From: Botryllus schlosseri | Lineage: Eukaryota | Direction: 5' to 3' | Length of the DNA: 64,000 nucleotides | Assembly: GCA_051294905.1 (NCBI GenBank) | Contig: CM119383.1 | Span: 18,538,001 to 18,602,000 of the forward strand | Shown: piece by piece, positions 1 through 64,000 of the stretch | Layout: the number at the start of each line of letters is the position of its first letter | How positions within the stretch are numbered: the first letter of the stretch is position 1 | Position numbers and translations under genes: made by a program | Notes under the pieces: generated by a model | Seen by the model: only the letters and a program-made list of their open reading frames with translations | Database searches by the model: none | What the model was told of the DNA's origin: nothing

Positions 1-617
1 CAATTACAATATTTATGGGGTGGGGGACCTATGATACCATAGCCAAATCAAGCAAAATAGATGGACCAACTGATCACTTAATAACAGAAACTCGCCTACA
101 TATATATAGGCTGTAAATCATAGTTACCTGTGGTGTTTTATCGCTATTACGAGGTATTCGAAAGTCAAAATGTCGATTTGCGGTAATATGTATGTGGCAT
201 TAATTTTGTAAGTTTAGGCGTAAATCAAAACATGATTTTATGCCAACATTTGAGTTGATATAATCTATTATATTCTTGAAGGTCGCGACGAAACATTCTT
301 CATTGGCTTGCTGTAACTTAGCTTATAGTACACAACAAAACAAGTTAACAAATCTGCGTTTTTGAGCGTATGTCTCGTAGGTCCCATGGTCGTGTGCCTT
401 TGGACCCACCGGGTGTGGACCAATGACACGTTCGAGCAACAAATTTTAAACGTTTATAAATATTATTTGGAAAGGTGGATATTCATGTAAATGTCCGCGA
501 TAGGTGGTGCTTGTATCGAAGTGCTGAGACAGCAAAAGATCTGCTATTCTCGGCTGAAGATTCGAGGGCCGGATATCATTTTGCAATTTTTGATCCATCG
601 ATACCACATCTCCCCTA
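1..617 (-). mobile_element. TA-flanked MITE (Tc1/mariner/pogo-type), partial copy cut by the window start
   Basis: Ends in TGATCCATCGATACCACATCTCCCC+TA (591-617). The interior is a diverged reverse complement of about 816-1410. Confidence 0.8.
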
Positions 618-815
618 CCTCAAACAACAACAAGGGCAGTGAAGGAATGACTATTACTAGGAATGGGAGTATGCATGGTGAAGTTGGTTGATCATCCCAA
701 GGTCAGCGGCCACTCACGACAAAGTGATGTTTCGGTTCTGGTCACCACACACGTGGATGAGATGGCAAGGGTCGTTCTTGGATCTCGCGAGTGCGGATTG
801 TATTCATAAATGGTA

Positions 816-1777
816 GGGGAGATGTGGTACCGATGGATCAAAAATCAGAAAATGATCACTGACCCTGAAATGTTCAGCCGAAAACAGCATATCTTTTGTT
901 GGCTCAGCACTTTGATACGAGCTCTACCTATCGCGCACATATACATGAATATCCGTCTTTTCAAAAAATATTTATGGGCGTTCAAAATTTGTTGCTCGAA
1001 CGTGTCATCGGTCCCCACCCGGTGGGTCCAATGACACACGACCCGGGGACCTATGACACATATACCATAAAAAATTCAAATGTTACTACTTTTCTTGCTC
1101 AGTATTATAATCTAAGCTACAGCAAGCCAAAGAGGAATGTTTGGTCGCAACTGTCAAAAAATAGAATAAATATTAACTCAAATGTTGTCATAAAATCACG
1201 TTTCGATTTAGGCTCGGACTTATAAATTTGAGGGTACATACATATTGTCCGAAAATCGACAGTGTGACTTCCAAATACCTCGTTATAGCGATAAAACATC
1301 ATATGCAATTATTACATAAAGATTTTCTGTACGTAGACATGTTTCATTTGTTTCATGATTAGTATGCTTGATTATTTTGCTTGATTTGGCTATTGTATCA
1401 TCGGTCCCCACCCTACGAATTTTATACATGAATCGAAAAAAAGTCCACTCAAGGAAAGTACTGAAAAAAATAATAGGTGCCATTATATAGCATGATACAA
1501 GTCCTACACTTCACAATAAAAATGATTGCTGGTTTGTTCGTGTTGAAGGTTACAAGGAAAAATGTATATGTCGATCTAAATTTAGTTTACACCCCCTAAA
1601 ACAAAAATCATCTGTGAGAGACCCCATTGCTCGCGCACATCGAATTTTTTTGTATGTGAGGAAAGATTTTGCGAGCATGCAATTGTAGACAAGTTCACGG
1701 AGTGTAATCATGGAATTATCATAGAGAATTTTCAAAGTATTTTCGGTCCCAGTGATCCATCGGTACCACATCTCCCC
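816..1777 (+). mobile_element. Complete non-autonomous MITE, Tc1/mariner/pogo-type
   Basis: Perfect 25-bp TIRs GGGGAGATGTGGTACCGATGGATCA (816-840 and 1753-1777), flanked by TA on both sides. No transposase ORF. Confidence 0.88.
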
Positions 1778-2052
1778 TACTGATGTCACCCCTAAAAGGA
1801 AGGATGATCTGGTGCTAATATGTCCCCGACTGCTGACTATATATTATATATAAGGTATTATAACAGCTTAATCGCAGTATATGCGCTCAATATGCGTTCT
1901 CTGAAATCGAAATGTCCGCATGACGGAATGATATTTTTCGATGTCTCTCAGGCACCAGCCCAAAATCTGCGTGCAAGTTTCGCGATATATTCTGACAATA
2001 TTCATCGAATTAATGATACATCCATTTGTAAAAAACATATGTTACAGCTTAC

Positions 2053-2205
2053 CTTGTTTGCCTTCGAATTTGATAACTCCCGTAAATCATTATGCTTGAG
2101 ATAGACATGTTGGTCAGGAAATTCTATTGGTTCTGCGTCAAGGAGTTTGAGCAAATAGAGAGCTGACGCGAAGACAGGAGCGTATTCCAAGGCTAAAGAC
2201 GAGTC
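2053..2205 (-). CDS. Predicted downstream exon of the NLR/NACHT gene (51 codons, DSSLALEYAPVF...NSKANK)
   Basis: Acceptor TTTCTGCCTCCACAG| and donor AAG|GTAAGC. Phase 0/0 and open, compatible with the upstream exon. Confidence 0.6.
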
Positions 2206-2583
2206 CTGTGGAGGCAGAAATACTTGGTCATGCAGCCATCGACGCGGAAATTGGATATGTTACAGTGGTTCCGCGGAACATTTTTCAATAGAAGAGAATG
2301 AAATTAACCAATGACATAATCTCCTATTATTATTTAATTTTGGCTGGGAAAAGTTGAGAACTTAAAGTGCAATGCGTGGTACATGAGAAATACCAACGGG
2401 TTGTAGTTGTAGGATATAAGGGATAGCACAACCTTATATAACAAAAAGGGCAAAAATAAAATCGAAAAATAAAGAGATTTCATCGCACGAATTTAATATG
2501 CGACTTGTTTTTTATTACGAATGCCATGAATGCCCCCAAGTAAGTTTAAGGTAGATACATAGGCAGTAGACTGATATATAACT

Positions 2584-2619
2584 TATATATATATTATATA
2601 TATATATATGTATATATAT
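2584..2619. repeat. (AT)n microsatellite
   Basis: Directly visible TA run. Confidence 0.9.
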
Positions 2620-2710
2620 TTGAACGTACATTCCAAATAATACCCAAAAAATGAATTATTAACAACACGTTGCTCTTGCATCGAAAATTGGAAGTTGGAT
2701 TGTGAAATAC

Positions 2711-2839
2711 CTTTAAAATAAACCTCCCGGCAACCGAACCAAATATCTCGGTCACATCATCTTCGATGATCAATTTGATGTCATCCGTTTTCCGCACTGT
2801 GAACTGGAGCACCTTAATATTGTACACATTTGTGACATC
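2711..2839 (-). CDS. Predicted exon of the NLR/NACHT gene (43 codons, DVTNVYNIKVLQF...RFILK)
   Basis: Acceptor ATACACAG|GAT and donor AAG|GTATTT. Phase 0/0, lies within ORF 2594-2860. Confidence 0.55.
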
Positions 2840-4608
2840 CTGTGTATCAAATTCAACCAAGAAGATCGTATAGCGATGTTAATCTACGTATATGTGACTT
2901 GTCATAATTTTATCGGTGATGATATCTTGTAGCAAACAAGGATTCAATTGTGTATTCTCAATAAACGGTTGACTAATGTACCTATAAGCGATATAACAAC
3001 ACAGTTTCCAAAGTAAGAGACAGGACGCTGGATACGATAATTTAGAGGTCGACATATATTATTCAGAACCAGACCTAGAAAACATGTCTGAATTGGAAGT
3101 AACTGGTGAGTACGAATGCACATAACTATTGTAGCTGTTAGTTGTTACTCAAAATATATTTCTTGTTGGTCCGAGATCCAACATCAACATTGCTGCAGAA
3201 TGCACTGACAAGGGCTAAATTATTGAAAAATTACTCATTTCCTTTCCAGGCCGTATCCTATACAATGTCTTTTTAACCAAAACAACAGACATTTGAAGGA
3301 ATATTACTTGAGTGTCAATGAAGCCAGTTATGGTCTGCTCAATTAGAAAACAAACTTATGTAGTATCCTACTCCAATGTAGCGGCGCCTTAAGCGTCAGG
3401 CCAAAAGTACCATACGTTCGAAATGTTTCAACTTATGACCAGACCTGACTCGGGTTAACACATATCCAAATCCCGCCAAAGATGTGCACCCTCGGCAATA
3501 GCAGATGTGTGCCACCTATGCAGAGAAATCTTCTGCGCCAACGGAGAAGCGATAATTTTGAATGGAGCAAGGCACGAGATATGGCTGACTAATTAAATTT
3601 ATGGCTCTGTTTGTTCGAGCTATAGACTCAAATCGGTCCGAGGGACATAAATACCGACGCCGCTAATATATATGTGTAGGCTGAAATTGAATATGAATAT
3701 TTTCAACAATATGTTCAACAACCTTAAAAATAAATCTGTTTTGCTATTGTCCATGGGCGTGCCTCCAAATACAACCTCCGCTGCCGTAGCACTGAGTCTT
3801 GATTAAATGTAAAAATCCCTAGGATGCATTTGAAGTTATAGATCGACAGTTCTGGGATTTCTAACGAAATTACACCATTCTCACTTTTCAACTTAGATAC
3901 ATAAATTCTGATTCATCTGGACCTCGTTAAAGAAGTGAGCGAAGTGCTGTTGCTGAAAAATTGTTTCCCCGCAGATCTATTTTGTCAACCTGTTGAAACG
4001 AAAGTATGCCTCACGTAACGTAATATCAAACATATGATCTTGCAACATATGATCATCTTCGAAACAAAAATTTTAGCAGTCCGGGTTGATTTACTTAATT
4101 AGATGATGGTTTCAACATGAACGTCTCGTAACAGTATGTGACGTGGAGCTCGTTTGCAATGCTTAGATTAGTGGATCCTAGAATCGCGCACTTGGAAGCG
4201 ATATCGCCCACGTTGGGAACCACAGGCGTATATGAATCATAAATCCAACTAATGTTGCACAAGAACTTATTTGAAGTAGGGTTGAAATTGCTTGGGATAA
4301 AGTGGTGTATATGCAGCCATAGGTACCAAATAACTTGCCATACAATATCAGTTTCCTTCCATAACCAAATTATGACAAATGTGGTAATGATTTCTTTGTA
4401 AACACCACCCGTTCATTGTAGAAAGATTTGATGACCTGTTTACAGCTGCTAACAGTGGGATTTCGTATTGGGTCATCAATATTAACTCTAATAGTCAAAA
4501 TAGTAGCATTGAATTCGAAGTCATGAGATAACACTGTTTCTAGTCATTTTTAGTTCTTGAACAGCATGCATACCTCGTTCAATGTTAGCTTAATCTTCTA
4601 AAACTCAC

Positions 4609-4922
4609 GGTAATCTCATGCTTCAGAGAGGTTGCAATAATATCGATGGTCTTGTCGTCGATGTTACAGCGGTATAAAGTCAAAGACGAGAGACGTCCTC
4701 TTCTGTTCGCTAACGATCCAATTATATGAGCGTCATATGGATTCAAATAGATGTTTAACACATCAATATCTTTATGATGTTTTAAAAGTTCGTTGTTATT
4801 CGCCTCATAAACTGCAGTATATAATTCCATCCGAATAAAAGCCTTTTCATCTTCGTGAACCTCCTTGAGTTGCTTACAAATCGACTTTGCAAGCAATGTT
4901 CTCTTTTTGGTCTCATCTGGGA
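4609..4922 (-). CDS. NLR exon after NACHT, with a degenerate LRR (LSSLTLYRCNIDD)
   Basis: Acceptor ATATCCCACCAG|TC in phase 1 matches the phase-1 end of the NACHT exon; donor ACC|GTGAGT. 314 nt open. LxxLxLxxCxIxD is a ribonuclease-inhibitor-type LRR pattern. Confidence 0.75.
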
Positions 4923-6497
4923 CTGGTGGGATATAAATGAATTCGGTAAATTGCAGTCAATAAAGTTCTCTTACTCTCCACGTTGGGACGTGACACTCCA
5001 TCCTTTCACAGTCGTATACAACCGACTGAATAATTGATGTATAGGCCATCGGTTGGAATCAGAAATCGAACATTCATAAAAGTAGAGATTTTCAAGTAAG
5101 TATAAAAGTAAGAAGTATAGGCCAGTGGTTCTCGTAACCTTTTTGAGCTCGCGCACCGGTAGAACTTCAAACACCAAAAGTCACCCTAAATTAAATTACG
5201 ACAAATACATACAACTTGAATATGACATTGGAAAATTTATTCAATGATGTCTTTTTGATAATATATATTTATACATGGCTCTATTTACGTTTCTGCAAGG
5301 CGAAACTCGCGAAGTCCTATTAACGACCACTACCCTGATTGCGATTGTTCGATATCCTTTAAAGAAATGCAACTTGGCTACTTGCTAGCTCTGATACATT
5401 ACTAAGTCTCGCCCAATTACATTGTCGTAATTCAATATTTGTTTGCCAGAAACGAGCTAGTTTTAAACAATTTCGTATAGCACTTGCATCAATGTGCAAC
5501 GCCCAAGTTAAACCATGAGCTCTCTATTGCGATACCATACGAAAAATACGTTCCTAACTTCTAAATAAACGCAAAGTTTTCTGTTTTATATCTCCAATTA
5601 ATGGACAATCACCCAATTTCTTGCTCATTGAAACTGAGATATCAAATTCGAATACATCTGGCAAACCGGCCGGAAACTTGCTGCGGACCGGCGGTTGCGA
5701 ACCACTGGCCATAGGCGTAGTTTTGCCTGGAAAACGGAAAACTGTCAAGTAGAATTTGAAGTAGAAAAGCTTTGTTTCTGACCACTTTTGTTGATACATA
5801 TATTTAGATTTGGTGTTTTTACCCTCAAAACTATCAGACAATTACATTTTTTAAACATTTAAAAATGGAATTGATAGAACGCTCTCACTTTTAATTTCCA
5901 CTATTAGTATAACGGAAATAATGCGATCGCTTCGAGTTCTGCACTAATCGTTTTCAACGCAAAGGCAGTAAAATGCTCATATCACGAGGAGATTTATTCC
6001 ATGGGTTACCAATCACTGGTCCGTGGACCGCTTTGGGGTACGAAGCACCAAATCAGTCGGTATGAGATGCATTGTGGAATTAGTCCTATACGCTATCTGG
6101 AACCCTAAATTATTTCGCAAACCTACAAATATGGGTAGATTTATTTAAAAATCTTTATTCGCGCTATTGCGAATTTATGTAAATGGAATTTTTGATTTTA
6201 ATATAGGTACCATCAGAAGATGAGTTGAAAATGAAAAGAAGGCACGACAAATTTGATTGAAAGTTTACGGGGAACGAGCGCTAAAAATCCAGAAGCACTA
6301 CACTGCATATTGACAGCTCCCAAAGACTATAATGCTTGAATTACGCAGTCTACCACGTGTAACGCATCCAAGCATACAAAGATCACAATTTTATCTGCGT
6401 CGTATATGTACTCTTTCACTATACCGGTGTTTTCAAAGTATCAAAGTTATTGTACTTCATTGAAAAACAAACATTAAAAACGATGATTTGATTAAAA

Positions 6498-6807
6498 TAG
6501 TGGTTCTCAAACTGGGAGGTGCGTCCCCCTTCGACGGCATGAAAGCATCCGAAGCGGGCGCAAAGCTGCGGTCAACTTGGAATTTTTTTTCGCGCTTCAC
6601 CTCCAATCCACACTGTTTGCTCTGTATATAGTCTGAATTTTATATTTAAGAATTCTCTCATCAACAGTCATAACCCTTCCATACCATCAAACTATCCATT
6701 GGGATTGCTAGCATTCTGGTGGAGTTTTGTGATATGACGATAAGGGTTGCACGAAATCTTTTACTATCATAAAGGGGGGCGTGTCTGAAAAGATTTTAAA
6801 ACCACTG
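6498..6807. mobile_element. hAT-type MITE
   Basis: Ends TAGTGGTTCTCAA ... AAAACCACTG, with a perfect 8-bp TSD GATTAAAA. Confidence 0.8.
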
Positions 6808-7517
6808 GATTAAAACGTTGAAGTACGATTCAAATTTGGGTAATTCGATTTGGAGCAGCCATAACAGAAACGAAACATGCACCTAATGTACGGCTAAGCC
6901 AGGGGTTCTCAAACTGTGAGCCACTGGCGCAATTTAAGGTAGGCCACAAAGCCATTTGGAAAATTGTAGTGATAGTGAAAGTTTAGTTATATTTGTTATG
7001 TGATTCGCTCGAAAATATATTCATGTTATCGAATTATATGTAGCTTACTTAAAGCTTCTGATCAGACGTAGTGGCTCGTATAGAGTCACAACGTACAAGT
7101 CGAAAATGGGAGGTGAAAACAGCGGCTTTTGTCGCCCCGCGGCTATGACCACGACTAACAGCAACGAAAATAATTCCGATTTTATAATTACTGGAAGTTA
7201 ATGCTAAAGTAATCAAGTATTCCGGCGGGGTCATACATCGTATGCCGTGGAAACGGGTGTGCATTAAACTCGGACAAAGAGCATTTAATGTAGATGAACG
7301 TACTCCTGTAGGTCGTATCATGCTAATATAAAAATACTCATGATTGCAATTTATTGTCAATTATCAACTTCCTGTGGATGTATAGAGTACCACCGCAACG
7401 AATCGTTATGCATTGAAGATTTGGCGCAGCACATTAGTCTTTGGAACCGGTTTAAAACGTCCGGCCTTGAGATCATTAATGTACATGTACAATTGTACAT
7501 AATGTAAGGGTCACGTA

Positions 7518-7952
7518 TAGGGTTGCATTTAAAATAAAAATCAATTTAAAACAATCATGTTTAAAACAAGACCTTAATCTAAAACATATTTTTTATTGTT
7601 TTTCATGTTTTTTTTAAAGTCATGACGTCACTAATATTCAATTGTTACGTCATAGTGGACTGACATTGACAATTGACAATATAGGGTAAAAATAGCTCAT
7701 TTGACGAAATATCTGTACTGTTGCTGTTGAACCGACTATTCTGAGGGTTCCAACCATATCATGTCGATATACGTCGGTTTTATCGGGTGGTAATTGTCCG
7801 TAAGCTCATACAACATGTTTTTTTGTAGAATATTCACACAATTATGGCATAACTTTACAAATTGTGTTTTTGTAGGCCTTTTTTTAAACACTGTTTAAAC
7901 CATGTTTTAAACAAAGTATTTCAAAACACCGTTTGTTTTAAATGCAACCCTA
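7518..7952. mobile_element. MITE with TAGGGTTGCATTTAAAA TIRs (8-bp TSD class)
   Basis: 17-bp TIRs; flanks GTCACGTA and GTCACGTG (7/8 match). Confidence 0.8.
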
Positions 7953-8612
7953 GTCACGTGAATTGATTTGATTGTATCATTAGAATGAATGTTCTGACAT
8001 CGCAACTTCGATGGGTAGCCTACAAGACAGACTATGTACGTTAAACAGCTTGCATATTAAGAAATTTTTTCTCCACTTTTCTATAGTATCCCATTCACCA
8101 AATAACTGTTTGAAGCTGGATCATAATGTTATTCCCACCATAGTGGACCCAAAACCACAATCACACAGCGGATACGGAGATTAGATAATTGGGTTTCGCG
8201 ACGTTAGTGGAACAGTAGACGGCCATAATATACACAAGAGTCATACAATCTGCCATGGCCGTAAGTTTCGTACCCAAAACCCCCAATTGGGGGAAGCTCG
8301 CAGGGGCCCAAAACAATTTAGTTGGTCGTTTTTTATGGGGAGATATATTGAATTGAAAATGATTGTCGCGCATCGCTCGATTTCATGTCCCTAGCGGTTA
8401 AGTTTCAAATAGTAACAGAAGAATGCGGATGTTTTAGATTAATAGGTATATCGGCGCCGGAGACTATCACGCATTGAACAGGACTATGACTCGAGGAAAA
8501 GAGGTGGGCATCAGAACATTTTCAAGCCGTAAAATGGGCCACGGCCAAAGAAAGGCTGGGAACCCCTGGGCTAAGCCTATGTCTACTGAGGTACAAAATA
8601 ATGCATGCTTAC

Positions 8613-10139
8613 CTTTATGAAGCTCATATCTTGATACCGAGCATAGTATGCCTGTAAGAAATCTAAGAACGACGGACCATCGTTGCTCTCGCAGATGTTG
8701 TGACTCGAAGCGCGAGAATTCAGTGAAGTCCATTTCGGCTACGTAACTCGCTGCTAAAAATTCCTGCATGCTTTGATGACAGAAGAAGAAAATAAAATCG
8801 TCCTGCCTCAAATAACGGGTCATGAAAACGTCATTCGGAACTTTAGTCATTACATCTTGCACGGATTCTGCGGAAAGTCCGCCTTTTGTCAAGTCCGTGT
8901 CCCTGAATACGACCTTCCCTTCATCAATGCCTGTAAACGCGATTTTCTTCAATTTTTTTAGTATTTCTTTAATGGCTTCCCGATTGCGGAAATTGTTGAC
9001 TCTGTGAAGGCACTCTACAATTCTATCGTACAGTTCTGTAACGCTGGTTGGTGGATCTCGTCCCCTGTCCTCCTTCACGACAAATACTGTGAGAAATAGG
9101 AAGAGCGGTACAGAAACTAAATAGACCAACCACGGCGACATTATTTCTATGTTTTTCCAAATTACACCTCCCCGCTCTTTAGCTAGAAAATGAACAAATA
9201 GCTTGCGCGCGTCGTCTCGTGTCAGACCATTCAGAGTAATAATAGTCTCTGGTCGGGCCGTTGCCGGTAGCTCCGACACCTTAAATTCACGCATTGATAT
9301 AAGGATTTTGACCTCGCAAAGGATGTTACGCGATAAGATGTTGTACATGATAGTGGAAGTGCTCGCTTTGTCGTAGTCTCTTATTTTACGGAGACTGTCT
9401 TCAGAAAAATTCCATCTAGCTTGATCAAGACCATCAAAAATTAAGATGACTTCCGACTGGTGCTCATTCAACCATTTACATGCCTGTTTCTCTTCGTCCT
9501 CACTCTGGTAAAGACCATGGAATAAAAATTCCCATACTGTAGTGGATTCCTTCTTTTCGATATTTTTAATTTCGATATAGTGCACCATTCTTTTTCCGTG
9601 AAAAGGCACATCTTTCACACGCTGCTGCTTTCGCAAGACGTTGAGAACATTTGTAGCAATCCTACGAGTTAAAGTTGTTTTTCCGGATCCAGCTGATCCG
9701 ACAATAGCCGTGACACCAACTACATTTGACGACCTAGATTCACGACTTTTCCAAATCGATGCAAGTATCTCGTCATAACTGATAGCTTGATCTGCATTGT
9801 CGTCAAGACGGCCAGAGAGCTCCACTTTCTCCGTCAACTGGCTTCGCGAAATATGTTGCATCGAGAGAGCCCTCAATTCAATGTCTAGGCGACCTTTATA
9901 GAAATCGTCAACGTCAACTTTTCGCATTTTTGGATGGACCACGAAGTCTGGCTCGTGAAATTTTTCATGCTTGTGATCAGCAAGGACGCTGATATTCGTT
10001 CTTTTCTGAGTGTGTCTGTGGACGGCCTTTATTAGTTGTCGTTCTGTGATAAGAGATCGGGCAGTTTCAAATTTATGATTGTTCACCGCCTGCTCATACG
10101 AAGTGGTTATTTGGGAGTATGACAAACTCCGATATTGTT
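8613..10139 (-). CDS. NACHT-domain exon of an NLR-like innate immune receptor
   Basis: Within ORF 8467-10317. Walker A IVGSAGSGKTT, Walker B VILIFDGLDQ, xVPLFL motif and winged-helix FFCHQSMQEFLAA. Acceptor GTTGTAG|AA and donor AAAG|GTAAGC give a 1527-nt phase 1/1 exon. Confidence 0.92.
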
Positions 10140-12969
10140 CTACAACATTGCGTAGATAAAAGGTTGGTCCACAGCAGTGCTTTTCAACCTGTGGGATGGT
10201 ACGTACTTGTGTGAATGAAAAAAGTTGCAGAGCGGATGAAGAATATGGTGCGAATGAGGTGTATAAAAATTCGTCTGAGTGCGGATGAAAATCGTAAATA
10301 AATGCGGTAGAATTCAAATAAACCTCACAGGAAATTCGAGATCAATGGCTCCCTAAATATTGCCGGTGTGACGCAATTGTAAAGTCTTGTTTGACGCCAC
10401 ACCACTAGTTGTAGTTTGTATGATAGCTTTGTCTCGAACCAGCCGTAGTGAATTAACATTAGCGCACTATAGTTATTACGTAATAAAAAGTAAAGTGGCA
10501 GGAAGGCCTACGTAGCGCATCAGATCATGACGTCAAATTGACGTTCAGCTTCTTTTCTCTGAACAATCATCATATCTTTTAACAACGGTTCGATCAGTGT
10601 GAAGCACGAAGATAGTAGTAAATATCTTCATTATAGACTCAAATTGGTAACCTACTGTAAATGCTGATTTTACCCATTTCAGGGCTCTTAAGGCAGTGGT
10701 ACTTAAACATTTTATACCGCGACCCAAATCAGTGTTTTAGTTGGCTCTAACGACCGAAGCTTCACAATTTGAAAGGGATACCTTTTTAATGTCAGTATGC
10801 TTCGTTTTTACGGGCATATATGACATAGAGGACGTGCAGACAACCTTTGAGCAGTTGCTCGCAACGCAATTCTATGAAGCATACCGCGTGACGTACACGA
10901 TTTCAAATATGGATGCATTATTTTCCCTGTGGGTCGCATTTGTACTGCGGGGCTCAGATTGCAAGGACTGGAACATTTGTTGCCGATCTTTTCGACGGCC
11001 TGACATATCACTTTTGAAGGTTCGGGCCAATCGGCGATCTTTTTGGAACCTAACTTTGCCAAGCCGTGTATATGTTCGCCAAAACTTCATGTCTTCCTAT
11101 TTCCCGGCACGGAAAGGGAAGGACAAGAAATACACGTGTCTAATAGTCCTGCAACAGCTCGTTGCATTCTCCTAGATTAAATTATAACAAAGTTCTCCGA
11201 CGGTGATATACTGTACTAGGAGTCAGGGATATGTTACCCTGCTTGGACTATACCGTTCTTTCAAAATTGCGATTGCTGTTAGATTGATTTATGAAAATTA
11301 GACGTGTTCAAAATAAATCGGGTGCAGTAGTTACGCTCCGATCTTTCCCTGTGCTAATACTAGTTAGAGCTCCCAGAAAAACAAATGTCTGACTGATTTT
11401 ATTATAACATCAAACAAATTTGTATAATATAAGGTTCGGCACATTTTCATGATCACGCCATATCATCGTAAACACTTTTCTCCGTATCTCTTTTTGCTAT
11501 AGTACCCTACACATTGACCTTGGACATGTACAGTACAAACTATCCGCAGTGGAACGCAAGAAGGACAAATAAATTTGTTCGTTGCAAGAGATTCAACAAA
11601 TATTACATGGATAGTAAAAAATCGCTTTAGTGCGGTGGCGACTCAGATTTATACCCGGGTCGCAACGCATACTATAAAAAACCTCTGTCTCAAAGTATGG
11701 GTCGCAAATGGCAGAATGTTGGGTCGCCGCGGCAGCAGAGAGGACTGTTATTATGTACGTGACATGCGTTGATTGTTTTTTCAAAAAATGTATTCGCGCG
11801 ATTTTCAGGGAGATGGATGTAAACATCCACAGTCTTAATTTTGGGTATTATTATTATTAGCAATAGGATAAGCGAGGCACACAGAAAAATGGCTTGATCA
11901 TGTAAATATGCCGTCCTTTTTATTATACAAATTGGTTCGGATTCATGATAAGATTTGTCCGACTGGTTTCTCTGGAAATCACCGTCAAAGGTCGAACACC
12001 GTTGGGATTCTTTATGTACAGGTGTGCATGGTGCAACTATAACGGCTGGGGGCCTACGAGACACGTTCCTCTTTCGTCGCGAAATATGAAGACGTAAAGC
12101 TTTGGCCACATACCGCTGGAAAAGTGTGGTGTCAAAAAGATGGGCGGCGAGAAACCTGTGGCCAAATATCAAGTCGCTGATTGGCAAAAACTTTCGATAT
12201 TGATATACTCGGTCGTTAAAATGATCGGCAGTCGTCCCCGAATAGTTCCGTCCTCGTAATTTGGGGAGACAGAGTAAAAGTACGAATGTGACGCTCGGAG
12301 AAAGTAATAATTCACCCAATTTGAAACAGGCTTCGTAGAGCTGTGTTGTGTACAATTATGGTCTGCGCGTTCTCTATGCCCTACATACCTGTAAAATCGT
12401 AGCATACTAATGTTTAAAATGCAATTTTTCGGATGTGTGAGGCTTGGGTCGCGAAATACCACCAAAACCCTTCGTATCTGTCGGGAAGCCTTTGCCATAC
12501 TCGCGGAAAATATGGTGTATTATTAATAGGAGAGTTGGATGGTTCTAATGAAGACCTGACTATCCAAGCACTAGAAGTTATTGTACAAAATCCAACAACT
12601 TATTTGGCCGAAAACGATTTTAGTGCACTGTAGTTGAAATCAAAAGGAGGAAGTAGAATTGTCTTTTTAGAGATACCCTTTATGGTCTATACCGGTAACT
12701 TACTTGTTGACATCTGAACAAAATACCGGTAAGTAGGTTTATCTTCATGAATGATTCTCAAAAAGGTTGAAAAGCAGTGATCCACAATATAATCGTCCCA
12801 AGTTGTTCATGAGGGCCAAAGTCGTTCAAGTGTTACAAGATTATGACGAACGAAAATTCGTTCGTGCGTGACGTACACATCCGTGACATAGCCTACAACT
12901 CGGTGTGATATTTAAGTCTTAGCACCTTTGATGTGTTTTAGAAGCCTATTTATTTGTTGATCTTACGCT

Positions 12970-13225
12970 GAAAATGAGGCAGAAGATATGTCGGACAGAA
13001 ATGAACTCTTCATGAGACATTTGTATCTATAACAACGACACTTGGTATGGTCAATATAGGAAGGGAGCATAGAAAATTATCAAACGCTTTGGTTGTCAAA
13101 GGTACTTGGAATTGATGACCAAACTACATGAAGATTAGCGTGGTCAAGTGAGACATGGTAGCACGCTGCCACACTCCATCCCTATAAGTAATGGTGGGAA
13201 GTCAGGCTCCAGCAAGCGACAATTA
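12970..13225 (+). mobile_element. Degenerate RTE-clade LINE reverse-transcriptase fragment
   Basis: Translates to FGCQRYLELMTKLHED*RGQVRHGSTLPHSIPISNGGKSG, matching the RTE RT segment FGCP..F..M..LHE...GQVR....S..FPI.NGVKQG. Contains stops and frameshifts. Confidence 0.7.
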
Positions 13226-13549
13226 TAAAGTCTATGCATGAGGCATCGCAAGGCTGGGAGTCTAGCCATATAACAGCGGTTGCTGAAATACGAAAGTTCT
13301 TTTGTCTGTCATTAAGTCTGAAGAATATCGAAGTTCTCATCAACCTTGTCCAGAAAAATCTTCCATCAAGGTCACATCTTTATGTGGGATATGTGAGACC
13401 TACGGTGCGCGGATCGCATCCGCCGGCGCCGACTTCCCTAAGAGTTCTTTACAGAATAATTGATATTTATATTCAATAATCTACAGAATGACACCTTACA
13501 ACACATCATATTTGAAGGTTCGCGAAATTTTGGCAACTTGTAATGTAGA

Positions 13550-14180
13550 GCAGGGGCGCGCAATGACTCCAGTCGGCGGACGCGCCTGATATGCGAAAGT
13601 GGAGTACTTGACGGGTAGGATTACTCAATTGATACACTAATCGCGTAATTATCTATCTACACAAGCAATAAATCCTATTTAAGGTGAACTAGACTTTTAA
13701 AGCATAGAGACTCAAAACAGTACTTAATGAATTCATTGACGTATCGTAGGCCTACTTCAACAGCTGTTGAAGTCAAAGAAGCATCTGTGGCCGATGAAAT
13801 TTGTTAGCAAGTTCTTTGAAATCTTACTGCATGTGGGACGTTGAAGCCCTTGATAAACACTGCACGTGAAAATCACGTATATTAGAGTGCAACTGCTTTG
13901 TGTTTTTAATGTCCATGGTCGAAATGTATGCTTAGAAATGTATATATACCCCAACAGAACAAGTAGTTTCATTGTCATTTTCTCAGCGGTTTAGTGTCTC
14001 AGTGACGAATAAAATCTGTCAATGCTTTCAGATTTTAAGCTCTCTTCTAGGGTGGAGTGACAAATCACTCAACTCCAGCTGTGGGGCTTCTGGCACCTTT
14101 TGAAGTCAGTTGTAAAATTTTCATGTAAGACCCGACACCGCGCGGGCCGGGTCCAGCCCACGGGCCGTATGATGCCCGCC
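13550..14180 (-). mobile_element. hAT deletion derivative (GTF2IRD2/SPIN-like C-terminus), copy 1
   Basis: Colinear with 16890-17500 over about 600 bp; hAT-like GCGGGCCGG subterminal motifs at 14140-14185. Confidence 0.65.
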
Positions 14181-15855
14181 CCTGACGTTAAAGTCACCAG
14201 TACATATTCTAAGCTTTTTATGACTGTGAATATACTGGTAATCCGCTATGTAGCCTGCGGAAATTCAGTTTAGCATTTTTCCGATCTTTTTGTAGAAATA
14301 TGTCCTTAGAAAATACCACACTAAACATACCAAATTATATGAGGACTATATCATTATAAATTTACAAATATCCCCATATCGTAGCATATGCCTGGCAGTT
14401 AAAAATATCTTACCGCAGGGACTTGGAAAGGTCTGTTCGTGAATATTCACAATGCATATAGAGTTATTCGAGAAGTTCTGTGTAACTGTTCCTCCTTGAG
14501 CCGAAATTAATGATCCTTGAAAAAAATATAGAAATACATTTTATTGCATAGTACCAAATTATATCTTGTATCGGTGGCGCGTTGATATTTTTAGACACGC
14601 TTCCTTGATGATAGCGAACAACCAGCTCCCGTCATGGCCAAATGGAAAGTGTTGAATAGTGAAATGGGGTGTTTCCAGTAATGGATTAATTCCAGGTTTA
14701 ATTGCCGTTGATAATATTAGAAGCTCACCAAGTGCCAGCTGGCTTGTGTGGGAATGCCGGTGCCTAATAGCCCCACACCAGCGGAAAGCGCACTTGAAGA
14801 CTGAATGATGCCTCAAGCCGCAATAAAAATATTGCTTTATTTCAAGTTTGGTTGAAGGGATGCCCATATTAAAAATTAAAGTGCCCTATTGATACTAAAT
14901 TGCGCGATGCGCTAAGAAAACTTTCAAGTTGAATGAATCGGATCATATCACTCTTCTTTGTGTGAATTCACAAAGCATTTTATCATGGCGAGTCATTAGA
15001 AAAATAATACTCGCAACCTTCTCGTTGATTAAGGGCTGGTTACCCTTACACTAGACTAGACCCACTTTAGGTAATTGGATAGTGGTATCCATATCCGTAA
15101 GAACAAATTTTGTTTCAAAGGAGATAACGATATCATTTGATAGAAGAAATACCTGTCATAACTTTCAAGAAAATGAGAACATGAGATCCCTGAGCATACT
15201 TCCACTGGAGTATACCCGAGCTACCTATATGTAAATGCTGTAGGACAGAAGTTCAAATACAAATTGCATCGCGGGCCGGATTCAAACCTTGAAATCAATC
15301 ACGGGCCGGACAGGTCAAGTGATCCCTGAATGCTATACCTTGTGCCGTTGTTCTTCAATCGAATACTTTATTATCAAGCGTAAGTTAATCATATATTACA
15401 TTACCTCACGGATCATAGGGTTCTATCCTATTTCAGCAACATCTGTAATAGCGAACGATGAAATTGACAAAATCAGGAGAATTGACCGGTTAAAGAGCGT
15501 CATGATCGAGCCGCTGAAACACTGCATGTCGACGATATAAGTGAGCATGTTTCTAGGTTTCCTTGGTTTTAATCGTGATCTATCGATAGTCTTGTGTGTG
15601 CGTTGCGTTGTGAGCAAGAGAGATTTATTCAACTGTAAGCGCAGGCATTGGATTTTATTTTATCATTATAAAATGTGTGCTTAATGCTCCATAAGAAGCG
15701 ATTCACTTGCTAGAGAATATTTGGGACGACGTGCCATTTCGTATAGGTATGTTACCTGTGTCCATGTTAGGAAATGATGAATCGTCAGTGGCAGCGCTTG
15801 GTGTTAGGTCTTTTTCCTCATTGATTGAATGAGATACACGTGCTTCTTCTCGAAT

Positions 15856-16189
15856 TCACGTTACGCATATATTTTTATTAAAAGCTGAAAATATGATATT
15901 TCGAATAAGATGTTGTAACACGATAAATAACCAAATGATTGTGAGACTCACGGCTCAATAGTGCCCTCTCTAGCGAGATTTTCCACTCATTGAAGTTTAG
16001 TTGCTTTGTTGCTCGCGATATCACGTTACGCATATATTTTTATTAAAAGCTGAAAATATGATATTTCGAATAAGATGTTGTAACACGATAAATAACCAAA
16101 TGATTGTGAGACTCACGGCTCAATAGTGCCCTCTCTAGCGAGATTTTCCACTCATTGAAGTTTAGTTGCTTTGTTGCTCGCGATATCAC
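15856..16189. repeat. Perfect 165-bp tandem duplication
   Basis: 15856-16020 is repeated exactly at 16021-16185, followed by a further TCAC. Confidence 0.95.
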
Positions 16190-16889
16190 TAGATCAGTGA
16201 TTGAAGGTAGGGTAGATTTAGGGATGTAATGTACCAAAACGCAATATTTGATTTATGGTAAAAGATTAGGCCCTCTTTGATGTGATTGTATTTTACTGAT
16301 TCAGATCGCCAGCGCTCCCTCAAGGGGCGATTTGGATTTTGAAGAGGGCGAAAACGCTCAGGGGGCGATATGGGGGGAGGCTGGGATCAGGTGGTTGTGA
16401 GGAGGACACTGACGAAAAATGGCTTCGCAGTAGGCGTGCGGTAAGGACATATGATTATATAGTAGAACTACAGTTTTGTATATCCTTCCTCTCATTGCAA
16501 ATTAAACTTTGACGAAATCCGAAAATTTCGTGTCTGTGTTTGCAACATGTTTTTCTATATATGTAGCGGTCCATTATAATTCATGTAAAATTATTTAAGT
16601 GTCCTTTTAGATCGCCAATTCCCCGTTAGCATACACTAAATCCGGTTATTTTCAGCAAAATGTTTTGAACTAGGTATTTTATCCCGCAGCGAACTGCGTG
16701 TCCAAATCGAAAAAGAGGCACCTCATCACCTCATTCTCAAGAGCGAGAGGTATTTGTACATCAAAGATGCTTTGAAGCTTGTACCAAATGATGATCTATA
16801 TATATTTGTATTTGAGAGCTACAAAATTAAATCTTCCAAATATTTCTTCATCGTATCAAGAAGGTTGATACTGTTTAATGTTGTAACCC

Positions 16890-17500
16890 AGAAGCGAGCA
16901 ACGTCGCCAGTCGGCGGGCCGGATATGGGAAAATAAAATACTTGACGGGCCGGATTCCTGAATCGATACATTATTCGTTTATTTATCCACATATACGCAA
17001 TAAGCATACAAGGAATAAATCGTATTTAATGAATGTAAACTTCAAGTTCATTTAGCATAGAGACCAAACACAGTATTCAATGATTTTTTTTAACGAAATG
17101 TGCCTTCATATCTGTTGAATTTAATGAGACATCTGTAGTCGATCATAGCTTTTCACAAGCTCTTTGAATTCTGGTTCCATGTGGGACATAGAAACCAGAC
17201 TGCACGTGAACGTCAGTCAGATTGGAACGGAGCATTGTCTTGTTAATGCTCATGGTCGAAAATTTTTGCTGGCAAATGTATGTACACCAGAACAGAACAA
17301 GGAATTTCATGACCATCTGTCTCAGGCTGGCAAACTTGGATTCATCCAGTGACGCATAAAATTTGTCGATGCTGTCTGGAATTTCCGTTTCAGGGTAGAG
17401 TCACATTGCAGATCACTCAACTTCAGCTGCTGGGTACCCGGCATCTTTTCCAAGTCTGTTGTAGAGCGAGATGTCAAGATATCAAATCAAAAGGGTATGA
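16890..17500 (-). mobile_element. hAT deletion derivative (GTF2IRD2/SPIN-like C-terminus), copy 2
   Basis: Minus-strand translation QLKLSDLQCDSTLKRKF / IDKFYASLDESKFASLRQMVMKFLVLFWCTYICQQKFSTMSINKTMLRSNLTDVHVQS resembles the hAT dimerisation region (LFGSTYxCEQxFS). Confidence 0.75.
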
Positions 17501-18039
17501 AAAAATCACGAAGAGAATGTGGATTTTAGAACAGCATTGTCATACAGGCGTCGCCATGTCTGCTTTTCTCTGATGAATTAACACACGGTGCAATCTTAAT
17601 TAAGATTTCAAATCGTTCGGTAAGCCAGGTAGGCCTACCCTATTTACCAATATATCAACTCATTAGGGTTGAGTAGTCCTACATGCCTAAATGCCGATAA
17701 TGCCTTCTCGTGTCGACGAACGTACGTGTAAGCTTCACTCTCGCACGCTACGCACCGCAAACGTATATCGTATATATAATAAGATACAGTCACCAAAATT
17801 AGACGTAGTAAGCAATCGCAGCAGACTGGGGCCGCGGGCCACATTATCATAAGACGAGAAATTGTCTGCGTGACGCAAAAAATCCAGTGGCGGGCCGGAT
17901 CCGGCCCGTGGGCTGTATGCTATCCGTCCCTGCTGTATGAGTCATCGTAACTTTATTGAATAGACGTGCTACTTGTGCCGCCATTTGTTTTTGTTTCGTT
18001 TTGTGGTATTCATGATGTTTGTCGACTATTATGGTCATT

Positions 18040-18701
18040 AGGGCTCTTCAAAAATGACTTTTTTTTCTCAAATCGTACTGGCTACTTGATAAAATTGTTC
18101 GGTTACCTAATTTAAGCCTACACACCAAATTTGGTTTAATTCCAACCAGTAGCCGCATTGCTACAGGAGAAGAAAGTTTTTATTTATTATATTAAAATAA
18201 ATAACAAAAAATTTGAAAATTTTCTGTTCACCCCATGAAAGTGTTAGGTTGTCTATAGAAACGATGTTCACCAAATTCGGTTAAATTTCAACCAGTGGAA
18301 GCGGAGTCATAGCCGTCGAAAAATTTGGATCATGAATAATATAGTATTTACGGTGACCAATTTTAATTATTTATTATAGCGGTCCCCAACGTAAATACTA
18401 TTTTATTTCAATCCAAATTTTTAGACGGCAATAACTCCGCTATCACTGTTTGGAATTGAGCCTAATTTGGTGAACATCGTTTCTATAGACAACCTAATGC
18501 TATCATGGGGTGAACAGAAAATTTTCAAATTTTTCGGTATTTAATATTTATATAATAAATAGAAACTTTCTTCTCCAGTAGCAATGCCGCTACAGATTGG
18601 AATTGAACCAAATTTAGTTTGTAGGCTTAAATTAGGTAACCTAACAATTTTATCAAGTAGCCAGCACGATTTGAGGAAAAAAATCATTTTTGAAGAGCCC
18701 T
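18040..18701. mobile_element. Fold-back (palindromic) MITE, possibly PIF/Harbinger-type
   Basis: Ends AGGGCTCTTCAAAAATGA ... TCATTTTTGAAGAGCCCT. Arms of about 300 bp are imperfect reverse complements. Confidence 0.85.
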
Positions 18702-18799
18702 TTGGTCATTTACACCATACCCGCTATTCGTCGATTCCGTAACTGCTGACTTATAACTTATAACACGGATCACTTCTAGGCTTTTTGTAGGACACTGCT

Positions 18800-18905
18800 A
18801 GATAAACCACTTAGACATAAGAATTCCGAAGTCGACCTCGGTCGGACTCGAACCCGCAGCCCATTGGTGTCGCAGCCGCGGATTATACCACTACGCTATC
18901 TCGCC
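18800..18905 (-). mobile_element. tRNA-derived SINE, copy 1
   Basis: Minus strand GGCGAGATAGCGTAGTGGT (A box) ... GGGTTCGAGTCC (B box). Does not fold as a full cloverleaf; related copies lie at about 20.0 and 20.4 kb. Confidence 0.75.
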
Positions 18906-20009
18906 ACACGAGGTGAGGCGATTGAATTTGATGTTGTCTCTTTCTTCCCTCTTCCTGTTTGCTTTATTCACAGTTTTGATCTAATATAGATGTTCTCATT
19001 TCAAATAACCAAACAATGCACGTTAAGTATATAGTAGGTCTTGGTACGTCCTACCACTGCTATTGCAGTAAATGGTGCATCATTCATTACTCAACGCGTT
19101 TTATACGAGGATTTGATCACCATGCGTTTACCTAACTCTTTTTCCCTTAACTGCCGTGACTTCAAACAAAGAGAATACTGTATGAGAGAACTTCAAACCG
19201 TAGTATCGCGATTCGTGGTATTTTAGCCGCTAACATTTCATTAACTGTAGATATAAGTTCCTCGAAATTTACAAGTACATACACCACTCTGTGAATAAAG
19301 GATGGACTCAGATGGAAATTCAAAACTAATGGCTCTTTTTAGTCATTTTGGAATGCTATTGATAGCGGGATTAAAAGACAAAAATAAATGCATCACATAA
19401 ACACATTTTATAGTATATGGTGTAACATTCGGCATACAATTTACTCGACTAGACATGAAACGGATGTCATTACGTTCAGAAGATGTTAGGTGCCGCGCTT
19501 TCGTGATTGAAATGCCTATCGGCAATCAATGCAGTCTAGGAATACTCTAGGCTTATCTCATGCAAAAAGTGTTGAATATTTGTAACTTAAAGGGGCACTG
19601 CACTCTAAAAATGATGTGGTCTTAAATTGAAGGGCAAAACGAAAAAAAAAATTTGGCCGCAGCCATTTTCTTCAGAACTCCACCGTAATGGAGCTGCAAT
19701 TTATTGAAAGTTCCACAGCAACTTCACGCTCCAGCAGTCACGCAGAGATCGAACTTTAAATCGTTGTCAGCCGATGTTATGAAGGAAATATGTCGTACAC
19801 GCCAAGGTGGTTAAGATACCGCGCTCAACGGAAGATGTTCAGTCAGGAGATTTATGTCAAAATCGGGTCTATAGTGTATTCTATTTCTTCATGACATAGG
19901 GCTTGTACGACATATTTCGTTCATGGCATCGACTGACCCACTTATAGGCTTTTCATAAGACACCGCACGGAGGAGATGGCGAGGAGGAGCCTTTATAAAC
20001 CTCAAACAC

Positions 20010-20085
20010 TTAGGTAGGAATTCTGGAATCGACTCGCAACCCATTGGTGTTGCAGCGGTGGATTATACCACTACGCTACCTCGCC
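20010..20085 (-). mobile_element. tRNA-derived SINE, copy 2
   Basis: CCATTGGTGTTGCAGCGGTGGATTATACCACTACGCTACCTCGCC is nearly the same as copy 1; B box damaged. Confidence 0.7.
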
Positions 20086-20409
20086 GCATTGCGTATGTAT
20101 CAATTGTATCTCGACTAATTCGGTAACTTCACACCAGACCGACGTTCTTTTTATGATTCGTGAGGAGCCGAATTTAAGTATTACCACGCCCACCCTAGAC
20201 TTTTTTAAAGCTCGCGCTTATGTAGCCAGGATGGTCGGCAGAAACCTGGACAAAACTCGAACCCTCAGGTAGGAGCTCTGGAGTCAATCTCAATCGGAAT
20301 TGAACTCGCGACAAAGTCGAGCATGCCTGAACGATTCGAATTGGAATGGAGTATTAGCTGGGTTACGAGTCGAATCGAGTATTTGAGTGTAACCCCATAT
20401 GAGGTCCGT

Positions 20410-20500
20410 GGCGAGATAGCGTAGTGGCATATTCCACAGCTGCAACACCAATGCGTTGCCACCGAGGTCGACTCCAGAATTCCTTCCAGAATTCGTACCT
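20410..20500 (+). mobile_element. tRNA-derived SINE, copy 3
   Basis: GGCGAGATAGCGTAGTGGCATATTCCACAGCTGCAACACCAATG...GAGGTCGACTCCAGAATTC; B box deleted. Confidence 0.7.
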
Positions 20501-22824
20501 GTCTGGTACGGGAAGCGAGTGGCGAAGTTGGTTAAGCAACAGCGTCACGACACCAATGACAGTGGCTCGAATCCATCGTTCTACGCGTCGGAGGTTTATC
20601 TGGGCTTCGGAACGCTGACGTCACTGCATATGCAGTGTCGTGCGAAAAGCCCATGCAGATGAATCAGCTAAAGTGTGAACGAATTCGTGACTGCAAGTCG
20701 CCCGCGAAGCGTACCGAAAGCAGAGACATACCAACATTACAATGTTTATGATCGGGCGCAAATGACCGTATCGGCGATAAGCGCCAGAAATTGTTCAATA
20801 AGAACAAAAACAAAAATATAAATTGGTCTTCTTTCGACTATAATTAGTTCAGTGCACTTTGAGGCAATGCTGTGGGTTGATTACATATAATTTCCACTAA
20901 CATGCGTAACTTTGAGCAACATATTTCATACGACCAAGGCTTCCACAATCGACGTTACGATCGAAACTATAATTCTCGTTGGTAAAGTAACTATTCGTGG
21001 CGATGAGCGCGACCCGTTAGTGTTGTTGCTGCGTACCACAGCGGTGACATCGCTATCTGGTCATTTCAAGTAGTTTATTAAGCAAACATCGCGCGATGCC
21101 GGCGCTGGTGTTGCCGTGGATATAACATTTATCGCTATGCATACAATATGCACCAGGCATCGACGTAAATATTATTGATGAGAAATATGATCACTATGCA
21201 AATTATGAATCATGTAAAAGCACAACTCTTCTGGTTAATTTGGTATCGTTTATAGAAGACCCCATAAAACCTGGCAATAAATGTCATACTGTAGCTCACC
21301 GCGTTTCTGCCTATAAGATTCATAGATGACTTGGAAACACAATATAGAGCAGGGGTGGCTAACTCAACATGAGCCTCGGGCCGGTAGGCCTTGTGGTGCA
21401 TCGCATGAACAATGCGAAACACAGAACAAAAGTTTACTAGCGTCTCAGGAATGTGGCAAGCTGCCATGAGCCAACTCTGCTTGATAGCTTTGAAGCTTAT
21501 TGTCCAAATCATCAAGCCAGTGGTGGCTAACCTGCGGTCGTAGAACAATTAGTATGCTGGGTGTCTACACATAATTACCGTCAGCGTTGTTGTAGGTTGT
21601 GGAATTCGTGGTGGTTGTCGACTATTATGGTGATATACACCACGCCAATTTCCAATTTCCAGAAAACAGCGATGACACACAACAAAAACGTTGAACATCC
21701 CTGCATCAGCCAGAAGTATCAATCATTTTGACTAATTGATTGAGGCATAATTGAGCATGTAAAATCTCGTTAATGTTTCTGACGCATGCGAGTTCATCAA
21801 ATCAATGTTTAATTTGTTTGTGTATTGTCTCTATGTCGTCGGTTACTATGAGGCTACTATATATTCAAATGAAAGCTTGCATGCGTCCTGGCTTATATTT
21901 GCGGTTGTACTATAATGCGGCCCGCGAAGGGTGTCAGATGTTGAATGCGGCCCGCGAGCTGAAAAGTTTGCCCGCCCTTGGCCTAAGCGGAAGCTTTGTG
22001 GTAAGGAAGTGTGCTTAACTGACTTGAAATGCCAGTAACATCCAGAAGCAACCGACTCAATCATAAAACGGTACCTAAAGTGGTGGACATTTTGGTATAA
22101 AATTGTCAAGTAATTTCATTTTCTTTTTGTATAATAATCTTCGGTTGGCTAGTGCAAATGAAATTTTTGCACAATAGAAAGTGCGAATGGCTCTCAAAAA
22201 GGTTGAAAGCACTGTGGTAGAGTATTTCTCAAACCTCTCGATTACTACTTACACCCTTACCTACATCAACATCACTAGATCTGCTTCGAATTGCTTAGAA
22301 ATTCACTGCACTATTTCTATTAGTAGCCCCAACGACTACTTTGACCGATTCCGTCAATTTGTGAAGATGTTTGTCATGGTAAATACCTCAAATTTGAATA
22401 CCGTGACACAACATGTACGGATTATAATACTTTATGGGAGGTTTAAATCATAATATGTGGTACATTATGTTTTTTCGAATTTCCATACAACCGTTGCACA
22501 GGTACTGAATTAAGCTAATACTGCGCTATAACATCACTTGTGGTGGCATAAACGTAAATGTAAAATGTATCCAGCTGTCTCAGAGCTGACGAAATTTATT
22601 AGTCTAATTTGAATATAGTCTCGAATAGAAAAGTTATAGTAGGTATGCAAACAGAAATTAATGAACGGCTAGTTTTACGAGTTTATTTTTCAAAAAGTCA
22701 TAAATTTGAGCTCCTTGCGAATAGCATAACAAATAGATCCGGAAGCGAGCTTGGCTCATATCATAAAGGTCGATAGTCGAATGCATCATCTCTGCTACGT
22801 GAGATGTACTCGTGTTGGTTAGCA

Positions 22825-24052
22825 GGGGATATGTGGTACCGATGCATCAAACATTGTAAAATGCTCTCTGGCCCCCAAATCTTCAGCCGAGAACACCAGA
22901 TCTTTTGCTGGCTTAGCACTTTGATCCAAACTCTAACTACCGCGGATATATACCTGAATATCCGCGGACGGTATTCGCCTTTTCGAGAAATATTTACGAA
23001 CGTTCAAAATTTGTTACTCAAACTTATTAACGGTTTCCACTGTTTCGTTGATTGTTTACTCCCATCAGCATTTTTATCACATGTCAAGTTATTTGGTTCT
23101 ACATGTTTTGAGAACGATATGTTGCGTATATGTTACGGTGTATATGTGTTTATTTGCTTCCCTGTAAAGTATTAAGGCATGACGTCATGTCATGCCTAAC
23201 TTAGCATCACCACATCGCTTGTGTTTTGGGGCTATTTCTGTTCTGCTCTTCTCTGTTGCATGCACATGCACATTAAGGCAGTTTTAGATGTGGACTAAGA
23301 AACATCCACAGGATGGGTCCAAAGGCACACGATCTTGAGACTGATGAGACACGCTCAAAAACTTGAATGTTCCCACTCTTCTTGCTAAGTGCTATGATAT
23401 ATGGCTAAGCTACAGCAAGCCGAAGAAGAATGTTTGGTCGCCACCTTAAAAATAGAATGAATGATAACTGAAATGTTGGCAGACAATGACATTTCGAGTA
23501 AGCCTAAACTTTAAACGGTGCCCGTAAATCGACATTTTCACTTCCAAATAACTCGTTATAGCGATAAAATACCACTGCTAATTAGGGCATCCACTCTCGC
23601 TGTATGTAGGCCTGTGTCCGTTGTTGCATGATTAGTTAGTCCAACTATTTTGCTTGATTTAGCTATGGTATTATCGGTACCCACTATATAAATTTTGAAA
23701 TTGAATTGAAAAAAGGTCCACTCAAGGATGATATTGAATAAAAAGTATATGTGACCTCATATACCTTGATATAAGCCCTACACATCACTTTAAAAATGAT
23801 ATTGCTGGTTTGTTTGTGTTGGAGGTTTCAAAGAAAAATGTATACGTCGATTGAGATTTGCTTTACACTCCCAAACAGAACACATCTGTCACCGACCCTA
23901 TATCTCGCGCACGTCGAAGTTATTTGCATTTGAGTGAAGTTTCTGCCTGCATGCAACCGTAAACAAATTCACGAAGTGTAATCATGAGATTATTATCATA
24001 GATAATTGTTCAATAATTTTCGGTCCCACTCTCATCGACTCCACATCTCCCC
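22825..24052 (+). mobile_element. Third copy of the TA-flanked MITE family seen at 816-1777
   Basis: Starts GGGGATATGTGGTACCGATGCATCA and ends CCACATCTCCCC+TA. Interior colinear with 816-1777, with a divergent segment near 23030-23300. Confidence 0.8.
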
Positions 24053-24679
24053 TATAATTTATAAACTTGTGAATATAACTGTATTCGCAATTGTGAAAGA
24101 ACGGTACATTCCTAGTTTGGCTTAATCTTGCCCTAGACCGTTGGGATGCCTTAGTCGAGGGGGGTGAAGCATGCGTGTGCGGGACTATTAAACCCAGGTA
24201 TTTCGGGGCCGAATGTTCCAGCGCCAAGACATTTGAAGACATGTGGAACACGTGAAGGATCATGTCGCTGGGCAAAGCGCCGTGCTGCAAACAGTCGGTG
24301 GAATACAAAACCCTGGCCCAAAATGACCGTCAATGGGTGGCCAAAACCTTCGACATCGATATGTACGGTCGTCGAATGGTCGGCACCGAAACTAGCTGCC
24401 TTTGCCTTTTCTATTTCATAAATGATCACGGAACGTAGCATACTAACGTTAAAAATACATTATTGCAATGTGCGAGGTTTGGTTCCGAGATTCTAATAAA
24501 ACTCAAATTTGGGATACAGTGACGGATAATAACCATGCTGACATTTGTAGCTAGTAGTCTGCGAACAACATTCTAGTTTCCGTCACATCAGCAAACACAT
24601 GCTGGTTCAGTAATTTCATGCCCGCAACTCCGCCATGAAAAAGGGGGAAGATTGCTTCAGATCTAACCCAGGAAAATAT

Positions 24680-25200
24680 ATTGGAGGATGACGTGGAACC
24701 ATATTTCGCCGCAGAGCGAGTTATCATGGAGTCTTATGTTTTGAGTTACTGGAAAAGACAAATCGTTTTCCTCATCTCAAGGCTGCTGCTCGAGAACTCA
24801 TAGGCATGAAGGCGACATCAGCTCTCTTGGGACTATAGTTTTCAGCCATGCAGCAGAACTGTATAGTGCAAAACGAATCAAGCTTTAGTGTAAGGACGTT
24901 GACCATTCTGGTGCTTATGAGAATGAACTGTTATTTGATTTGAACATAACTTAACTGTTTCTGTATTTCTTTCCACTTCGAATTTGCGTTCAATATTCAA
25001 GTTTTTGCGAATTCAGTAATTCTATTTCTAATCTAATTTTGAAATAACTTAATAGCTCTAATACTAATTGTAATCTAATTTGAAATAAATTGGGTAGCAA
25101 GACCTATAAAACTAATCTAATCCTAAAAAAATGTTCAGCCCTTATGCTAATTCTAATCATATTTGGCGAAGCTGAAATTTTTCTAGTTGTCCAAGTCTGC
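24680..25200 (+). mobile_element. hAT (Ac/ZBED-like) transposase 3' remnant plus terminal region
   Basis: Translation across frameshifts ...VLSYWK..NRFPHLKAAARELIGMKATSA....FSHAAELYSAKR matches the hAT dimerisation motif (WW..RFP.L...AR..L...ATS...ER.FS). Confidence 0.65.
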
Positions 25201-25248
25201 CTCGTGGATGCTTGCGACTACACGCCCACATTCGACTTTGATATAGAT

Positions 25249-26485
25249 CAGCGGTCGGGAACCTATGGCTCGCGAGCCATATATGACTCTTTTGGGTATA
25301 AGATATGGCTCTTTGCCAAATATTTATTTTGTTACTGAATTGATCAATATTGCAGCAACTTGTTGGTAAATCTTTATCACGACCAGAATAATCATTCTCG
25401 TGACCGTATAAAGATGTCTTGGAGAGATAAAGAAGATGCCGTTTTCAGGGTTAGGGGCTCGGACCCCCTTTTCAAAATCCCCAAATTTATGTTACTGTCG
25501 CGCCGGCGACCAGTATCACTTGCGAATTAGATGTACCCGACTCGAAATCTTGGATTGCACGTTACGTTTACTGACCAAAGAGAATAGCAGATATGGCGAT
25601 GCCGATATGACGACGCACTTATAAAATATATACGCACTGTCATCCTGATCTAAGGCACAAAATGAGCCGCCGTGGAAAATCGAAATACAAACAACGCCAT
25701 AGCTATCCACGTGCTTGATTGGTAAGTTGCTTTGTAGTACCGGTGATAAAATATAGGCGTGTATAGCGCAACGTTATATTTTCCCGCCGAATACTTTGAG
25801 AATTGAGAAATCAATCAGTGTTTAGATTTTCAGTCCAACAGTTACATTCAATGAATATCAGTTATTATAAATTCTAAGCTCTTTACGATGAATTGCGGTA
25901 TCAATGGCAAAGCTTGGCCCGTATGTGCCTTACCTCTCGTTTTGGGCTTTATTGTCGAATAATAAAGATGCAAATCGCCTAAATTTGGGAGGAAAATGTT
26001 GAAAATTCAGTCAGTCATGAACATCGATAGAAAATACTAACTGTAATTGAAGGTTTCAAAATTTTCGTTCACTCATCCTGGCGATAGGTGACAAACTGCC
26101 TCACTTGCCTCCCCTGACCCCACGTCACTGATGTATCACTGCGAACATTAGGTATATACTGCTGTGGTGATCATGTTTTGCTCCACTTACGCATGTGATC
26201 ATTGGTTCTCGCATTTAAAAGGAGGATCACGACGAAGCTACGTTCTCGTAACTCAAGTTTCGCATGCTCGAATAAGGTTACCAGAATGATAAGTACGAGT
26301 TTTTACCGAGAAAATTAGCCGCACACGACGAATCCCATGTAGTAAGTCTGTATAAGTGCTACCATCATGCCCCATATTTTCAATTTTGACGAAACAGCTG
26401 ATTGGCATGTATGGCTCTTTGAGAGTTTAAATGGAAAAAATTGGGCCGATATGGCTCTTCGAATGAAAAAGGTTCCCGACCGCTG
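25249..26485. mobile_element. Complete hAT-type MITE
   Basis: Perfect 15-bp TIR CAGCGGTCGGGAACC / GGTTCCCGACCGCTG and perfect 8-bp TSD ATATAGAT. Confidence 0.92.
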
Positions 26486-29400
26486 ATATAGATAGATGCA
26501 AGACAATAGAGAAGGGGATTGAGGCAATGGCTAACACGTAGGATGCCATGAGCTGTCAAGCAAAAGGCCATGGACACGTCTCGAGGAATGAGAAATTAAA
26601 TAATTCACCTCCAAAACTAACCAAGTATACTCGATCATGTGAGCGATGACTAAGGCAAGAACTATATGTAAATAGATCTATTGATTGATTCAATTTCGTT
26701 TAAATTTGAGGTCTTACCCCATTTGACGGACGCCTACGCGAGACCGGCGCCTACGCGAGATCACCATTTCAGCCCTTTGCAGACATAGCGGGTTTGGGGT
26801 GTGGTATTTGACTTGATTTATGGGTCATCGCTTTGCTGTTTGGCGTTTTGCGCGGTCTCGCCAGGCCGTCCGTGTAAAGGGAAAGTACCAAATTTGATGG
26901 CTCTGCAGGAGCTGACAATGAAATGCTGTCACGTATATTTCAAAGCTAAATAACGTAAATATGTATGGAAGGTCGATAGAATGGCGAAAAAATAGACGAA
27001 ACAAGCAGACACCCTTCAAATCTTTAACTGTTGGGTTATAAAACGGAACCTTTCGAGTATTGCATACCCTAATATTTCTAAGAAATTATAGATGCGACTT
27101 TCCAATGCAACTTCTGTTAAAATTATGGGCAACTTTTTCACGATTTTAGTACAAACTTGCCTTAGTGATGACGATGGCTGCTAATTGAAGCAGGGCTTGT
27201 TTCTCTGTTTTTCGCGTGGAACATCACGAATACATCGTGTACGATTAGCGATGCAGAATAGATACAATTAGCACACAATAAAATACTAGGATTAGAATTG
27301 AAGGAATGTATATACTGATTTTTGAGATACCATTGCCGCAATTACTAGCATACTGCCAGAATTTTTCATGACACCACAGTAACATCTGTCACCGATTTTT
27401 TATGACACAAAGTAAATCCGACAGCTCTTCGTGCTCAACTCCGCAGTTGATCCGCCGATTCTTGTAATGCTCCGTAATCGAATGAGACTCAGCAGAGAAA
27501 CGTGATGAGCAGTATCCTACTAAGGATGTCACAACTACCATTACGAAAGCAATAGCTATTGGCCGCTGAAATAAGATCGGAAAGGCAGAGTTCGATCAAT
27601 AGTACAGTAAAGAAGGTCGACATCATACGCAGGAATATTACGATCATAAATGCCTTTGAATAATGTATTCAAATTATTCATATTGAAATGAATCCGACTA
27701 TTTTCGGCTGACACTCGTCAGGGGTAATGGTCAGCAACTATAGTAGAGTGTTAGCCTACTGTCGGCATTTCATGCTAATTTAAGAGGGTTCAATAAGTTA
27801 GGAGCCATATTTGTATTCGCTAGATGGCGTATGCTTGACGACTTTACTTGGTCTGGTCGAAGGGAGCTTGCGGGATATAGCTGTCGTGGGGTTTAGTGTT
27901 TATCAATAGTAATCGGCCCACCGGACGTTACACACTGTATCTATCGATCTTGTTGGGTCTTCAACTGTCTTGTTTCGTTCTATTACCGCATTGTCTTAAA
28001 ATTTGGATACAAGGAACATCGATCAATTGGCACTTTCACGCAATATACTGATAATAGGCCTACTTCAGGATTTTCATAGTTTTCCGATAGGAACGAACCG
28101 AATTAGGTAACATTGAAAACAAGACTTATATGACTATTGACTACACTTTAAAATTGATAACAATTATGTCATGAAAACTAATGCGTCGAAACTAATGTTT
28201 TATTCATCATCAAATTTCGCGTTCAGACTAATCTAATTTTGGTTGGCCTTGCAATTTTACCTGACGTTATATCTAATTTCGAGAATAACCTCGTAGGCCA
28301 CACAAAACCTTGTTGTGGGCCACATTTGGCCTGTGGGGCACGGTTTGGCCGCCCCTGATCTGTATCGTTATTAATAACAGTGAATGAGATGTTTTGATTT
28401 TACAAGACTGTCTTGGAAATAAGTCTTACCGCAATGTGATTACTGCCCTATGAATATCGAAGTGGAAATTCAGGAGGGTAAACGGTGGGAGTAAATGGTG
28501 CCCGTTGCATCAATCAGTATCAAAAAGTAGCTCTCGGGTGCAAAAAGGTTGGTGACCCCTGATCTAGGGACATGCTGTTTTATGAGTTCCTGCTAACGCT
28601 TTGACGTTCTTCCCATTATCCACAATCACAGTGGCACTTATATTCGTACACTATATTACTTTATGGAAGTGCAAGATGCACGTCTTTACGTGTTGTAGAG
28701 AGCATTTCCGTTGTCTTGAAAATCACGTTGGTCTTCACTGTTTCGTAACACTTACTGACCGCAGAAATCAATTGCTTTTCAAAGCGGGGGGCAATATGAC
28801 AAATGCAAGGTTATTATCTGTATCACGACAGGAAATGCCTTCCCCGGAGAAGTTTCAACCACTTGGGACAGATTAGGAAAATTCGTCACTGATTCAGGTT
28901 TACCATAAATTGATATGAGTTTGCACACAGTTATTTTGATTGCAAATGTGCATTCTGTGTTCCATGTTCCATGACGTACCACAGGAAGTATAAAGTACAA
29001 GCGTGAAAAACGGTTGAATTTGAAGTAACACCGGTCAAGAATACTAACCGCTTGAGTGTGAGTTACTGAGCTTACTTCAGTAGTGTCTAGGCTACTCCAA
29101 GCAAGAATATATAAGTGCTTAATTGCAAACACGAATCCACCCAGCGACCGACTATGACTACATGTTGCATACCCGGGCCGTAAATACCCTGCATTTTTTC
29201 ACACCAAATTCATGTCATGAATGACCTAAGGTTTCATATTGATTCCCAGACAATCGAGTTGTAGCAAAACTAAGTAACTCTGTCACGTCCCAATTTAAAT
29301 TCATAGCAATCACAGCACGCGTTTATAAACGTTATATCTGTCACCCAATTACAGATTGTTTACCACACCGATAATGGTAGGGCGTAATAAATGAGTTACC

Positions 29401-29879
29401 GTTGATTCAAAACCAATCGGAAGACTTCTAACAATGTATGGTAAAGTTCCAATCACAGTAAAAGATGGAGTAGGATCTAAATGTTGAGAATCCTGGACTT
29501 TACAGTCCAATATCTCAGAAACAGATTTCAAGCAGACATATCTGGGGAAATCCAGACGCACGGCAGCCATGCTTCCCTGTATTGCGAGGTTTTCATATTA
29601 TATAATACGACTCAGGAGGATGACGTTATATATCATATATAACTACAACCTGATTGTCAACACAGTACTGCGTTAATTTTGCGGTTTCTGAAGTATTGAT
29701 GGTTCATAGTGTACTTTTTGATGTCGAATCCAAAACTGTTACCCTATATTTCGACTCTGATATTATATTTTTGTAGAATTTATAACGGCTGTCATTCCAA
29801 AAAACTCGAATTCAAATAAAATCACCATCTTGAAAAATTGAAAACAATATTGACCAAAGCTAGCATAACACTGGTCTAC

Positions 29880-30354
29880 AAATTTCAACTTTTGTCAGGT
29901 TTGGGTTTTGACAACTGATTTTGGCTAATTTTGGGGCGCTGAATTCAAAAATGGGCTCAAATTTTCTCTATCACATCACGTTTTTGATATATTGTCGCGA
30001 TGTCTGCTTTTCTCTTTGATCAATCAAGGTATCGTGAAATCCAAGATTTCGACTCGCGCGATGACGTTTACATGGTATTCGTGAGAGATGTTTGTCGCCG
30101 GCGCGGCAGCAACATAAATTCGAGGATTTTGAAAAGGGGGACACGATCCCTTGACCAATGATACTCACTGTTTTGACCTCTAGATGATATGTTTATGCTG
30201 CCACGAAAATAATTATCTGGCCGCTATGATAATTTACTAACAAGTTGCTGCAATATTGCTAAATTTATTGCGAAATGAAAATTTTGTCTAAGAGCCATTT
30301 CTTATACCCAAAAGAGCCATATATGGCTCACGAGCCATAGGTTCTCGACCACTG
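29880..30354 (-). mobile_element. Partial inverted copy of the 25249-26485 MITE
   Basis: Ends GAGCCATAGGTTCTCGACCACTG; interior is a diverged reverse complement of about 25249-25700. Confidence 0.75.
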
Positions 30355-31554
30355 GTGGAATATATGCTGCATCCTTCAGCTTCCAGTTGTATGTTTCAGA
30401 CAGTCAATCGTGCAATTTTGATGGGCGGTAAAACCGATTTGATATCTTAGTCCTCGTGGTCCCGTCGTTACATGCAATATGGTGCAATGTATGCACAATA
30501 TCAGGTCGGGACTGGATAAGTGTCCGTAAATTGATCTCGCGGAAACTGTACGCACGTATAATCGCTACTGTGGCGAAAGTATCCCTTCATTTCAAGTGAG
30601 CAATGTAAGCAAAGTTTTGAAAACATAGCGTGAGCGTGCTTCCGTTTGGCGATATAAACGCAACATGGAAATGAGTATCTAGTTTCGAGTACGTTTCCTA
30701 ACACCAAGACATAACTATAGCGAAATCAAACGCCTATTACTGTATTACATGTTCAGAGGTGGTCAGTAACGATGTGCTTCTACTTATTCGAAGTAGGCCT
30801 ACTCATGTGGTTTTCCTCTACTTCTGGTACCAACTCATGTATATATCTGATTTTCACTACACTTCTACTTCTACTTCGTAATATGTTGTTATCTACTTAC
30901 TTACTTTTCGCTATTTTCAGTTTATCTAGTAGAAGTAATGTAACCCTCCAAATAGAGAGAGAAACTGGGGAATTCTCGGGCTGTTTTCACGGAGTTCTAA
31001 CTTTCAGTTTAAAAAAAATTTAAGTCCAATCCAGAATTTCCGTCGCGATTCACACAAAGTAGATATGGAGTTATAAATATGCTTTTACGAAAGGGAATAT
31101 TATTTAGGTAGCCAGTTGCGTGGTTCCATTCGCACCTCATTGTCGCCACATATTTCATCACAGTAAATATGGCCCATCATAACGTTTGAAGCTATCGTTT
31201 CGCAATCCAGCATTTACCCATCATATCGAAATCTAGCAGCAGGGTTTCGACTGTTTTGAGCGTTCGACATGTTTTAGCAGACCACCGTTAAAATTTTCTC
31301 GACAAAAGACATGAGATCCCTTTCCGCTTTTCTGAAGTAGTATTGGTATTTCTAATTAGTTTCAGTTCTTTTGTCTGGAGAACATACATGTTGAAGTTTA
31401 ACAGAAAGTGTAGCATCACCCTCGATTTTCCGAAGATACAATTTCACTATATGGCATTTTTACGTTACGCCACATTTTTTATCATCGTATATGAATCGCG
31501 TAAAATGTTAGCATCGTATCCCTACAACTTTTCCGGATTGCTCTTCGACTAAAC

Positions 31555-32771
31555 CAGTGGTTCCCAACCTTTTTCGACTCATCGCCCCCTTTTCAAACTC
31601 TGCACCGATCATCGCCCCCCAAATATTGGGAACACAAAAATAGGCATTGACTGAAATCACCGGTGAGTTGACTAAGAAAAAAGGTCAACCTTTCGGCTCG
31701 ACCTCGAAATTACACTTTTCCAGCTAAATTTTGGTGAGTTGACTAACAAAATAGGTGATTTCTCCGACTCGATTCCTAAAGGACCGTTTCAGCACTTCGT
31801 CAGCCCCCCCCCCCAATACGTTGGTCTTGACCCCCTCCATAGGGCGATAAAGCAAACTTCCGCACCCCTCAGACCCAACTCCCCCGATACCTCTTTACCG
31901 CAACTTCTCGGCACAAATTGTTGGACTCTTTAGTTGCTGGGCTAAATTCGCGCAAAGCGCGAAAAATTTCTACTATTTATGATTGAATCGGTCAATATGA
32001 TCGAGAATTGCATAAATATTGGTGTCAATTTTTTATCCTCTCTCTGCTCATGTATTCAGATTTACCGGTAAAGCTGAGTAAGGTGTCTTGGAAAATGAAT
32101 GGTCCGTAAATAATAATTGAACATATTCGGGCGGACCCGTGGGTATAATGACTTCGTTACGTAATAACATTTCGTGGCCTGTCAGCTATGCCAAAAGATA
32201 TTCAAATCGCCCATCAGTACTAAACTAAAAGACGCACACGATTTCAAATTGGTATTTCTGTGCTGGCAATTAATTGTTATCTGCGAGATGGCATTGTTTG
32301 TGGGGTTCTGATTGGACAGGACTGGAACATTTGGCGCCAGTCATTTAGGTTCCTATGGTCAATTAAATATATATGTATGTATCGTATATATATCGAAGTC
32401 GGTCAGCATAAGGCAGTCCTTTTCCGCCAAGATTTTCTCGTTCTGGCACACTTCTCGGAGTCGCATGTTACATGGGCTGAAACTTCATATGTCTTGGTGC
32501 GTCATGGAGTGATAGTGACTGACGCCGAGATGCTCATTTCTATGCCTCGTGCGTATTATTTCTTGAAGGAAGGGAATCCAATGAGCAAGAAATATGTGAC
32601 CACGAAATGGCGCGCAGTGCGACGCCAATATAGCCATTTCAACGCGCTATCGCCCCCCTATCGCCCCCTTCGTCCGTTTTCGCCCCCCTATCGCCCCCTT
32701 GGCTATTTTCGCCCCCCTGGACCGACAAATCGCCCCCTGGGGGGCGATATCGCCCACGTTGGGAACCACTG
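31555..32771. mobile_element. Complete hAT-type MITE with ATCGCCCC subterminal repeats
   Basis: Perfect 14-bp TIR CAGTGGTTCCCAAC / GTTGGGAACCACTG and perfect TSD GACTAAAC. Confidence 0.92.
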
Positions 32772-34415
32772 GACTAAACTAAAGGCCGTAATATGGGCGA
32801 GGGAACAGGCCATGGCATTTTCTAAAACGGGATGTTTGAGTAAACAAAACATTAGTATCTCATTTCGATAGCAAAACTATCATTTTCATCTCATGATGCG
32901 ATCGAGTGCTCATGCTGTCGGAAATTTATACTTTATGGGATGCATCAATGTGCAATTGAGCATTGTGCATGAAGCTCTCAACACCTTCCGCATAGCTCAA
33001 TTTGCAGCTTTTGAAGTCCATGTGAACGAATTATGACCGTTTTCAAAACTACTCGCCTACTTGAGTAGATATAAAGCCAGCAAATCCTACTTCTACTCCA
33101 AGTAGTTTTAGGTTGCTTTCAAAATTTCTACATCTACTTGTACTTGAGTCGATTTTTGCGTCGGTACTTCTACTTCTGCTTGAGGGCTTTCATGACTACT
33201 TTGCCACCGCTGTATTTCATTATAGAGGTCCAAACTTTGGTTAATGATAGTATAAATGATTCTTTGGTCATATCACTGTTCAGTGTTCAGTGCCAGATTT
33301 CAAGGATGGTGACTAGAAAAGTAACGACCAGCAATGAGACTGTGATGCTGAGGCTTGGTCGAATATGACCACATCATTCCAAGGTCAGCAACATGTAGTG
33401 AGACGGAGAAGGATTCTTTTAGTATTTTCGATTGAGATAAGAAATATATCGCGGGATATATATGACCATCACCACCTTCCTACATATCACCCTCCTAGAG
33501 TGGTCGTCATAATATTTCATGTAAATAAGCAAAAATCATAATAGCGAGACCTTCTAGAGATGATAATTTTAGTGTGATAACTGCGAAAGGAAATGCGAGA
33601 GTTTGCCAAGTGCACAGAATTACGCAGCACCACGCAAATGCCTATATTTATCGTGTACGTGATCCACATACCATTGATCTCAAGGTATTCTGGAGGACTT
33701 CTAACGTCCACAATATTGCACGAAATAGCGCAAAATTGCGAGTCAATCAAAATAGCGAGCGGTTTCCCCATGTTTGCTGGTCATACGCGACTTAATCAAT
33801 AAAGACAACCATTTTTGAGCTATGGTATTTCCTTTCCATTTCATCAGCAATATAGTTTGTATTCTGTAATAACTGAAACCACGCGTGGATGTATGCCTAA
33901 AATAACTTTGATAAACAGACTACGTTCGAGCTGAGTAGGACTCACCAGAGTAGGATCAATTACAATTACAACTACTTAATTGCATGTTTCAATTACGTTA
34001 CAAATACAATTAATCCATGCTCAAAATAGCAAATTACAATTACAATTATACTGTTAAACAAAAATACTGTTAATTGATTAATCATAACTACAACTTCGGT
34101 AGAGAGGTGCTCTTTAACAGCCGTAGCGACGTAGTTAGCAACAATCAAAAGCTATTCCTGTTTCATTCATAATAGGCTACGCACTGGCGTAGCAGCATGT
34201 GCTGCCGCCCCTGGCTCTCGCTCAAAATGCCGCCCCCCTAAGTAGATCGCAGCTAATATCAATATAGAATCATGACAAGAAATAGCGAACGAATGTATTG
34301 TGCAAATAGAGAATCAATAGCCGTCTCAAAACTTAACTTTTCGGGCTTTGCCGATGCAAAATCAGCGATAATATCCTCAATTTCAAGATTTTGAACGTAG
34401 ACTCTTTCTATAGAC

Positions 34416-36153
34416 CAGTGGTTCTCAACCGGGGGTCCGCGGGACCCTGGTGGTCCACGAAGCATTTTCAGGGGGTCTGCGATGCCTCTGGTCATTGTAA
34501 AGTCATTGGTAACCTAATTTACATTTTTTTAATTAGGAAAAGCATGGGGCAGTTTTCGCTTCGCTTCATAATTACTAAAACTTTGGGACTCACGTCATTA
34601 AAATGGTCGTCTGAGATGAAATATCCGACTGTGCAAACTCATTTTATTGTCAACTTGCCAATAGCATGCTGATGCAAACATATATTGCTGCTTATAAATG
34701 TTTTGTTAAGAGAGAGAGAATCTTTATTCGTATACATTACATATCAACATAACACTACAAAAATGTCACAGTGAAATGCGACATGCAAGGTAGACGGGAG
34801 GCTCGATATGACAAAGTCTTCAGAGCCGAGCCACCCGGGACAGGAGCAATTTTCACAGTCGATAACTAATGAAAAAAAAAAAATTGAAATAAACTAACGA
34901 ACGAAAGGGAAAATAAGACACAGTATCGTGGACCAATTTGAAATACAACGCAAATACAATTTAGCGGTAATTAGAGATAAGAGATTGAAAACATTGTTTT
35001 TTAAAAGCACAAGAGTCTAAATTGCGGAGATTAGGTGGCAGCTTATTCCAAACATTGACACCAATAAAACTGATGGAATTTTGCACTAGACTGGTAGAGT
35101 GGTGTTGCACAGACAGAGACAAGTTAGAAGAAAATCTGGTATGATGTTGGTGGATATCTGAAGGTATCTTGAACAGATTATCAAAATATAGTGGCAGTTC
35201 ACCCCGATGATAGCTATGCATGAATTTCATTACCTCAAATTTGAAAATGTCTTCCACTTTCAATATTCTAACGCTACGATACATGCTATTACAATTCTCA
35301 TATCTAGATTTCCGACAGAGAATTCGTATGGCTCGATTTTGCAAGACTTGCAATTTCTGCAGATGTTTTTTCGCAGCAGGTCCCCAAACTAGGATCCCAT
35401 AAATGAGATAGCAGTGAATTAAGGCATAGTAGACTGATCTGAGAGTTTGATGAGGAATTAAATTTTTAAGGCGATAGAGAGCCCCGACACCACGCGAGAT
35501 TTTAGTTTTTATATTGTTGATATGTTAAGGTTTCTGAACAATTAAATGTAGGAGATAGCAATTTGGATTTGCAGTTGTCAGTCGCAGCAAATTTGTAAAC
35601 ATTCGTTTGAAATAGAAGTTCCTGAACTTTTTCCTGATCTGTCCCAATGAAGGAATTGAAACCGCGCCGCCACGAAATCCATTTTCTTCTGTGATATAAC
35701 CACTAAATGCCTTCAAGATGAGATGCTAGATAGAAATGACTATAGGCTGCGTGGACATGATATGTTCATTACAAACACACACCAAAAGCTATCGTCGGAA
35801 GCGATACGCGTTAATGTTACATTCGCCACCAATATATCTTCGTGGAAATGGACTTTCGGCACTCGTTCATATCCAATCAAAGACGAGAATTTTCAAGACA
35901 ATAAATACAGGTGGAAAATTCGTTTCGAAATATTAAAAGTCTACCCAATTTCGACGTAGAGTGTGATGTTATTTTGAATAAAATTCATTTTCTGACTGTT
36001 TATTACTAACCTAAAATCAATGTCTGCTCTGCACGAGACAGTTGACGGTTGCACGAGAATTCAGTTAATTTTGAACGAAAACTTGAGGGGGTCCACGGGG
36101 GTCTGTGGCGGTCCAAAGGTGGTCCGCGAAGACAAAAACATTGAGAATCACTG
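34416..36153. mobile_element. hAT-type MITE inserted into the transposase remnant
   Basis: TIR CAGTGGTTCTCAA / TTGAGAATCACTG (12/13 match); flanks CTATAGAC and CTATCGAT (6/8 match). Confidence 0.7.
34710..35530 (-). mobile_element. 5'-truncated L2/CR1-group LINE (ORF2 C-terminus and 3' UTR)
   Basis: Open frame INNIKTKISRGVGALYRLK...YYALIHCYLIYGILVWG...LQVLQNRAIRI...GVNVWNKLP...FKKQ. The 3' UTR ends AATAAA followed by a (TC)n tail. Confidence 0.88.
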
Positions 36154-36959
36154 CTATCGATAGAGCTGATAGCCTATCATCATTCATGGTAGAACGTAAA
36201 TAAGACTTAATCAGTTTGAGCTTTGAAAAGCTCCTCGCACAGCTCTCAATTGAAACACCAATGGTCAGAGGAAGTTCCATACACGAGTACAAATATGGTG
36301 TCGAATGAAGTAGCTTTGCATTAACTAACTAACCAACCAACCAACCATTGTTAAGAACACGCGGCCTTGACGGCTATTTCGGAATGGTTCCATTGTCATG
36401 TTAACATATTAATTCGTCTTTTTGGAATTAGCGTGACACTAGCTTTCGTTGAAGACCTGTTTGATTAAATTTTAGCTCACGGGACGCCAGCTACAGGACT
36501 ACCAATTACGTTGCTTTAGCCGGCTGTGTACACTGTGTTAGCCTCATTTTGCCGCCCCCTTGGAGCCTGCCGCGCCTGGTGCAGAGCCAGAACCGCCAAA
36601 TAGCTGCTACGCCACTGCCCCTACGTAGAATACCCTTTGATTAAAAAAGAAACTCGAACGTTTTCGAACTATTCCTAATCATGAGTACTGAAAAATACAA
36701 ACACACAAACATTTTTAAGCGACTGTTAACAACCAAAAGTTTGAGCGACTCGCAACGACTAACAACGAATAGGCCACACGGCAGGCAATGAATTGTAATC
36801 AAACGAATACACAAAGCTGCGTAAGGCAAATCAAATGTAATTGGTAAGGCGGCAGCGATAACGATAATACCGATAACGTGTGTAAAATTAAAGTAAATCC
36901 AAAAGGAAAGAAGCTCTTGATAACCACAAATTACAAAATTTTGGTTCGCATTTACATTT

Positions 36960-37300
36960 ACGTATTAGGGTTAGGAGTGGTAGATATCAGTGTTGGTGGT
37001 GGGTTGAGGTTAGGGTATCCCAAGATTAGGGCTGTGGGTGAGGGGATATTGGGGTTGAACGTGAAGTAGGGTTACGGGTGACAGATATAAGGATTAGGGT
37101 GCGGGAATCGATACTCCCAACCCTAATTTTCGGATACCCGTACCCTAATACCACGCCACCCTATTTTGGGATACCCTTATTCACCTACTACCCTAATATC
37201 CCGCACCCAGAACCCTAATCTTTCGATAACCTGACTACAACCCTTACCCGCAGCCCTATTATCCCAACCCACGTGACCCTAATATCTCGCATCCATAACA
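36960..37300. repeat. Degenerate TTAGGG/CCCTAA-rich fold-back repeat
   Basis: Left arm rich in TTAGGG/TAGGGT and right arm rich in ACCCTA/CCCTAA, centred on GGGAATCGATACTCCC (about 37100-37120). Confidence 0.7.
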
Positions 37301-38496
37301 CCAATCCCAACGCGAAAAAAAATATTTATTTGACCGTTTATACATTTTGACATGTTCATGGGAAACTGGCATTGCTGTCACGGTGAACACTGGTTGGTTG
37401 TTGATTGTAAAACTAAGAAGCGCAAATTATATTTTGCTGTATGCTTGCCAGGTCTCAATAACAATGTACTGTAATTGAAATTGTAATTAGGCAAACTTTT
37501 TATCAAATTACAATTACACAAAATTAAAATGCTTCAATTGCAATTATAATTGCATGAAACATGTAATAAAATACATTCAGCTCAATTACAAATTACAATT
37601 GATCCAACTCCAATACTCATGACTGAAAAACCACGTTAACTGGTACCGGACAGCATTCGCACCTTCCTGCGAACGGAATTTGATGATCCCGAAACCGTTG
37701 ATACATATATATTACATCGTTATACAAACTCGAAAACACATGAAAGTATCTGCTATACCACAAATCCTATGTCGATGCATCTTTGCCTTTCATACTCCAT
37801 AGTTGTCGAACGCAGTTTTCACTTGCGATATAGAGGTTCGAGGCCTGGTATCACATGGGACGGAATTAGCAACAGTGTCAATTGTACCGTTTGGAAGCAG
37901 ATTCATACAAAAAGAGTATGAACTGCATAATGTCAGAAGGCTTTTCAATTGATATCCATATTGAGGTAGCTATTCATCGCCGAGAACGTGTAATGCATGC
38001 ATACTGTACAGGCAATTATATTTGCTACATATATATTCGTGTCATTCAAAATGATAGATCCATACCGATAATATTCATTCTTTTCAACACTGCGATGGAT
38101 CTTATCAAAATTAAGACATCAAGATGAGTTTTCAATTGTTCATCGCAAAGGCCGATGTGAGAGGTCACTATCGTATTTGCTTCAGATCTTGAAAGAAAAG
38201 ACAGATTAATCAGATTATATCTTGTACTTGAAATCATTCACCGAAGCAGTTATTACTGGAGGTCTGGTGGTCGAGTGAAGTCAGCTAAGAGAAAGAGATA
38301 CGGTATTCTTTTTCGCCTGCACCATCGAGATGCTTTGACGACGGAGCACACCCATTTTTCTCCTCCATGCTATCCGTGATTGCCGATCGGGAACACATAT
38401 ACTATTCACCTGATTTCCCGGAACATGTGCAACACGTCCCATTTCATGTTTCCCCATGAAATAATCGATTTCTTTCATGTGTAACACTAACATGAA

Positions 38497-38512
38497 TCCC
38501 TTTTTTTCTTTT
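38497..38512 (-). promoter_or_regulatory. Candidate polypurine tract (plus-strand primer)
   Basis: Minus strand AAAAGAAAAAAAGGGA lies about 155 nt after the pol stop and is followed by TTCA-TGTTAGTG. Confidence 0.55.
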
Positions 38513-38668
38513 AATTTATTCTCTCGTATTAAGTGCACGCCTACTTATTCAGCATTTCTTTCTATGACGCGTTTTAGGTTTTGTCCAACTGAATACCCCG
38601 TGCATCCAATCCCTGAAAGTTCAACACAACTTTTTCGTGAGCACAAGAACGACCACCCCGCGCTATTT

Positions 38669-41600
38669 TCAATCCCCCATTTGCAATAGTTTCCCCGGAA
38701 TTGGCCCTTCACAAAGCACAACATCGGGATTAGGAGACTGAAGAAGTTCGAGACCCTCAGCCTGCAGGTCCACCGCATTCATGCTGATGACAGTTTTCCG
38801 GCCTCGCGTCTTTGTCGTTTTCGTTTTACTAAGGTGGACGAATTTCCGCTTCATCCTTTCGATCCCTTCCTTCAGTAGGGCTTTTGCGTTTGATTCGGTC
38901 GTCACATGATACAGTATTCCGTCACCTCTATACTCTTTATACGGGGGAGGTGACCCTTTTGTATGACCATGTGCGGCGGCCAAACCACGATGGACAGCTA
39001 CGGCTCTGTCGCACCTTTCCATGACAGACTTGACATCCGTGATACTTATTCTCTTCCCCAATTTCTGCGTTAATATTTCGGAGATACTTTCCCAAGGGTG
39101 GTACCCGTCAACCGACTGGTTGCAATGTTCATGACGACAATGAAACATCAACATTCGCTGTATCCTCTCCTCTAGCTGCCCTTTCAAAGGATGCGGGAGT
39201 TCCTTTTTTCTTGGTATCGTGGCCCAAACATGCGGATCGTCATCCCCCGCGGCCATTTCCATCCAATAAGATCGGGACAACCCATCTGACGTAAATACTT
39301 GTAACGTACTTAAATGGATTACCTCCTTTATTTGGAATCCGGAAAGATGATTGAGCCACCTTTGAATTAGAGGTTTTGGGCTCGGGTTTTTAGCTGTATC
39401 CGCCATTCTTTTGAGGAGCCCAAACACGCCCGTGTTATCAGTAATTATAGTAAAGGGTAAGGCGCGCAACATCGACTGCCACTTTTCCACCGAATCTTTT
39501 AGGGCTTTCAGTTCTTTTGTGCACGGATCATAAGCTCTCGCAGCTGGAGTTACCCACTTCTGACTATAGTAGGCGATCGGGTACACATTTTTGAAAGGGG
39601 GTTTACCTCCAATTTCCGTCTGAAAAATTATGGAGCCAAACCCTACATCTGAAGCATCGGTTTCCACAAAAATAGGAAGTACTGGATCCAAATGATATAA
39701 TACACGGGTACTGTCGAGGGCGGCTTGCGCAACCTTGTAGTCACGCAGCAATTCTTCGTTCCATAGCACTGGCGTCATTCTTCCCTGAGTTGCCGGAACT
39801 TTCCCCGTTAGCGCATCAAATTTGGCTAGCTTCAGGCTTAACTCAGGGATATGCTCAGAGATGTAGCGGAGAGCCCCAATCCATCCCCGCAATTCATATA
39901 TGTTCCGGGGTGGCGAGAGTTCTCGGAGGGCCCTTATCCTTTCGGGTTGTACTTCTATTTCTTTGCCCGTCAGTGTCGCACCCAGTAAATTTACCTTCCG
40001 CTTTCCGATATAGCATTTATTGATGCTGACCGTCAATTTCATTTTTGCCAGTTGCTCAAAAACCAGTCGTAGGAGCAGTAAATGATCGTCTATCGTCTTT
40101 GTACTCAGGAAAATATCGTCTATGTAGGCCTCCATAGGCGTCGCATTCTCCTCATCCGACCGGTCATTTTGCTTCATGTGTTTGCGATACTTCTCCGTGA
40201 CGGGTTTCACCAAGCATTCTTGCATGTTAGAGGTCCAAAGGGCAACCGCTGTCTTTAGCCCCATAACCATCTTACGCCATCTTACGTGCATTCCTTTAAT
40301 GGCTATGCCTACATATTGTTTGGATCTTTCTGTGATATCCATGTGAAAGTAGGCTTTTTTCAAATCTAAGAGGGAAAGCACTCCTCTACCTTGGGCGAGT
40401 TGCTTTACATCCGGTACTAAGGGCGGAGGTACTTCTATTGACTTAATGGCCGCATTAAGGGGCTGGAGGTTTTGTACCACCCTCCATGCTTGCTTCCATC
40501 CGCCTTCCTGTTTTTGCCTCTCATTCATTTTTTGTGGAACAACAAAAATAGCTAGTTTCCACTCGGCGAACCCTTGCTCAATTATTCCCAAATCCAAGAA
40601 GTTGTCTACTGCCTCTTTTAAGGCCTTCGCCTGGCCCTCCCCCTTCAGATTATAAGGACCAGAAACGAAGGGTTTGGTGGAGGGGTCCTTGAGTTCGATA
40701 TCACACTTATACTTCATGGCTTGAGGAGCTCGCAAGTGGCCACGCAGATCTTCTAGTTCCCTAGCGAAAGGTTCATAGACGCTTTTCCAGATTTCGTCGG
40801 CGATCAAGGTATTTTCTGGCGTAGTCAAGTCAGGGGGCTTATACGGCAATTTCGCTAGTTCGACTGATTGTGTGCACAGTAGCTCAAGTTCAGTTTTCAC
40901 CTCGGGGTTGGTGCCCTCTTGTAGTACGTACGTGGTTACCGGACTGTTCATCCTTTTGTTTGGCTTATGCGGTAATCTGAGTTCTGGTGTTGGCGGAGAG
41001 AGAGCGAGGTCCTTTTCCGTCAGCGGGACTTCCCAACCTATTCGTGTTAACCTCTGATCTCGGCGCGTGCCCACGCCTAACGTCACGCCGCCGAAATTTT
41101 GATCCGACGGGGGCCCTTGTTCTGGAGAGACTTGCATCCTAAAATCCCCAGACTCCTCTTTAGTCACTTCTGGGCTATTATCCAGAAAGTGAGTAGTAGC
41201 TGCTTTGGAATTAATATTGAGCGAAGCAGGCGTAACGGCGGCTGCCGTGAGGTCATTCCACATCGGCGCCTCACGTTCATCTGCACACACAGTTTCGCCT
41301 ACATCCTCGTGGTCTCCGTGATTACTTTGACCACAGTTCGCGTCAGCGGGGCTTCCACGCTCGGCACGAAATCGAGTGGTGTCAGCAGGCCTTCCTTGCT
41401 CGGCACCTAAAGAGTCTCTTTCATTTATTGTAACGCCAGCGGTATTCACCGTCCCAACGTTTGCGTCAGTGGCCCTTGCCACCTCGACGCTCTTTGCTAC
41501 ATCATTGGAGTATTTCTCAATTGCTTGCACTCCATTTGCGTCAGCGGGACTTCCTCGCTCGGCGCGATGTCGGTGGGTGTCAGCAGGCCTTCCGTGCTCG

Positions 41601-42391
41601 GCACCTAAAGAGTCTCTTTTTTTTGTTTTAACGTCAGTGGGTTTTACCGACTCAACGTTTGCGTCAGCGGCCCTTGCCGTCTCGACGCTCCCTTGTTCTG
41701 CAGCTTTCACCAACCCATCCTTGGTCACAGCTTTGCAAGGACTGTTCCCAATTCTGGTTCCATTTCTTTCGTCGCATAATTTCATACTATGTACTGTTGC
41801 CAATGACAATTCTTCATTAGCAGTGGATGGAGTTTTAAATTCAGTGTCTATACTTGGTAACTGTTGTACTTTGTCAATCCATTTCAACCCCACTATATTA
41901 AGAGGAACTCCTTTGCCAGTTGCAAATGGAACTTGCAACCCGTCAAGAGGTACTATTACCAGAGAGTCGACTCGGGACGAGCCTCCTATTCCGCGCAATT
42001 TCATATCAAGGGGCTGTCGTTCAGCCCAGCTTCTCGGATATTTATGTTTTACTACGCTTTTCATAATCAAATTGGGGATACTGCCAGTATCGGCTAGGAA
42101 TTTAGTGTCTGTGTTTGTATCCACTAGGTATAAAAGTTGTCCACCGAATAATTCCATGAAATCCGGCTGTAGGGGGTTGTCCGGTGAATCAAGGAATGTA
42201 AATAAAGGTAACGAGGCATTATGTACAGTTTTAACGTGTTGGGGTAATATTGTCTCTGGGAGCTGATTTACCGGATCAATCAGCGCCCCCAACCGTTTTT
42301 TGATAAGCGTAAGCCTTGTTCTAATTCCTCCTCGGTCCAGTAAGAGGCGGCGTATTGGCGCGGCTCTCGACCGTATGAAGGCGCAATCCAA
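38669..42391 (-). CDS. pol: Pol polyprotein: aspartic protease, repeat linker, RT, RNase H and Tpt1/KptA-like domain; probably made as Gag-Pol by -1 frameshift near 42295
   Basis: Protease LADTGS, GIGG flap and NIVGLKWI. RT LDLKKAY, MGLKTA and YIDD (40115-40126). RNase H ETDAS, KELKAL, TDN and DGLSR. No HHCC zinc finger or DDE core anywhere in the ORF. Confidence 0.95.
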   Translation of the reverse strand: MDCAFIRSRAAPIRRLLLDRGGIRTRLTLIKKRLGALIDPVNQLPETILPQHVKTVHNASLPLFTFLDSPDNPLQPDFMELFGGQLLYLVDTNTDTKFLADTGSIPNLIMKSVVKHKYPRSWAERQPLDMKLRGIGGSSRVDSLVIVPLDGLQVPFATGKGVPLNIVGLKWIDKVQQLPSIDTEFKTPSTANEELSLATVHSMKLCDERNGTRIGNSPCKAVTKDGLVKAAEQGSVETARAADANVESVKPTDVKTKKRDSLGAEHGRPADTHRHRAERGSPADANGVQAIEKYSNDVAKSVEVARATDANVGTVNTAGVTINERDSLGAEQGRPADTTRFRAERGSPADANCGQSNHGDHEDVGETVCADEREAPMWNDLTAAAVTPASLNINSKAATTHFLDNSPEVTKEESGDFRMQVSPEQGPPSDQNFGGVTLGVGTRRDQRLTRIGWEVPLTEKDLALSPPTPELRLPHKPNKRMNSPVTTYVLQEGTNPEVKTELELLCTQSVELAKLPYKPPDLTTPENTLIADEIWKSVYEPFARELEDLRGHLRAPQAMKYKCDIELKDPSTKPFVSGPYNLKGEGQAKALKEAVDNFLDLGIIEQGFAEWKLAIFVVPQKMNERQKQEGGWKQAWRVVQNLQPLNAAIKSIEVPPPLVPDVKQLAQGRGVLSLLDLKKAYFHMDITERSKQYVGIAIKGMHVRWRKMVMGLKTAVALWTSNMQECLVKPVTEKYRKHMKQNDRSDEENATPMEAYIDDIFLSTKTIDDHLLLLRLVFEQLAKMKLTVSINKCYIGKRKVNLLGATLTGKEIEVQPERIRALRELSPPRNIYELRGWIGALRYISEHIPELSLKLAKFDALTGKVPATQGRMTPVLWNEELLRDYKVAQAALDSTRVLYHLDPVLPIFVETDASDVGFGSIIFQTEIGGKPPFKNVYPIAYYSQKWVTPAARAYDPCTKELKALKDSVEKWQSMLRALPFTIITDNTGVFGLLKRMADTAKNPSPKPLIQRWLNHLSGFQIKEVIHLSTLQVFTSDGLSRSYWMEMAAGDDDPHVWATIPRKKELPHPLKGQLEERIQRMLMFHCRHEHCNQSVDGYHPWESISEILTQKLGKRISITDVKSVMERCDRAVAVHRGLAAAHGHTKGSPPPYKEYRGDGILYHVTTESNAKALLKEGIERMKRKFVHLSKTKTTKTRGRKTVISMNAVDLQAEGLELLQSPNPDVVLCEGPIPGKLLQMGD
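38675..39165 (-). other. Tpt1/KptA (RNA 2'-phosphotransferase)-like domain at the Pol C-terminus
   Basis: Family motifs appear in order: CRH (LRH), DGYHPW (DGWV), AAAHGHT (RANQGHS), LYHVT (LYHGT), GIERMKRKFVHLS (GL..M.R..VHLS), ISMNAVDLQAEGLELLQSPNPDVVLCEGPIP (L.ID......G..F..S.NGV.L...IP). Recognised by eye. Confidence 0.85.
39270..39690 (-). other. Ty3/Gypsy-type RNase H domain
   Basis: PIFVETDASDVGFGSIIFQ...YPIAYYSQKW...Y...KELKAL...FTIITDN...RW...DGLSR, with the acidic catalytic residues present. Confidence 0.92.
39960..40680 (-). other. Reverse transcriptase domain
   Basis: PY...LDLGIIE...WKLAIFVVPQK...WRVVQNLQPLN...LDLKKAYFH...MGLKTA...YIDDIFL...KC...LLG. Confidence 0.95.
41340..41690 (-). 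repeat. In-frame tandem duplication in the PR-RT linker (153-bp copies, 198-bp period)
   Basis: 41340-41492 matches 41538-41690. The peptide SVExARAxDANV...RDSLGAExGRPADT...RAERGSPADAN occurs twice. Confidence 0.92.
41870..42130 (-). other. Retropepsin-type aspartic protease domain
   Basis: FLADTGSIPNLI (DTGS at 42080-42091), LRGIGG flap and NIVGLKWI closing motif. Confidence 0.88.
42262..42301 (-). promoter_or_regulatory. -1 ribosomal frameshift signal
   Basis: Slippery heptamer A AAA AAC (42301-42295) in the Gag frame, 6-nt spacer, then hairpin GGGCGCTGATT-GATCCGGTA-AATCAGCTCCC (10 of 11 pairs). Pol is in the -1 frame relative to Gag. Confidence 0.8.
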
Positions 42392-45213
42392 TTTACTTGA
42401 CCGTCATTTAGAATTGGATTCGCGGGTGGCCCCCTGGGACCCCATTGGCCCCTATCGTGCCAGTGGGTTCTATCTCTGTTTTTAGGTCTACTATCATAGT
42501 AGGCCTCACATAGATTCGTTCTTTCTGCCAACGGGGGAGAGCCATGGGATATGAGATACCGATCAAGGTCTGAAATCGTCAATAATCCATGGCTAGTAAG
42601 GAACGGACGCCAGTTGCGTTCAGCGGACTCCTTAAGGCGCGGTGGCACCGGTCGGACCCTCTTACGGATTATCCACCCCAATTCGCTATCTCTAGAAAGT
42701 ACCTCATTGTTTAGCCAAAGGACAAACTTGGCAATGCAATTACGGGATTGGTGTCCGGGAGCCTTGCAATAATAACATACCGAAAGAGCCTGGCCCTGCG
42801 ACGGATTCAAATACAAGCCTAAGGGGGCAAAGATATTAGCATTTCCAAGGAAATTGTACCTCTCACCTTGGCTATCCGCGATGTGACGAGCCTCCTGACT
42901 GTTGGACGGAGTGATTTGCGAGTTATCCGGCCCAACTCCAGAATCTTGTGTTCCTTCCACTCGCGGGCTTACTTGGCTCGAAGTTCCTGGTTGTTGACTG
43001 GATTGTGCTGGTCCTGAAATAGGTCCGAGCCGGAAATGGGGCTCGGCAGAACCGCCTTGTACATTCTGAGGTCGTTCCAGTCGTTTTCTAGTCGTTTGTA
43101 CTCGCCTGCTAGGTCCGCTACCACTTGCGACGTTAATCAGGGGCCGGTTTAATCTTGTGTTGCGAATAGGATTCCGGCGCGGTTGTGGAACCTGCCCCGT
43201 ATTCACAAGCGGTCGCAAGGGGACCATTCTAGGAGGTGGAGGAGGCGTTGCGTCGAATTCTGGAGGAGGATGTGATGATGGGGAGTTAGGCTGTGGAGAG
43301 ACTCCCCGTTGTCCATCTACGTTAGAGTGGGTTGGATAACTGTGTACCACAGGCCCGGCGGGTTGTACATTGTAGATATGTACGGGTGGCATAGGTGACT
43401 CGTTCTGTTTCGTCCGTCTAGCTCTCGGAACCGTCGGGTTCGATTCCCGGTCATCTTGGAACTCCGAGTTCCAGAACAGTTGAAGTTCTTCCGCGACTTT
43501 ACGCCAGGTGTTTTCTTCCCACCCCCGAATAATCAACCTGAGTGCTTCCGGCAGCTGCTGTCTCAAATTGCGGAAGAGGCGCAGTCCGTCCGGATTATCC
43601 AGAACTAGATCGTCCATGTCTATTTCTAGTTGTTTCAGGGCGCTGTTTAGTAGAGGAAGGGGTTCATCTTCCCAATGATAATTTCTTCGGAAATCGTTGA
43701 TAATTCTTTCATTGTTCACAATTCCTTGCGGGTTGGAAAGTGATAGCGACCTCATAACGGATTCCCAGCTGGCGTTTCCCGAGTTTGTGTTGAAGAAGTT
43801 TCCAAGTTGGTCAGCTTGCTCGTAACGCCCAGCATTCTTCAATTTCTTCTGCATTGCATTCATCAATATTATATCGGCATCAGTGTTACCCTCCCCGTGG
43901 TGAATTCGTCTCATCGTGTTCTCCATCCATTTAAGGAGAGGCATGTCCCCCGGATCCATCATTAACTGTATCATTTCCTTCTCGGATTGAAATCTAGCAG
44001 GTGTAGTTAGCGTGGGGTTTACTATTACCTCCATCTGTCGTGACCGCGGATGACTTGGGCGACCATCCTCACTGTCATCTGGAGTAGATGCGAAACGCGG
44101 CCTACCAGGATATTCCGAGCCATTCGGCTGATAGAAAGCATCGTAATACCCAGGTCCACGTAGGATTTCTCCGGAAGCGCCGCTACCTCCATGGAGAGGT
44201 TTCTGAGTAGCTTCCCGGAGGGTGTCTCGGGTGGATTCCATTTGTCGTTCTAGATTTCGCAGTCGAGACGTCGTCGCCCTTTCAGAATCTTCTGACGGAG
44301 CCTCAGAGTCTCCTTGATCCTCCCTTTTCCCATAGAAAGTGACGTGTTTGGCGTCATTCGATGAGTATCTTGCCCGACTACTACGTGGCTCTACATCATC
44401 CAACTTGTTGCTGCCCCGCTGCTGATTCTTTGCATCTCGGGGTCCAGACACCAGTTCTCGGAATGTGGGGAGGTGTTCGCTGCCCAATTCGGAGTCCGTC
44501 TCACTTTCCATTCTCAATGGTTCACCTGCTGTTACCCCCGTAGGTGTCCAATATGTCATGGGCGTGTTAGCAGCACCTTTGGCCTTCGTCGCCGGATGTA
44601 TGTTCTCTCTTGTCTTGAAGTTCGGAGCCAACAGAGAACGGGCAACCGGTGTCGGTCGAGACGGGGCTCCAGTCTTCACGTCTGGGTGCGTAGGGTAGAC
44701 TGCAGTTACTGTATGACAATCCAACCCCTTTTTCACGGTGAAGGTGGGCATAGGCTGACACTCCCTAACCACCTGGGTAGCCGGAGGATCATAGGCCGGA
44801 GGAGGCGCTGAGGGTACGACGGCCAGGGCGGGAGGAGGATGCGGTTTCTCTCCTACCGCCTGCATATGGGCTTTACCCAGCTCGAACTCAGTCTGCAAGA
44901 TCTCATTTAATACGTCAGTGGAAACTTTTCCACTAACCTTGGAAGTGGCGTCGCATACCGCCTTCAGATCGGCTTGAGCACGGCGGACTTCCTTCTTAGC
45001 CTTTTCAAGACCCTTAACGGCCTCAGGCAAGGTCGTTTTGACTTCTTTTAGGACTCTTGTTTGATCGGCCACATCTTTAGCAAGTTTCCGCTCTTGTTCT
45101 CGCACATCCTCGTGGCGTTTTTGGGTTGATTTAAGCAGTCTGATGCCCTGCTGTAGTTCTGTCGACGCTTCCGTTGATTTTTTCTTTTTGAACAGCTTCA
45201 TGATTCTGCGCAT
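42280..45213 (-). CDS. gag: Gag polyprotein (basic N-terminus, coiled coil, late domains, capsid-like helical region, CCHC knuckle)
   Basis: 977-aa open ORF. CYYCKAPGHQSRNC (42736-42777), PSAPPPAY (44791-44814) and a helical CA-like region at about 43470-43980. ATG in good context (GCCATG). Confidence 0.92.
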   Translation of the reverse strand: MRRIMKLFKKKKSTEASTELQQGIRLLKSTQKRHEDVREQERKLAKDVADQTRVLKEVKTTLPEAVKGLEKAKKEVRRAQADLKAVCDATSKVSGKVSTDVLNEILQTEFELGKAHMQAVGEKPHPPPALAVVPSAPPPAYDPPATQVVRECQPMPTFTVKKGLDCHTVTAVYPTHPDVKTGAPSRPTPVARSLLAPNFKTRENIHPATKAKGAANTPMTYWTPTGVTAGEPLRMESETDSELGSEHLPTFRELVSGPRDAKNQQRGSNKLDDVEPRSSRARYSSNDAKHVTFYGKREDQGDSEAPSEDSERATTSRLRNLERQMESTRDTLREATQKPLHGGSGASGEILRGPGYYDAFYQPNGSEYPGRPRFASTPDDSEDGRPSHPRSRQMEVIVNPTLTTPARFQSEKEMIQLMMDPGDMPLLKWMENTMRRIHHGEGNTDADIILMNAMQKKLKNAGRYEQADQLGNFFNTNSGNASWESVMRSLSLSNPQGIVNNERIINDFRRNYHWEDEPLPLLNSALKQLEIDMDDLVLDNPDGLRLFRNLRQQLPEALRLIIRGWEENTWRKVAEELQLFWNSEFQDDRESNPTVPRARRTKQNESPMPPVHIYNVQPAGPVVHSYPTHSNVDGQRGVSPQPNSPSSHPPPEFDATPPPPPRMVPLRPLVNTGQVPQPRRNPIRNTRLNRPLINVASGSGPSRRVQTTRKRLERPQNVQGGSAEPHFRLGPISGPAQSSQQPGTSSQVSPRVEGTQDSGVGPDNSQITPSNSQEARHIADSQGERYNFLGNANIFAPLGLYLNPSQGQALSVCYYCKAPGHQSRNCIAKFVLWLNNEVLSRDSELGWIIRKRVRPVPPRLKESAERNWRPFLTSHGLLTISDLDRYLISHGSPPLAERTNLCEAYYDSRPKNRDRTHWHDRGQWGPRGPPANPILNDGQVNWIAPSYGREPRQYAASYWTEEELEQGLRLSKNGWGR

Positions 45214-45234
45214 GGCAATAACAATAAATTGGAT

Positions 45235-45603
45235 TTATAGGCTCGTAGTTGAGTTGTCGACAGCCTGATTTCCGCTGGAAACGGTCGGGTCGTCCAAAAT
45301 AGATCGCTGTGTGGATGCGATCGAAGAGTTGTGGACGTTAATTTCAGACTCTAGGACTTTAGAGAACGAGTCTTCGGTGGCGATAAATCGACGTCCTTCA
45401 GATGCGTTTTGTGAGCCAGTCAGAACAGGGAAAGCTGTTGTAAGTCCGTTGTTAGGTCTTCCGTTTCCACTTGGAACTGTAGTTGGAGAAACCCCCGGTA
45501 CTAAATGTAGATATATTGATGACAACGTGACGAACAAGGATATTACAGACGCAATCAGGGCCACGACCAATACCGTTTTAACGATGGTCGTCTTTGAACA
45601 CAT
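45235..45603 (-). CDS. ORF1: small (122 aa) putative membrane-anchored glycoprotein upstream of gag
   Basis: ATG 33 nt after the PBS. N-terminal hydrophobic stretch VLVVALIASVISLFVTLSSIYLHLV, then an S/T-rich tail with sequons NAS, NSS and NST. Stop lies 21 nt before the gag ATG. Confidence 0.7.
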   Translation of the reverse strand: MCSKTTIVKTVLVVALIASVISLFVTLSSIYLHLVPGVSPTTVPSGNGRPNNGLTTAFPVLTGSQNASEGRRFIATEDSFSKVLESEINVHNSSIASTQRSILDDPTVSSGNQAVDNSTTSL

Positions 45604-45635
45604 TGATAGGTCCACGTGCAGCACTGGAAGTAATA

Positions 45636-45653
45636 ATCCCAGTGGTGCCTCCA
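45636..45653 (-). promoter_or_regulatory. tRNA primer-binding site (U73 tRNA, Gln-like)
   Basis: TGGAGGCACCACTGGGAT is the complement of ATCCCAGTGGTGCCT-CCA, which fits tRNA geometry (C61, 5-bp T-stem, 7-bp acceptor, U73, CCA). Confidence 0.8.
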
Positions 45654-46036
45654 GTACGTTTAGAGTGCAGCTCCAATAACGCTTGTTACTGCGAGAGTCT
45701 ACACTTGGTTCGATTTTACTTCACAGTGTTGGTTTTCCTTATCTGTGTTGATGTTGTGACCTTGTAGCATCCACAAATGGTGATCGAAGCAGTTGTAAGG
45801 GTAGCAGCAGCTAGATCCAATCAGGCAATGACCTCCAGGTCCAGAACTTAAAACTACACTGGTATAACTAGTAAGCTAAACCTTAATACAACCAAATACT
45901 CCAATTATAACCATGCAAAGAGGAATGAGGTTTCTATGGGTAAAACCTGATAAAATTGGTAAACATGCTTCAATTATATTACAAGTTTTATCTAAACCTA
46001 TTCATCAACTTGCACGATTAATAAACATTTTCAATA

Positions 46037-46146
46037 CTCCAAGGTTTGTTTACGCATATAATTCATGCGACGGCCTGTCCTGCCGAAAAGCAGCTCCAAG
46101 GTTGGTTTACACATATAATTCATGTGACGGCCTATCCTGCCGAAAA
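46037..46146. repeat. Two 53-bp direct repeats (57-bp period) upstream of the PBS
   Basis: CTCCAAGGTTTGTTTACGCATATAATTCATGCGACGGCCTGTCCTGCCGAAAA versus CTCCAAGGTTGGTTTACACATATAATTCATGTGACGGCCTATCCTGCCGAAAA (4 mismatches). Confidence 0.9.
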
Positions 46147-47043
46147 ATTCATTCATGAAATATTGTGTCATTACACAACACTCAATTACAATAGTATTTT
46201 GATCACAATCTACTATATCTCTGGGTTCGATTGTACTGGTGTTTTAAGCTTTTTATTCATTCGTATGTACCGTGTCTCACAGACCATAGATCTGATTTAC
46301 CACGAATCCTAAACTTCTATCCCGTTAGGGTGAAGGGTCCCGACACTAACATACGGCGTGGTCGGTTATAACGCCTTACTGTACGAGACGCTACAACATA
46401 GATCATTATAAACACTCATTGTAACAGGTTTGACTTTGTCGAGAACAGTGTGACGTTAGTGTAGGTAGGGGTATTTATTTTAGTAACTTAGGACACTGAA
46501 CAACGTGTCAAGGACCAGTAATTTCCTGATTTAATGTCGTTTACACATACACCCTATTTATCCCTACTGGACCCAGCTAATTGCATATATGGTAGTTAGT
46601 CACAAGTCTCACTTAGTCAAACCCTGCTATCGTCATGCACTATTAATAATAGTTTACATCAATACGGTTAACACAAAACAAACAAATGTATACTTAATCA
46701 TGTATCACTCGATTAAACGGCGACCCAAATATGTGTGTGAACAACAATACACATACCAGTACATAACGCAATGATTCAATACGTAGTAATATGACCTCAC
46801 CCCAGTCAACTACAAATGCAATTTTGCAGCGACAACTTACCATTCACATAATAAATATCCATTAACTCTAAACTATGTTCAGGGCATGAAAATGTTAGCG
46901 CCATTTAAAGCAACCTGATAGTAACTATCAAGAACATAGTGACTATAGTATTTGAACATAATAAAGCGAATTAGCTTCACTGCACAGTACTATACTTTGA
47001 TATCAGTCCACTAGACAGAAATACGTTTGTCTTGCCTGCACCG

Positions 47044-48082
47044 TCAAGCTCCATACACTTTGATCTTTTGCGATATTTTCCCATTGTAGAATATGCAGCG
47101 CTCAGCATCGGGCGAACATTCTTGACACAGGCCCAGATGTCCACAGGGGATCAGGGTAACTTCACTCCTATTATTCTTGCATTGTTTGCAAAGTATGGTT
47201 TCTTGTATAACCATCAGATTCTCAGCAATTTCTTCAACATATGCTATTTCTAATATTGATGGCGTCCCCATTCTGTTTCTAGCATAAACAGAGTTGCCCA
47301 GTCTACTCTTTGACTGTTGCGCAGTTTGTGTATTTGAATCGACTGGCACTATATCGAGTAGTATCAAAGGGTCTTTTACGACATCGTTCACAGTGAAATG
47401 AATATTTCATCGTCTGCTGGTGGCTCTTTTCTGTGTGACTTCTGCTAAATCTCATCTTGTCCAACTGCATCCTCTCAGCATCTTCCTCTGACAATCTGGT
47501 TCGAGCGACGCGTATTTGCGTTCCAGTTCGGCGATTGCAAGGTGAAATATAGGTGCCGTTTTGTCCGGGAGAACCGCGATATCGTGGAGTGGTGATTCCA
47601 TCTTCTTGTATAACTCGTTGTCCTCTCGGTACATTAGTGCTTGACGGAGCCGGCTTTCGACAAATTCGTGCGGAATGAATTAATATGTCCGTCATCGCTT
47701 TATACGATAGCTTAACTACACGGGTGTGTAGAATATCTTGATATCGTATTTGATCTGTCTTATCATTTCGAAAATGAGAATGACACTTGTACTTCATGAC
47801 GCAATTTATGCCTACGTCTATAGCACAAAATTTAACTCGGTAAAATGACATTGTCCCAAATCTTATACAGATATCGATATAACAAACGGTTGACACACCC
47901 GCTTCGTAAAACGCATGTGCCGACAGGGCGGACCTATGACTAACGTGGTTATTGATCATCGACACATCTGTTTCGGAAAACAAATGTGTGGATGGGGCCA
48001 ATTTATTTGCCATTTTCAAGTTCATGTTATTTGAAGTACACTTTCCTATGTGTTCTAGGGTCTTTTCTAACCTAATTACCAT
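47044..48082 (-). pseudogene. Intronless gene remnant ending in an IAP/MDM2-type C3HC4 RING finger
   Basis: C-terminus CKQCKNNRSEVTLIPCGHLGLCQECSPDAERCIFYNGKISQKIKVY, with the last Cys replaced by Tyr. The frame extends upstream through two TGA stops to about 47680, with a probable frameshift to ORF 47303-48082. Confidence 0.7.
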
Positions 48083-48198
48083 ACTATTTTATTCCGATTA
48101 TATATACATCACTATTACTACACATATAGGCTATCATATATATCTATTTATTCAGGTTATATATTATTTCTTCATTAAACATAGTTTAATTAAACCAG

Positions 48199-48363
48199 AT
48201 AGGGATGCCAATTCATTGAGTGTATCCTAAGACTTTATCAGTCAGCCCTATCGATTTAGTTTTCAAGGCTTCTCTGAAAAATCTATCATTTCCAGTCCTG
48301 TGCCTATTAATTTAGTCTTCCAGGCTTCTCTGGATAATCTAGCATTTCCAGTCCTGTGCCTAT
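48199..48363. repeat. Module with two tandem 56-bp cores; related copy at 50299-50400
   Basis: Core CCTATyrATTTAGTyTTCmAGGCTTCTCTGrAwAATCTAkCATTTCCAGTCCTGTG at 48247-48302 and 48303-48358, preceded by AGGGATGCCAA. Confidence 0.85.
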
Positions 48364-50298
48364 CACTCGTGGGTAAGTTATACTTTTGTTTCCAATAGCG
48401 GAGTCTTAAATTAGCCTCGCCGGCCAATATGCCCCCTAAGTACTCTGATAACGTGTGTGTCGTCATTTAGAACTTTAATGATTTCAGTCCTTGATCTAGG
48501 AACTTTTCTTTTTGGGGTATCCAGACTGAGTGCTCTGTTTCAGGTTCTTCGCAGCGTAATCCTAGACACATGTTACTACTCCTAACTACTTAGTAATTTT
48601 TATATATTAACCTTAAATTTTACAAAAATAGTTTTCAAATCACATGTTCCATGAAACAGTACTTGTACGTCAGAAGCGGGATCCGCTTTCAGGCTCCAAA
48701 CCCATGTCTAAATCCGACCTCGACTTCGTGCTTGGATTCAACCTTGTATTTAATCTATTCACTTGATAGACAGCATGTCGTACCCCCCACAAGGGCATTT
48801 TTTATTTTGTTATTTTATATTCAGGTTTTTTTTTTTTAATCATTTTAAAGTTTTTTTTTTCTTTTCATTTTTAAACACGACCTTTACTCATTTTATTAAT
48901 TTTTTCTTTGATTTTCGTCTATTTATTTTTTATACTCTTATTTACACGTGACAAATCCACTTTGCCACAAAGTTTTATTTATATTTTATCATTTTTTTTG
49001 TGGGTAAGAATATATATATATTGTAACACTTATTATCTATATACATTGACAATACATCTGTCCCTCCTTCCTCCCTATCGTGGTTGATAATGCACCGGCG
49101 ACTCACTTAACCATTGATATCGAAAAAGCGAGATTTCAGCATAATCTACTTATATACACGACCACCACATTACCAGACCCACAGCGATCTCATGTAGGCT
49201 ACTATACTTCAATCCAAAATTGTTCACCGGAATGCTTCAATGTCAACGGCCCTCCTCCTCAAGGGTAAGAGTCAACCGGGATGGAATCTACTTCCAAAGT
49301 GTAGGGAGGTGCATTAGGGTGGGAACAACCTGAGACTTACCCAAACTGTACCCATATATACATAATTACAATTACACTCTACTTCAGGCTGAGTGCTGAC
49401 CCTAACGGTAAGAATACATTTGAAGAGGGATTCTATAGATATTCATGCAAATGTAATAATAAAAGATATATGTATATATACATTTTTAAAACATTAATAT
49501 AAATTATGGGATCGCGCCTGGAGTTGGTTCCGCATTCCGACACCAGGCGCTACCCCCGAGCAGCGCAAACGGTAATACCGATTCTATGCTTAGATAAGAA
49601 AATCAATGCAATAATATGAAATGCTTCATTAACATACCAATATAGCAAATAATATGAACAAGTATTTGAATAAGTCAGAACAAGAAAAAACATGAAAGAA
49701 AGAAAATGTAAATAATATTAGTAAAACTTTTAATAAGTAATAAGGGGTGATTGTTCACGGGATAGGTGGTCGTTAGAGCTGTTACTCCACTATTGCACGT
49801 TATTCTACTTCTTTCGACGATATTCAAGAACGGGATTGTTGTCTGCCACAGGCATACCGAGTTTACCAACTTTTGCGATACTTAAGTGAAATTTTACCAC
49901 GATGCACGCCAAGTGTCGCATTTACAACAACCTCTATAGGACTAATACATTACATAGCCGGTCACAAAACAATTGATAACGAAACAAAACATGTTCTATT
50001 TTATGTAATATCCGTATTACATATACAGTGGAAAACTGCTCAGCCTTACGTCCAAGTAGATGGAAACAACTTCGCTCCTAGGATGTTAGCTAGGAGTCTC
50101 TTGACGTATTAAATTGCGAATCGATAATATTTTCTTCTGGATAATAGCGAGTGCTCGGAATATATGAATGCAGCAATCATTAATAATCCGTGACAAAATA
50201 AATACAGGAATACAGTTTCTCTAATTTAAGCTATTCTCAAATTTCTACTGCAACCGACTCATTCATCTGTTTCTTCTTAGTTTAGTTTAGACTAGAAT

Positions 50299-50400
50299 AG
50301 GGATGCCAAATAATTAAGTTTGTCCTAAGTCCCCATTAGCCGACCCTATTAATTTAGTTTTCCAGGCTTCTCTGAAAATCTAGCATTTTTCAGTCCTGTT
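50299..50400. repeat. Second copy of the AGGGATGCCAA + 56-bp core module
   Basis: Colinear with 48199-48302; lies 46 nt after the stop of ORF 50446-51405. Confidence 0.85.
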
Positions 50401-50445
50401 ATCGGGCAACCAGTTTTAGGAGACTACACAATAATTAGCCAAGTG

Positions 50446-51405
50446 TCATTCAATTTCTACTTTGGTTGATTTCGATTCCTTTATACGAAACCAGCGGTTA
50501 TATATACGTCTTAACCCGGCTTCTACATCGGGGATGAGATCATCCCTCCAGGAGTCCAATTTTAGCAACTCCTCAAAAACAATATTTCCAAGGGCAATAT
50601 CATAATCGATCCTACCACGCCCTTCCAATAGGTATTCGTCCTGGACCTGCGCCAGCTTGCCAGGTGTATTCAAATTGGGTGCCAGGCAACACCATATCAT
50701 AATGGGATAGATAGTGAAAACCAAGCATTTTGCTATATTAATTCCCATGATAGTCTTTTCTGCCTCATAGGAATATCGGAACTTCCCCCCACCCCACTTT
50801 ACTTTGAGAGCTTTACCCGTCATTTCTAACATGTCATTCACAACCTTTGGACATTCGTTATGTAAGTCGTCCCCAACGGTCAAACAGCAGTACAAATGAA
50901 TCATTTCTCTACATATCTCTCTCACGTGATATATATTATTAAAAAATACAAGAGGTGATATTCCAATTCTTCCATTATTGTTTTTTGAGTACCAAGTATT
51001 TGCTGTCTCCCAACAGGGCATTAGTTCATCAAAAATTCCGTACCTCTCTTGGAACAAGTAAACTTGTTCCTGGAAAGCCAGCGCAATTTGCTCCGCCTCG
51101 TCATTCACCAGTTCAGTACTTCGTTCAGGATATTCCCGATTTTTGTCGTCGTTCTGGAGTGTACGTTCCCTTTTGCGTATTTGATAAATTTCACCACCGG
51201 CGCCGTCTCTCACAGCAGTCATTCTAAGATGCTTTATTTCAAGGATCCTTTTGAATGGAACCTTTTGTTGTATAGCAAGTACGATGTCGTCTTGGATAGT
51301 TCGTGGAGTAGTTTCGGCCTGAATCCCACACAACCTGTTCAGGCGCCACCTAATTGTACGAAAGACAAGTCCCTGTGCATTCTTAAAATTACTTAGTATA
51401 ACCAA
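50446..51405 (-). CDS. 319-aa orphan ORF (possibly viral; no recognisable domain)
   Basis: Long intronless open frame with ordinary protein composition. An in-frame ATG GAG TGA lies just upstream, suggesting a nonsense-damaged start. Confidence 0.55.
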   Translation of the reverse strand: MVILSNFKNAQGLVFRTIRWRLNRLCGIQAETTPRTIQDDIVLAIQQKVPFKRILEIKHLRMTAVRDGAGGEIYQIRKRERTLQNDDKNREYPERSTELVNDEAEQIALAFQEQVYLFQERYGIFDELMPCWETANTWYSKNNNGRIGISPLVFFNNIYHVREICREMIHLYCCLTVGDDLHNECPKVVNDMLEMTGKALKVKWGGGKFRYSYEAEKTIMGINIAKCLVFTIYPIMIWCCLAPNLNTPGKLAQVQDEYLLEGRGRIDYDIALGNIVFEELLKLDSWRDDLIPDVEAGLRRIYNRWFRIKESKSTKVEIE

Positions 51406-52253
51406 ACCAAATCACTCCATCCAATTGACTCGACTCGTGTCAAAGCTGCATCGGGGAGAGGCAATATGCGATTCACATTGTTTCCCATTATTACTTAGGG
51501 TAGTGACACGATGTCTGTGCAATTATACTTGGAGACAAACAAAGTACTGAATAAACATACCATTTCAAAAACGATTGTTCCATTGTTCACAAATTTTTAT
51601 TCTGATCTGTCCGTTAGTGCATGTTATACTTTATAGCATCACCGTTCGGTCGAGAGTCCTCGACAAGGTCACAATCTTATTGAGATATTCCGTGGTATTA
51701 ATTTCAGAGTTATAATGCTTTCCTACGATTGAATCCAGTTGATTGTCTATCTCACATAACTAGAATAAATTCGAATCTAGCAAAATTACCAATTCTAACC
51801 TTTAGATTAAACCTTCAAGGTAAAGTCATAGTGCACAGAGTATCAGTGGAGATAAACGGAGGGGTGGAATATCATATACAGCAAGTAAGGGGCTCTAAGC
51901 TTTCTTTAGGGTTATTGATGGTGAATTCCCCTCTCCAGCTAGTAAACCAACTACAATGTAGTGTATACTATGTATCGCCAATAGCTGTCTTTCTCTCCAT
52001 TATCTATGTAGGCCCACAAATACTAACACTCTCTCCCCCTCAAAAATATGGAGCCTGTCCTTCGCAGGCAACGTTTTTCCGCCATTAAACTGTTTTGCCC
52101 ATAAATTATACTAACCCTTTCGAATATGGTTAACGACTAACGAGGTAGTCTAATTAGTAATAGACTACAGCATGCTATTTCAGAATCTAGAGTGGAATAT
52201 GGTGACAACACCACACAAGATTCTCTGTTTAGTTATTTCATTATTCTTCGCAG

Positions 52254-55200
52254 AAAGAAACGGACCGAGATTCCATAGGGTTCAGAAAGGTAGCTGTTGA
52301 GTGGAAACTTTTTAACACCTTCTTCTCTTTTTTTAGCTGTCTGCTGCATTTTATAGAGTAGAGGCCGTCAACGTGCCTATTGGAATATGTTACCCCACCG
52401 AATAGTGACCGAGTTGGACTACGCCAGACTTCATGGTAGGCAAGTTATTGTTGAGTCGGCGACACTACCAATAACTCCGTCAAAAAAAAAATCCGACAGA
52501 ACCTTCAGGGGTCACTTCTAGGGTCCCTAGACTCAGTATTCACCCTAGTCCAACCGAATCTGCTTTGGTACAGGAGATATTAGATTTTTTACAAAATTTT
52601 TTGGAAAGATGACTCTACATTAGCACAACAAAAATGGTTATTTTTAGTCAACTTAAAAGCTTCAAACCTAGCCCCTACAGTGAAAACATGAGATTTTAGT
52701 CATAATAGCCTGTGGGTTGTCTTGAAAAAGTATAGCCAACCTGAGAAACCCAGGGTCATACTTGGAGACAGGACTTATCAAAACCAGTCTCACCTGTCCG
52801 ACCAAAATATGTGCTGGCTAGTACAAGCTACCATCCTATACTGGGTTAGACACTAAATCTGGATGCTGGCAATCCTTGAATACAACCCTTTTTTTGGTCT
52901 GATTATGTTGTTTCTTTAGAGATATCAACCCCAGCAAAGTCAATCCATGAAAATCTACTTGCTTGGAAAACAGGGATTCAGGTAAATAATAATCATCACG
53001 GTTTTTAGTTGGTTAACTATTTAAGCATCATCCCGTGGTTGATACCCGGTGAGTTTCATATTGGTTTGGTATACCATTCAAGCAATTCCTATTTGACGTC
53101 CCAATGATGTGGACATTATCACCCAGACATACATAGTTGCCTACTTCGATTCGTAATTACCTAGCAGTGTTCTTGCTTGAAGTTGCAAGGTGCATTTTTA
53201 AACTATTGCAAAGTGACATAGCATTATACAGCTTTAATTAATGAAAATATCCAAAAATTATAACCACCTTTCGCACAATAACAATGTAATTTACCTAGGT
53301 GATCTAGGATATAAACTACTCGGTCCAGTTGTTGTTGTGTAAGGGCTCAGACTGACAGGTGATATATTGTAGAGTTTCGTACCGTGGTTTTTATAATAAA
53401 ACCCGAATCTTGCCAGTTGCGATTTCGAAATAGGTGCGAATGTTGGCCCCCAAAGCCACCAGTATTCAAATGTTCGAATTGGAACACAAAGTATGTCACA
53501 TCATTCATCAGGCAACTGTTGCGCATTGCAAAGTTCCTCTCAACTGACACCAAGTCAACCGCCGAATGATAGGCTACCGCTTTTGGCTGCTGAAATATGT
53601 GTTCATTTATTGAATGCCACAGCCATTGCGCCTGTATAAACGGCTGCCAGCCACGTCTGAGACTGTTAGTGAAAGTTGTCCAATGTTATGACCGAAACCC
53701 CATGCCAATACTTCATCTATCTTTTCATGGAGGCCAGTTAATCACCCCTATTGTCATTGTAAATTAGGATAAGTGGAGTTTTCCATGATTAGTGGCATCA
53801 GTGAACTGGTGTTATACGTATATTGATATTCTTGTATGCATATATATATATATATATGCACATACATTCCACAACTCATGTAAGCCTTTCGTTCAGACGT
53901 TCACCTGGCCGCAGTACAGAACCCCTTGACGAAGGGTGAACAGGTGGCCCCCCTTTGACAACTAAGAGTCAGACTTGGAAGGAGACTACCGGAGTGTTTC
54001 ATCTATCCATCTACAATCCAGTGCCTTAAAAAAAAATCTTTTTGTACTCCTGGTAAGTTTGGAAATAGCTCTCCCTATGCTTGTACAAAACAATGCTTTT
54101 ACTTTTTAGGAAAGGCTAGTTGGGGCAGCTTATGATGATAGTGATGGCCTTCTGACTATACATACATCTCATGCCGAACCGAGGTAATCCTGTAACTCAA
54201 ACAAATCTTTATAACTGGTCACCCTTTTTGAATAGGTAGGGACATAACGGCAGCAAAATCATCACTAGTTGGCCTGCAATTACCGCCATACTAATAATGT
54301 TGTTCATCCAACAGTAAGCATATTGTCTTTTTCGCTTGTGACCTAACATTTGTAGATACAGTGAATCCCGCCTACTGCTCTTTCATCTACTGGCATATAG
54401 GCACAGAAAAAGGTTCAACACTTCCGGAAGTTTGAATTTCAGCGGCAGTCAAACATGGAGTAGACTTAATTTTCGAAACTTCATGCTAATTAGGTCATGG
54501 TTAGTGATGTTATTGACGGTACAAAATGTCTCTATAAGCTACTCCTTGTTCTGAATGCATTATCTAATGGTATAATGAAACCATGTTTGGAATTTGAGTC
54601 AGTTTCCATACTTGAAATATTAGAGCCCAGTACTGATTAGAAGCAATCAATCAATCCTGACTCAGTTTCAGCGTAAATTTAACCTGTCTCAGTACTTAAT
54701 CAATACTTAACGGAATATAACTACGTGACTTTGCAGGTTTTCAAAGGGACGGAATCGCCAAGTGGTTATACTGGACAAAGTTCACCAAGTGTGAGATATC
54801 AGTATAGATCGCTGTTGCAGAGATGTTGCCTGGATTGCGCAGAATCCTTATGATGTCTACTGGACTGGCAGAAAGGAATTCAGGTAAATTCAAACCTAAA
54901 AATTTCCAGTGGCTTAACTATTTGGTAGTGACCACTCTTGAGATTGAGAGCTGCGTCATTAGACTAATTCCAAAAAAAATTTAACAGAAAACGTTGCAGT
55001 TTCAATCGTTCAAGAAATTATCGATGGCTACCTTATACAACACTTGTGCGATTTTTAACTAAAATGACGTAATGCCATAGCTAATATTATGCCAACACTA
55101 TAACATCTATCCAGAAAGATTAGAAATTGCTTTGTTGTTGAATCTCCTTGGGTGTTATTTCCGAAATCAGTTCTAGTTTTATAGATCGTTACCATTGTGG

Positions 55201-57941
55201 GCAACCACAACCTTCTATGCTCTGTGCCCAAAGCAGACCAGCTGGTGTCTATTTACCTATCCCTGTCATCCTAAAACACCGCATGTAATTTATCATTCAG
55301 GCGTTGGCAAGACCTCGGCCCCGATCTACACCTACTCTCGAACTAGCCTTGATGTGGGAAAGATGTGGTCATACGACATGTAAGTCGCAAGCTACGATCA
55401 TATAAAAATTACATTTCCAACTCAGACAGTTGCGCTTGATTATAACTATTGTATCTTAGTGGTAACATCCCAAACTGTAAGGAAAACCCACTACTGGAAT
55501 CTCATCCATCCACTGGTACTTGCAGCTGAAAAAGTGACCAAAAGCTGTCAAAATGAGGTAGATCAGTATATTTCAAATACAAACAGTGCTAACACCACGG
55601 CTTCAATAGTGGGATTCACAAGGCGACAACCAGAAACTTAGCAGTTGGAACAATTACATAACACAGACATACAAAAACACGACAAGCCGTCCTTACAATA
55701 TAGGCAAATGGCATTTGTTTTAGTCACCATATGAATCAGGCCTTCTGAGGTAGGTTTACACATGACAAAATTTTTTATTATTTTTTATAAGGCCACTAGT
55801 AATTCTAAGTGGACGAAAACTTTATCAATTGGCAACCTGGTTTACCAATCCAAGTCCATTGACTGGCCATTCTCTGTAGGTTGCCATTCTGAATCACTGT
55901 ATGACCAACTAGAGTTACTGTCCGAATTTGCAGACAATACCCCTTCAAATTCATTTTCAGTTTCGCTAAATATTTCAGAGTTCATGCCGGACTCTTCATC
56001 AGAGTCACTAATAACTATTGGTTGGGATAGGTTCGAGTCCAGGTCCCAATTGTCTGGGCCCGACTCTGTGCCTTCGAATTCCTCATCAGAGCTAATAACT
56101 ATTGGTTGTGACAGGTTCGATTCCCCGTCCCAGTCAGAGTCTGAATCACAGGCCGAGCCATAACTGGCTGAGTCTGAGTCTTCTAAATCGCTGATTGTAC
56201 TATCGCTTTCAGTGGGATCGTCACGTTCGAACTCTCCAGGCTGCTCAATCAAGATTTCTGGATGGAACCAAAAATTTCTTCCAATAAGGACTCCACATCT
56301 ACCTTGAGCTCGTCCTTGTCGGATTCGGTAAGTTCAGTCTGATGTTGTAGGCTCTCTGGGTCATCGGCCTTTGCCACTTTATAGAATGATTCATGGCTCG
56401 CCTCAATTCGTTCGACCTCCACTTGCCATTGTCCATAAATGATTTGATCCAGGGCAGATGCCGTAATAGTGGTTTCAGTATTTTCCATTATATTATGATG
56501 TAATATTCAATTATAGTACCTTAATTTAACAACACACAGATTAATACTCATGCCTCATACCCCAACAGTACGTGAGAAAGAAAATCAGAAAAGGCTTTCT
56601 TTTAATAGTGTCGGGCAATTAGAAACCATTTTGTACTCGTACGGGAGTAAACCGCTGTATACACTTGAACTCACCATCAGAGAGTAAGTTACACAGCGCG
56701 ACCACAACTCAATCAACCGAATTAGCCCACATTCTGTTTAGGCACTCTCATAATTCTAGCCCACAAGGGTAAGTGATGCAGCATCTATGGTATTAATACA
56801 GATCGCCAGTGATACAGCAAAAAAAAACATATTAAGGACTGTTATTGCAATTATGTTTGGCTTTCACTGTTGACCTCAGATGTTAGTACAGAAGTGTTAT
56901 CCCAATAAAGTAGAGTAGACAGACTCAAAAGGTACACTTGATTCAGAATCACAAAACTTAGTCGCGTGATAGTTATTTTTTAACTTATACCTATAATGAA
57001 CAATTAGCGACTAATGAACTAATTCCCTCGAAAACATCCCCAATTGTGACAAATTCATCGACCATACCCCCTGAGGGAGTTCTTTAGGACACCCTGTTTC
57101 CTGTTAACCAGGTATTGTTTTTTTACAGGACCTCAAGCTTCCATTCGAGGTTGCCCCTCCCATACGGTACTTCAGCTCTCCTTCCGAACCTGCCATCCAG
57201 AGAGGTATCACCAGCTCTGACTTTTTTTGTTATAGGTTACATTTCTAGTTTGGATAAATTGTGCTCCCAAATCAAATCAACATGCCCTACCGAGTAGTTC
57301 ATATACTTAAACGAATGGTATGATTCCGATAAACTTACCATCATAGATGCATGTGGTACCATGTGCAACCCTAATTACTGGGAAATACCTACAATTCTCA
57401 GGCCTCTGAATCCCTTCACTTGCAGGATGACCAGAACATTCCAACCTTCAGTGTGTCTATAAACAAATCATAGAAGCCACAATTTTTGGCTGCCTTTTTT
57501 TTTTTTTTTTGAAATGTAAACATTATGCCAATCAACTTAGCCTTCCCGGCACCGGGACACTTTCCCCACAGGTAAAAATTTTGGCCTTAACTTGGATTTG
57601 AAGTTTTCTTAGTTGAGAAGCCAGAAGGCCAAGATCCATTTACCCAGATGTCGCTGACATCAAGATAATCAAACTGTCCAATAGCCTATACATGCATGCT
57701 GTACTATCCCTGTTTGACCTATACTACGTTTTCAGACACGGCCCCAGATCCACCAGACTCAGAAAGACGCTTCCTGTCCAACGCACAGGCATTACCAAAA
57801 AAAACACAGGTAAAGTAGCTAGGTAAATAAACTTTTTTACACCTACGAAATTCATTAGAAGTTATTTACTATGGCACTCCCCCTAGGTAACTTTCATTCT
57901 GATATTAATTTTTAATGTGTTATTATTTACGTGCGGATTAG
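52254..57941 (+). pseudogene. Decayed plus-strand multi-exon gene(s) with very short introns
   Basis: Candidate GT-AG introns with T-rich acceptors: 52290-52336, 52982-53025, 54053-54109, 54184-54235, 54314-54355 (CTAAC branch site), 57572-57612, 57887-57941. Exon frames contain stops; product not recognised. Confidence 0.4.
55842..56488 (-). pseudogene. Acidic protein with two SIM-like motifs, split by a 1-nt frameshift
   Basis: ORFs 56249-56488 and 55842-56252 join if one T is restored in ATTTTTGG. The peptide SNLSQPIVIS(S/D)(D/S)(E/D)EE occurs twice. Confidence 0.6.
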
Positions 57942-58016
57942 GCCAGCAGTTCAACCGTAAGAGCATCACTGAATTCTCAACCAGGCCTGGCCAACCAGAA
58001 AATTTTCATCTTTTCA

Positions 58017-58531
58017 GATTAGGTTAGAATTAGAATTAGGGCATCGCAGTTTTTACCAGATTAGATCAAAATCAGAACTACCGAATTCGCAGAACTTGGA
58101 ATTTGAAATTAAATACAGTAAATACCAAGCTTGATTGATTTCAAACTACTGTGTATTCCCATGAGCATGAGATTGGTTAACGTCCGGACACCTAGCTGTG
58201 ATTGCTTTGCACTCACCTGTTCGCATGCCTTACTATTTTATTCCACACTAGCAGAAAACCCGAAACGGCTTCGGCGTTGTACTAACATATGGTTATTATT
58301 CACAATTACCACCCTGATCGCACGGACGACGTAACGTTAAAGTAATGCGGTAGCAGTTGGCAACAGATTTCCTTATGCAAGAGGGACATTCTTGTTGACT
58401 TGGCGCAAAAGTGCTGCAGGCAAAGCATTTTCAGCAAAATAATAAATTAGATCAGAATTAGATCACTTGCATTTTACTCTAATTCAGTGAAATTAGACCA
58501 CTAGAATTACCCAGTTATCCAAGTCTGTTCC
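58017..58531 (-). mobile_element. hAT derivative related to 24680-25200, inserted in the decayed block
   Basis: Reverse complement AGTGCAAAGCAATCACAGCTAGGTGTCCGGACGTTAACCAATCTCATGCTCATGGGAAT aligns with 24870-24930. The end CAGTTATCCAAGTCTG resembles 25185-25200. Confidence 0.6.
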
Positions 58532-61500
58532 CAACCATGCGCTCTTTACTAGATATCTCAGAACTGGACAGAGCCTCCTGCTGACCCAACACCGCCAGAT
58601 AGGCGTGGCCTCAATCCGGGAATTCTGTAACGCACTCACGATTTCAATGCTGAAAAAATCTGGAGCACCAGGAACCTAGCGAAGAATCATCAACCCATCA
58701 TTAGGGCTATTGCGCACTCTCGCTGATTCCAGGCCTCACAAGACGGGAATGGTGAACCTTGAATACATTTGCCGATCTCACAAACCCGAGCGATGTGAAT
58801 GGGCACCTTCTCCCTGTTATTTTAGTCCTGGATAACTTCGAGGAACATTTTGTTGTGTCAAACGCCAGTATTTCTTCGTACGTGGCGTGGAAACAAAACC
58901 CAATTGATCGTGAACGTCTTCAATATTACAGAGAGTGGCGTTCCCTCCAAACCACAGATAAGGTATGTGGAGTATGGTTCCTATCATGCATGGCCCCACC
59001 TATTACTTAGCTAGGCCGCCCCTATTGTATGATTCAGATACCAGCTATCCTATTTATTTATTGTTATCCCCACTAATATCCACTAGCTAAGGCTGGGCAA
59101 AATTGAAAACCTGTGGGATTTAATTCAGAATCATGCATTATGTTCAAGTCGAACGAGCGTTTGAACATCACTCATTGTAATGTCACAGTAAAATGTACTG
59201 TTAAATATAATCAGTCTCGAGTACCTGAATCATGGTGCCCAGCCCCAATAATAGCATGTCTTAAATACAACAAAGGCCCCCCGTCAGCAATATAAACTTA
59301 ATGTTTAGTGTTCAGAATGCCATTCTAACTTCGGGCATAGCTTCGCCCTAACACCATAAGTAAGCCCGTATAGCTATCTTTCATCCTGCCCTCGTAGATA
59401 CTCCAGCGTACTGTTGTGACAACGCCACAGTCGGTGGTCTTATATAGAGGTTTTTCAAAGTAGATGTTAAATCAATTATTCCCTTTTTATTTTTTAAAGG
59501 CAAGGCTTTCTAATTTTAATTTTGGATTTCCTATGAATAATTTACTGGTAATGGATGTTTTACCAACGGCCATTAATGGGAATCTGTCACGAGTAAAAAA
59601 AAATCACAACACATTCACATTAGTCCTAGGCCTCATTTGAATTTTCAATCATACCTGTCATCTGAAAAAAACTCTCAACACATTATCCACATTAATCTTA
59701 GGACGCATCTGAATTTTCAATCACTCACTGGCATCAAAAAGCTCCCCTAAAAGGCTTTTAGCGGTTTTAATGTAATTTAGACATTAAACTGAGCCATGTA
59801 ATGAGTTTTGTTTTGATTTTTTACACCAAACGCCAATAATTCCGTCTCCAAACATTCCTTTTAAAGCAATTTCCACCATTTGAGTCGCGAAGCACCCCTG
59901 CCAACTAAGCCCATTGCTCCCACCCTGCATAGTATGCCAGAGGTCCCCGTTTGCATGCAACAACAGGTCACGTGAAAGTAGAACCAACACACCTTGTCAA
60001 TATTGTTTGCCGCACACAGTTTCCAACTACCGTCGGGCAATGGAATTAGTTATCATATCAGACACGTAATTCCTGTTGTTTTAACAGATTTATTGTCGGG
60101 ACTTTGTCGCATGTTTCACGGGGAGCAGCACGTAGAATGTGACGTCATCAAAGGTGTCTCTTTAGCAATGCCTGCTGAATTTCTTGTAATGATAATTTCT
60201 TTCGGCATTGTGTTATTTATTGGAGGTCAGTTTACAAGTCTCCAAGGTCTTTCGTGGTAAAGTCACAGTCGCTACTGGAGTAGAAGTAACGTCGGGCCCT
60301 TTACTCAAGTAGAAATAAGAGTGGTGTCCAGAGAAAGTAGTCACTGCACGCCTTTTCCTGCCCCCAAACAACAACTCTCTAAGTCCGATGCATCATGAAA
60401 ACGTGATCGGTTTGTAGGACAGGAGTATGTCGAAGTGGTTCGGGAATCAGACTCCCACCTCGGCCTAGACAATGCACACTGAATTAGGGTAAATAAGATA
60501 GTACAGGACAAAAAGCGACTATATATATATGTCATGGGGAGCGAGATTGATTGAATAGGTCAGTCGTGGTCCTGCAATATTGGGCACGGACTGCATTCAG
60601 TTGCCCGTATTTCGACTTGAACGCGGACAATGGACATGCTCGCCGACCGTCGGACGGCAAGTAAGAAGTGAACGGAAACCTTTAATGGCGCGATTACCAG
60701 ACAGGCAGAAAGCTGTCCGAAAATCTTCTAGTTAGCCCACCATTACGCTATAGGGCTTCTACTGTATTAGCGTGGTCACCCAACCGGATGTCCCATATAC
60801 CATGGTGTGTAAAAATCACATTTAGCTCTTGACGTACACCCCCCATTCTCGATGCTGCAAGTGACAATTCACCTAACAGATGCCGATGATTTTGTTCCTT
60901 TGGGAGTAGAGCATGGGAACAACGGCATCCGCTCGGGCTGCAACATCTGCTCAGAATACGGCGTCTGTCCAGCAATACACTAACGGAAACCGAGGATTGT
61001 CGTATGTCTGATATCAAAAACTGCATTAATCAAGCAAGAAATTATTTTACTTCGAAGCATGTTCGTTAACGCGACAAGACTGAGCCGTCCGCGCACCAAA
61101 ATAATGGTAACGCTTTTGGCGAGGTTTGAGCTGCCTTGGAGTAAAAAATCATTCACCATTCCCATATAGTTCAGTTCAAACCTTCCGGTTGGTATCGTAA
61201 CATTTTTTTTTATTGTAAGGATGGTTGTCAATTCAAGTAGTGGTACATTTCCGTAATCGAGTGGATTAGTCCTTATAATTACTGTGCGTCTTATTATATC
61301 GATTATTATCATAGGCGGTCAACTCAGTCAAGAAGGCCAATCTAGCAGAAATAGAACTAGCGACGAACACATCTACTCAAGTACGAGTAGACGTACTCCA
61401 ATAATCCAAATATTAACCGGTAATATCATACTGGCAATTCCGCATTCACCACGCGCGATGCGCGACGAAAATTTTCGGCTTTCCTCAACTCTTATGAGAT

Positions 61501-64000
61501 GCTCCGAAATCTTCCGGGCTATCCTGCCGATTGGGAGATTGAACTACATCTACCTGACAAGCTGAAAATAGCGAAAAGCAAGGTAGTAGCGAAATTCAGG
61601 TTCACCTAAGTAAGCACTTGAAGTAGAGGAACTACTTGAGTACTCCGGAATATTAGAAGTACTCCGCTATTGACCATAATCCACACAGTAATACCGGTCA
61701 TGCCAACAAAACTACAAATACTGATGCAGGAAGAACTGAAACCTCGGGCCTGGATCATTCACACACTAAGGACGGGAACAATTCCATCCTTTAGGCCATT
61801 TGCCGATCACACTGTCGAATTTGAGGGTTAGTTAGAGACTGGTCGCATTAAGAAACCCAAGAGGGAGAGGTTCAGAAACGCTGCGGCCTCCGCCGAGCAT
61901 GAATGGTTTTTTCTATTTTAAACCGCGACACCGTTCAATAATAAATAAGAAAATAGGCGTTTAACTATTGTATATCCTGCCCGTGCACCAACATTGTCTT
62001 ATTGATTCCTGAGAACACGTCCATTGGACAGTAAAATGTAAAACCCCAATACTCGGCTTTATATATATAATTGAGGCTGGACATAGACTCCAATAGTTCC
62101 TATCCCAATATTTTGTGGATGATTACCCCCGCGATTTTACTGCATAACAAGCCTGCGAGAACGTTTTGTTTCTCAACCTTTTTTCTATCGCACACCACAT
62201 GGGTTATTCGAGTGCATTTTACCATATGGCAAGTCACCATGTCATTTTGGCTCCAGATGGCACGAAGACTGAGGGTCCCCCGCTGGGACTCAGCCATCTG
62301 CCATGTGGGTATATATATGATCAAAATGTTGCCAATGCAGTAACCCGACCGAACTGGATAGACTTTGGAACCATGGTGGTTTCTTATGTGGTCAAGGGTG
62401 TACGAGTTTTGAACAAGGCTCCATCCAAAAGGTGTGCTGAGACGAAGATAAGAAGTTGGAGAATTCTGGTCTAGCGTAAGATCCTGATAATTCTCCAAGA
62501 TTCTCACTCCAACCGCACACTTCATCGTTAAAATAAAACCTGCACACCCACGATGGCTTAGGCCTACTGGGATTCTCGTCATTATGTCCTGCATTTAAGG
62601 TGCCACAATATTAGATAGGACCATATATTTCGAAAGAATTTCAATTTGAAAAGGTAGTGATGGACTCGCCGTTGCCAAATATTGTCGAACACTTCAAAGT
62701 GCCCATGCGGGCCACAAAATATGCTTGCGGGCCACGTTCCTGAGATCCCTGGAATAGAGTGAAGTTGCCATATTCATATCGAATAGATGTCATTAGGTGT
62801 AGCTCAACATCTAGTTCTTTTTTTGTGGATTTAGCTTAAACTTGCTAAGCGCGGTTAGGTTCAAATCAGTCTGTGGATCCTTTTCAGGTGTCGCTGCGTC
62901 AGGGCTCCACAAGCTTCTGGAAATTCAAAGCTCATTCCATTGGTGGAATCTCTCCCCAGAAAACCATCTCATGCACCAAGGACTCGTGTTATAGGGCGCC
63001 GGTGAGTCGTTTAATGCATGCATACCAACTCACATACTAAAAAAGGTTTTTAAAGCGCAGAATACCACGGTATGGTGCCACCCGAACTTGTGCACAAACC
63101 ACAGTCACTCCCTAATTCATGTAAACGTACTACATTTAGCTATTAATTGTACAAAAAACTATCCTATAGGCTGGAAATTGTAGAATTTAAAAGCCTCCAG
63201 GAATTTTGGGGAACATACTCCGTAATCAGCGTGAGTAGGCTATATAAGTGTAGGGCTTATATAAAGAAAATTTCGACCATTACTGTGAAGAGTACATTCA
63301 TCAATTATTCAGGGCGTTCTGCTGATAGCAAGCGACAAATACAAGGCTACCCTCAATCCAATGCACAACCGGGAATTAGCCAACACTATCTTGCAGCACG
63401 ACGATCGTCACAATCGATACTGCGAGCGAAACGTCCACAAACCATCCATAGTGATATCCAGTAGTAAAAAATTACAGGAAACAAAAGATCATCGACACAC
63501 AACTTTGGCTTGCGTGATTTCGGGCTATAATTCTAACAAATAGTTGCAATTTTAGTTCAATTCCCAGAATATGAGTCGACAGATAAGGCCAACCGTCTTT
63601 TATTTTTCCGCCGCAAATGGTTATTATTATGACAAAAAATCATGCAACCTTTTCTGCCCAACCCTTTATGACGGTCAATTTTCATGGACCGAGGCCCAAT
63701 GCAATTGATCTGCCCATCTCTATGCCGAACGCCTCCGCCAGAATGATTTAACTAATTGGCCCCTTGGTTTTACCGTTGTAGATGTTTCTGCGAGCACAAA
63801 CGCAAAGTCGTACACCGGACGATGATTCTCGTTAACCTCACGAACAGCAAGAAATGTTAGCCTGCTACGCAAGGAGCGGAAAAAGGTTTTTAATTTTGAT
63901 TAATGTTCCACTTGGTTTTCGCAATGTGCGAAGGCGTGTAAAAAATTTAGTGTCTGATCCTTGGGGCTGTCAACGCGTTGAACCCAGATTAACCTATTCC

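Follow-up and report, generated by a model that had tools for sequence, protein, structure and literature searches.

A gag–pol stretch without integrase in a sea squirt forms the right-hand end of a very large, multi-copy retrovirus-like element with envelope-like genes

The locus and its coding capacity

The window, by which we mean the whole 64,000-nucleotide stretch of Botryllus schlosseri DNA analysed here, contains the right-hand portion of a retrovirus-like element, read from the minus strand. Its features are as follows.

38390..38411, minus: right terminal inverted repeat, imperfect, about 22 bp, ending ...GTTCC-3'; end point common to independent copies
38498..38525, minus: purine tract (putative PPT) in the right subterminal region; a similar tract precedes the right end in both gene orders described below
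38669..42403, minus: pol frame, without integrase; catalytic residues kept in 30–31 of 31 copies
38705..39169, minus: Tpt1/KptA-family 2'-phosphotransferase domain; PDB 7kw8, E 1.9e-8
39269–39763, minus: RNase H
39971–40495, minus: reverse transcriptase (RT)
41299–41690, minus: pol spacer with a 198-nt duplication
about 41849–42136, minus: protease (PR)
42280..45213, minus: gag, 977 aa; capsid region and CCHC knuckle
42295..42301, minus: frameshift heptamer A-AAA-AAC, then a hairpin; identical heptamer at the gag/pol overlap of copy L019
45235..45603, minus: ORF1 of 122 aa with a hydrophobic segment near its N-terminus; three further subfamilies have homologues
45636..45653, minus: candidate primer-binding site (PBS), 18 nt beginning with TGG, some 230 nt past the leader; position matches other copies
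45829..45843, minus: short GACC..GGTC hairpin about 40 nt past the leader; seen by eye in most subfamilies
45882..45905, minus: spliced leader copy, exact 24 nt, ends AG; putative 5' end of the genomic RNA
46037..46146, minus: 57-nt tandem repeats upstream of the leader; sense RNA reads
46305..46377, minus: 73-nt conserved block, possible pseudoknot; 92–96% conserved in copies about 80% alike elsewhere
47044..47406, minus: accessory RING-finger frame; Pfam zf-C3HC4_3, E 7.4e-9
47303..48088, minus: accessory 261-aa frame; no Pfam family
50446..51411, minus: accessory 321-aa frame; no Pfam family; common to the C11 copy
51412..64000, no strand assigned: element interior, largely non-coding, with nested host repeats; other copies match it as far as the window edge
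55842–56333: acidic frame in the element interior

The reading frames that the initial annotation had called intact are indeed so on the minus strand: a membrane ORF1 (frame 45235–45720, 122 aa from the ATG at 45603, one hydrophobic segment), a 977-aa Gag (frame 42280–45234, ATG at 45213), a −1 frameshift signal consisting of a slippery heptamer with a hairpin behind it, and a Pol of about 1240 aa, whose open frame encodes 1244 aa in the order PR-RT-RNaseH-Tpt1. The extent of the element had to be redrawn. It had been placed at 38250..46351 and considered intact; its right end lies exactly at 38390, it continues past the window edge to window-equivalent position 69072, and what this copy has lost is its left end, with neither transposase nor env1 present and env2 lacking its first part. 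The env2 of this copy, a mucin-rich membrane protein gene whose 5' end is cut where the copy breaks off, lies beyond the edge (L034:2169-5573, minus strand, window-equivalent 65668–69072). DNA homology places the RING-finger frame within the element. Sense RNA reads, most of them derived from related copies, map over the 57-nt tandem repeats, and the 73-nt block has no Rfam match at E<=1.

Gag contains a two-domain capsid region at about 43429–44028 (structure model pLDDT 77.5) and a CCHC knuckle at 42736–42780 (Pfam E 5e-4). The top VIA rows for the model are mostly retroviral or Ty3-type capsids with modest Z scores of 5.0–6.4, among them MOAP1 CA (Z 6.4, rmsd 3.5, 87 aligned), MLV CA (Z 6.3, rmsd 5.9, 169 aligned), dArc and foamy CA; a Foldseek search with the model gave no match at E<=0.001. 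The model thus points to a Gag-type capsid fold, which alongside a nucleocapsid knuckle is one of the features by which Ortervirales are recognised. Another, RT–RNase H with an aspartic protease, is present in Pol: Pfam recognises RVT_1 (E 1.2e-16), RT_RNaseH (1.6e-16) and PTS_2-RNA, that is Tpt1 (6.3e-8), and the RT motif is YIDD. The protease is assigned from an LADTG motif; no Pfam protease family scores in the window Pol, and RVP scores in a sister Pol (4.8e-5). Purifying selection is evident at unsaturated synonymous sites, with dN/dS of 0.02–0.10 for RT, 0.03–0.29 for RNase H and 0.09–0.40 for Tpt1.

An HMM scan of all six frames (82 stretches of at least 65 aa from 38284 to 64000, including Gag and Pol) found neither rve nor Integrase_H2C2, after RNase H or elsewhere, and no recombinase family, bearing out the earlier reading that integrase and tyrosine recombinase are both absent. 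The same holds across the family: no Pol that reaches its C-terminus has an integrase, and no tyrosine recombinase occurs in the frames scanned. Pol ends instead in Tpt1, as it also does in relatives at 35–48% identity. Residues of this domain align with Arg16, His17, Arg64 and Arg119 of Runella Tpt1, which are essential in that enzyme (PMC6097658), and the Arg-His-Arg-Arg set is kept in 31, 31, 31 and 30 of 31 copies. As a tentative role, Tpt1 most likely caps or cleans phosphorylated RNA or DNA ends during replication.

A multi-copy family with a transposase and its insertion signature

The pol family has 70 matches at 68 loci (at least 68) in the ascidian genome, 59 of the 70 being stop-free. 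Two pols are 99.9% alike, marking the family as young. Copies are commonly 24–40 kb long and encode a Merlin/IS1595 DDE transposase, two envelope-like genes and accessory ORFs; the integrase-less gag–pol stretch is the right end of such a giant element. The transposase matches PF12762 (DDE_Tnp_IS1595, E 3.4e-12), has an N-terminal four-cysteine motif and a triad (D157, D221, E261) invariant in four of four rows, and shows a dN/dS of 0.13 in one unsaturated pair. It lies co-oriented beside 60 of the 68 pol loci, against about 0.01 expected per locus, and its identity tracks that of Pol (Spearman 0.55, n=57, copies non-independent).

In other copies the counterpart of the window's right repeat is matched by a left repeat and accompanied by target duplications. 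Imperfect 5'-GG..CC-3' terminal inverted repeats were present in all 25 copies tested, and both repeats and a target duplication in 20 of 20 close copies and in five of five at 53–72% Pol identity; about 10–14 of 22 repeat bases match in the distant copies. The duplication is 8 bp in 24 of the 25 and 8 or 9 bp in the other; mismatched control pairs gave none (0/20). Among the first 100 of 236 matches listed, 35 pairs of repeats lie 10–81 kb apart. GG..CC repeats with an 8-bp duplication are the signature of Merlin (PMC8101967). The flanks of other copies, which the initial annotation had proposed to compare, thus show 8-bp duplications and none of 4–6 bp pairing with LTRs; the family has no LTRs, its ends being inverted repeats. 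That annotation had also named an integrase ORF in trans within the same family as grounds for rejecting its reading, and an integration gene does exist in an unforeseen form, a class II transposase in cis. We are nearly certain of the enzyme and the signature of integration; in the proposed cycle the transposase would insert a circle where its two repeats are joined, duplicating 8 bp of target.

Env1 carries a basic cleavage motif with a hydrophobic stretch behind it; long helices are predicted, an anchor lies at the C-terminus, and there are 15 sequons. It has no Pfam match or named homologue, its structure model reaches a pLDDT of only 33, and its membrane part gives a dN/dS of 0.08 in one unsaturated pair. 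Because the frames of transposase and env1 open at splice acceptors, the RNAs that encode them are probably spliced or trans-spliced. Many derivatives retain both ends and are without the RT core, transposase and env.

Spliced leader, primer site and circular gene orders

In RNA reads the 24-nt leader also begins a wide range of host mRNAs, and it corresponds to the 'Chordata 1' consensus of PMC3795323. It is exact in seven of seven subfamily representatives, whose flanks are only 25% and 32% identical, while its junction varies and partial leader duplications occur. The exact leader was listed at only 19 of the 42 pol loci on covered contigs, by a pattern that overlooks leaders with a C at a set position after them. 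Among 10 unlisted loci inspected over 301 bases, four proved exact, two had one mismatch and four had no leader within those bases. The whole leader region folds no better than shuffles (z −0.94).

The PBS had been assigned to about 46351, which falls in the conserved 73-nt block; the primer site is at 45636–45653. Its 18-mer is identical in L065 and L067, and no tRNA matching it was identified. At the same position the sequence of L064 is exactly complementary to tRNA-Ile(AAT) and that of L060 to tRNA-Gln, so that the PBS changes tRNA between subfamilies, with the full 18-nt complement in these two. Through L060 and L064 the sequences indicate tRNA-primed reverse transcription, a further Ortervirales feature. 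PBS switching, together with an exact leader whose junction varies, points to repeated reverse transcription in the ancestry of the inserted copies.

The leader–PBS unit is single and internal, and the element has no long direct repeat. Order A reads target duplication, left repeat, transposase, env1, env2, accessory and non-coding sequence, spliced leader, PBS, ORF1, gag, pol (PR-RT-RH-Tpt1), right repeat and target duplication; in order B, transposase-env1-env2 comes straight after pol, ahead of the right repeat. These two are circular permutations of each other, and a single circle, leader-PBS-gag-pol-transposase-env-accessory, yields all three linear gene orders by permutation. No left end was found in order-B copies, so inverted-repeat bounding is there seen on one side only. 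Element interiors contain nested host repeats, non-coding blocks are shuffled between subfamilies, and nested or neighbouring copies occur (C3, 13.56 Mb; C7, 15.8 Mb). RNA depth over gag and pol is about 0–1. No circle junction was found among the joints and loose ends listed from three RNA runs and one DNA run (3–6% of each RNA run read, 326 loose ends outside the listing).

Replication, relatives and significance

A quick, unrooted RT/RNase H tree, built without caulimovirid or retrovirus rows, separates 17 rows from 42 gypsy-like rows by a branch with SH-aLRT 99, in agreement with the earlier proposal of a distinct integrase-less reverse-transcribing lineage; the nearest outside row, P0111, has an integrase. 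The RT/RNase H is of Ty3/gypsy grade. Profile searches score Ty3 at 200/190 bits versus 182 for CaMV, while CaMV RT is the best match in a single-sequence PDB search (E 5.6e-16). A sister lineage in the same genome, at 43% Pol identity, has no transposase. Of its two copies read, one has both termini within gag and lacks a target duplication, and the other is a jumble of inversions; neither has a transposase, repeats or duplications.

The best explanation is an enveloped reverse-transcribing virus-like element, without integrase or LTRs, that integrates by a captured Merlin/IS1595 transposase acting on short inverted repeats. We envision that the transposase excises the unit, whose joined ends would form a circle, as a bacterial IS1595 member does (PMC12561309). 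A promoter upstream of the leader would transcribe round the circle, as caulimovirids do; host trans-splicing at the AG closing the encoded leader would add a fresh leader to the RNA 5' end, and the 3' end would extend through the encoded leader, making it a terminal redundancy. Inside a Gag particle a tRNA would then prime reverse transcription, and strand transfer at the leader would restore the circle for the transposase to insert. From their sequences, env1 may serve in fusion and env2 in attachment, which would let the element spread between cells. Purifying selection, the single internal leader–PBS, the circularly permuted orders and the permuted integrations of the sister make this whole cycle, reverse transcription through a circle and then transposase integration, a likely one. 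Against the cycle stand the missing circle junction among the joints and loose ends listed, the low RNA depth over gag and pol, the nested host repeats of the interiors, the one-sided bounding of order-B copies, the pol loci with no listed leader, the window PBS for which no tRNA match was found, and an env role read from sequence features. Moreover, an RNA genome of 24–40 kb would, to our knowledge, exceed nearly all known retroelements.

Every insertion signature is that of a DNA transposon, and a giant Merlin that carries a reverse-transcribing virus as cargo and makes new copies by cut-and-paste only, its viral genes serving an episomal or infectious phase that rarely or never feeds insertions, much as in Teratorn, would account for repeats paired across 10–81 kb, the many coreless derivatives and the scant gag/pol RNA. 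Idle cargo should decay, however, yet most pol matches are stop-free and, between subfamilies, RT evolves under strong purifying selection; with the history of reverse transcription suggested by primer and leader, we consider this reading rather unlikely. An improbable variant has reverse transcription rebuild the unit without free circles, tandem read-through or partial-RNA recombination yielding a linear product that the transposase trims and inserts. Nested or neighbouring copies and shuffled blocks fit it, and head-to-tail read-through is described for endogenous caulimovirids (PMC10377300); the tested copies are nevertheless single, each with its own target duplication, and no joined right-left repeat occurs in the loci fetched.

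The initial annotation had favoured an episomal pararetrovirus-like virus fixed by accident, without an integration enzyme. The missing integrase, the CaMV match and the resemblance of the sister lineage speak for it; the precise ends and target duplications seen throughout the family, its linked transposase (68 loci, transposase at 60, repeats and duplications in 25 of 25), and Ty3 profile scores at least equal to CaMV, make it very improbable, and for the window's lineage the target duplications rule it out. The pararetrovirus-like label suits the transposase-less sister better; the circular phase that the annotation implied is likely. Least credible of all is an ordinary Ty3/gypsy LTR element that has undergone a deletion and receives its integrase in trans: despite the Ty3/gypsy grade and the integrase of P0111, the integrase-free complete Pols, Tpt1-ended relatives, lack of LTRs and 8-bp duplications with GG..CC ends rule it out, barring LTR-bounded, integrase-bearing close relatives.

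The element shares parts with several known systems. Like Merlin/IS1595 as described in PMC8101967, it has a DDE_Tnp_IS1595 transposase, 5'-GG repeats and 8-bp duplications, and one Merlin family there also has imperfect repeats; here the repeats enclose 10–81 kb with gag, pol, env, PBS and spliced leader, and the four-cysteine motif is, according to that paper, absent from described Merlins. Unlike single-gene, DNA-only movers, it has many genes, including Gag and an RT under purifying selection. Caulimoviridae and endogenous caulimovirids (PMC10377300) share the Gag-type capsid, PR-RT-RH, tRNA primer site and lack of integrase and LTRs; the sister also shares permuted or rearranged integrations, and a circular phase is probable here too. 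This element differs in its animal host, marked as non-plant by the ascidian-type spliced leader, its envelope-like genes, its Tpt1, the absence of any movement-protein family from Pfam scans and, in the main lineage, integration of transposase type with repeats and duplications. The kuafuorterviruses and Troyka are likewise a neglected animal reverse-transcribing lineage, with LTRs, integrase, 5–6 kb and IADD/VADD/LADD (PMC11673190), in contrast to YIDD and neither integrase nor LTRs here.

Metaviridae (Ty3/gypsy) resemble the element in RT/RNase H grade, gag–pol frameshift, PBS, capsid fold and a circle order of gag-pol-(integration gene)-env; here there is no integrase or LTR pair, the tree branch is separate and the size far larger. 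Ty3/gypsy target duplications are 4–6 bp, against 8 bp here, and env-bearing Metaviridae include Oikopleura Tor. The integrase and LTRs of Retroviridae were not found. DIRS/Ngaro elements have swapped integrase for a tyrosine recombinase, probably pass through circles and have no protease or env; the swap and the supposed circles are shared, the recombinase was not found. Teratorn, a piggyBac–alloherpesvirus fusion of fish, is likewise a virus genome mobilised by a class II transposase and inverted repeats, although it is a DNA virus with a DNA polymerase, whereas here RT, Gag and Env are joined to Merlin. The combination of a Gag/Env/RT genome with a Merlin transposase and terminal inverted repeats was found in no paper.

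Taken together, we lean towards a new family-level lineage of enveloped reverse-transcribing ascidian viruses whose circular genomes would measure 24–40 kb and which would parallel the pararetroviruses in animals. One of its branches would have regained a proviral stage by capture of a Merlin transposase and inverted repeats, with the host spliced leader as the terminal redundancy for strand transfer and an NAD-dependent Tpt1 domain in the place that integrase takes in other Pols. LTR- or integrase-based annotation tools would miss such an element or split it into unrelated repeats. The division into class I and class II assumes that RT genomes integrate by integrase, tyrosine recombinase or target-primed nicking; if our reading is true, a class II transposase joins integrase, tyrosine recombinase and endonucleases as a route of retroelement integration. 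The family also offers natural transposon ends carrying tens of kilobases, and tests whether 24–40 kb can be reverse transcribed and whether Tpt1 has a viral role. Loss and replacement of integrase is the proposed route to pararetroviruses, and a transposase-less sister in the same genome as a young, abundant family makes that step directly comparable in an animal.

Coding region of the window copy

The gag-pol region of the copy in the window holds the frames that the initial annotation had described, with gag and pol overlapping at an A-AAA-AAC frameshift signal followed by a hairpin:

ORF1, minus strand of the window, 122 aa
gag, minus strand of the window, 977 aa
pol frame, minus strand of the window, 1244 aa, overlapping gag

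Pfam detects reverse transcriptase (RT) and RNase H in Pol, with Tpt1/KptA at the C-terminus, and a CCHC knuckle in Gag. The lack of an integrase or recombinase, likewise remarked at the outset, held in all 82 six-frame stretches of at least 65 aa from 38284 to 64000. The Tpt1 domain aligns with Runella Tpt1 at E 1.9e-8, and the four residues given as essential in PMC6097658 are retained in 30–31 of 31 copies; RT, RNase H and Tpt1 are all under purifying selection. The Gag core, whose structure was predicted at pLDDT 77.5, had zero Foldseek matches, and its VIA list was headed by the capsid domains of MOAP1, MLV, Arc, foamy virus, RSV and PEG10; the Z values (5.5–6.4) are modest, and it is the concordance of these rows that argues for a capsid fold. 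Gag homologues (39–41%) are annotated in Styela clava.

Two other features of the window were also seen:

8467-10341, minus strand, 624-aa frame of a host gene, with P-loop and NACHT/NLR-like motifs by eye
34709-35524, high-copy LINE 3' fragment with 95–99% copies genome-wide, lodged in another repeat

Copies, ends and transposase

The family is young and large. A Pol search of the 495-Mb assembly gave at least 70 matches at at least 68 loci, at 100% to 43% identity, a lower bound from 69 scored candidates among 1398; 59 of the matches are stop-free. Independent copies share an end point at window position 38390, and 24 of 30 loci end in ..TTCC or ..ATCC about 240–290 bases past the pol stop, followed by flanking DNA, the remaining six running on from pol into a transposase. 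Leftward, homology to other copies extends past the window edge, and the window copy runs on to a mucin-rich membrane protein gene. What had been annotated as an intact element at 38250..46351 is a truncated copy reaching a breakpoint at window-equivalent 69072, without the env1, transposase and left end present in a same-contig copy whose pol region is 99.9% identical; no left end was found for it by the target-duplication pattern. The initial annotation was in part accurate as observation and in part sound as interpretation, the actual feature being larger and stranger.

The 327-aa transposase frame that the window copy lacks is of the IS1595/Merlin type (PF12762 E 3.4e-12; Atlas 0.97). It matches the genome at 123 places, of which 106 remained for pairing with the 68 pol loci once 17 weak fragments were set aside. 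At 60 of these loci a co-oriented transposase lay either upstream of pol, within 90 kb, or downstream of it at a distance of about 100 bases, against a chance expectation of about 0.01 per locus; the window copy is among the other eight. In 20 of 20 close copies, the 8 bases of the right flank recur about 270–300 bases ahead of the distal transposase frame, and next to them come GG and an inverted repeat of 22 bp with imperfect matching (one duplication possibly 9 bp; two insertions in satellite). The same signature recurs in five of five copies at 53–72% Pol identity, whereas none of 20 mismatched control pairs had a target duplication. Genome-wide, the repeat pattern matched 236 times versus 5 for a control, and the 35 pairs in facing orientation that were selected among the first 100 matches span 10–81 kb, clustering at 12–14, 22–25 and 37–41 kb. 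According to PMC8101967, 5'-GG repeats and 8–9-bp duplications define Merlin. Fixation by accidental insertion, as initially proposed, is at odds with these repeats and duplications and with the transposase at 60 of 68 loci. YR-type integration, hinted at by the GTTCC end, was dropped on finding the target duplications.

Most 37–41 kb copies also carry a second IS1595 transposase, distant in sequence (35–38%), which lies some 15 kb in from the pol end (e.g. host contigs G000:C10:14757509-14758420 and C5:10314192-10315103) and may be a nested element or a second gene. Insertion targets often begin (G/A/C)AA, and three insertions (loci L007, L010 and L078/L079) lie in tandem satellite of one type, two sharing one 8-base site. 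The window subfamily has about ten non-autonomous derivatives that retain gag and the leader region without the RT core or a transposase match, including G000:C1:16820334-16845279, C2:30282235-30304753 and C15:3.75-3.77 Mb; both ends were seen for those located on the contigs listed. In a near-identical copy (L031, G000:C13:16465924), a deletion at an 8-base microhomology runs from mid-env2 to just before ORF1, removing the leader and sparing the primer-binding site (PBS).

Leader, primer site and gene orders

In RNA reads, many host mRNAs with no relation to one another start with the sequence of window positions 45882–45905, which is the 'Chordata 1' spliced leader of PMC3795323. Taken with the Gag homologues in Styela clava, this identifies the host as an ascidian. 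At least 181 exact copies occur in the genome, and in the elements the leader lies mostly 6–8 kb from the pol end. It is exact in seven of seven subfamily representatives, where the adjoining 24 bases agree at just 25% and 32%. Of 42 pol loci on the contigs covered, 19 had an exact leader among the matches listed; ten misses, once fetched, yielded four exact leaders, two with one mismatch and four with none in the stretch fetched. Both an SL-RNA gene and a cis splice donor were ruled out, since the following GT is not kept; an SL-RNA gene is also contradicted by the variable base after the leader. Elsewhere, the leader precedes GTAAGCATC and a hairpin at candidate true SL-RNA genes (G000:C2:1071633, C3:9575198, C5:27347453), and leader pairs with the same following sequence 1.8–1.9 kb apart (G000:C1:40613801/40615625, C2:25733026/25734975, C5:5782250/5784066) probably represent another small element with the leader within direct terminal repeats.

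The primer site follows about 180–390 bases after the leader. At L060 it is the exact 18-nt complement of tRNA-Gln, and at L064 of tRNA-Ile(AAT), as given in PMC1592299 and PMC13439101, respectively; L062 and L063 have partial forms, and the window, L065 and L067 have one 18-mer in common as their putative primer site. No tRNA genes were found in 46 loci, nor any host tRNA match for the window 18-mer. Rfam returned nothing at E<=1 for window 38000-50000. Three further features lie in or upstream of the leader region:

46305-46377, 73-nt block whose conservation far exceeds that of the adjoining sequence and which could fold into a pseudoknot and hairpin; no Rfam match, absent at the corresponding place in the C6 copy
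46897-46906, YY1-like AAATGGCGC motif and candidate promoter, kept upstream of the leader in three subfamilies, at a distance of about 1 kb in the window
48825, plus strand, after an AG, RNA joints from the spliced leader, which could reflect trans-splicing of an antisense transcript or else reads mismapped at a run of T

In order A, integrated copies read repeat-transposase-env1-env2-accessory-leader-PBS-gag-pol-repeat. Transposase directly follows pol in seven loci, and in order B, read through at one locus, pol is followed by transposase, env1, env2 and the right repeat; the left end of the order-B copy at C3 0.6 Mb was found neither in the approximately 16 kb fetched nor by pattern. In the 842-aa env1 frame a basic cleavage motif precedes a hydrophobic stretch, and the frame also has 15 sequons and an anchor at its C-terminus. 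It has an N-terminal domain in common with env2 (1049–1511 aa; 25% over 198 aa, E 8e-11), which additionally bears a mucin-like stalk and an anchor. Pfam matches neither env gene, no named protein is homologous to env1, and the predicted env1 model is too poor for a fold search, so fusion and attachment are putative roles. The accessory frames include a RING finger.

A sister lineage at 43% Pol identity, represented by two copies, has pol, a 235-aa ORF, one env and accessory ORFs, then leader-PBS-gag:

G000:C3:28661500-28684600, sister copy (L060, L061, L069)
G000:C1:23945500-23966300, sister copy (L066, L070, L071)

In one copy both termini fall within gag, no duplication is present and a deletion begins within the leader; the second copy is made up of inverted pieces in jumbled order. 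The repeat pattern was found in neither, and no transposase or integrase was detectable. The 235-aa ORF resembles a transposase by eye, but this reading was rejected, as no relationship to the transposase is detectable (BLAST E 1.1, hhalign probability 0.2). The Pol of the lineage also includes a G-patch, and its PBS is a perfect match for tRNA-Gln. Endogenous caulimovirids typically show tandem and rearranged insertions (PMC10377300). The animal pararetrovirus-like picture originally drawn for the window fits this permuted and jumbled lineage, but not the window's own, with its transposase and target duplications.

Relationships and proposed replication cycle

In a quick, unrooted RT-RNase H tree built without caulimovirid and retroviral rows, a branch with SH-aLRT 99 separates the family and its other-assembly relatives from 42 gypsy-like proteins; a PDB profile search scored Ty3 at 200/190 bits, CaMV 182, foamy virus 122 and MLV-type 108. 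By its traits, the family does not fit Metaviridae, Retroviridae, Caulimoviridae or DIRS, nor Kuafuorterviruses as described in PMC11673190. It agrees with Merlin in ends and enzyme but departs from Merlin's one-gene plan. IMG/VR scans gave zero relatives, and JGI metagenomes one related locus (L059, 4.8 kb), which stops 77 bases past pol. Among outside relatives' proteins, RNase H is followed by a dUTPase in P0046; P0003, the clade's deepest row in the unrooted tree, stops after RNase H and has neither Tpt1 nor integrase; and the C-terminus of P0039 after Tpt1 resembles, by eye, an exonuclease III/AP-endonuclease domain, which might give the clade a third means of integration. A literature search, with Repbase, Dfam and most subscription journals outside its scope, found no description of an RT/Gag/Env plus Merlin layout among the papers listed.

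As read from sequence, all three linear orders close into one circle with ordinary retroviral order. Because there is a single internal leader-PBS and no LTR, the sequence upstream of the leader could be rebuilt only via RNA running around a circle or through a tandem, and circle excision is therefore favoured. We envision that the element would be excised to a circle, that terminally redundant RNA would be made with the leader as the redundancy, that this RNA would be copied from a tRNA primer, and that the transposase would reinsert the copied element. A bacterial IS1595 element forms circles, according to PMC12561309. Counting against this cycle are the lack of a circle junction among the joints listed in reads, the near-zero gag/pol RNA in the read fractions examined and the extreme size; its main rival is a Merlin transposon moving as DNA with the virus as cargo. 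On balance we consider the whole circle cycle reasonably probable and the DNA-only alternative rather unlikely. Common to both is the demonstrated transposase-type integration of an RT/Gag/Env genome.

Follow-up and report, generated by a model that had tools for sequence, protein, structure and literature searches.

The 64,000-nt stretch of Botryllus schlosseri DNA analyzed here (the window) carries one end of a giant element whose Pol polyprotein terminates in a Tpt1/KptA domain. The evidence as a whole favors the reading that this domain is a catalytically intact accessory enzyme of giant, enveloped, reverse-transcribing elements, which probably replicate in a pararetrovirus-like manner through a DNA circle and integrate in the manner of DNA transposons. 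The Pol frame is open and contains no Pfam match to an integrase family, and Gag precedes it in an overlapping frame (Table 1). The candidate -1 frameshift signal at the overlap is present in eight of the nine copies scanned, while the small frame ahead of Gag has no Pfam match. Between positions 36000 and 64000, Rfam revealed no ribozyme or other RNA save one weak miRNA match, so that a ribozyme-made substrate for Tpt1 is unsupported.

Table 1. Features of the element in the window; positions are counted from the first nucleotide of the window.
Feature	Position	Strand	Evidence or remark
Right end, imperfect terminal inverted repeat ending ..TTCC; boundary 38390	38390..38413	minus	copy comparison
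Polypurine tract, ~120 nt within right end	38497..38512	minus	
Pol ORF, open, 1244 aa, PR-RT-RNase H-Tpt1	38669..42403	minus	ORF list; Pfam RVT_1, RT_RNaseH, PTS_2-RNA
Tpt1/KptA domain, last 170 aa of Pol	38672..39181	minus	Pfam, PDB match, AlphaFold model
H-L-S motif	38828-38836	minus	motif position
H1190 of Tpt1 domain	NAD lobe	minus	motif position
Catalytic R1186, Arg of M-K-R	38846-38848	minus	motif position
NAD-lobe H1166-x-T1168 (H-V-T)	38900-38908	minus	motif position
Catalytic R1133, Arg of C-D-R-A-V	39005-39007	minus	profile alignment
Catalytic R1090-H1091	39131-39136	minus	motif position
RNase H ETDAS	39650-39664	minus	motif in Pol
RT YIDD	40115-40126	minus	motif in Pol
Repeat insert in Pol	41299-41690	minus	
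Protease-like DTGS	42080-42091	minus	motif in Pol
Candidate -1 frameshift signal: heptamer A AAA AAC (42301-42295) followed by a hairpin	42255..42301	minus	
Gag ORF, open	42280..45213	minus	ORF list, zf-CCHC
CCHC knuckle in Gag	42736-42777	minus	zf-CCHC 20.5 bits, slightly below cut-off
Small ORF between Gag and the primer site; a single hydrophobic, membrane-like segment	45235..45603	minus	
Primer-binding site, 18 nt, internal to element	45636..45653	minus	exact complement of 3' end of host tRNA-Thr(AGT)
Exact DNA copy of host 24-nt spliced leader	45882..45905	minus	228 nt before primer site
AATAAA	46252..46257	minus	in block conserved across several families
Cargo region, largely decayed in window copy	46300..64000	minus	copy comparison, Pfam
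IAP/RING relic	47047-47511	minus	cargo region
PWWP-repair-factor-like relic	48299-48589	minus	cargo region
ORF in cargo region	50449-51294	minus	

By each test run (Pfam, fold and catalytic tetrad), the C-terminus of Pol is a predicted member of the Tpt1 family, in agreement with the initial annotation, which had proposed the fusion from the letters of the DNA. In the Pfam scan, residues 1079-1233 matched PTS_2-RNA (PF01885) with 33.3 bits in the full Pol and the domain scanned alone with 39 bits, against a cut-off of 26 bits. The closest sequences of solved structure were Tpt1/KptA proteins without exception, headed by Runella Tpt1 (7kw8, E 2e-8). The AlphaFold model of the last 170 residues (pLDDT 89) recovers the two-lobe fold in closed form, with a winged-helix RNA lobe and an ART NAD lobe, and the structural comparison with Tpt1 that had been suggested gave a strong match, both by Foldseek with TkoKptA (E 6e-12, TM 0.83-0.84) and by VIA superposition on an archaeal KptA (Z 19.4, rmsd 2.1, 167 of 170 residues). 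The element domain is far removed from the Tpt1-like genes of the host itself, which reach 156-180 bits in the Pfam comparison and are absent from the matches to it.

The catalytic residues appear to be preserved as well. In Runella Tpt1, Arg16, His17, Arg64 and Arg119 are reported as essential (PMC6097658). The R-H, H-V-T, M-K-R and H-L-S motifs had been described as retained, and their positions agree with this. The arginines of the K.RF and I-R-A motifs had both been thought altered; that of I-R-A, which lies outside the catalytic tetrad, is indeed lost, but the arginine of C-D-R-A-V is kept, because a profile alignment (not an atom-level superposition) places R1133 on Runella Arg64, lifting the doubt about the third Arg. 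The Lys two residues before R1133 is lost, a position reported as non-essential in Tpt1 (PMC6333775). Of the 47 distinct open domains in the loci retrieved, 46 retain R1090, 47 H1091, 47 R1133 and 45 R1186. In outside lineages (13 proteins, with P0106 and P0153 left out of the counts), the third and fourth Arg occur in all 11 well-aligned proteins and R-H in nine of the ten that cover the site, with R-F replacing it in P0109. Among lineages that share about 35% Pol identity, no columns are better conserved than those of the tetrad and H-x-T, and the dN/dS of the domain was 0.11-0.51 in the 10 of 28 pairs without saturation. Judged by sequence and model, the domain is very likely to be an active enzyme. 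That Tpt1 might instead be an appendage of Pol that binds RNA or NAD but has no catalytic role, within an otherwise unchanged cycle, could be argued from its identity of only about 21% to solved Tpt1, the missing Lys and the R-F of P0109; we regard this as very unlikely given the conservation of the four essential residues and H-x-T and the closed two-lobe form of the model.

The fusion is far from being unique to this copy. Among 150 candidates scored in the same genome, 139 matched the Tpt1 domain, with identities from 100% down to 33%; many of these matches lie in Pol frames of 1067-1324 aa, which are open in dozens of copies. A query comprising RT, RNase H and Tpt1 found three database proteins of the same layout at 36-46% identity, and the outside lineages with the fusion show 35-46% Pol identity; one locus, L154, has Gag, Pol and Tpt1. 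Past the three Tpt1-bearing relatives, matches drop to 21-27% identity and mostly carry integrase. Two of the three clusters of Tpt1-bearing database relatives hold 31 and 215 members. The search with the Tpt1 part as sole query found no homologue, a blank that reflects limited sensitivity, since the longer query recovered the three relatives. The representative search used a whole-Pol profile of 1008 positions, with three full-length proteins in the alignment. Scans of viral contigs returned one caulimovirus and no relative of the element, and the first metagenome scan was blank.

All 13 Tpt1-bearing Pols cluster together (SH-aLRT 91) in a quick RT tree with 66 rows, among which retroviruses, copia, BEL, DIRS and Kuafu are not represented. 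The sister of this cluster is L155, a locus with Gag, Pol and a glycoprotein that has neither integrase nor Tpt1. As L155 lacks both, Tpt1 did not replace integrase, and Tpt1 is not needed for integrase-free replication. The element RT is not grouped with the sole caulimovirus row, itself a long branch, and its best PDB profile match, 8r0s from cauliflower mosaic virus (179 bits), is nearly tied with Ty3 (172 bits).

The window copy extends 5 kb outside the window and is broken off within glycoprotein 2, thereby lacking the transposase, glycoprotein 1 and the left end, and homology between copies runs 30.7 kb upstream, beyond the window. A sister copy, 96% identical and 33.9 kb long, begins with an IS1595/Merlin transposase (DDE_Tnp_IS1595, 54.3 bits against a Pfam cut-off of 27) and encodes two membrane-anchored glycoprotein-like ORFs. 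The overall order is left end, Merlin transposase, two glycoproteins, cargo, leader copy, primer site, small membrane ORF, Gag, Pol (PR-RT-RH-Tpt1), purine tract and right end. Eight copies read end to end are 14.0-44.2 kb long, start with GG, finish with CC, have imperfect inverted ends and are flanked by target duplications, seven of them exact over 8 bp and one of 9 bp. Of the 25 end pairs examined in the largest family, 22 show an exact 8-bp duplication and one more a 9-bp duplication, compared with 30 matches among 900 cross pairs, a count that includes true partners. All ends read were exact to the base (30/30 right, 30/30 left). Ends starting with GG, duplications of 8-9 bp and imperfect inverted repeats are the marks described for Merlin/IS1595 transposons (PMC8101967), and integration is, by these sequence signatures, attributable to a separate Merlin/IS1595 transposase acting on the inverted ends. 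Self-comparison revealed no long terminal repeats in the end-to-end copies, and none occur in the window.

A same-strand transposase is paired with 58 of the 86 longer Tpt1 matches, lying 13-81 kb upstream in 51 and 183-204 nt downstream of Pol in seven; 26 matches have no transposase and two have just a distant unrelated neighbor. The initial annotation had placed Tpt1 in the integrase position, which is accurate for its location after RNase H but not as a function, the transposase being a separate protein. Direct integration by Tpt1 in lieu of integrase might be suggested by this location and by the activity of Tpt1 enzymes on DNA 5'-phosphate ends (PMC10275265, PMC8883491), yet it is hardly credible: the DDE transposase comes with its own end and duplication signature, Tpt1 also occurs in a family with irregular boundaries and no transposase match, and L155 dispenses with integrase and Tpt1 alike.

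The cargo of the copies includes an inhibitor of apoptosis (three BIR and a RING), a ubiquitin-conjugating enzyme, an LRR protein and, inside many copies, a second IS1595-like ORF. Glycoprotein 1 has one relative (65%) in the homologue search and a single-sequence fold too poor to use (pLDDT 39), and its furin-like site, hydrophobic peptide, long helix and membrane anchor make it a candidate 'fusion protein'. No tyrosine recombinase and no movement-protein Pfam family were found among the element ORFs scanned.

The tRNA-Thr primer site is identical in nine of 19 stretches, and three other sites occur in other copies; the four sites have 17, 10, 44 and 1 matches to genomic tRNA-like 3' ends, against none for reversed controls, with tRNA identity checked by ARAGORN for the Thr site. 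Such switching of primer sites together with their host tRNA matches points to ongoing tRNA-primed copying, as far as sequence can tell. The leader copy occurs once per element, 191-393 nt ahead of the primer site, and is exact despite unlike flanks. It is present in 17 of 19 stretches, the two without it being internally deleted copies. On five contigs, 33 of the 42 copies have it, where 0.003 occurrences per 10 kb would be expected; some copies have a part-duplicated leader. In run X23, 1058 RNA reads start at its first base and about 850 of them continue into unlike sequence, and it is because of these starts and unlike continuations that we identify the 24-nt motif as the host spliced leader. 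The sequence preceding the leader in the X23 reads is presumably the template-switch oligo.

It might be supposed that the element is merely a giant Merlin cut-and-paste transposon with captured retrovirus-like cargo, spreading only as DNA, and that its RT genes and Tpt1 serve, or once served, another role. The ends, duplications and transposase are indeed of Merlin type (PMC8101967), cut-and-paste has no need of RT, and a circle junction was not found: among the matches listed for a stretch holding the right end only, searched in 3-6% of each RNA run, none joins the right end to the left. A purely DNA-borne element would, however, hardly be expected to change primer sites between families with each site exact to a host tRNA-like end, to keep the leader invariant (part-duplicated in some copies) while its flanks diverge, or to maintain long open Pol frames and a conserved frameshift signal, and we consider this explanation improbable.

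We instead favor a cycle through a circle. The primer site and leader copy lie 11-33 kb within the left end and the purine tract 87-123 nt within the right end (four of five copies). As the sole primer site and leader copy are thus mid-element, a full genomic RNA would have to be read through joined ends. In the proposed cycle, a circle arising by excision or reverse transcription would be transcribed across the joined ends into full-length RNA; host trans-splicing would then supply the leader as the 5' end of the genomic RNA, and the DNA-encoded leader copy at the 3' end would provide the R repeat used in the first strand jump. Reverse transcription primed by tRNA would yield a new circle, which the transposase could insert by cutting at the joined ends. 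Tpt1 would be packaged with RT in Gag-Pol made by -1 frameshifting, provided that particles form.

Some families bear on this cycle. In the one with the transposase directly after Pol, the circular gene order is the same and the ends lie elsewhere, as in a circular permutation. A distant family (39% Pol identity) retains Tpt1 but has irregular boundaries and, in two loci read at length, no transposase match. Three of its copies begin at differing points within Pol, and the leader, primer site and Gag either follow downstream or are rearranged; three further copies were available as 3.3-kb pieces only. One later insertion was seen in this family, and the varied starts within Pol may stem from such insertions; endogenous pararetroviruses likewise start at differing places. 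In the single-cell run X21, element-sense reads heap immediately upstream of the leader copy, reaching a depth of 1193 at 46028. Such a pile would be expected if RNAs finish near the leader copy, but this block may simply be the one stretch similar enough for reads of other families to map to. Counting against the cycle, RNA coverage of Gag and Pol was close to nil in the read share of two RNA runs, none of the matches listed there joins the two ends, no head-to-tail junction was seen in the genome stretches read, and the RT is not grouped with the one caulimovirus in the quick tree.

Alternatively, reverse transcription may start from linear integrated copies, with two RNAs (leader to right end and left end to leader) joined by template switching or by tandem read-through, and no circle being transcribed. 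The primer site and leader would then be explained without an episome, and both the mosaic identity of family members along their length and the deletion of the 14-kb copy at a 9-nt microhomology would fit. Nevertheless, a jump between the ends would find no homology, as they resemble each other at 10-17 of 24 positions in the inverted and not the direct sense; the base-precise ends also speak against it, and no tandem copies were seen in the genome stretches read. This scenario appears slightly less probable than DNA-only spread.

If active, the domain could perform any of the known Tpt1 reactions, which are the removal of 2'/3' phosphates, whether internal or terminal, and the capping of 5'-phosphate ends with ADP-ribose (PMC10275265, PMC8883491). 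RNA healing or counter-defense, which the initial annotation had put forward along with end protection, is ranked first and capping second, as unrelated viruses that do not reverse-transcribe also carry Tpt1, which adds some weight to the former. It is conceivable, and our leading suggestion, that Tpt1 strips 2'/3' phosphates from damaged viral RNA or primer tRNA; capping of 5'-phosphate RNA or DNA ends, for instance at gaps in the circle, is a rather unlikely second. If the leader copy were a site of trans-splicing, a 2'-5' branch would result immediately upstream of R, and 2'-5' branches are reported to stall RT (PMC5399748). Clearing of such a branch by Tpt1 would require prior trimming to a 2' phosphate. 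Debranching is not known to leave a 2' phosphate, which weakens the idea, and we think it improbable that Tpt1 clears a 2' phosphate there, just as we doubt that it has some other job altogether.

A more specific version of the favored reading, which we hold only tentatively, is that the elements represent an undescribed lineage of enveloped animal pararetroviruses with a Tpt1-tipped Pol, a DNA circle and a trans-spliced leader serving as R, that the Merlin transposase and ends were captured in this host, and that Tpt1 is the first NAD-using enzyme within an RT polyprotein, healing or capping ends in the particle. No description of the Tpt1-Pol fusion or of the element was found in the open-access literature searched. 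The inferred cycle, free of integrase and LTRs and with transposase-integrated circles, has not been described for animal retroelements. If true, it would add to reverse-transcribing viruses a replication strategy in which a circle is combined with a DNA transposase borrowed from elsewhere, the host leader serving as repeat for strand transfer. What Tpt1 does in organisms whose tRNA splicing does not depend on it has been presented as a long-standing puzzle (PMC10275265), for which these elements may offer a natural, testable setting. A transposase moving 40-kb units with precise ends may also be of practical interest.

With respect to known systems, the domain shares with Tpt1/KptA/TRPT1 the full two-lobe fold, the Arg-His-Arg-Arg tetrad and the H-x-T NAD motif, but differs in its fusion to a retroelement Pol, its divergence, a loop shorter by two residues and the absence of Lys ahead of the third Arg. 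Viral Tpt1 folds were noted in a densovirus-type protein, sawfly gammabaculoviruses, Bodo saltans virus and giant viruses, a Beihai picorna-like virus and a Botrylloides leachii nidovirus, in two cases within the replicase polyprotein; unlike the element, these viruses do not reverse-transcribe. RNA end clean-up has been proposed for viral KptA domains (PMC9503650, PMC3230848), and the main text of PMC9503650 has no occurrence of 'retrotranspos' or 'reverse transcript'.

Several groups of retroelements were considered and rejected as a home for the element. A DIRS-type tyrosine-recombinase element is contradicted by the clear 8-bp duplications and by the lack of a recombinase in the ORFs scanned. 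The tRNA primer site and purine tract are shared with Ty3/gypsy and Retroviridae, but the primer site is internal rather than beside a 5' LTR, and integrase and LTRs are absent. Burro, errantiviruses and Kuafuorterviruses likewise have Gag-Pol with gypsy-type RT/RNase H, and Burro also carries BIR and ubiquitin-related cargo (PMC6431247, PMC13524379, PMC11673190), but as described there they possess the LTRs and integrase missing here, and Kuafuorterviruses have [ILV]ADD in place of YIDD (PMC11673190).

The transposase side of the element is paralleled by Merlin/IS1595 transposons, which share DDE_Tnp_IS1595, GG ends, 8-9 bp duplications and imperfect inverted repeats (PMC8101967), the element adding gag, pol, glycoproteins and 10-30 kb of cargo. 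A reverse-transcribing counterpart is found among plant pararetroviruses, the Caulimoviridae (PMC8256270). These viruses encode a movement protein, have no envelope and use an episomal circle as template. They have a PR-RT-RNase H Pol without integrase, no LTR and one tRNA primer site, as does the element, and the terminally redundant RNA from a circle would be common to both. Membership in Caulimoviridae is nonetheless rejected, as the element resides in an animal host, has glycoprotein-like ORFs and no movement-protein match; envelope-like glycoproteins, transposase, Tpt1, spliced leader and a size of 17-44 kb further set it apart. Teratorn, a fusion of a piggyBac transposase and an alloherpesvirus, resembles it in being a giant virus-like genome with cargo, a borrowed transposase and inverted ends (PMC6431247), but it is a DNA-polymerase herpesvirus using piggyBac, whereas the present element is reverse-transcribing and uses Merlin/IS1595. 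On these analogies, the element is best read as acting most like a pararetrovirus that has borrowed a transposase in the style of Teratorn.

Two internally deleted copies of the element, of 14 and 23 kb, retain both ends together with the perfect duplication, and the copy of the host spliced leader is missing from both. Across Gag-Pol, the 14-kb copy is 99.9% identical to the copy in the window. In three other copies (L028, L060 and L069) a part-duplicated leader tail lies immediately 3' of the leader copy, and these tails resemble relict leaders from repeated cycles. Elsewhere (L043-L044), a 24.7-kb copy has an inverted copy of the 17-kb family directly beside its left end. Beyond the right end of the window copy, the immediately adjoining host repeat is very abundant and transcribed, and a degenerate TTAGGG-like tract lies about 1.1 kb outside that end.

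A second IS1595-like ORF was found in several families, matching the first at 35-38%; either of the two may move the element. Upstream of the transposase ORF, again in several families, a splice-acceptor-like site lies where the reading frame opens, some 40 codons ahead of the first Met, which suggests that the transposase is expressed through cis- or trans-splicing.

In the distant family, the Tpt1-bearing relatives at 39% Pol identity, a G-patch sits between the protease and RT, and a 233-aa ORF and one glycoprotein are encoded alongside the shared cargo; no transposase match was found in the two loci read at length, and copies of the family are permuted, inverted and broken up by a 13-kb foldback element. 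The host genome has about 10 clustered Tpt1-like pieces of its own, two of which score 156-180 bits; this cluster is an expansion, which is uncommon for a single-copy housekeeping gene. The window also holds, outside the element, a NACHT/NLR-like host ORF of 624 aa with the Pfam domains NACHT and NOD2_WH.

Locations of features (L, fetched stretches, L155 being metagenomic and the others in this table from the host's own genome; G000, host genome)
Feature	Location	Remark
Internally deleted copies	L021/L022 junction; L029/L030	
Second IS1595-like ORF	L047:102-977; L059:7737-8672	inside cargo
Splice-acceptor-like site	L042:9300-9350	example
Distant family	L074:909-9182; L109-L115	
Host Tpt1-like pieces	G000:C3:19313502-19429401; C14:5157418	
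NACHT/NLR-like ORF	window 8467-10341	minus strand
TTAGGG-like tract	window 36960-37290	
Host repeat	window 38288-38346	
Sister element	L155:1928-10964	

The sister lineage is a metagenome element encoding Gag, Pol and a 1338-aa glycoprotein. Its Pol stops after RNase H, with neither integrase nor Tpt1, repeats are absent from the element, and its primer site is presumably of the Met type. Next in the RT tree are two integrase-bearing metagenome elements (L156 and L158); downstream they carry additional ORFs, BIR among them.
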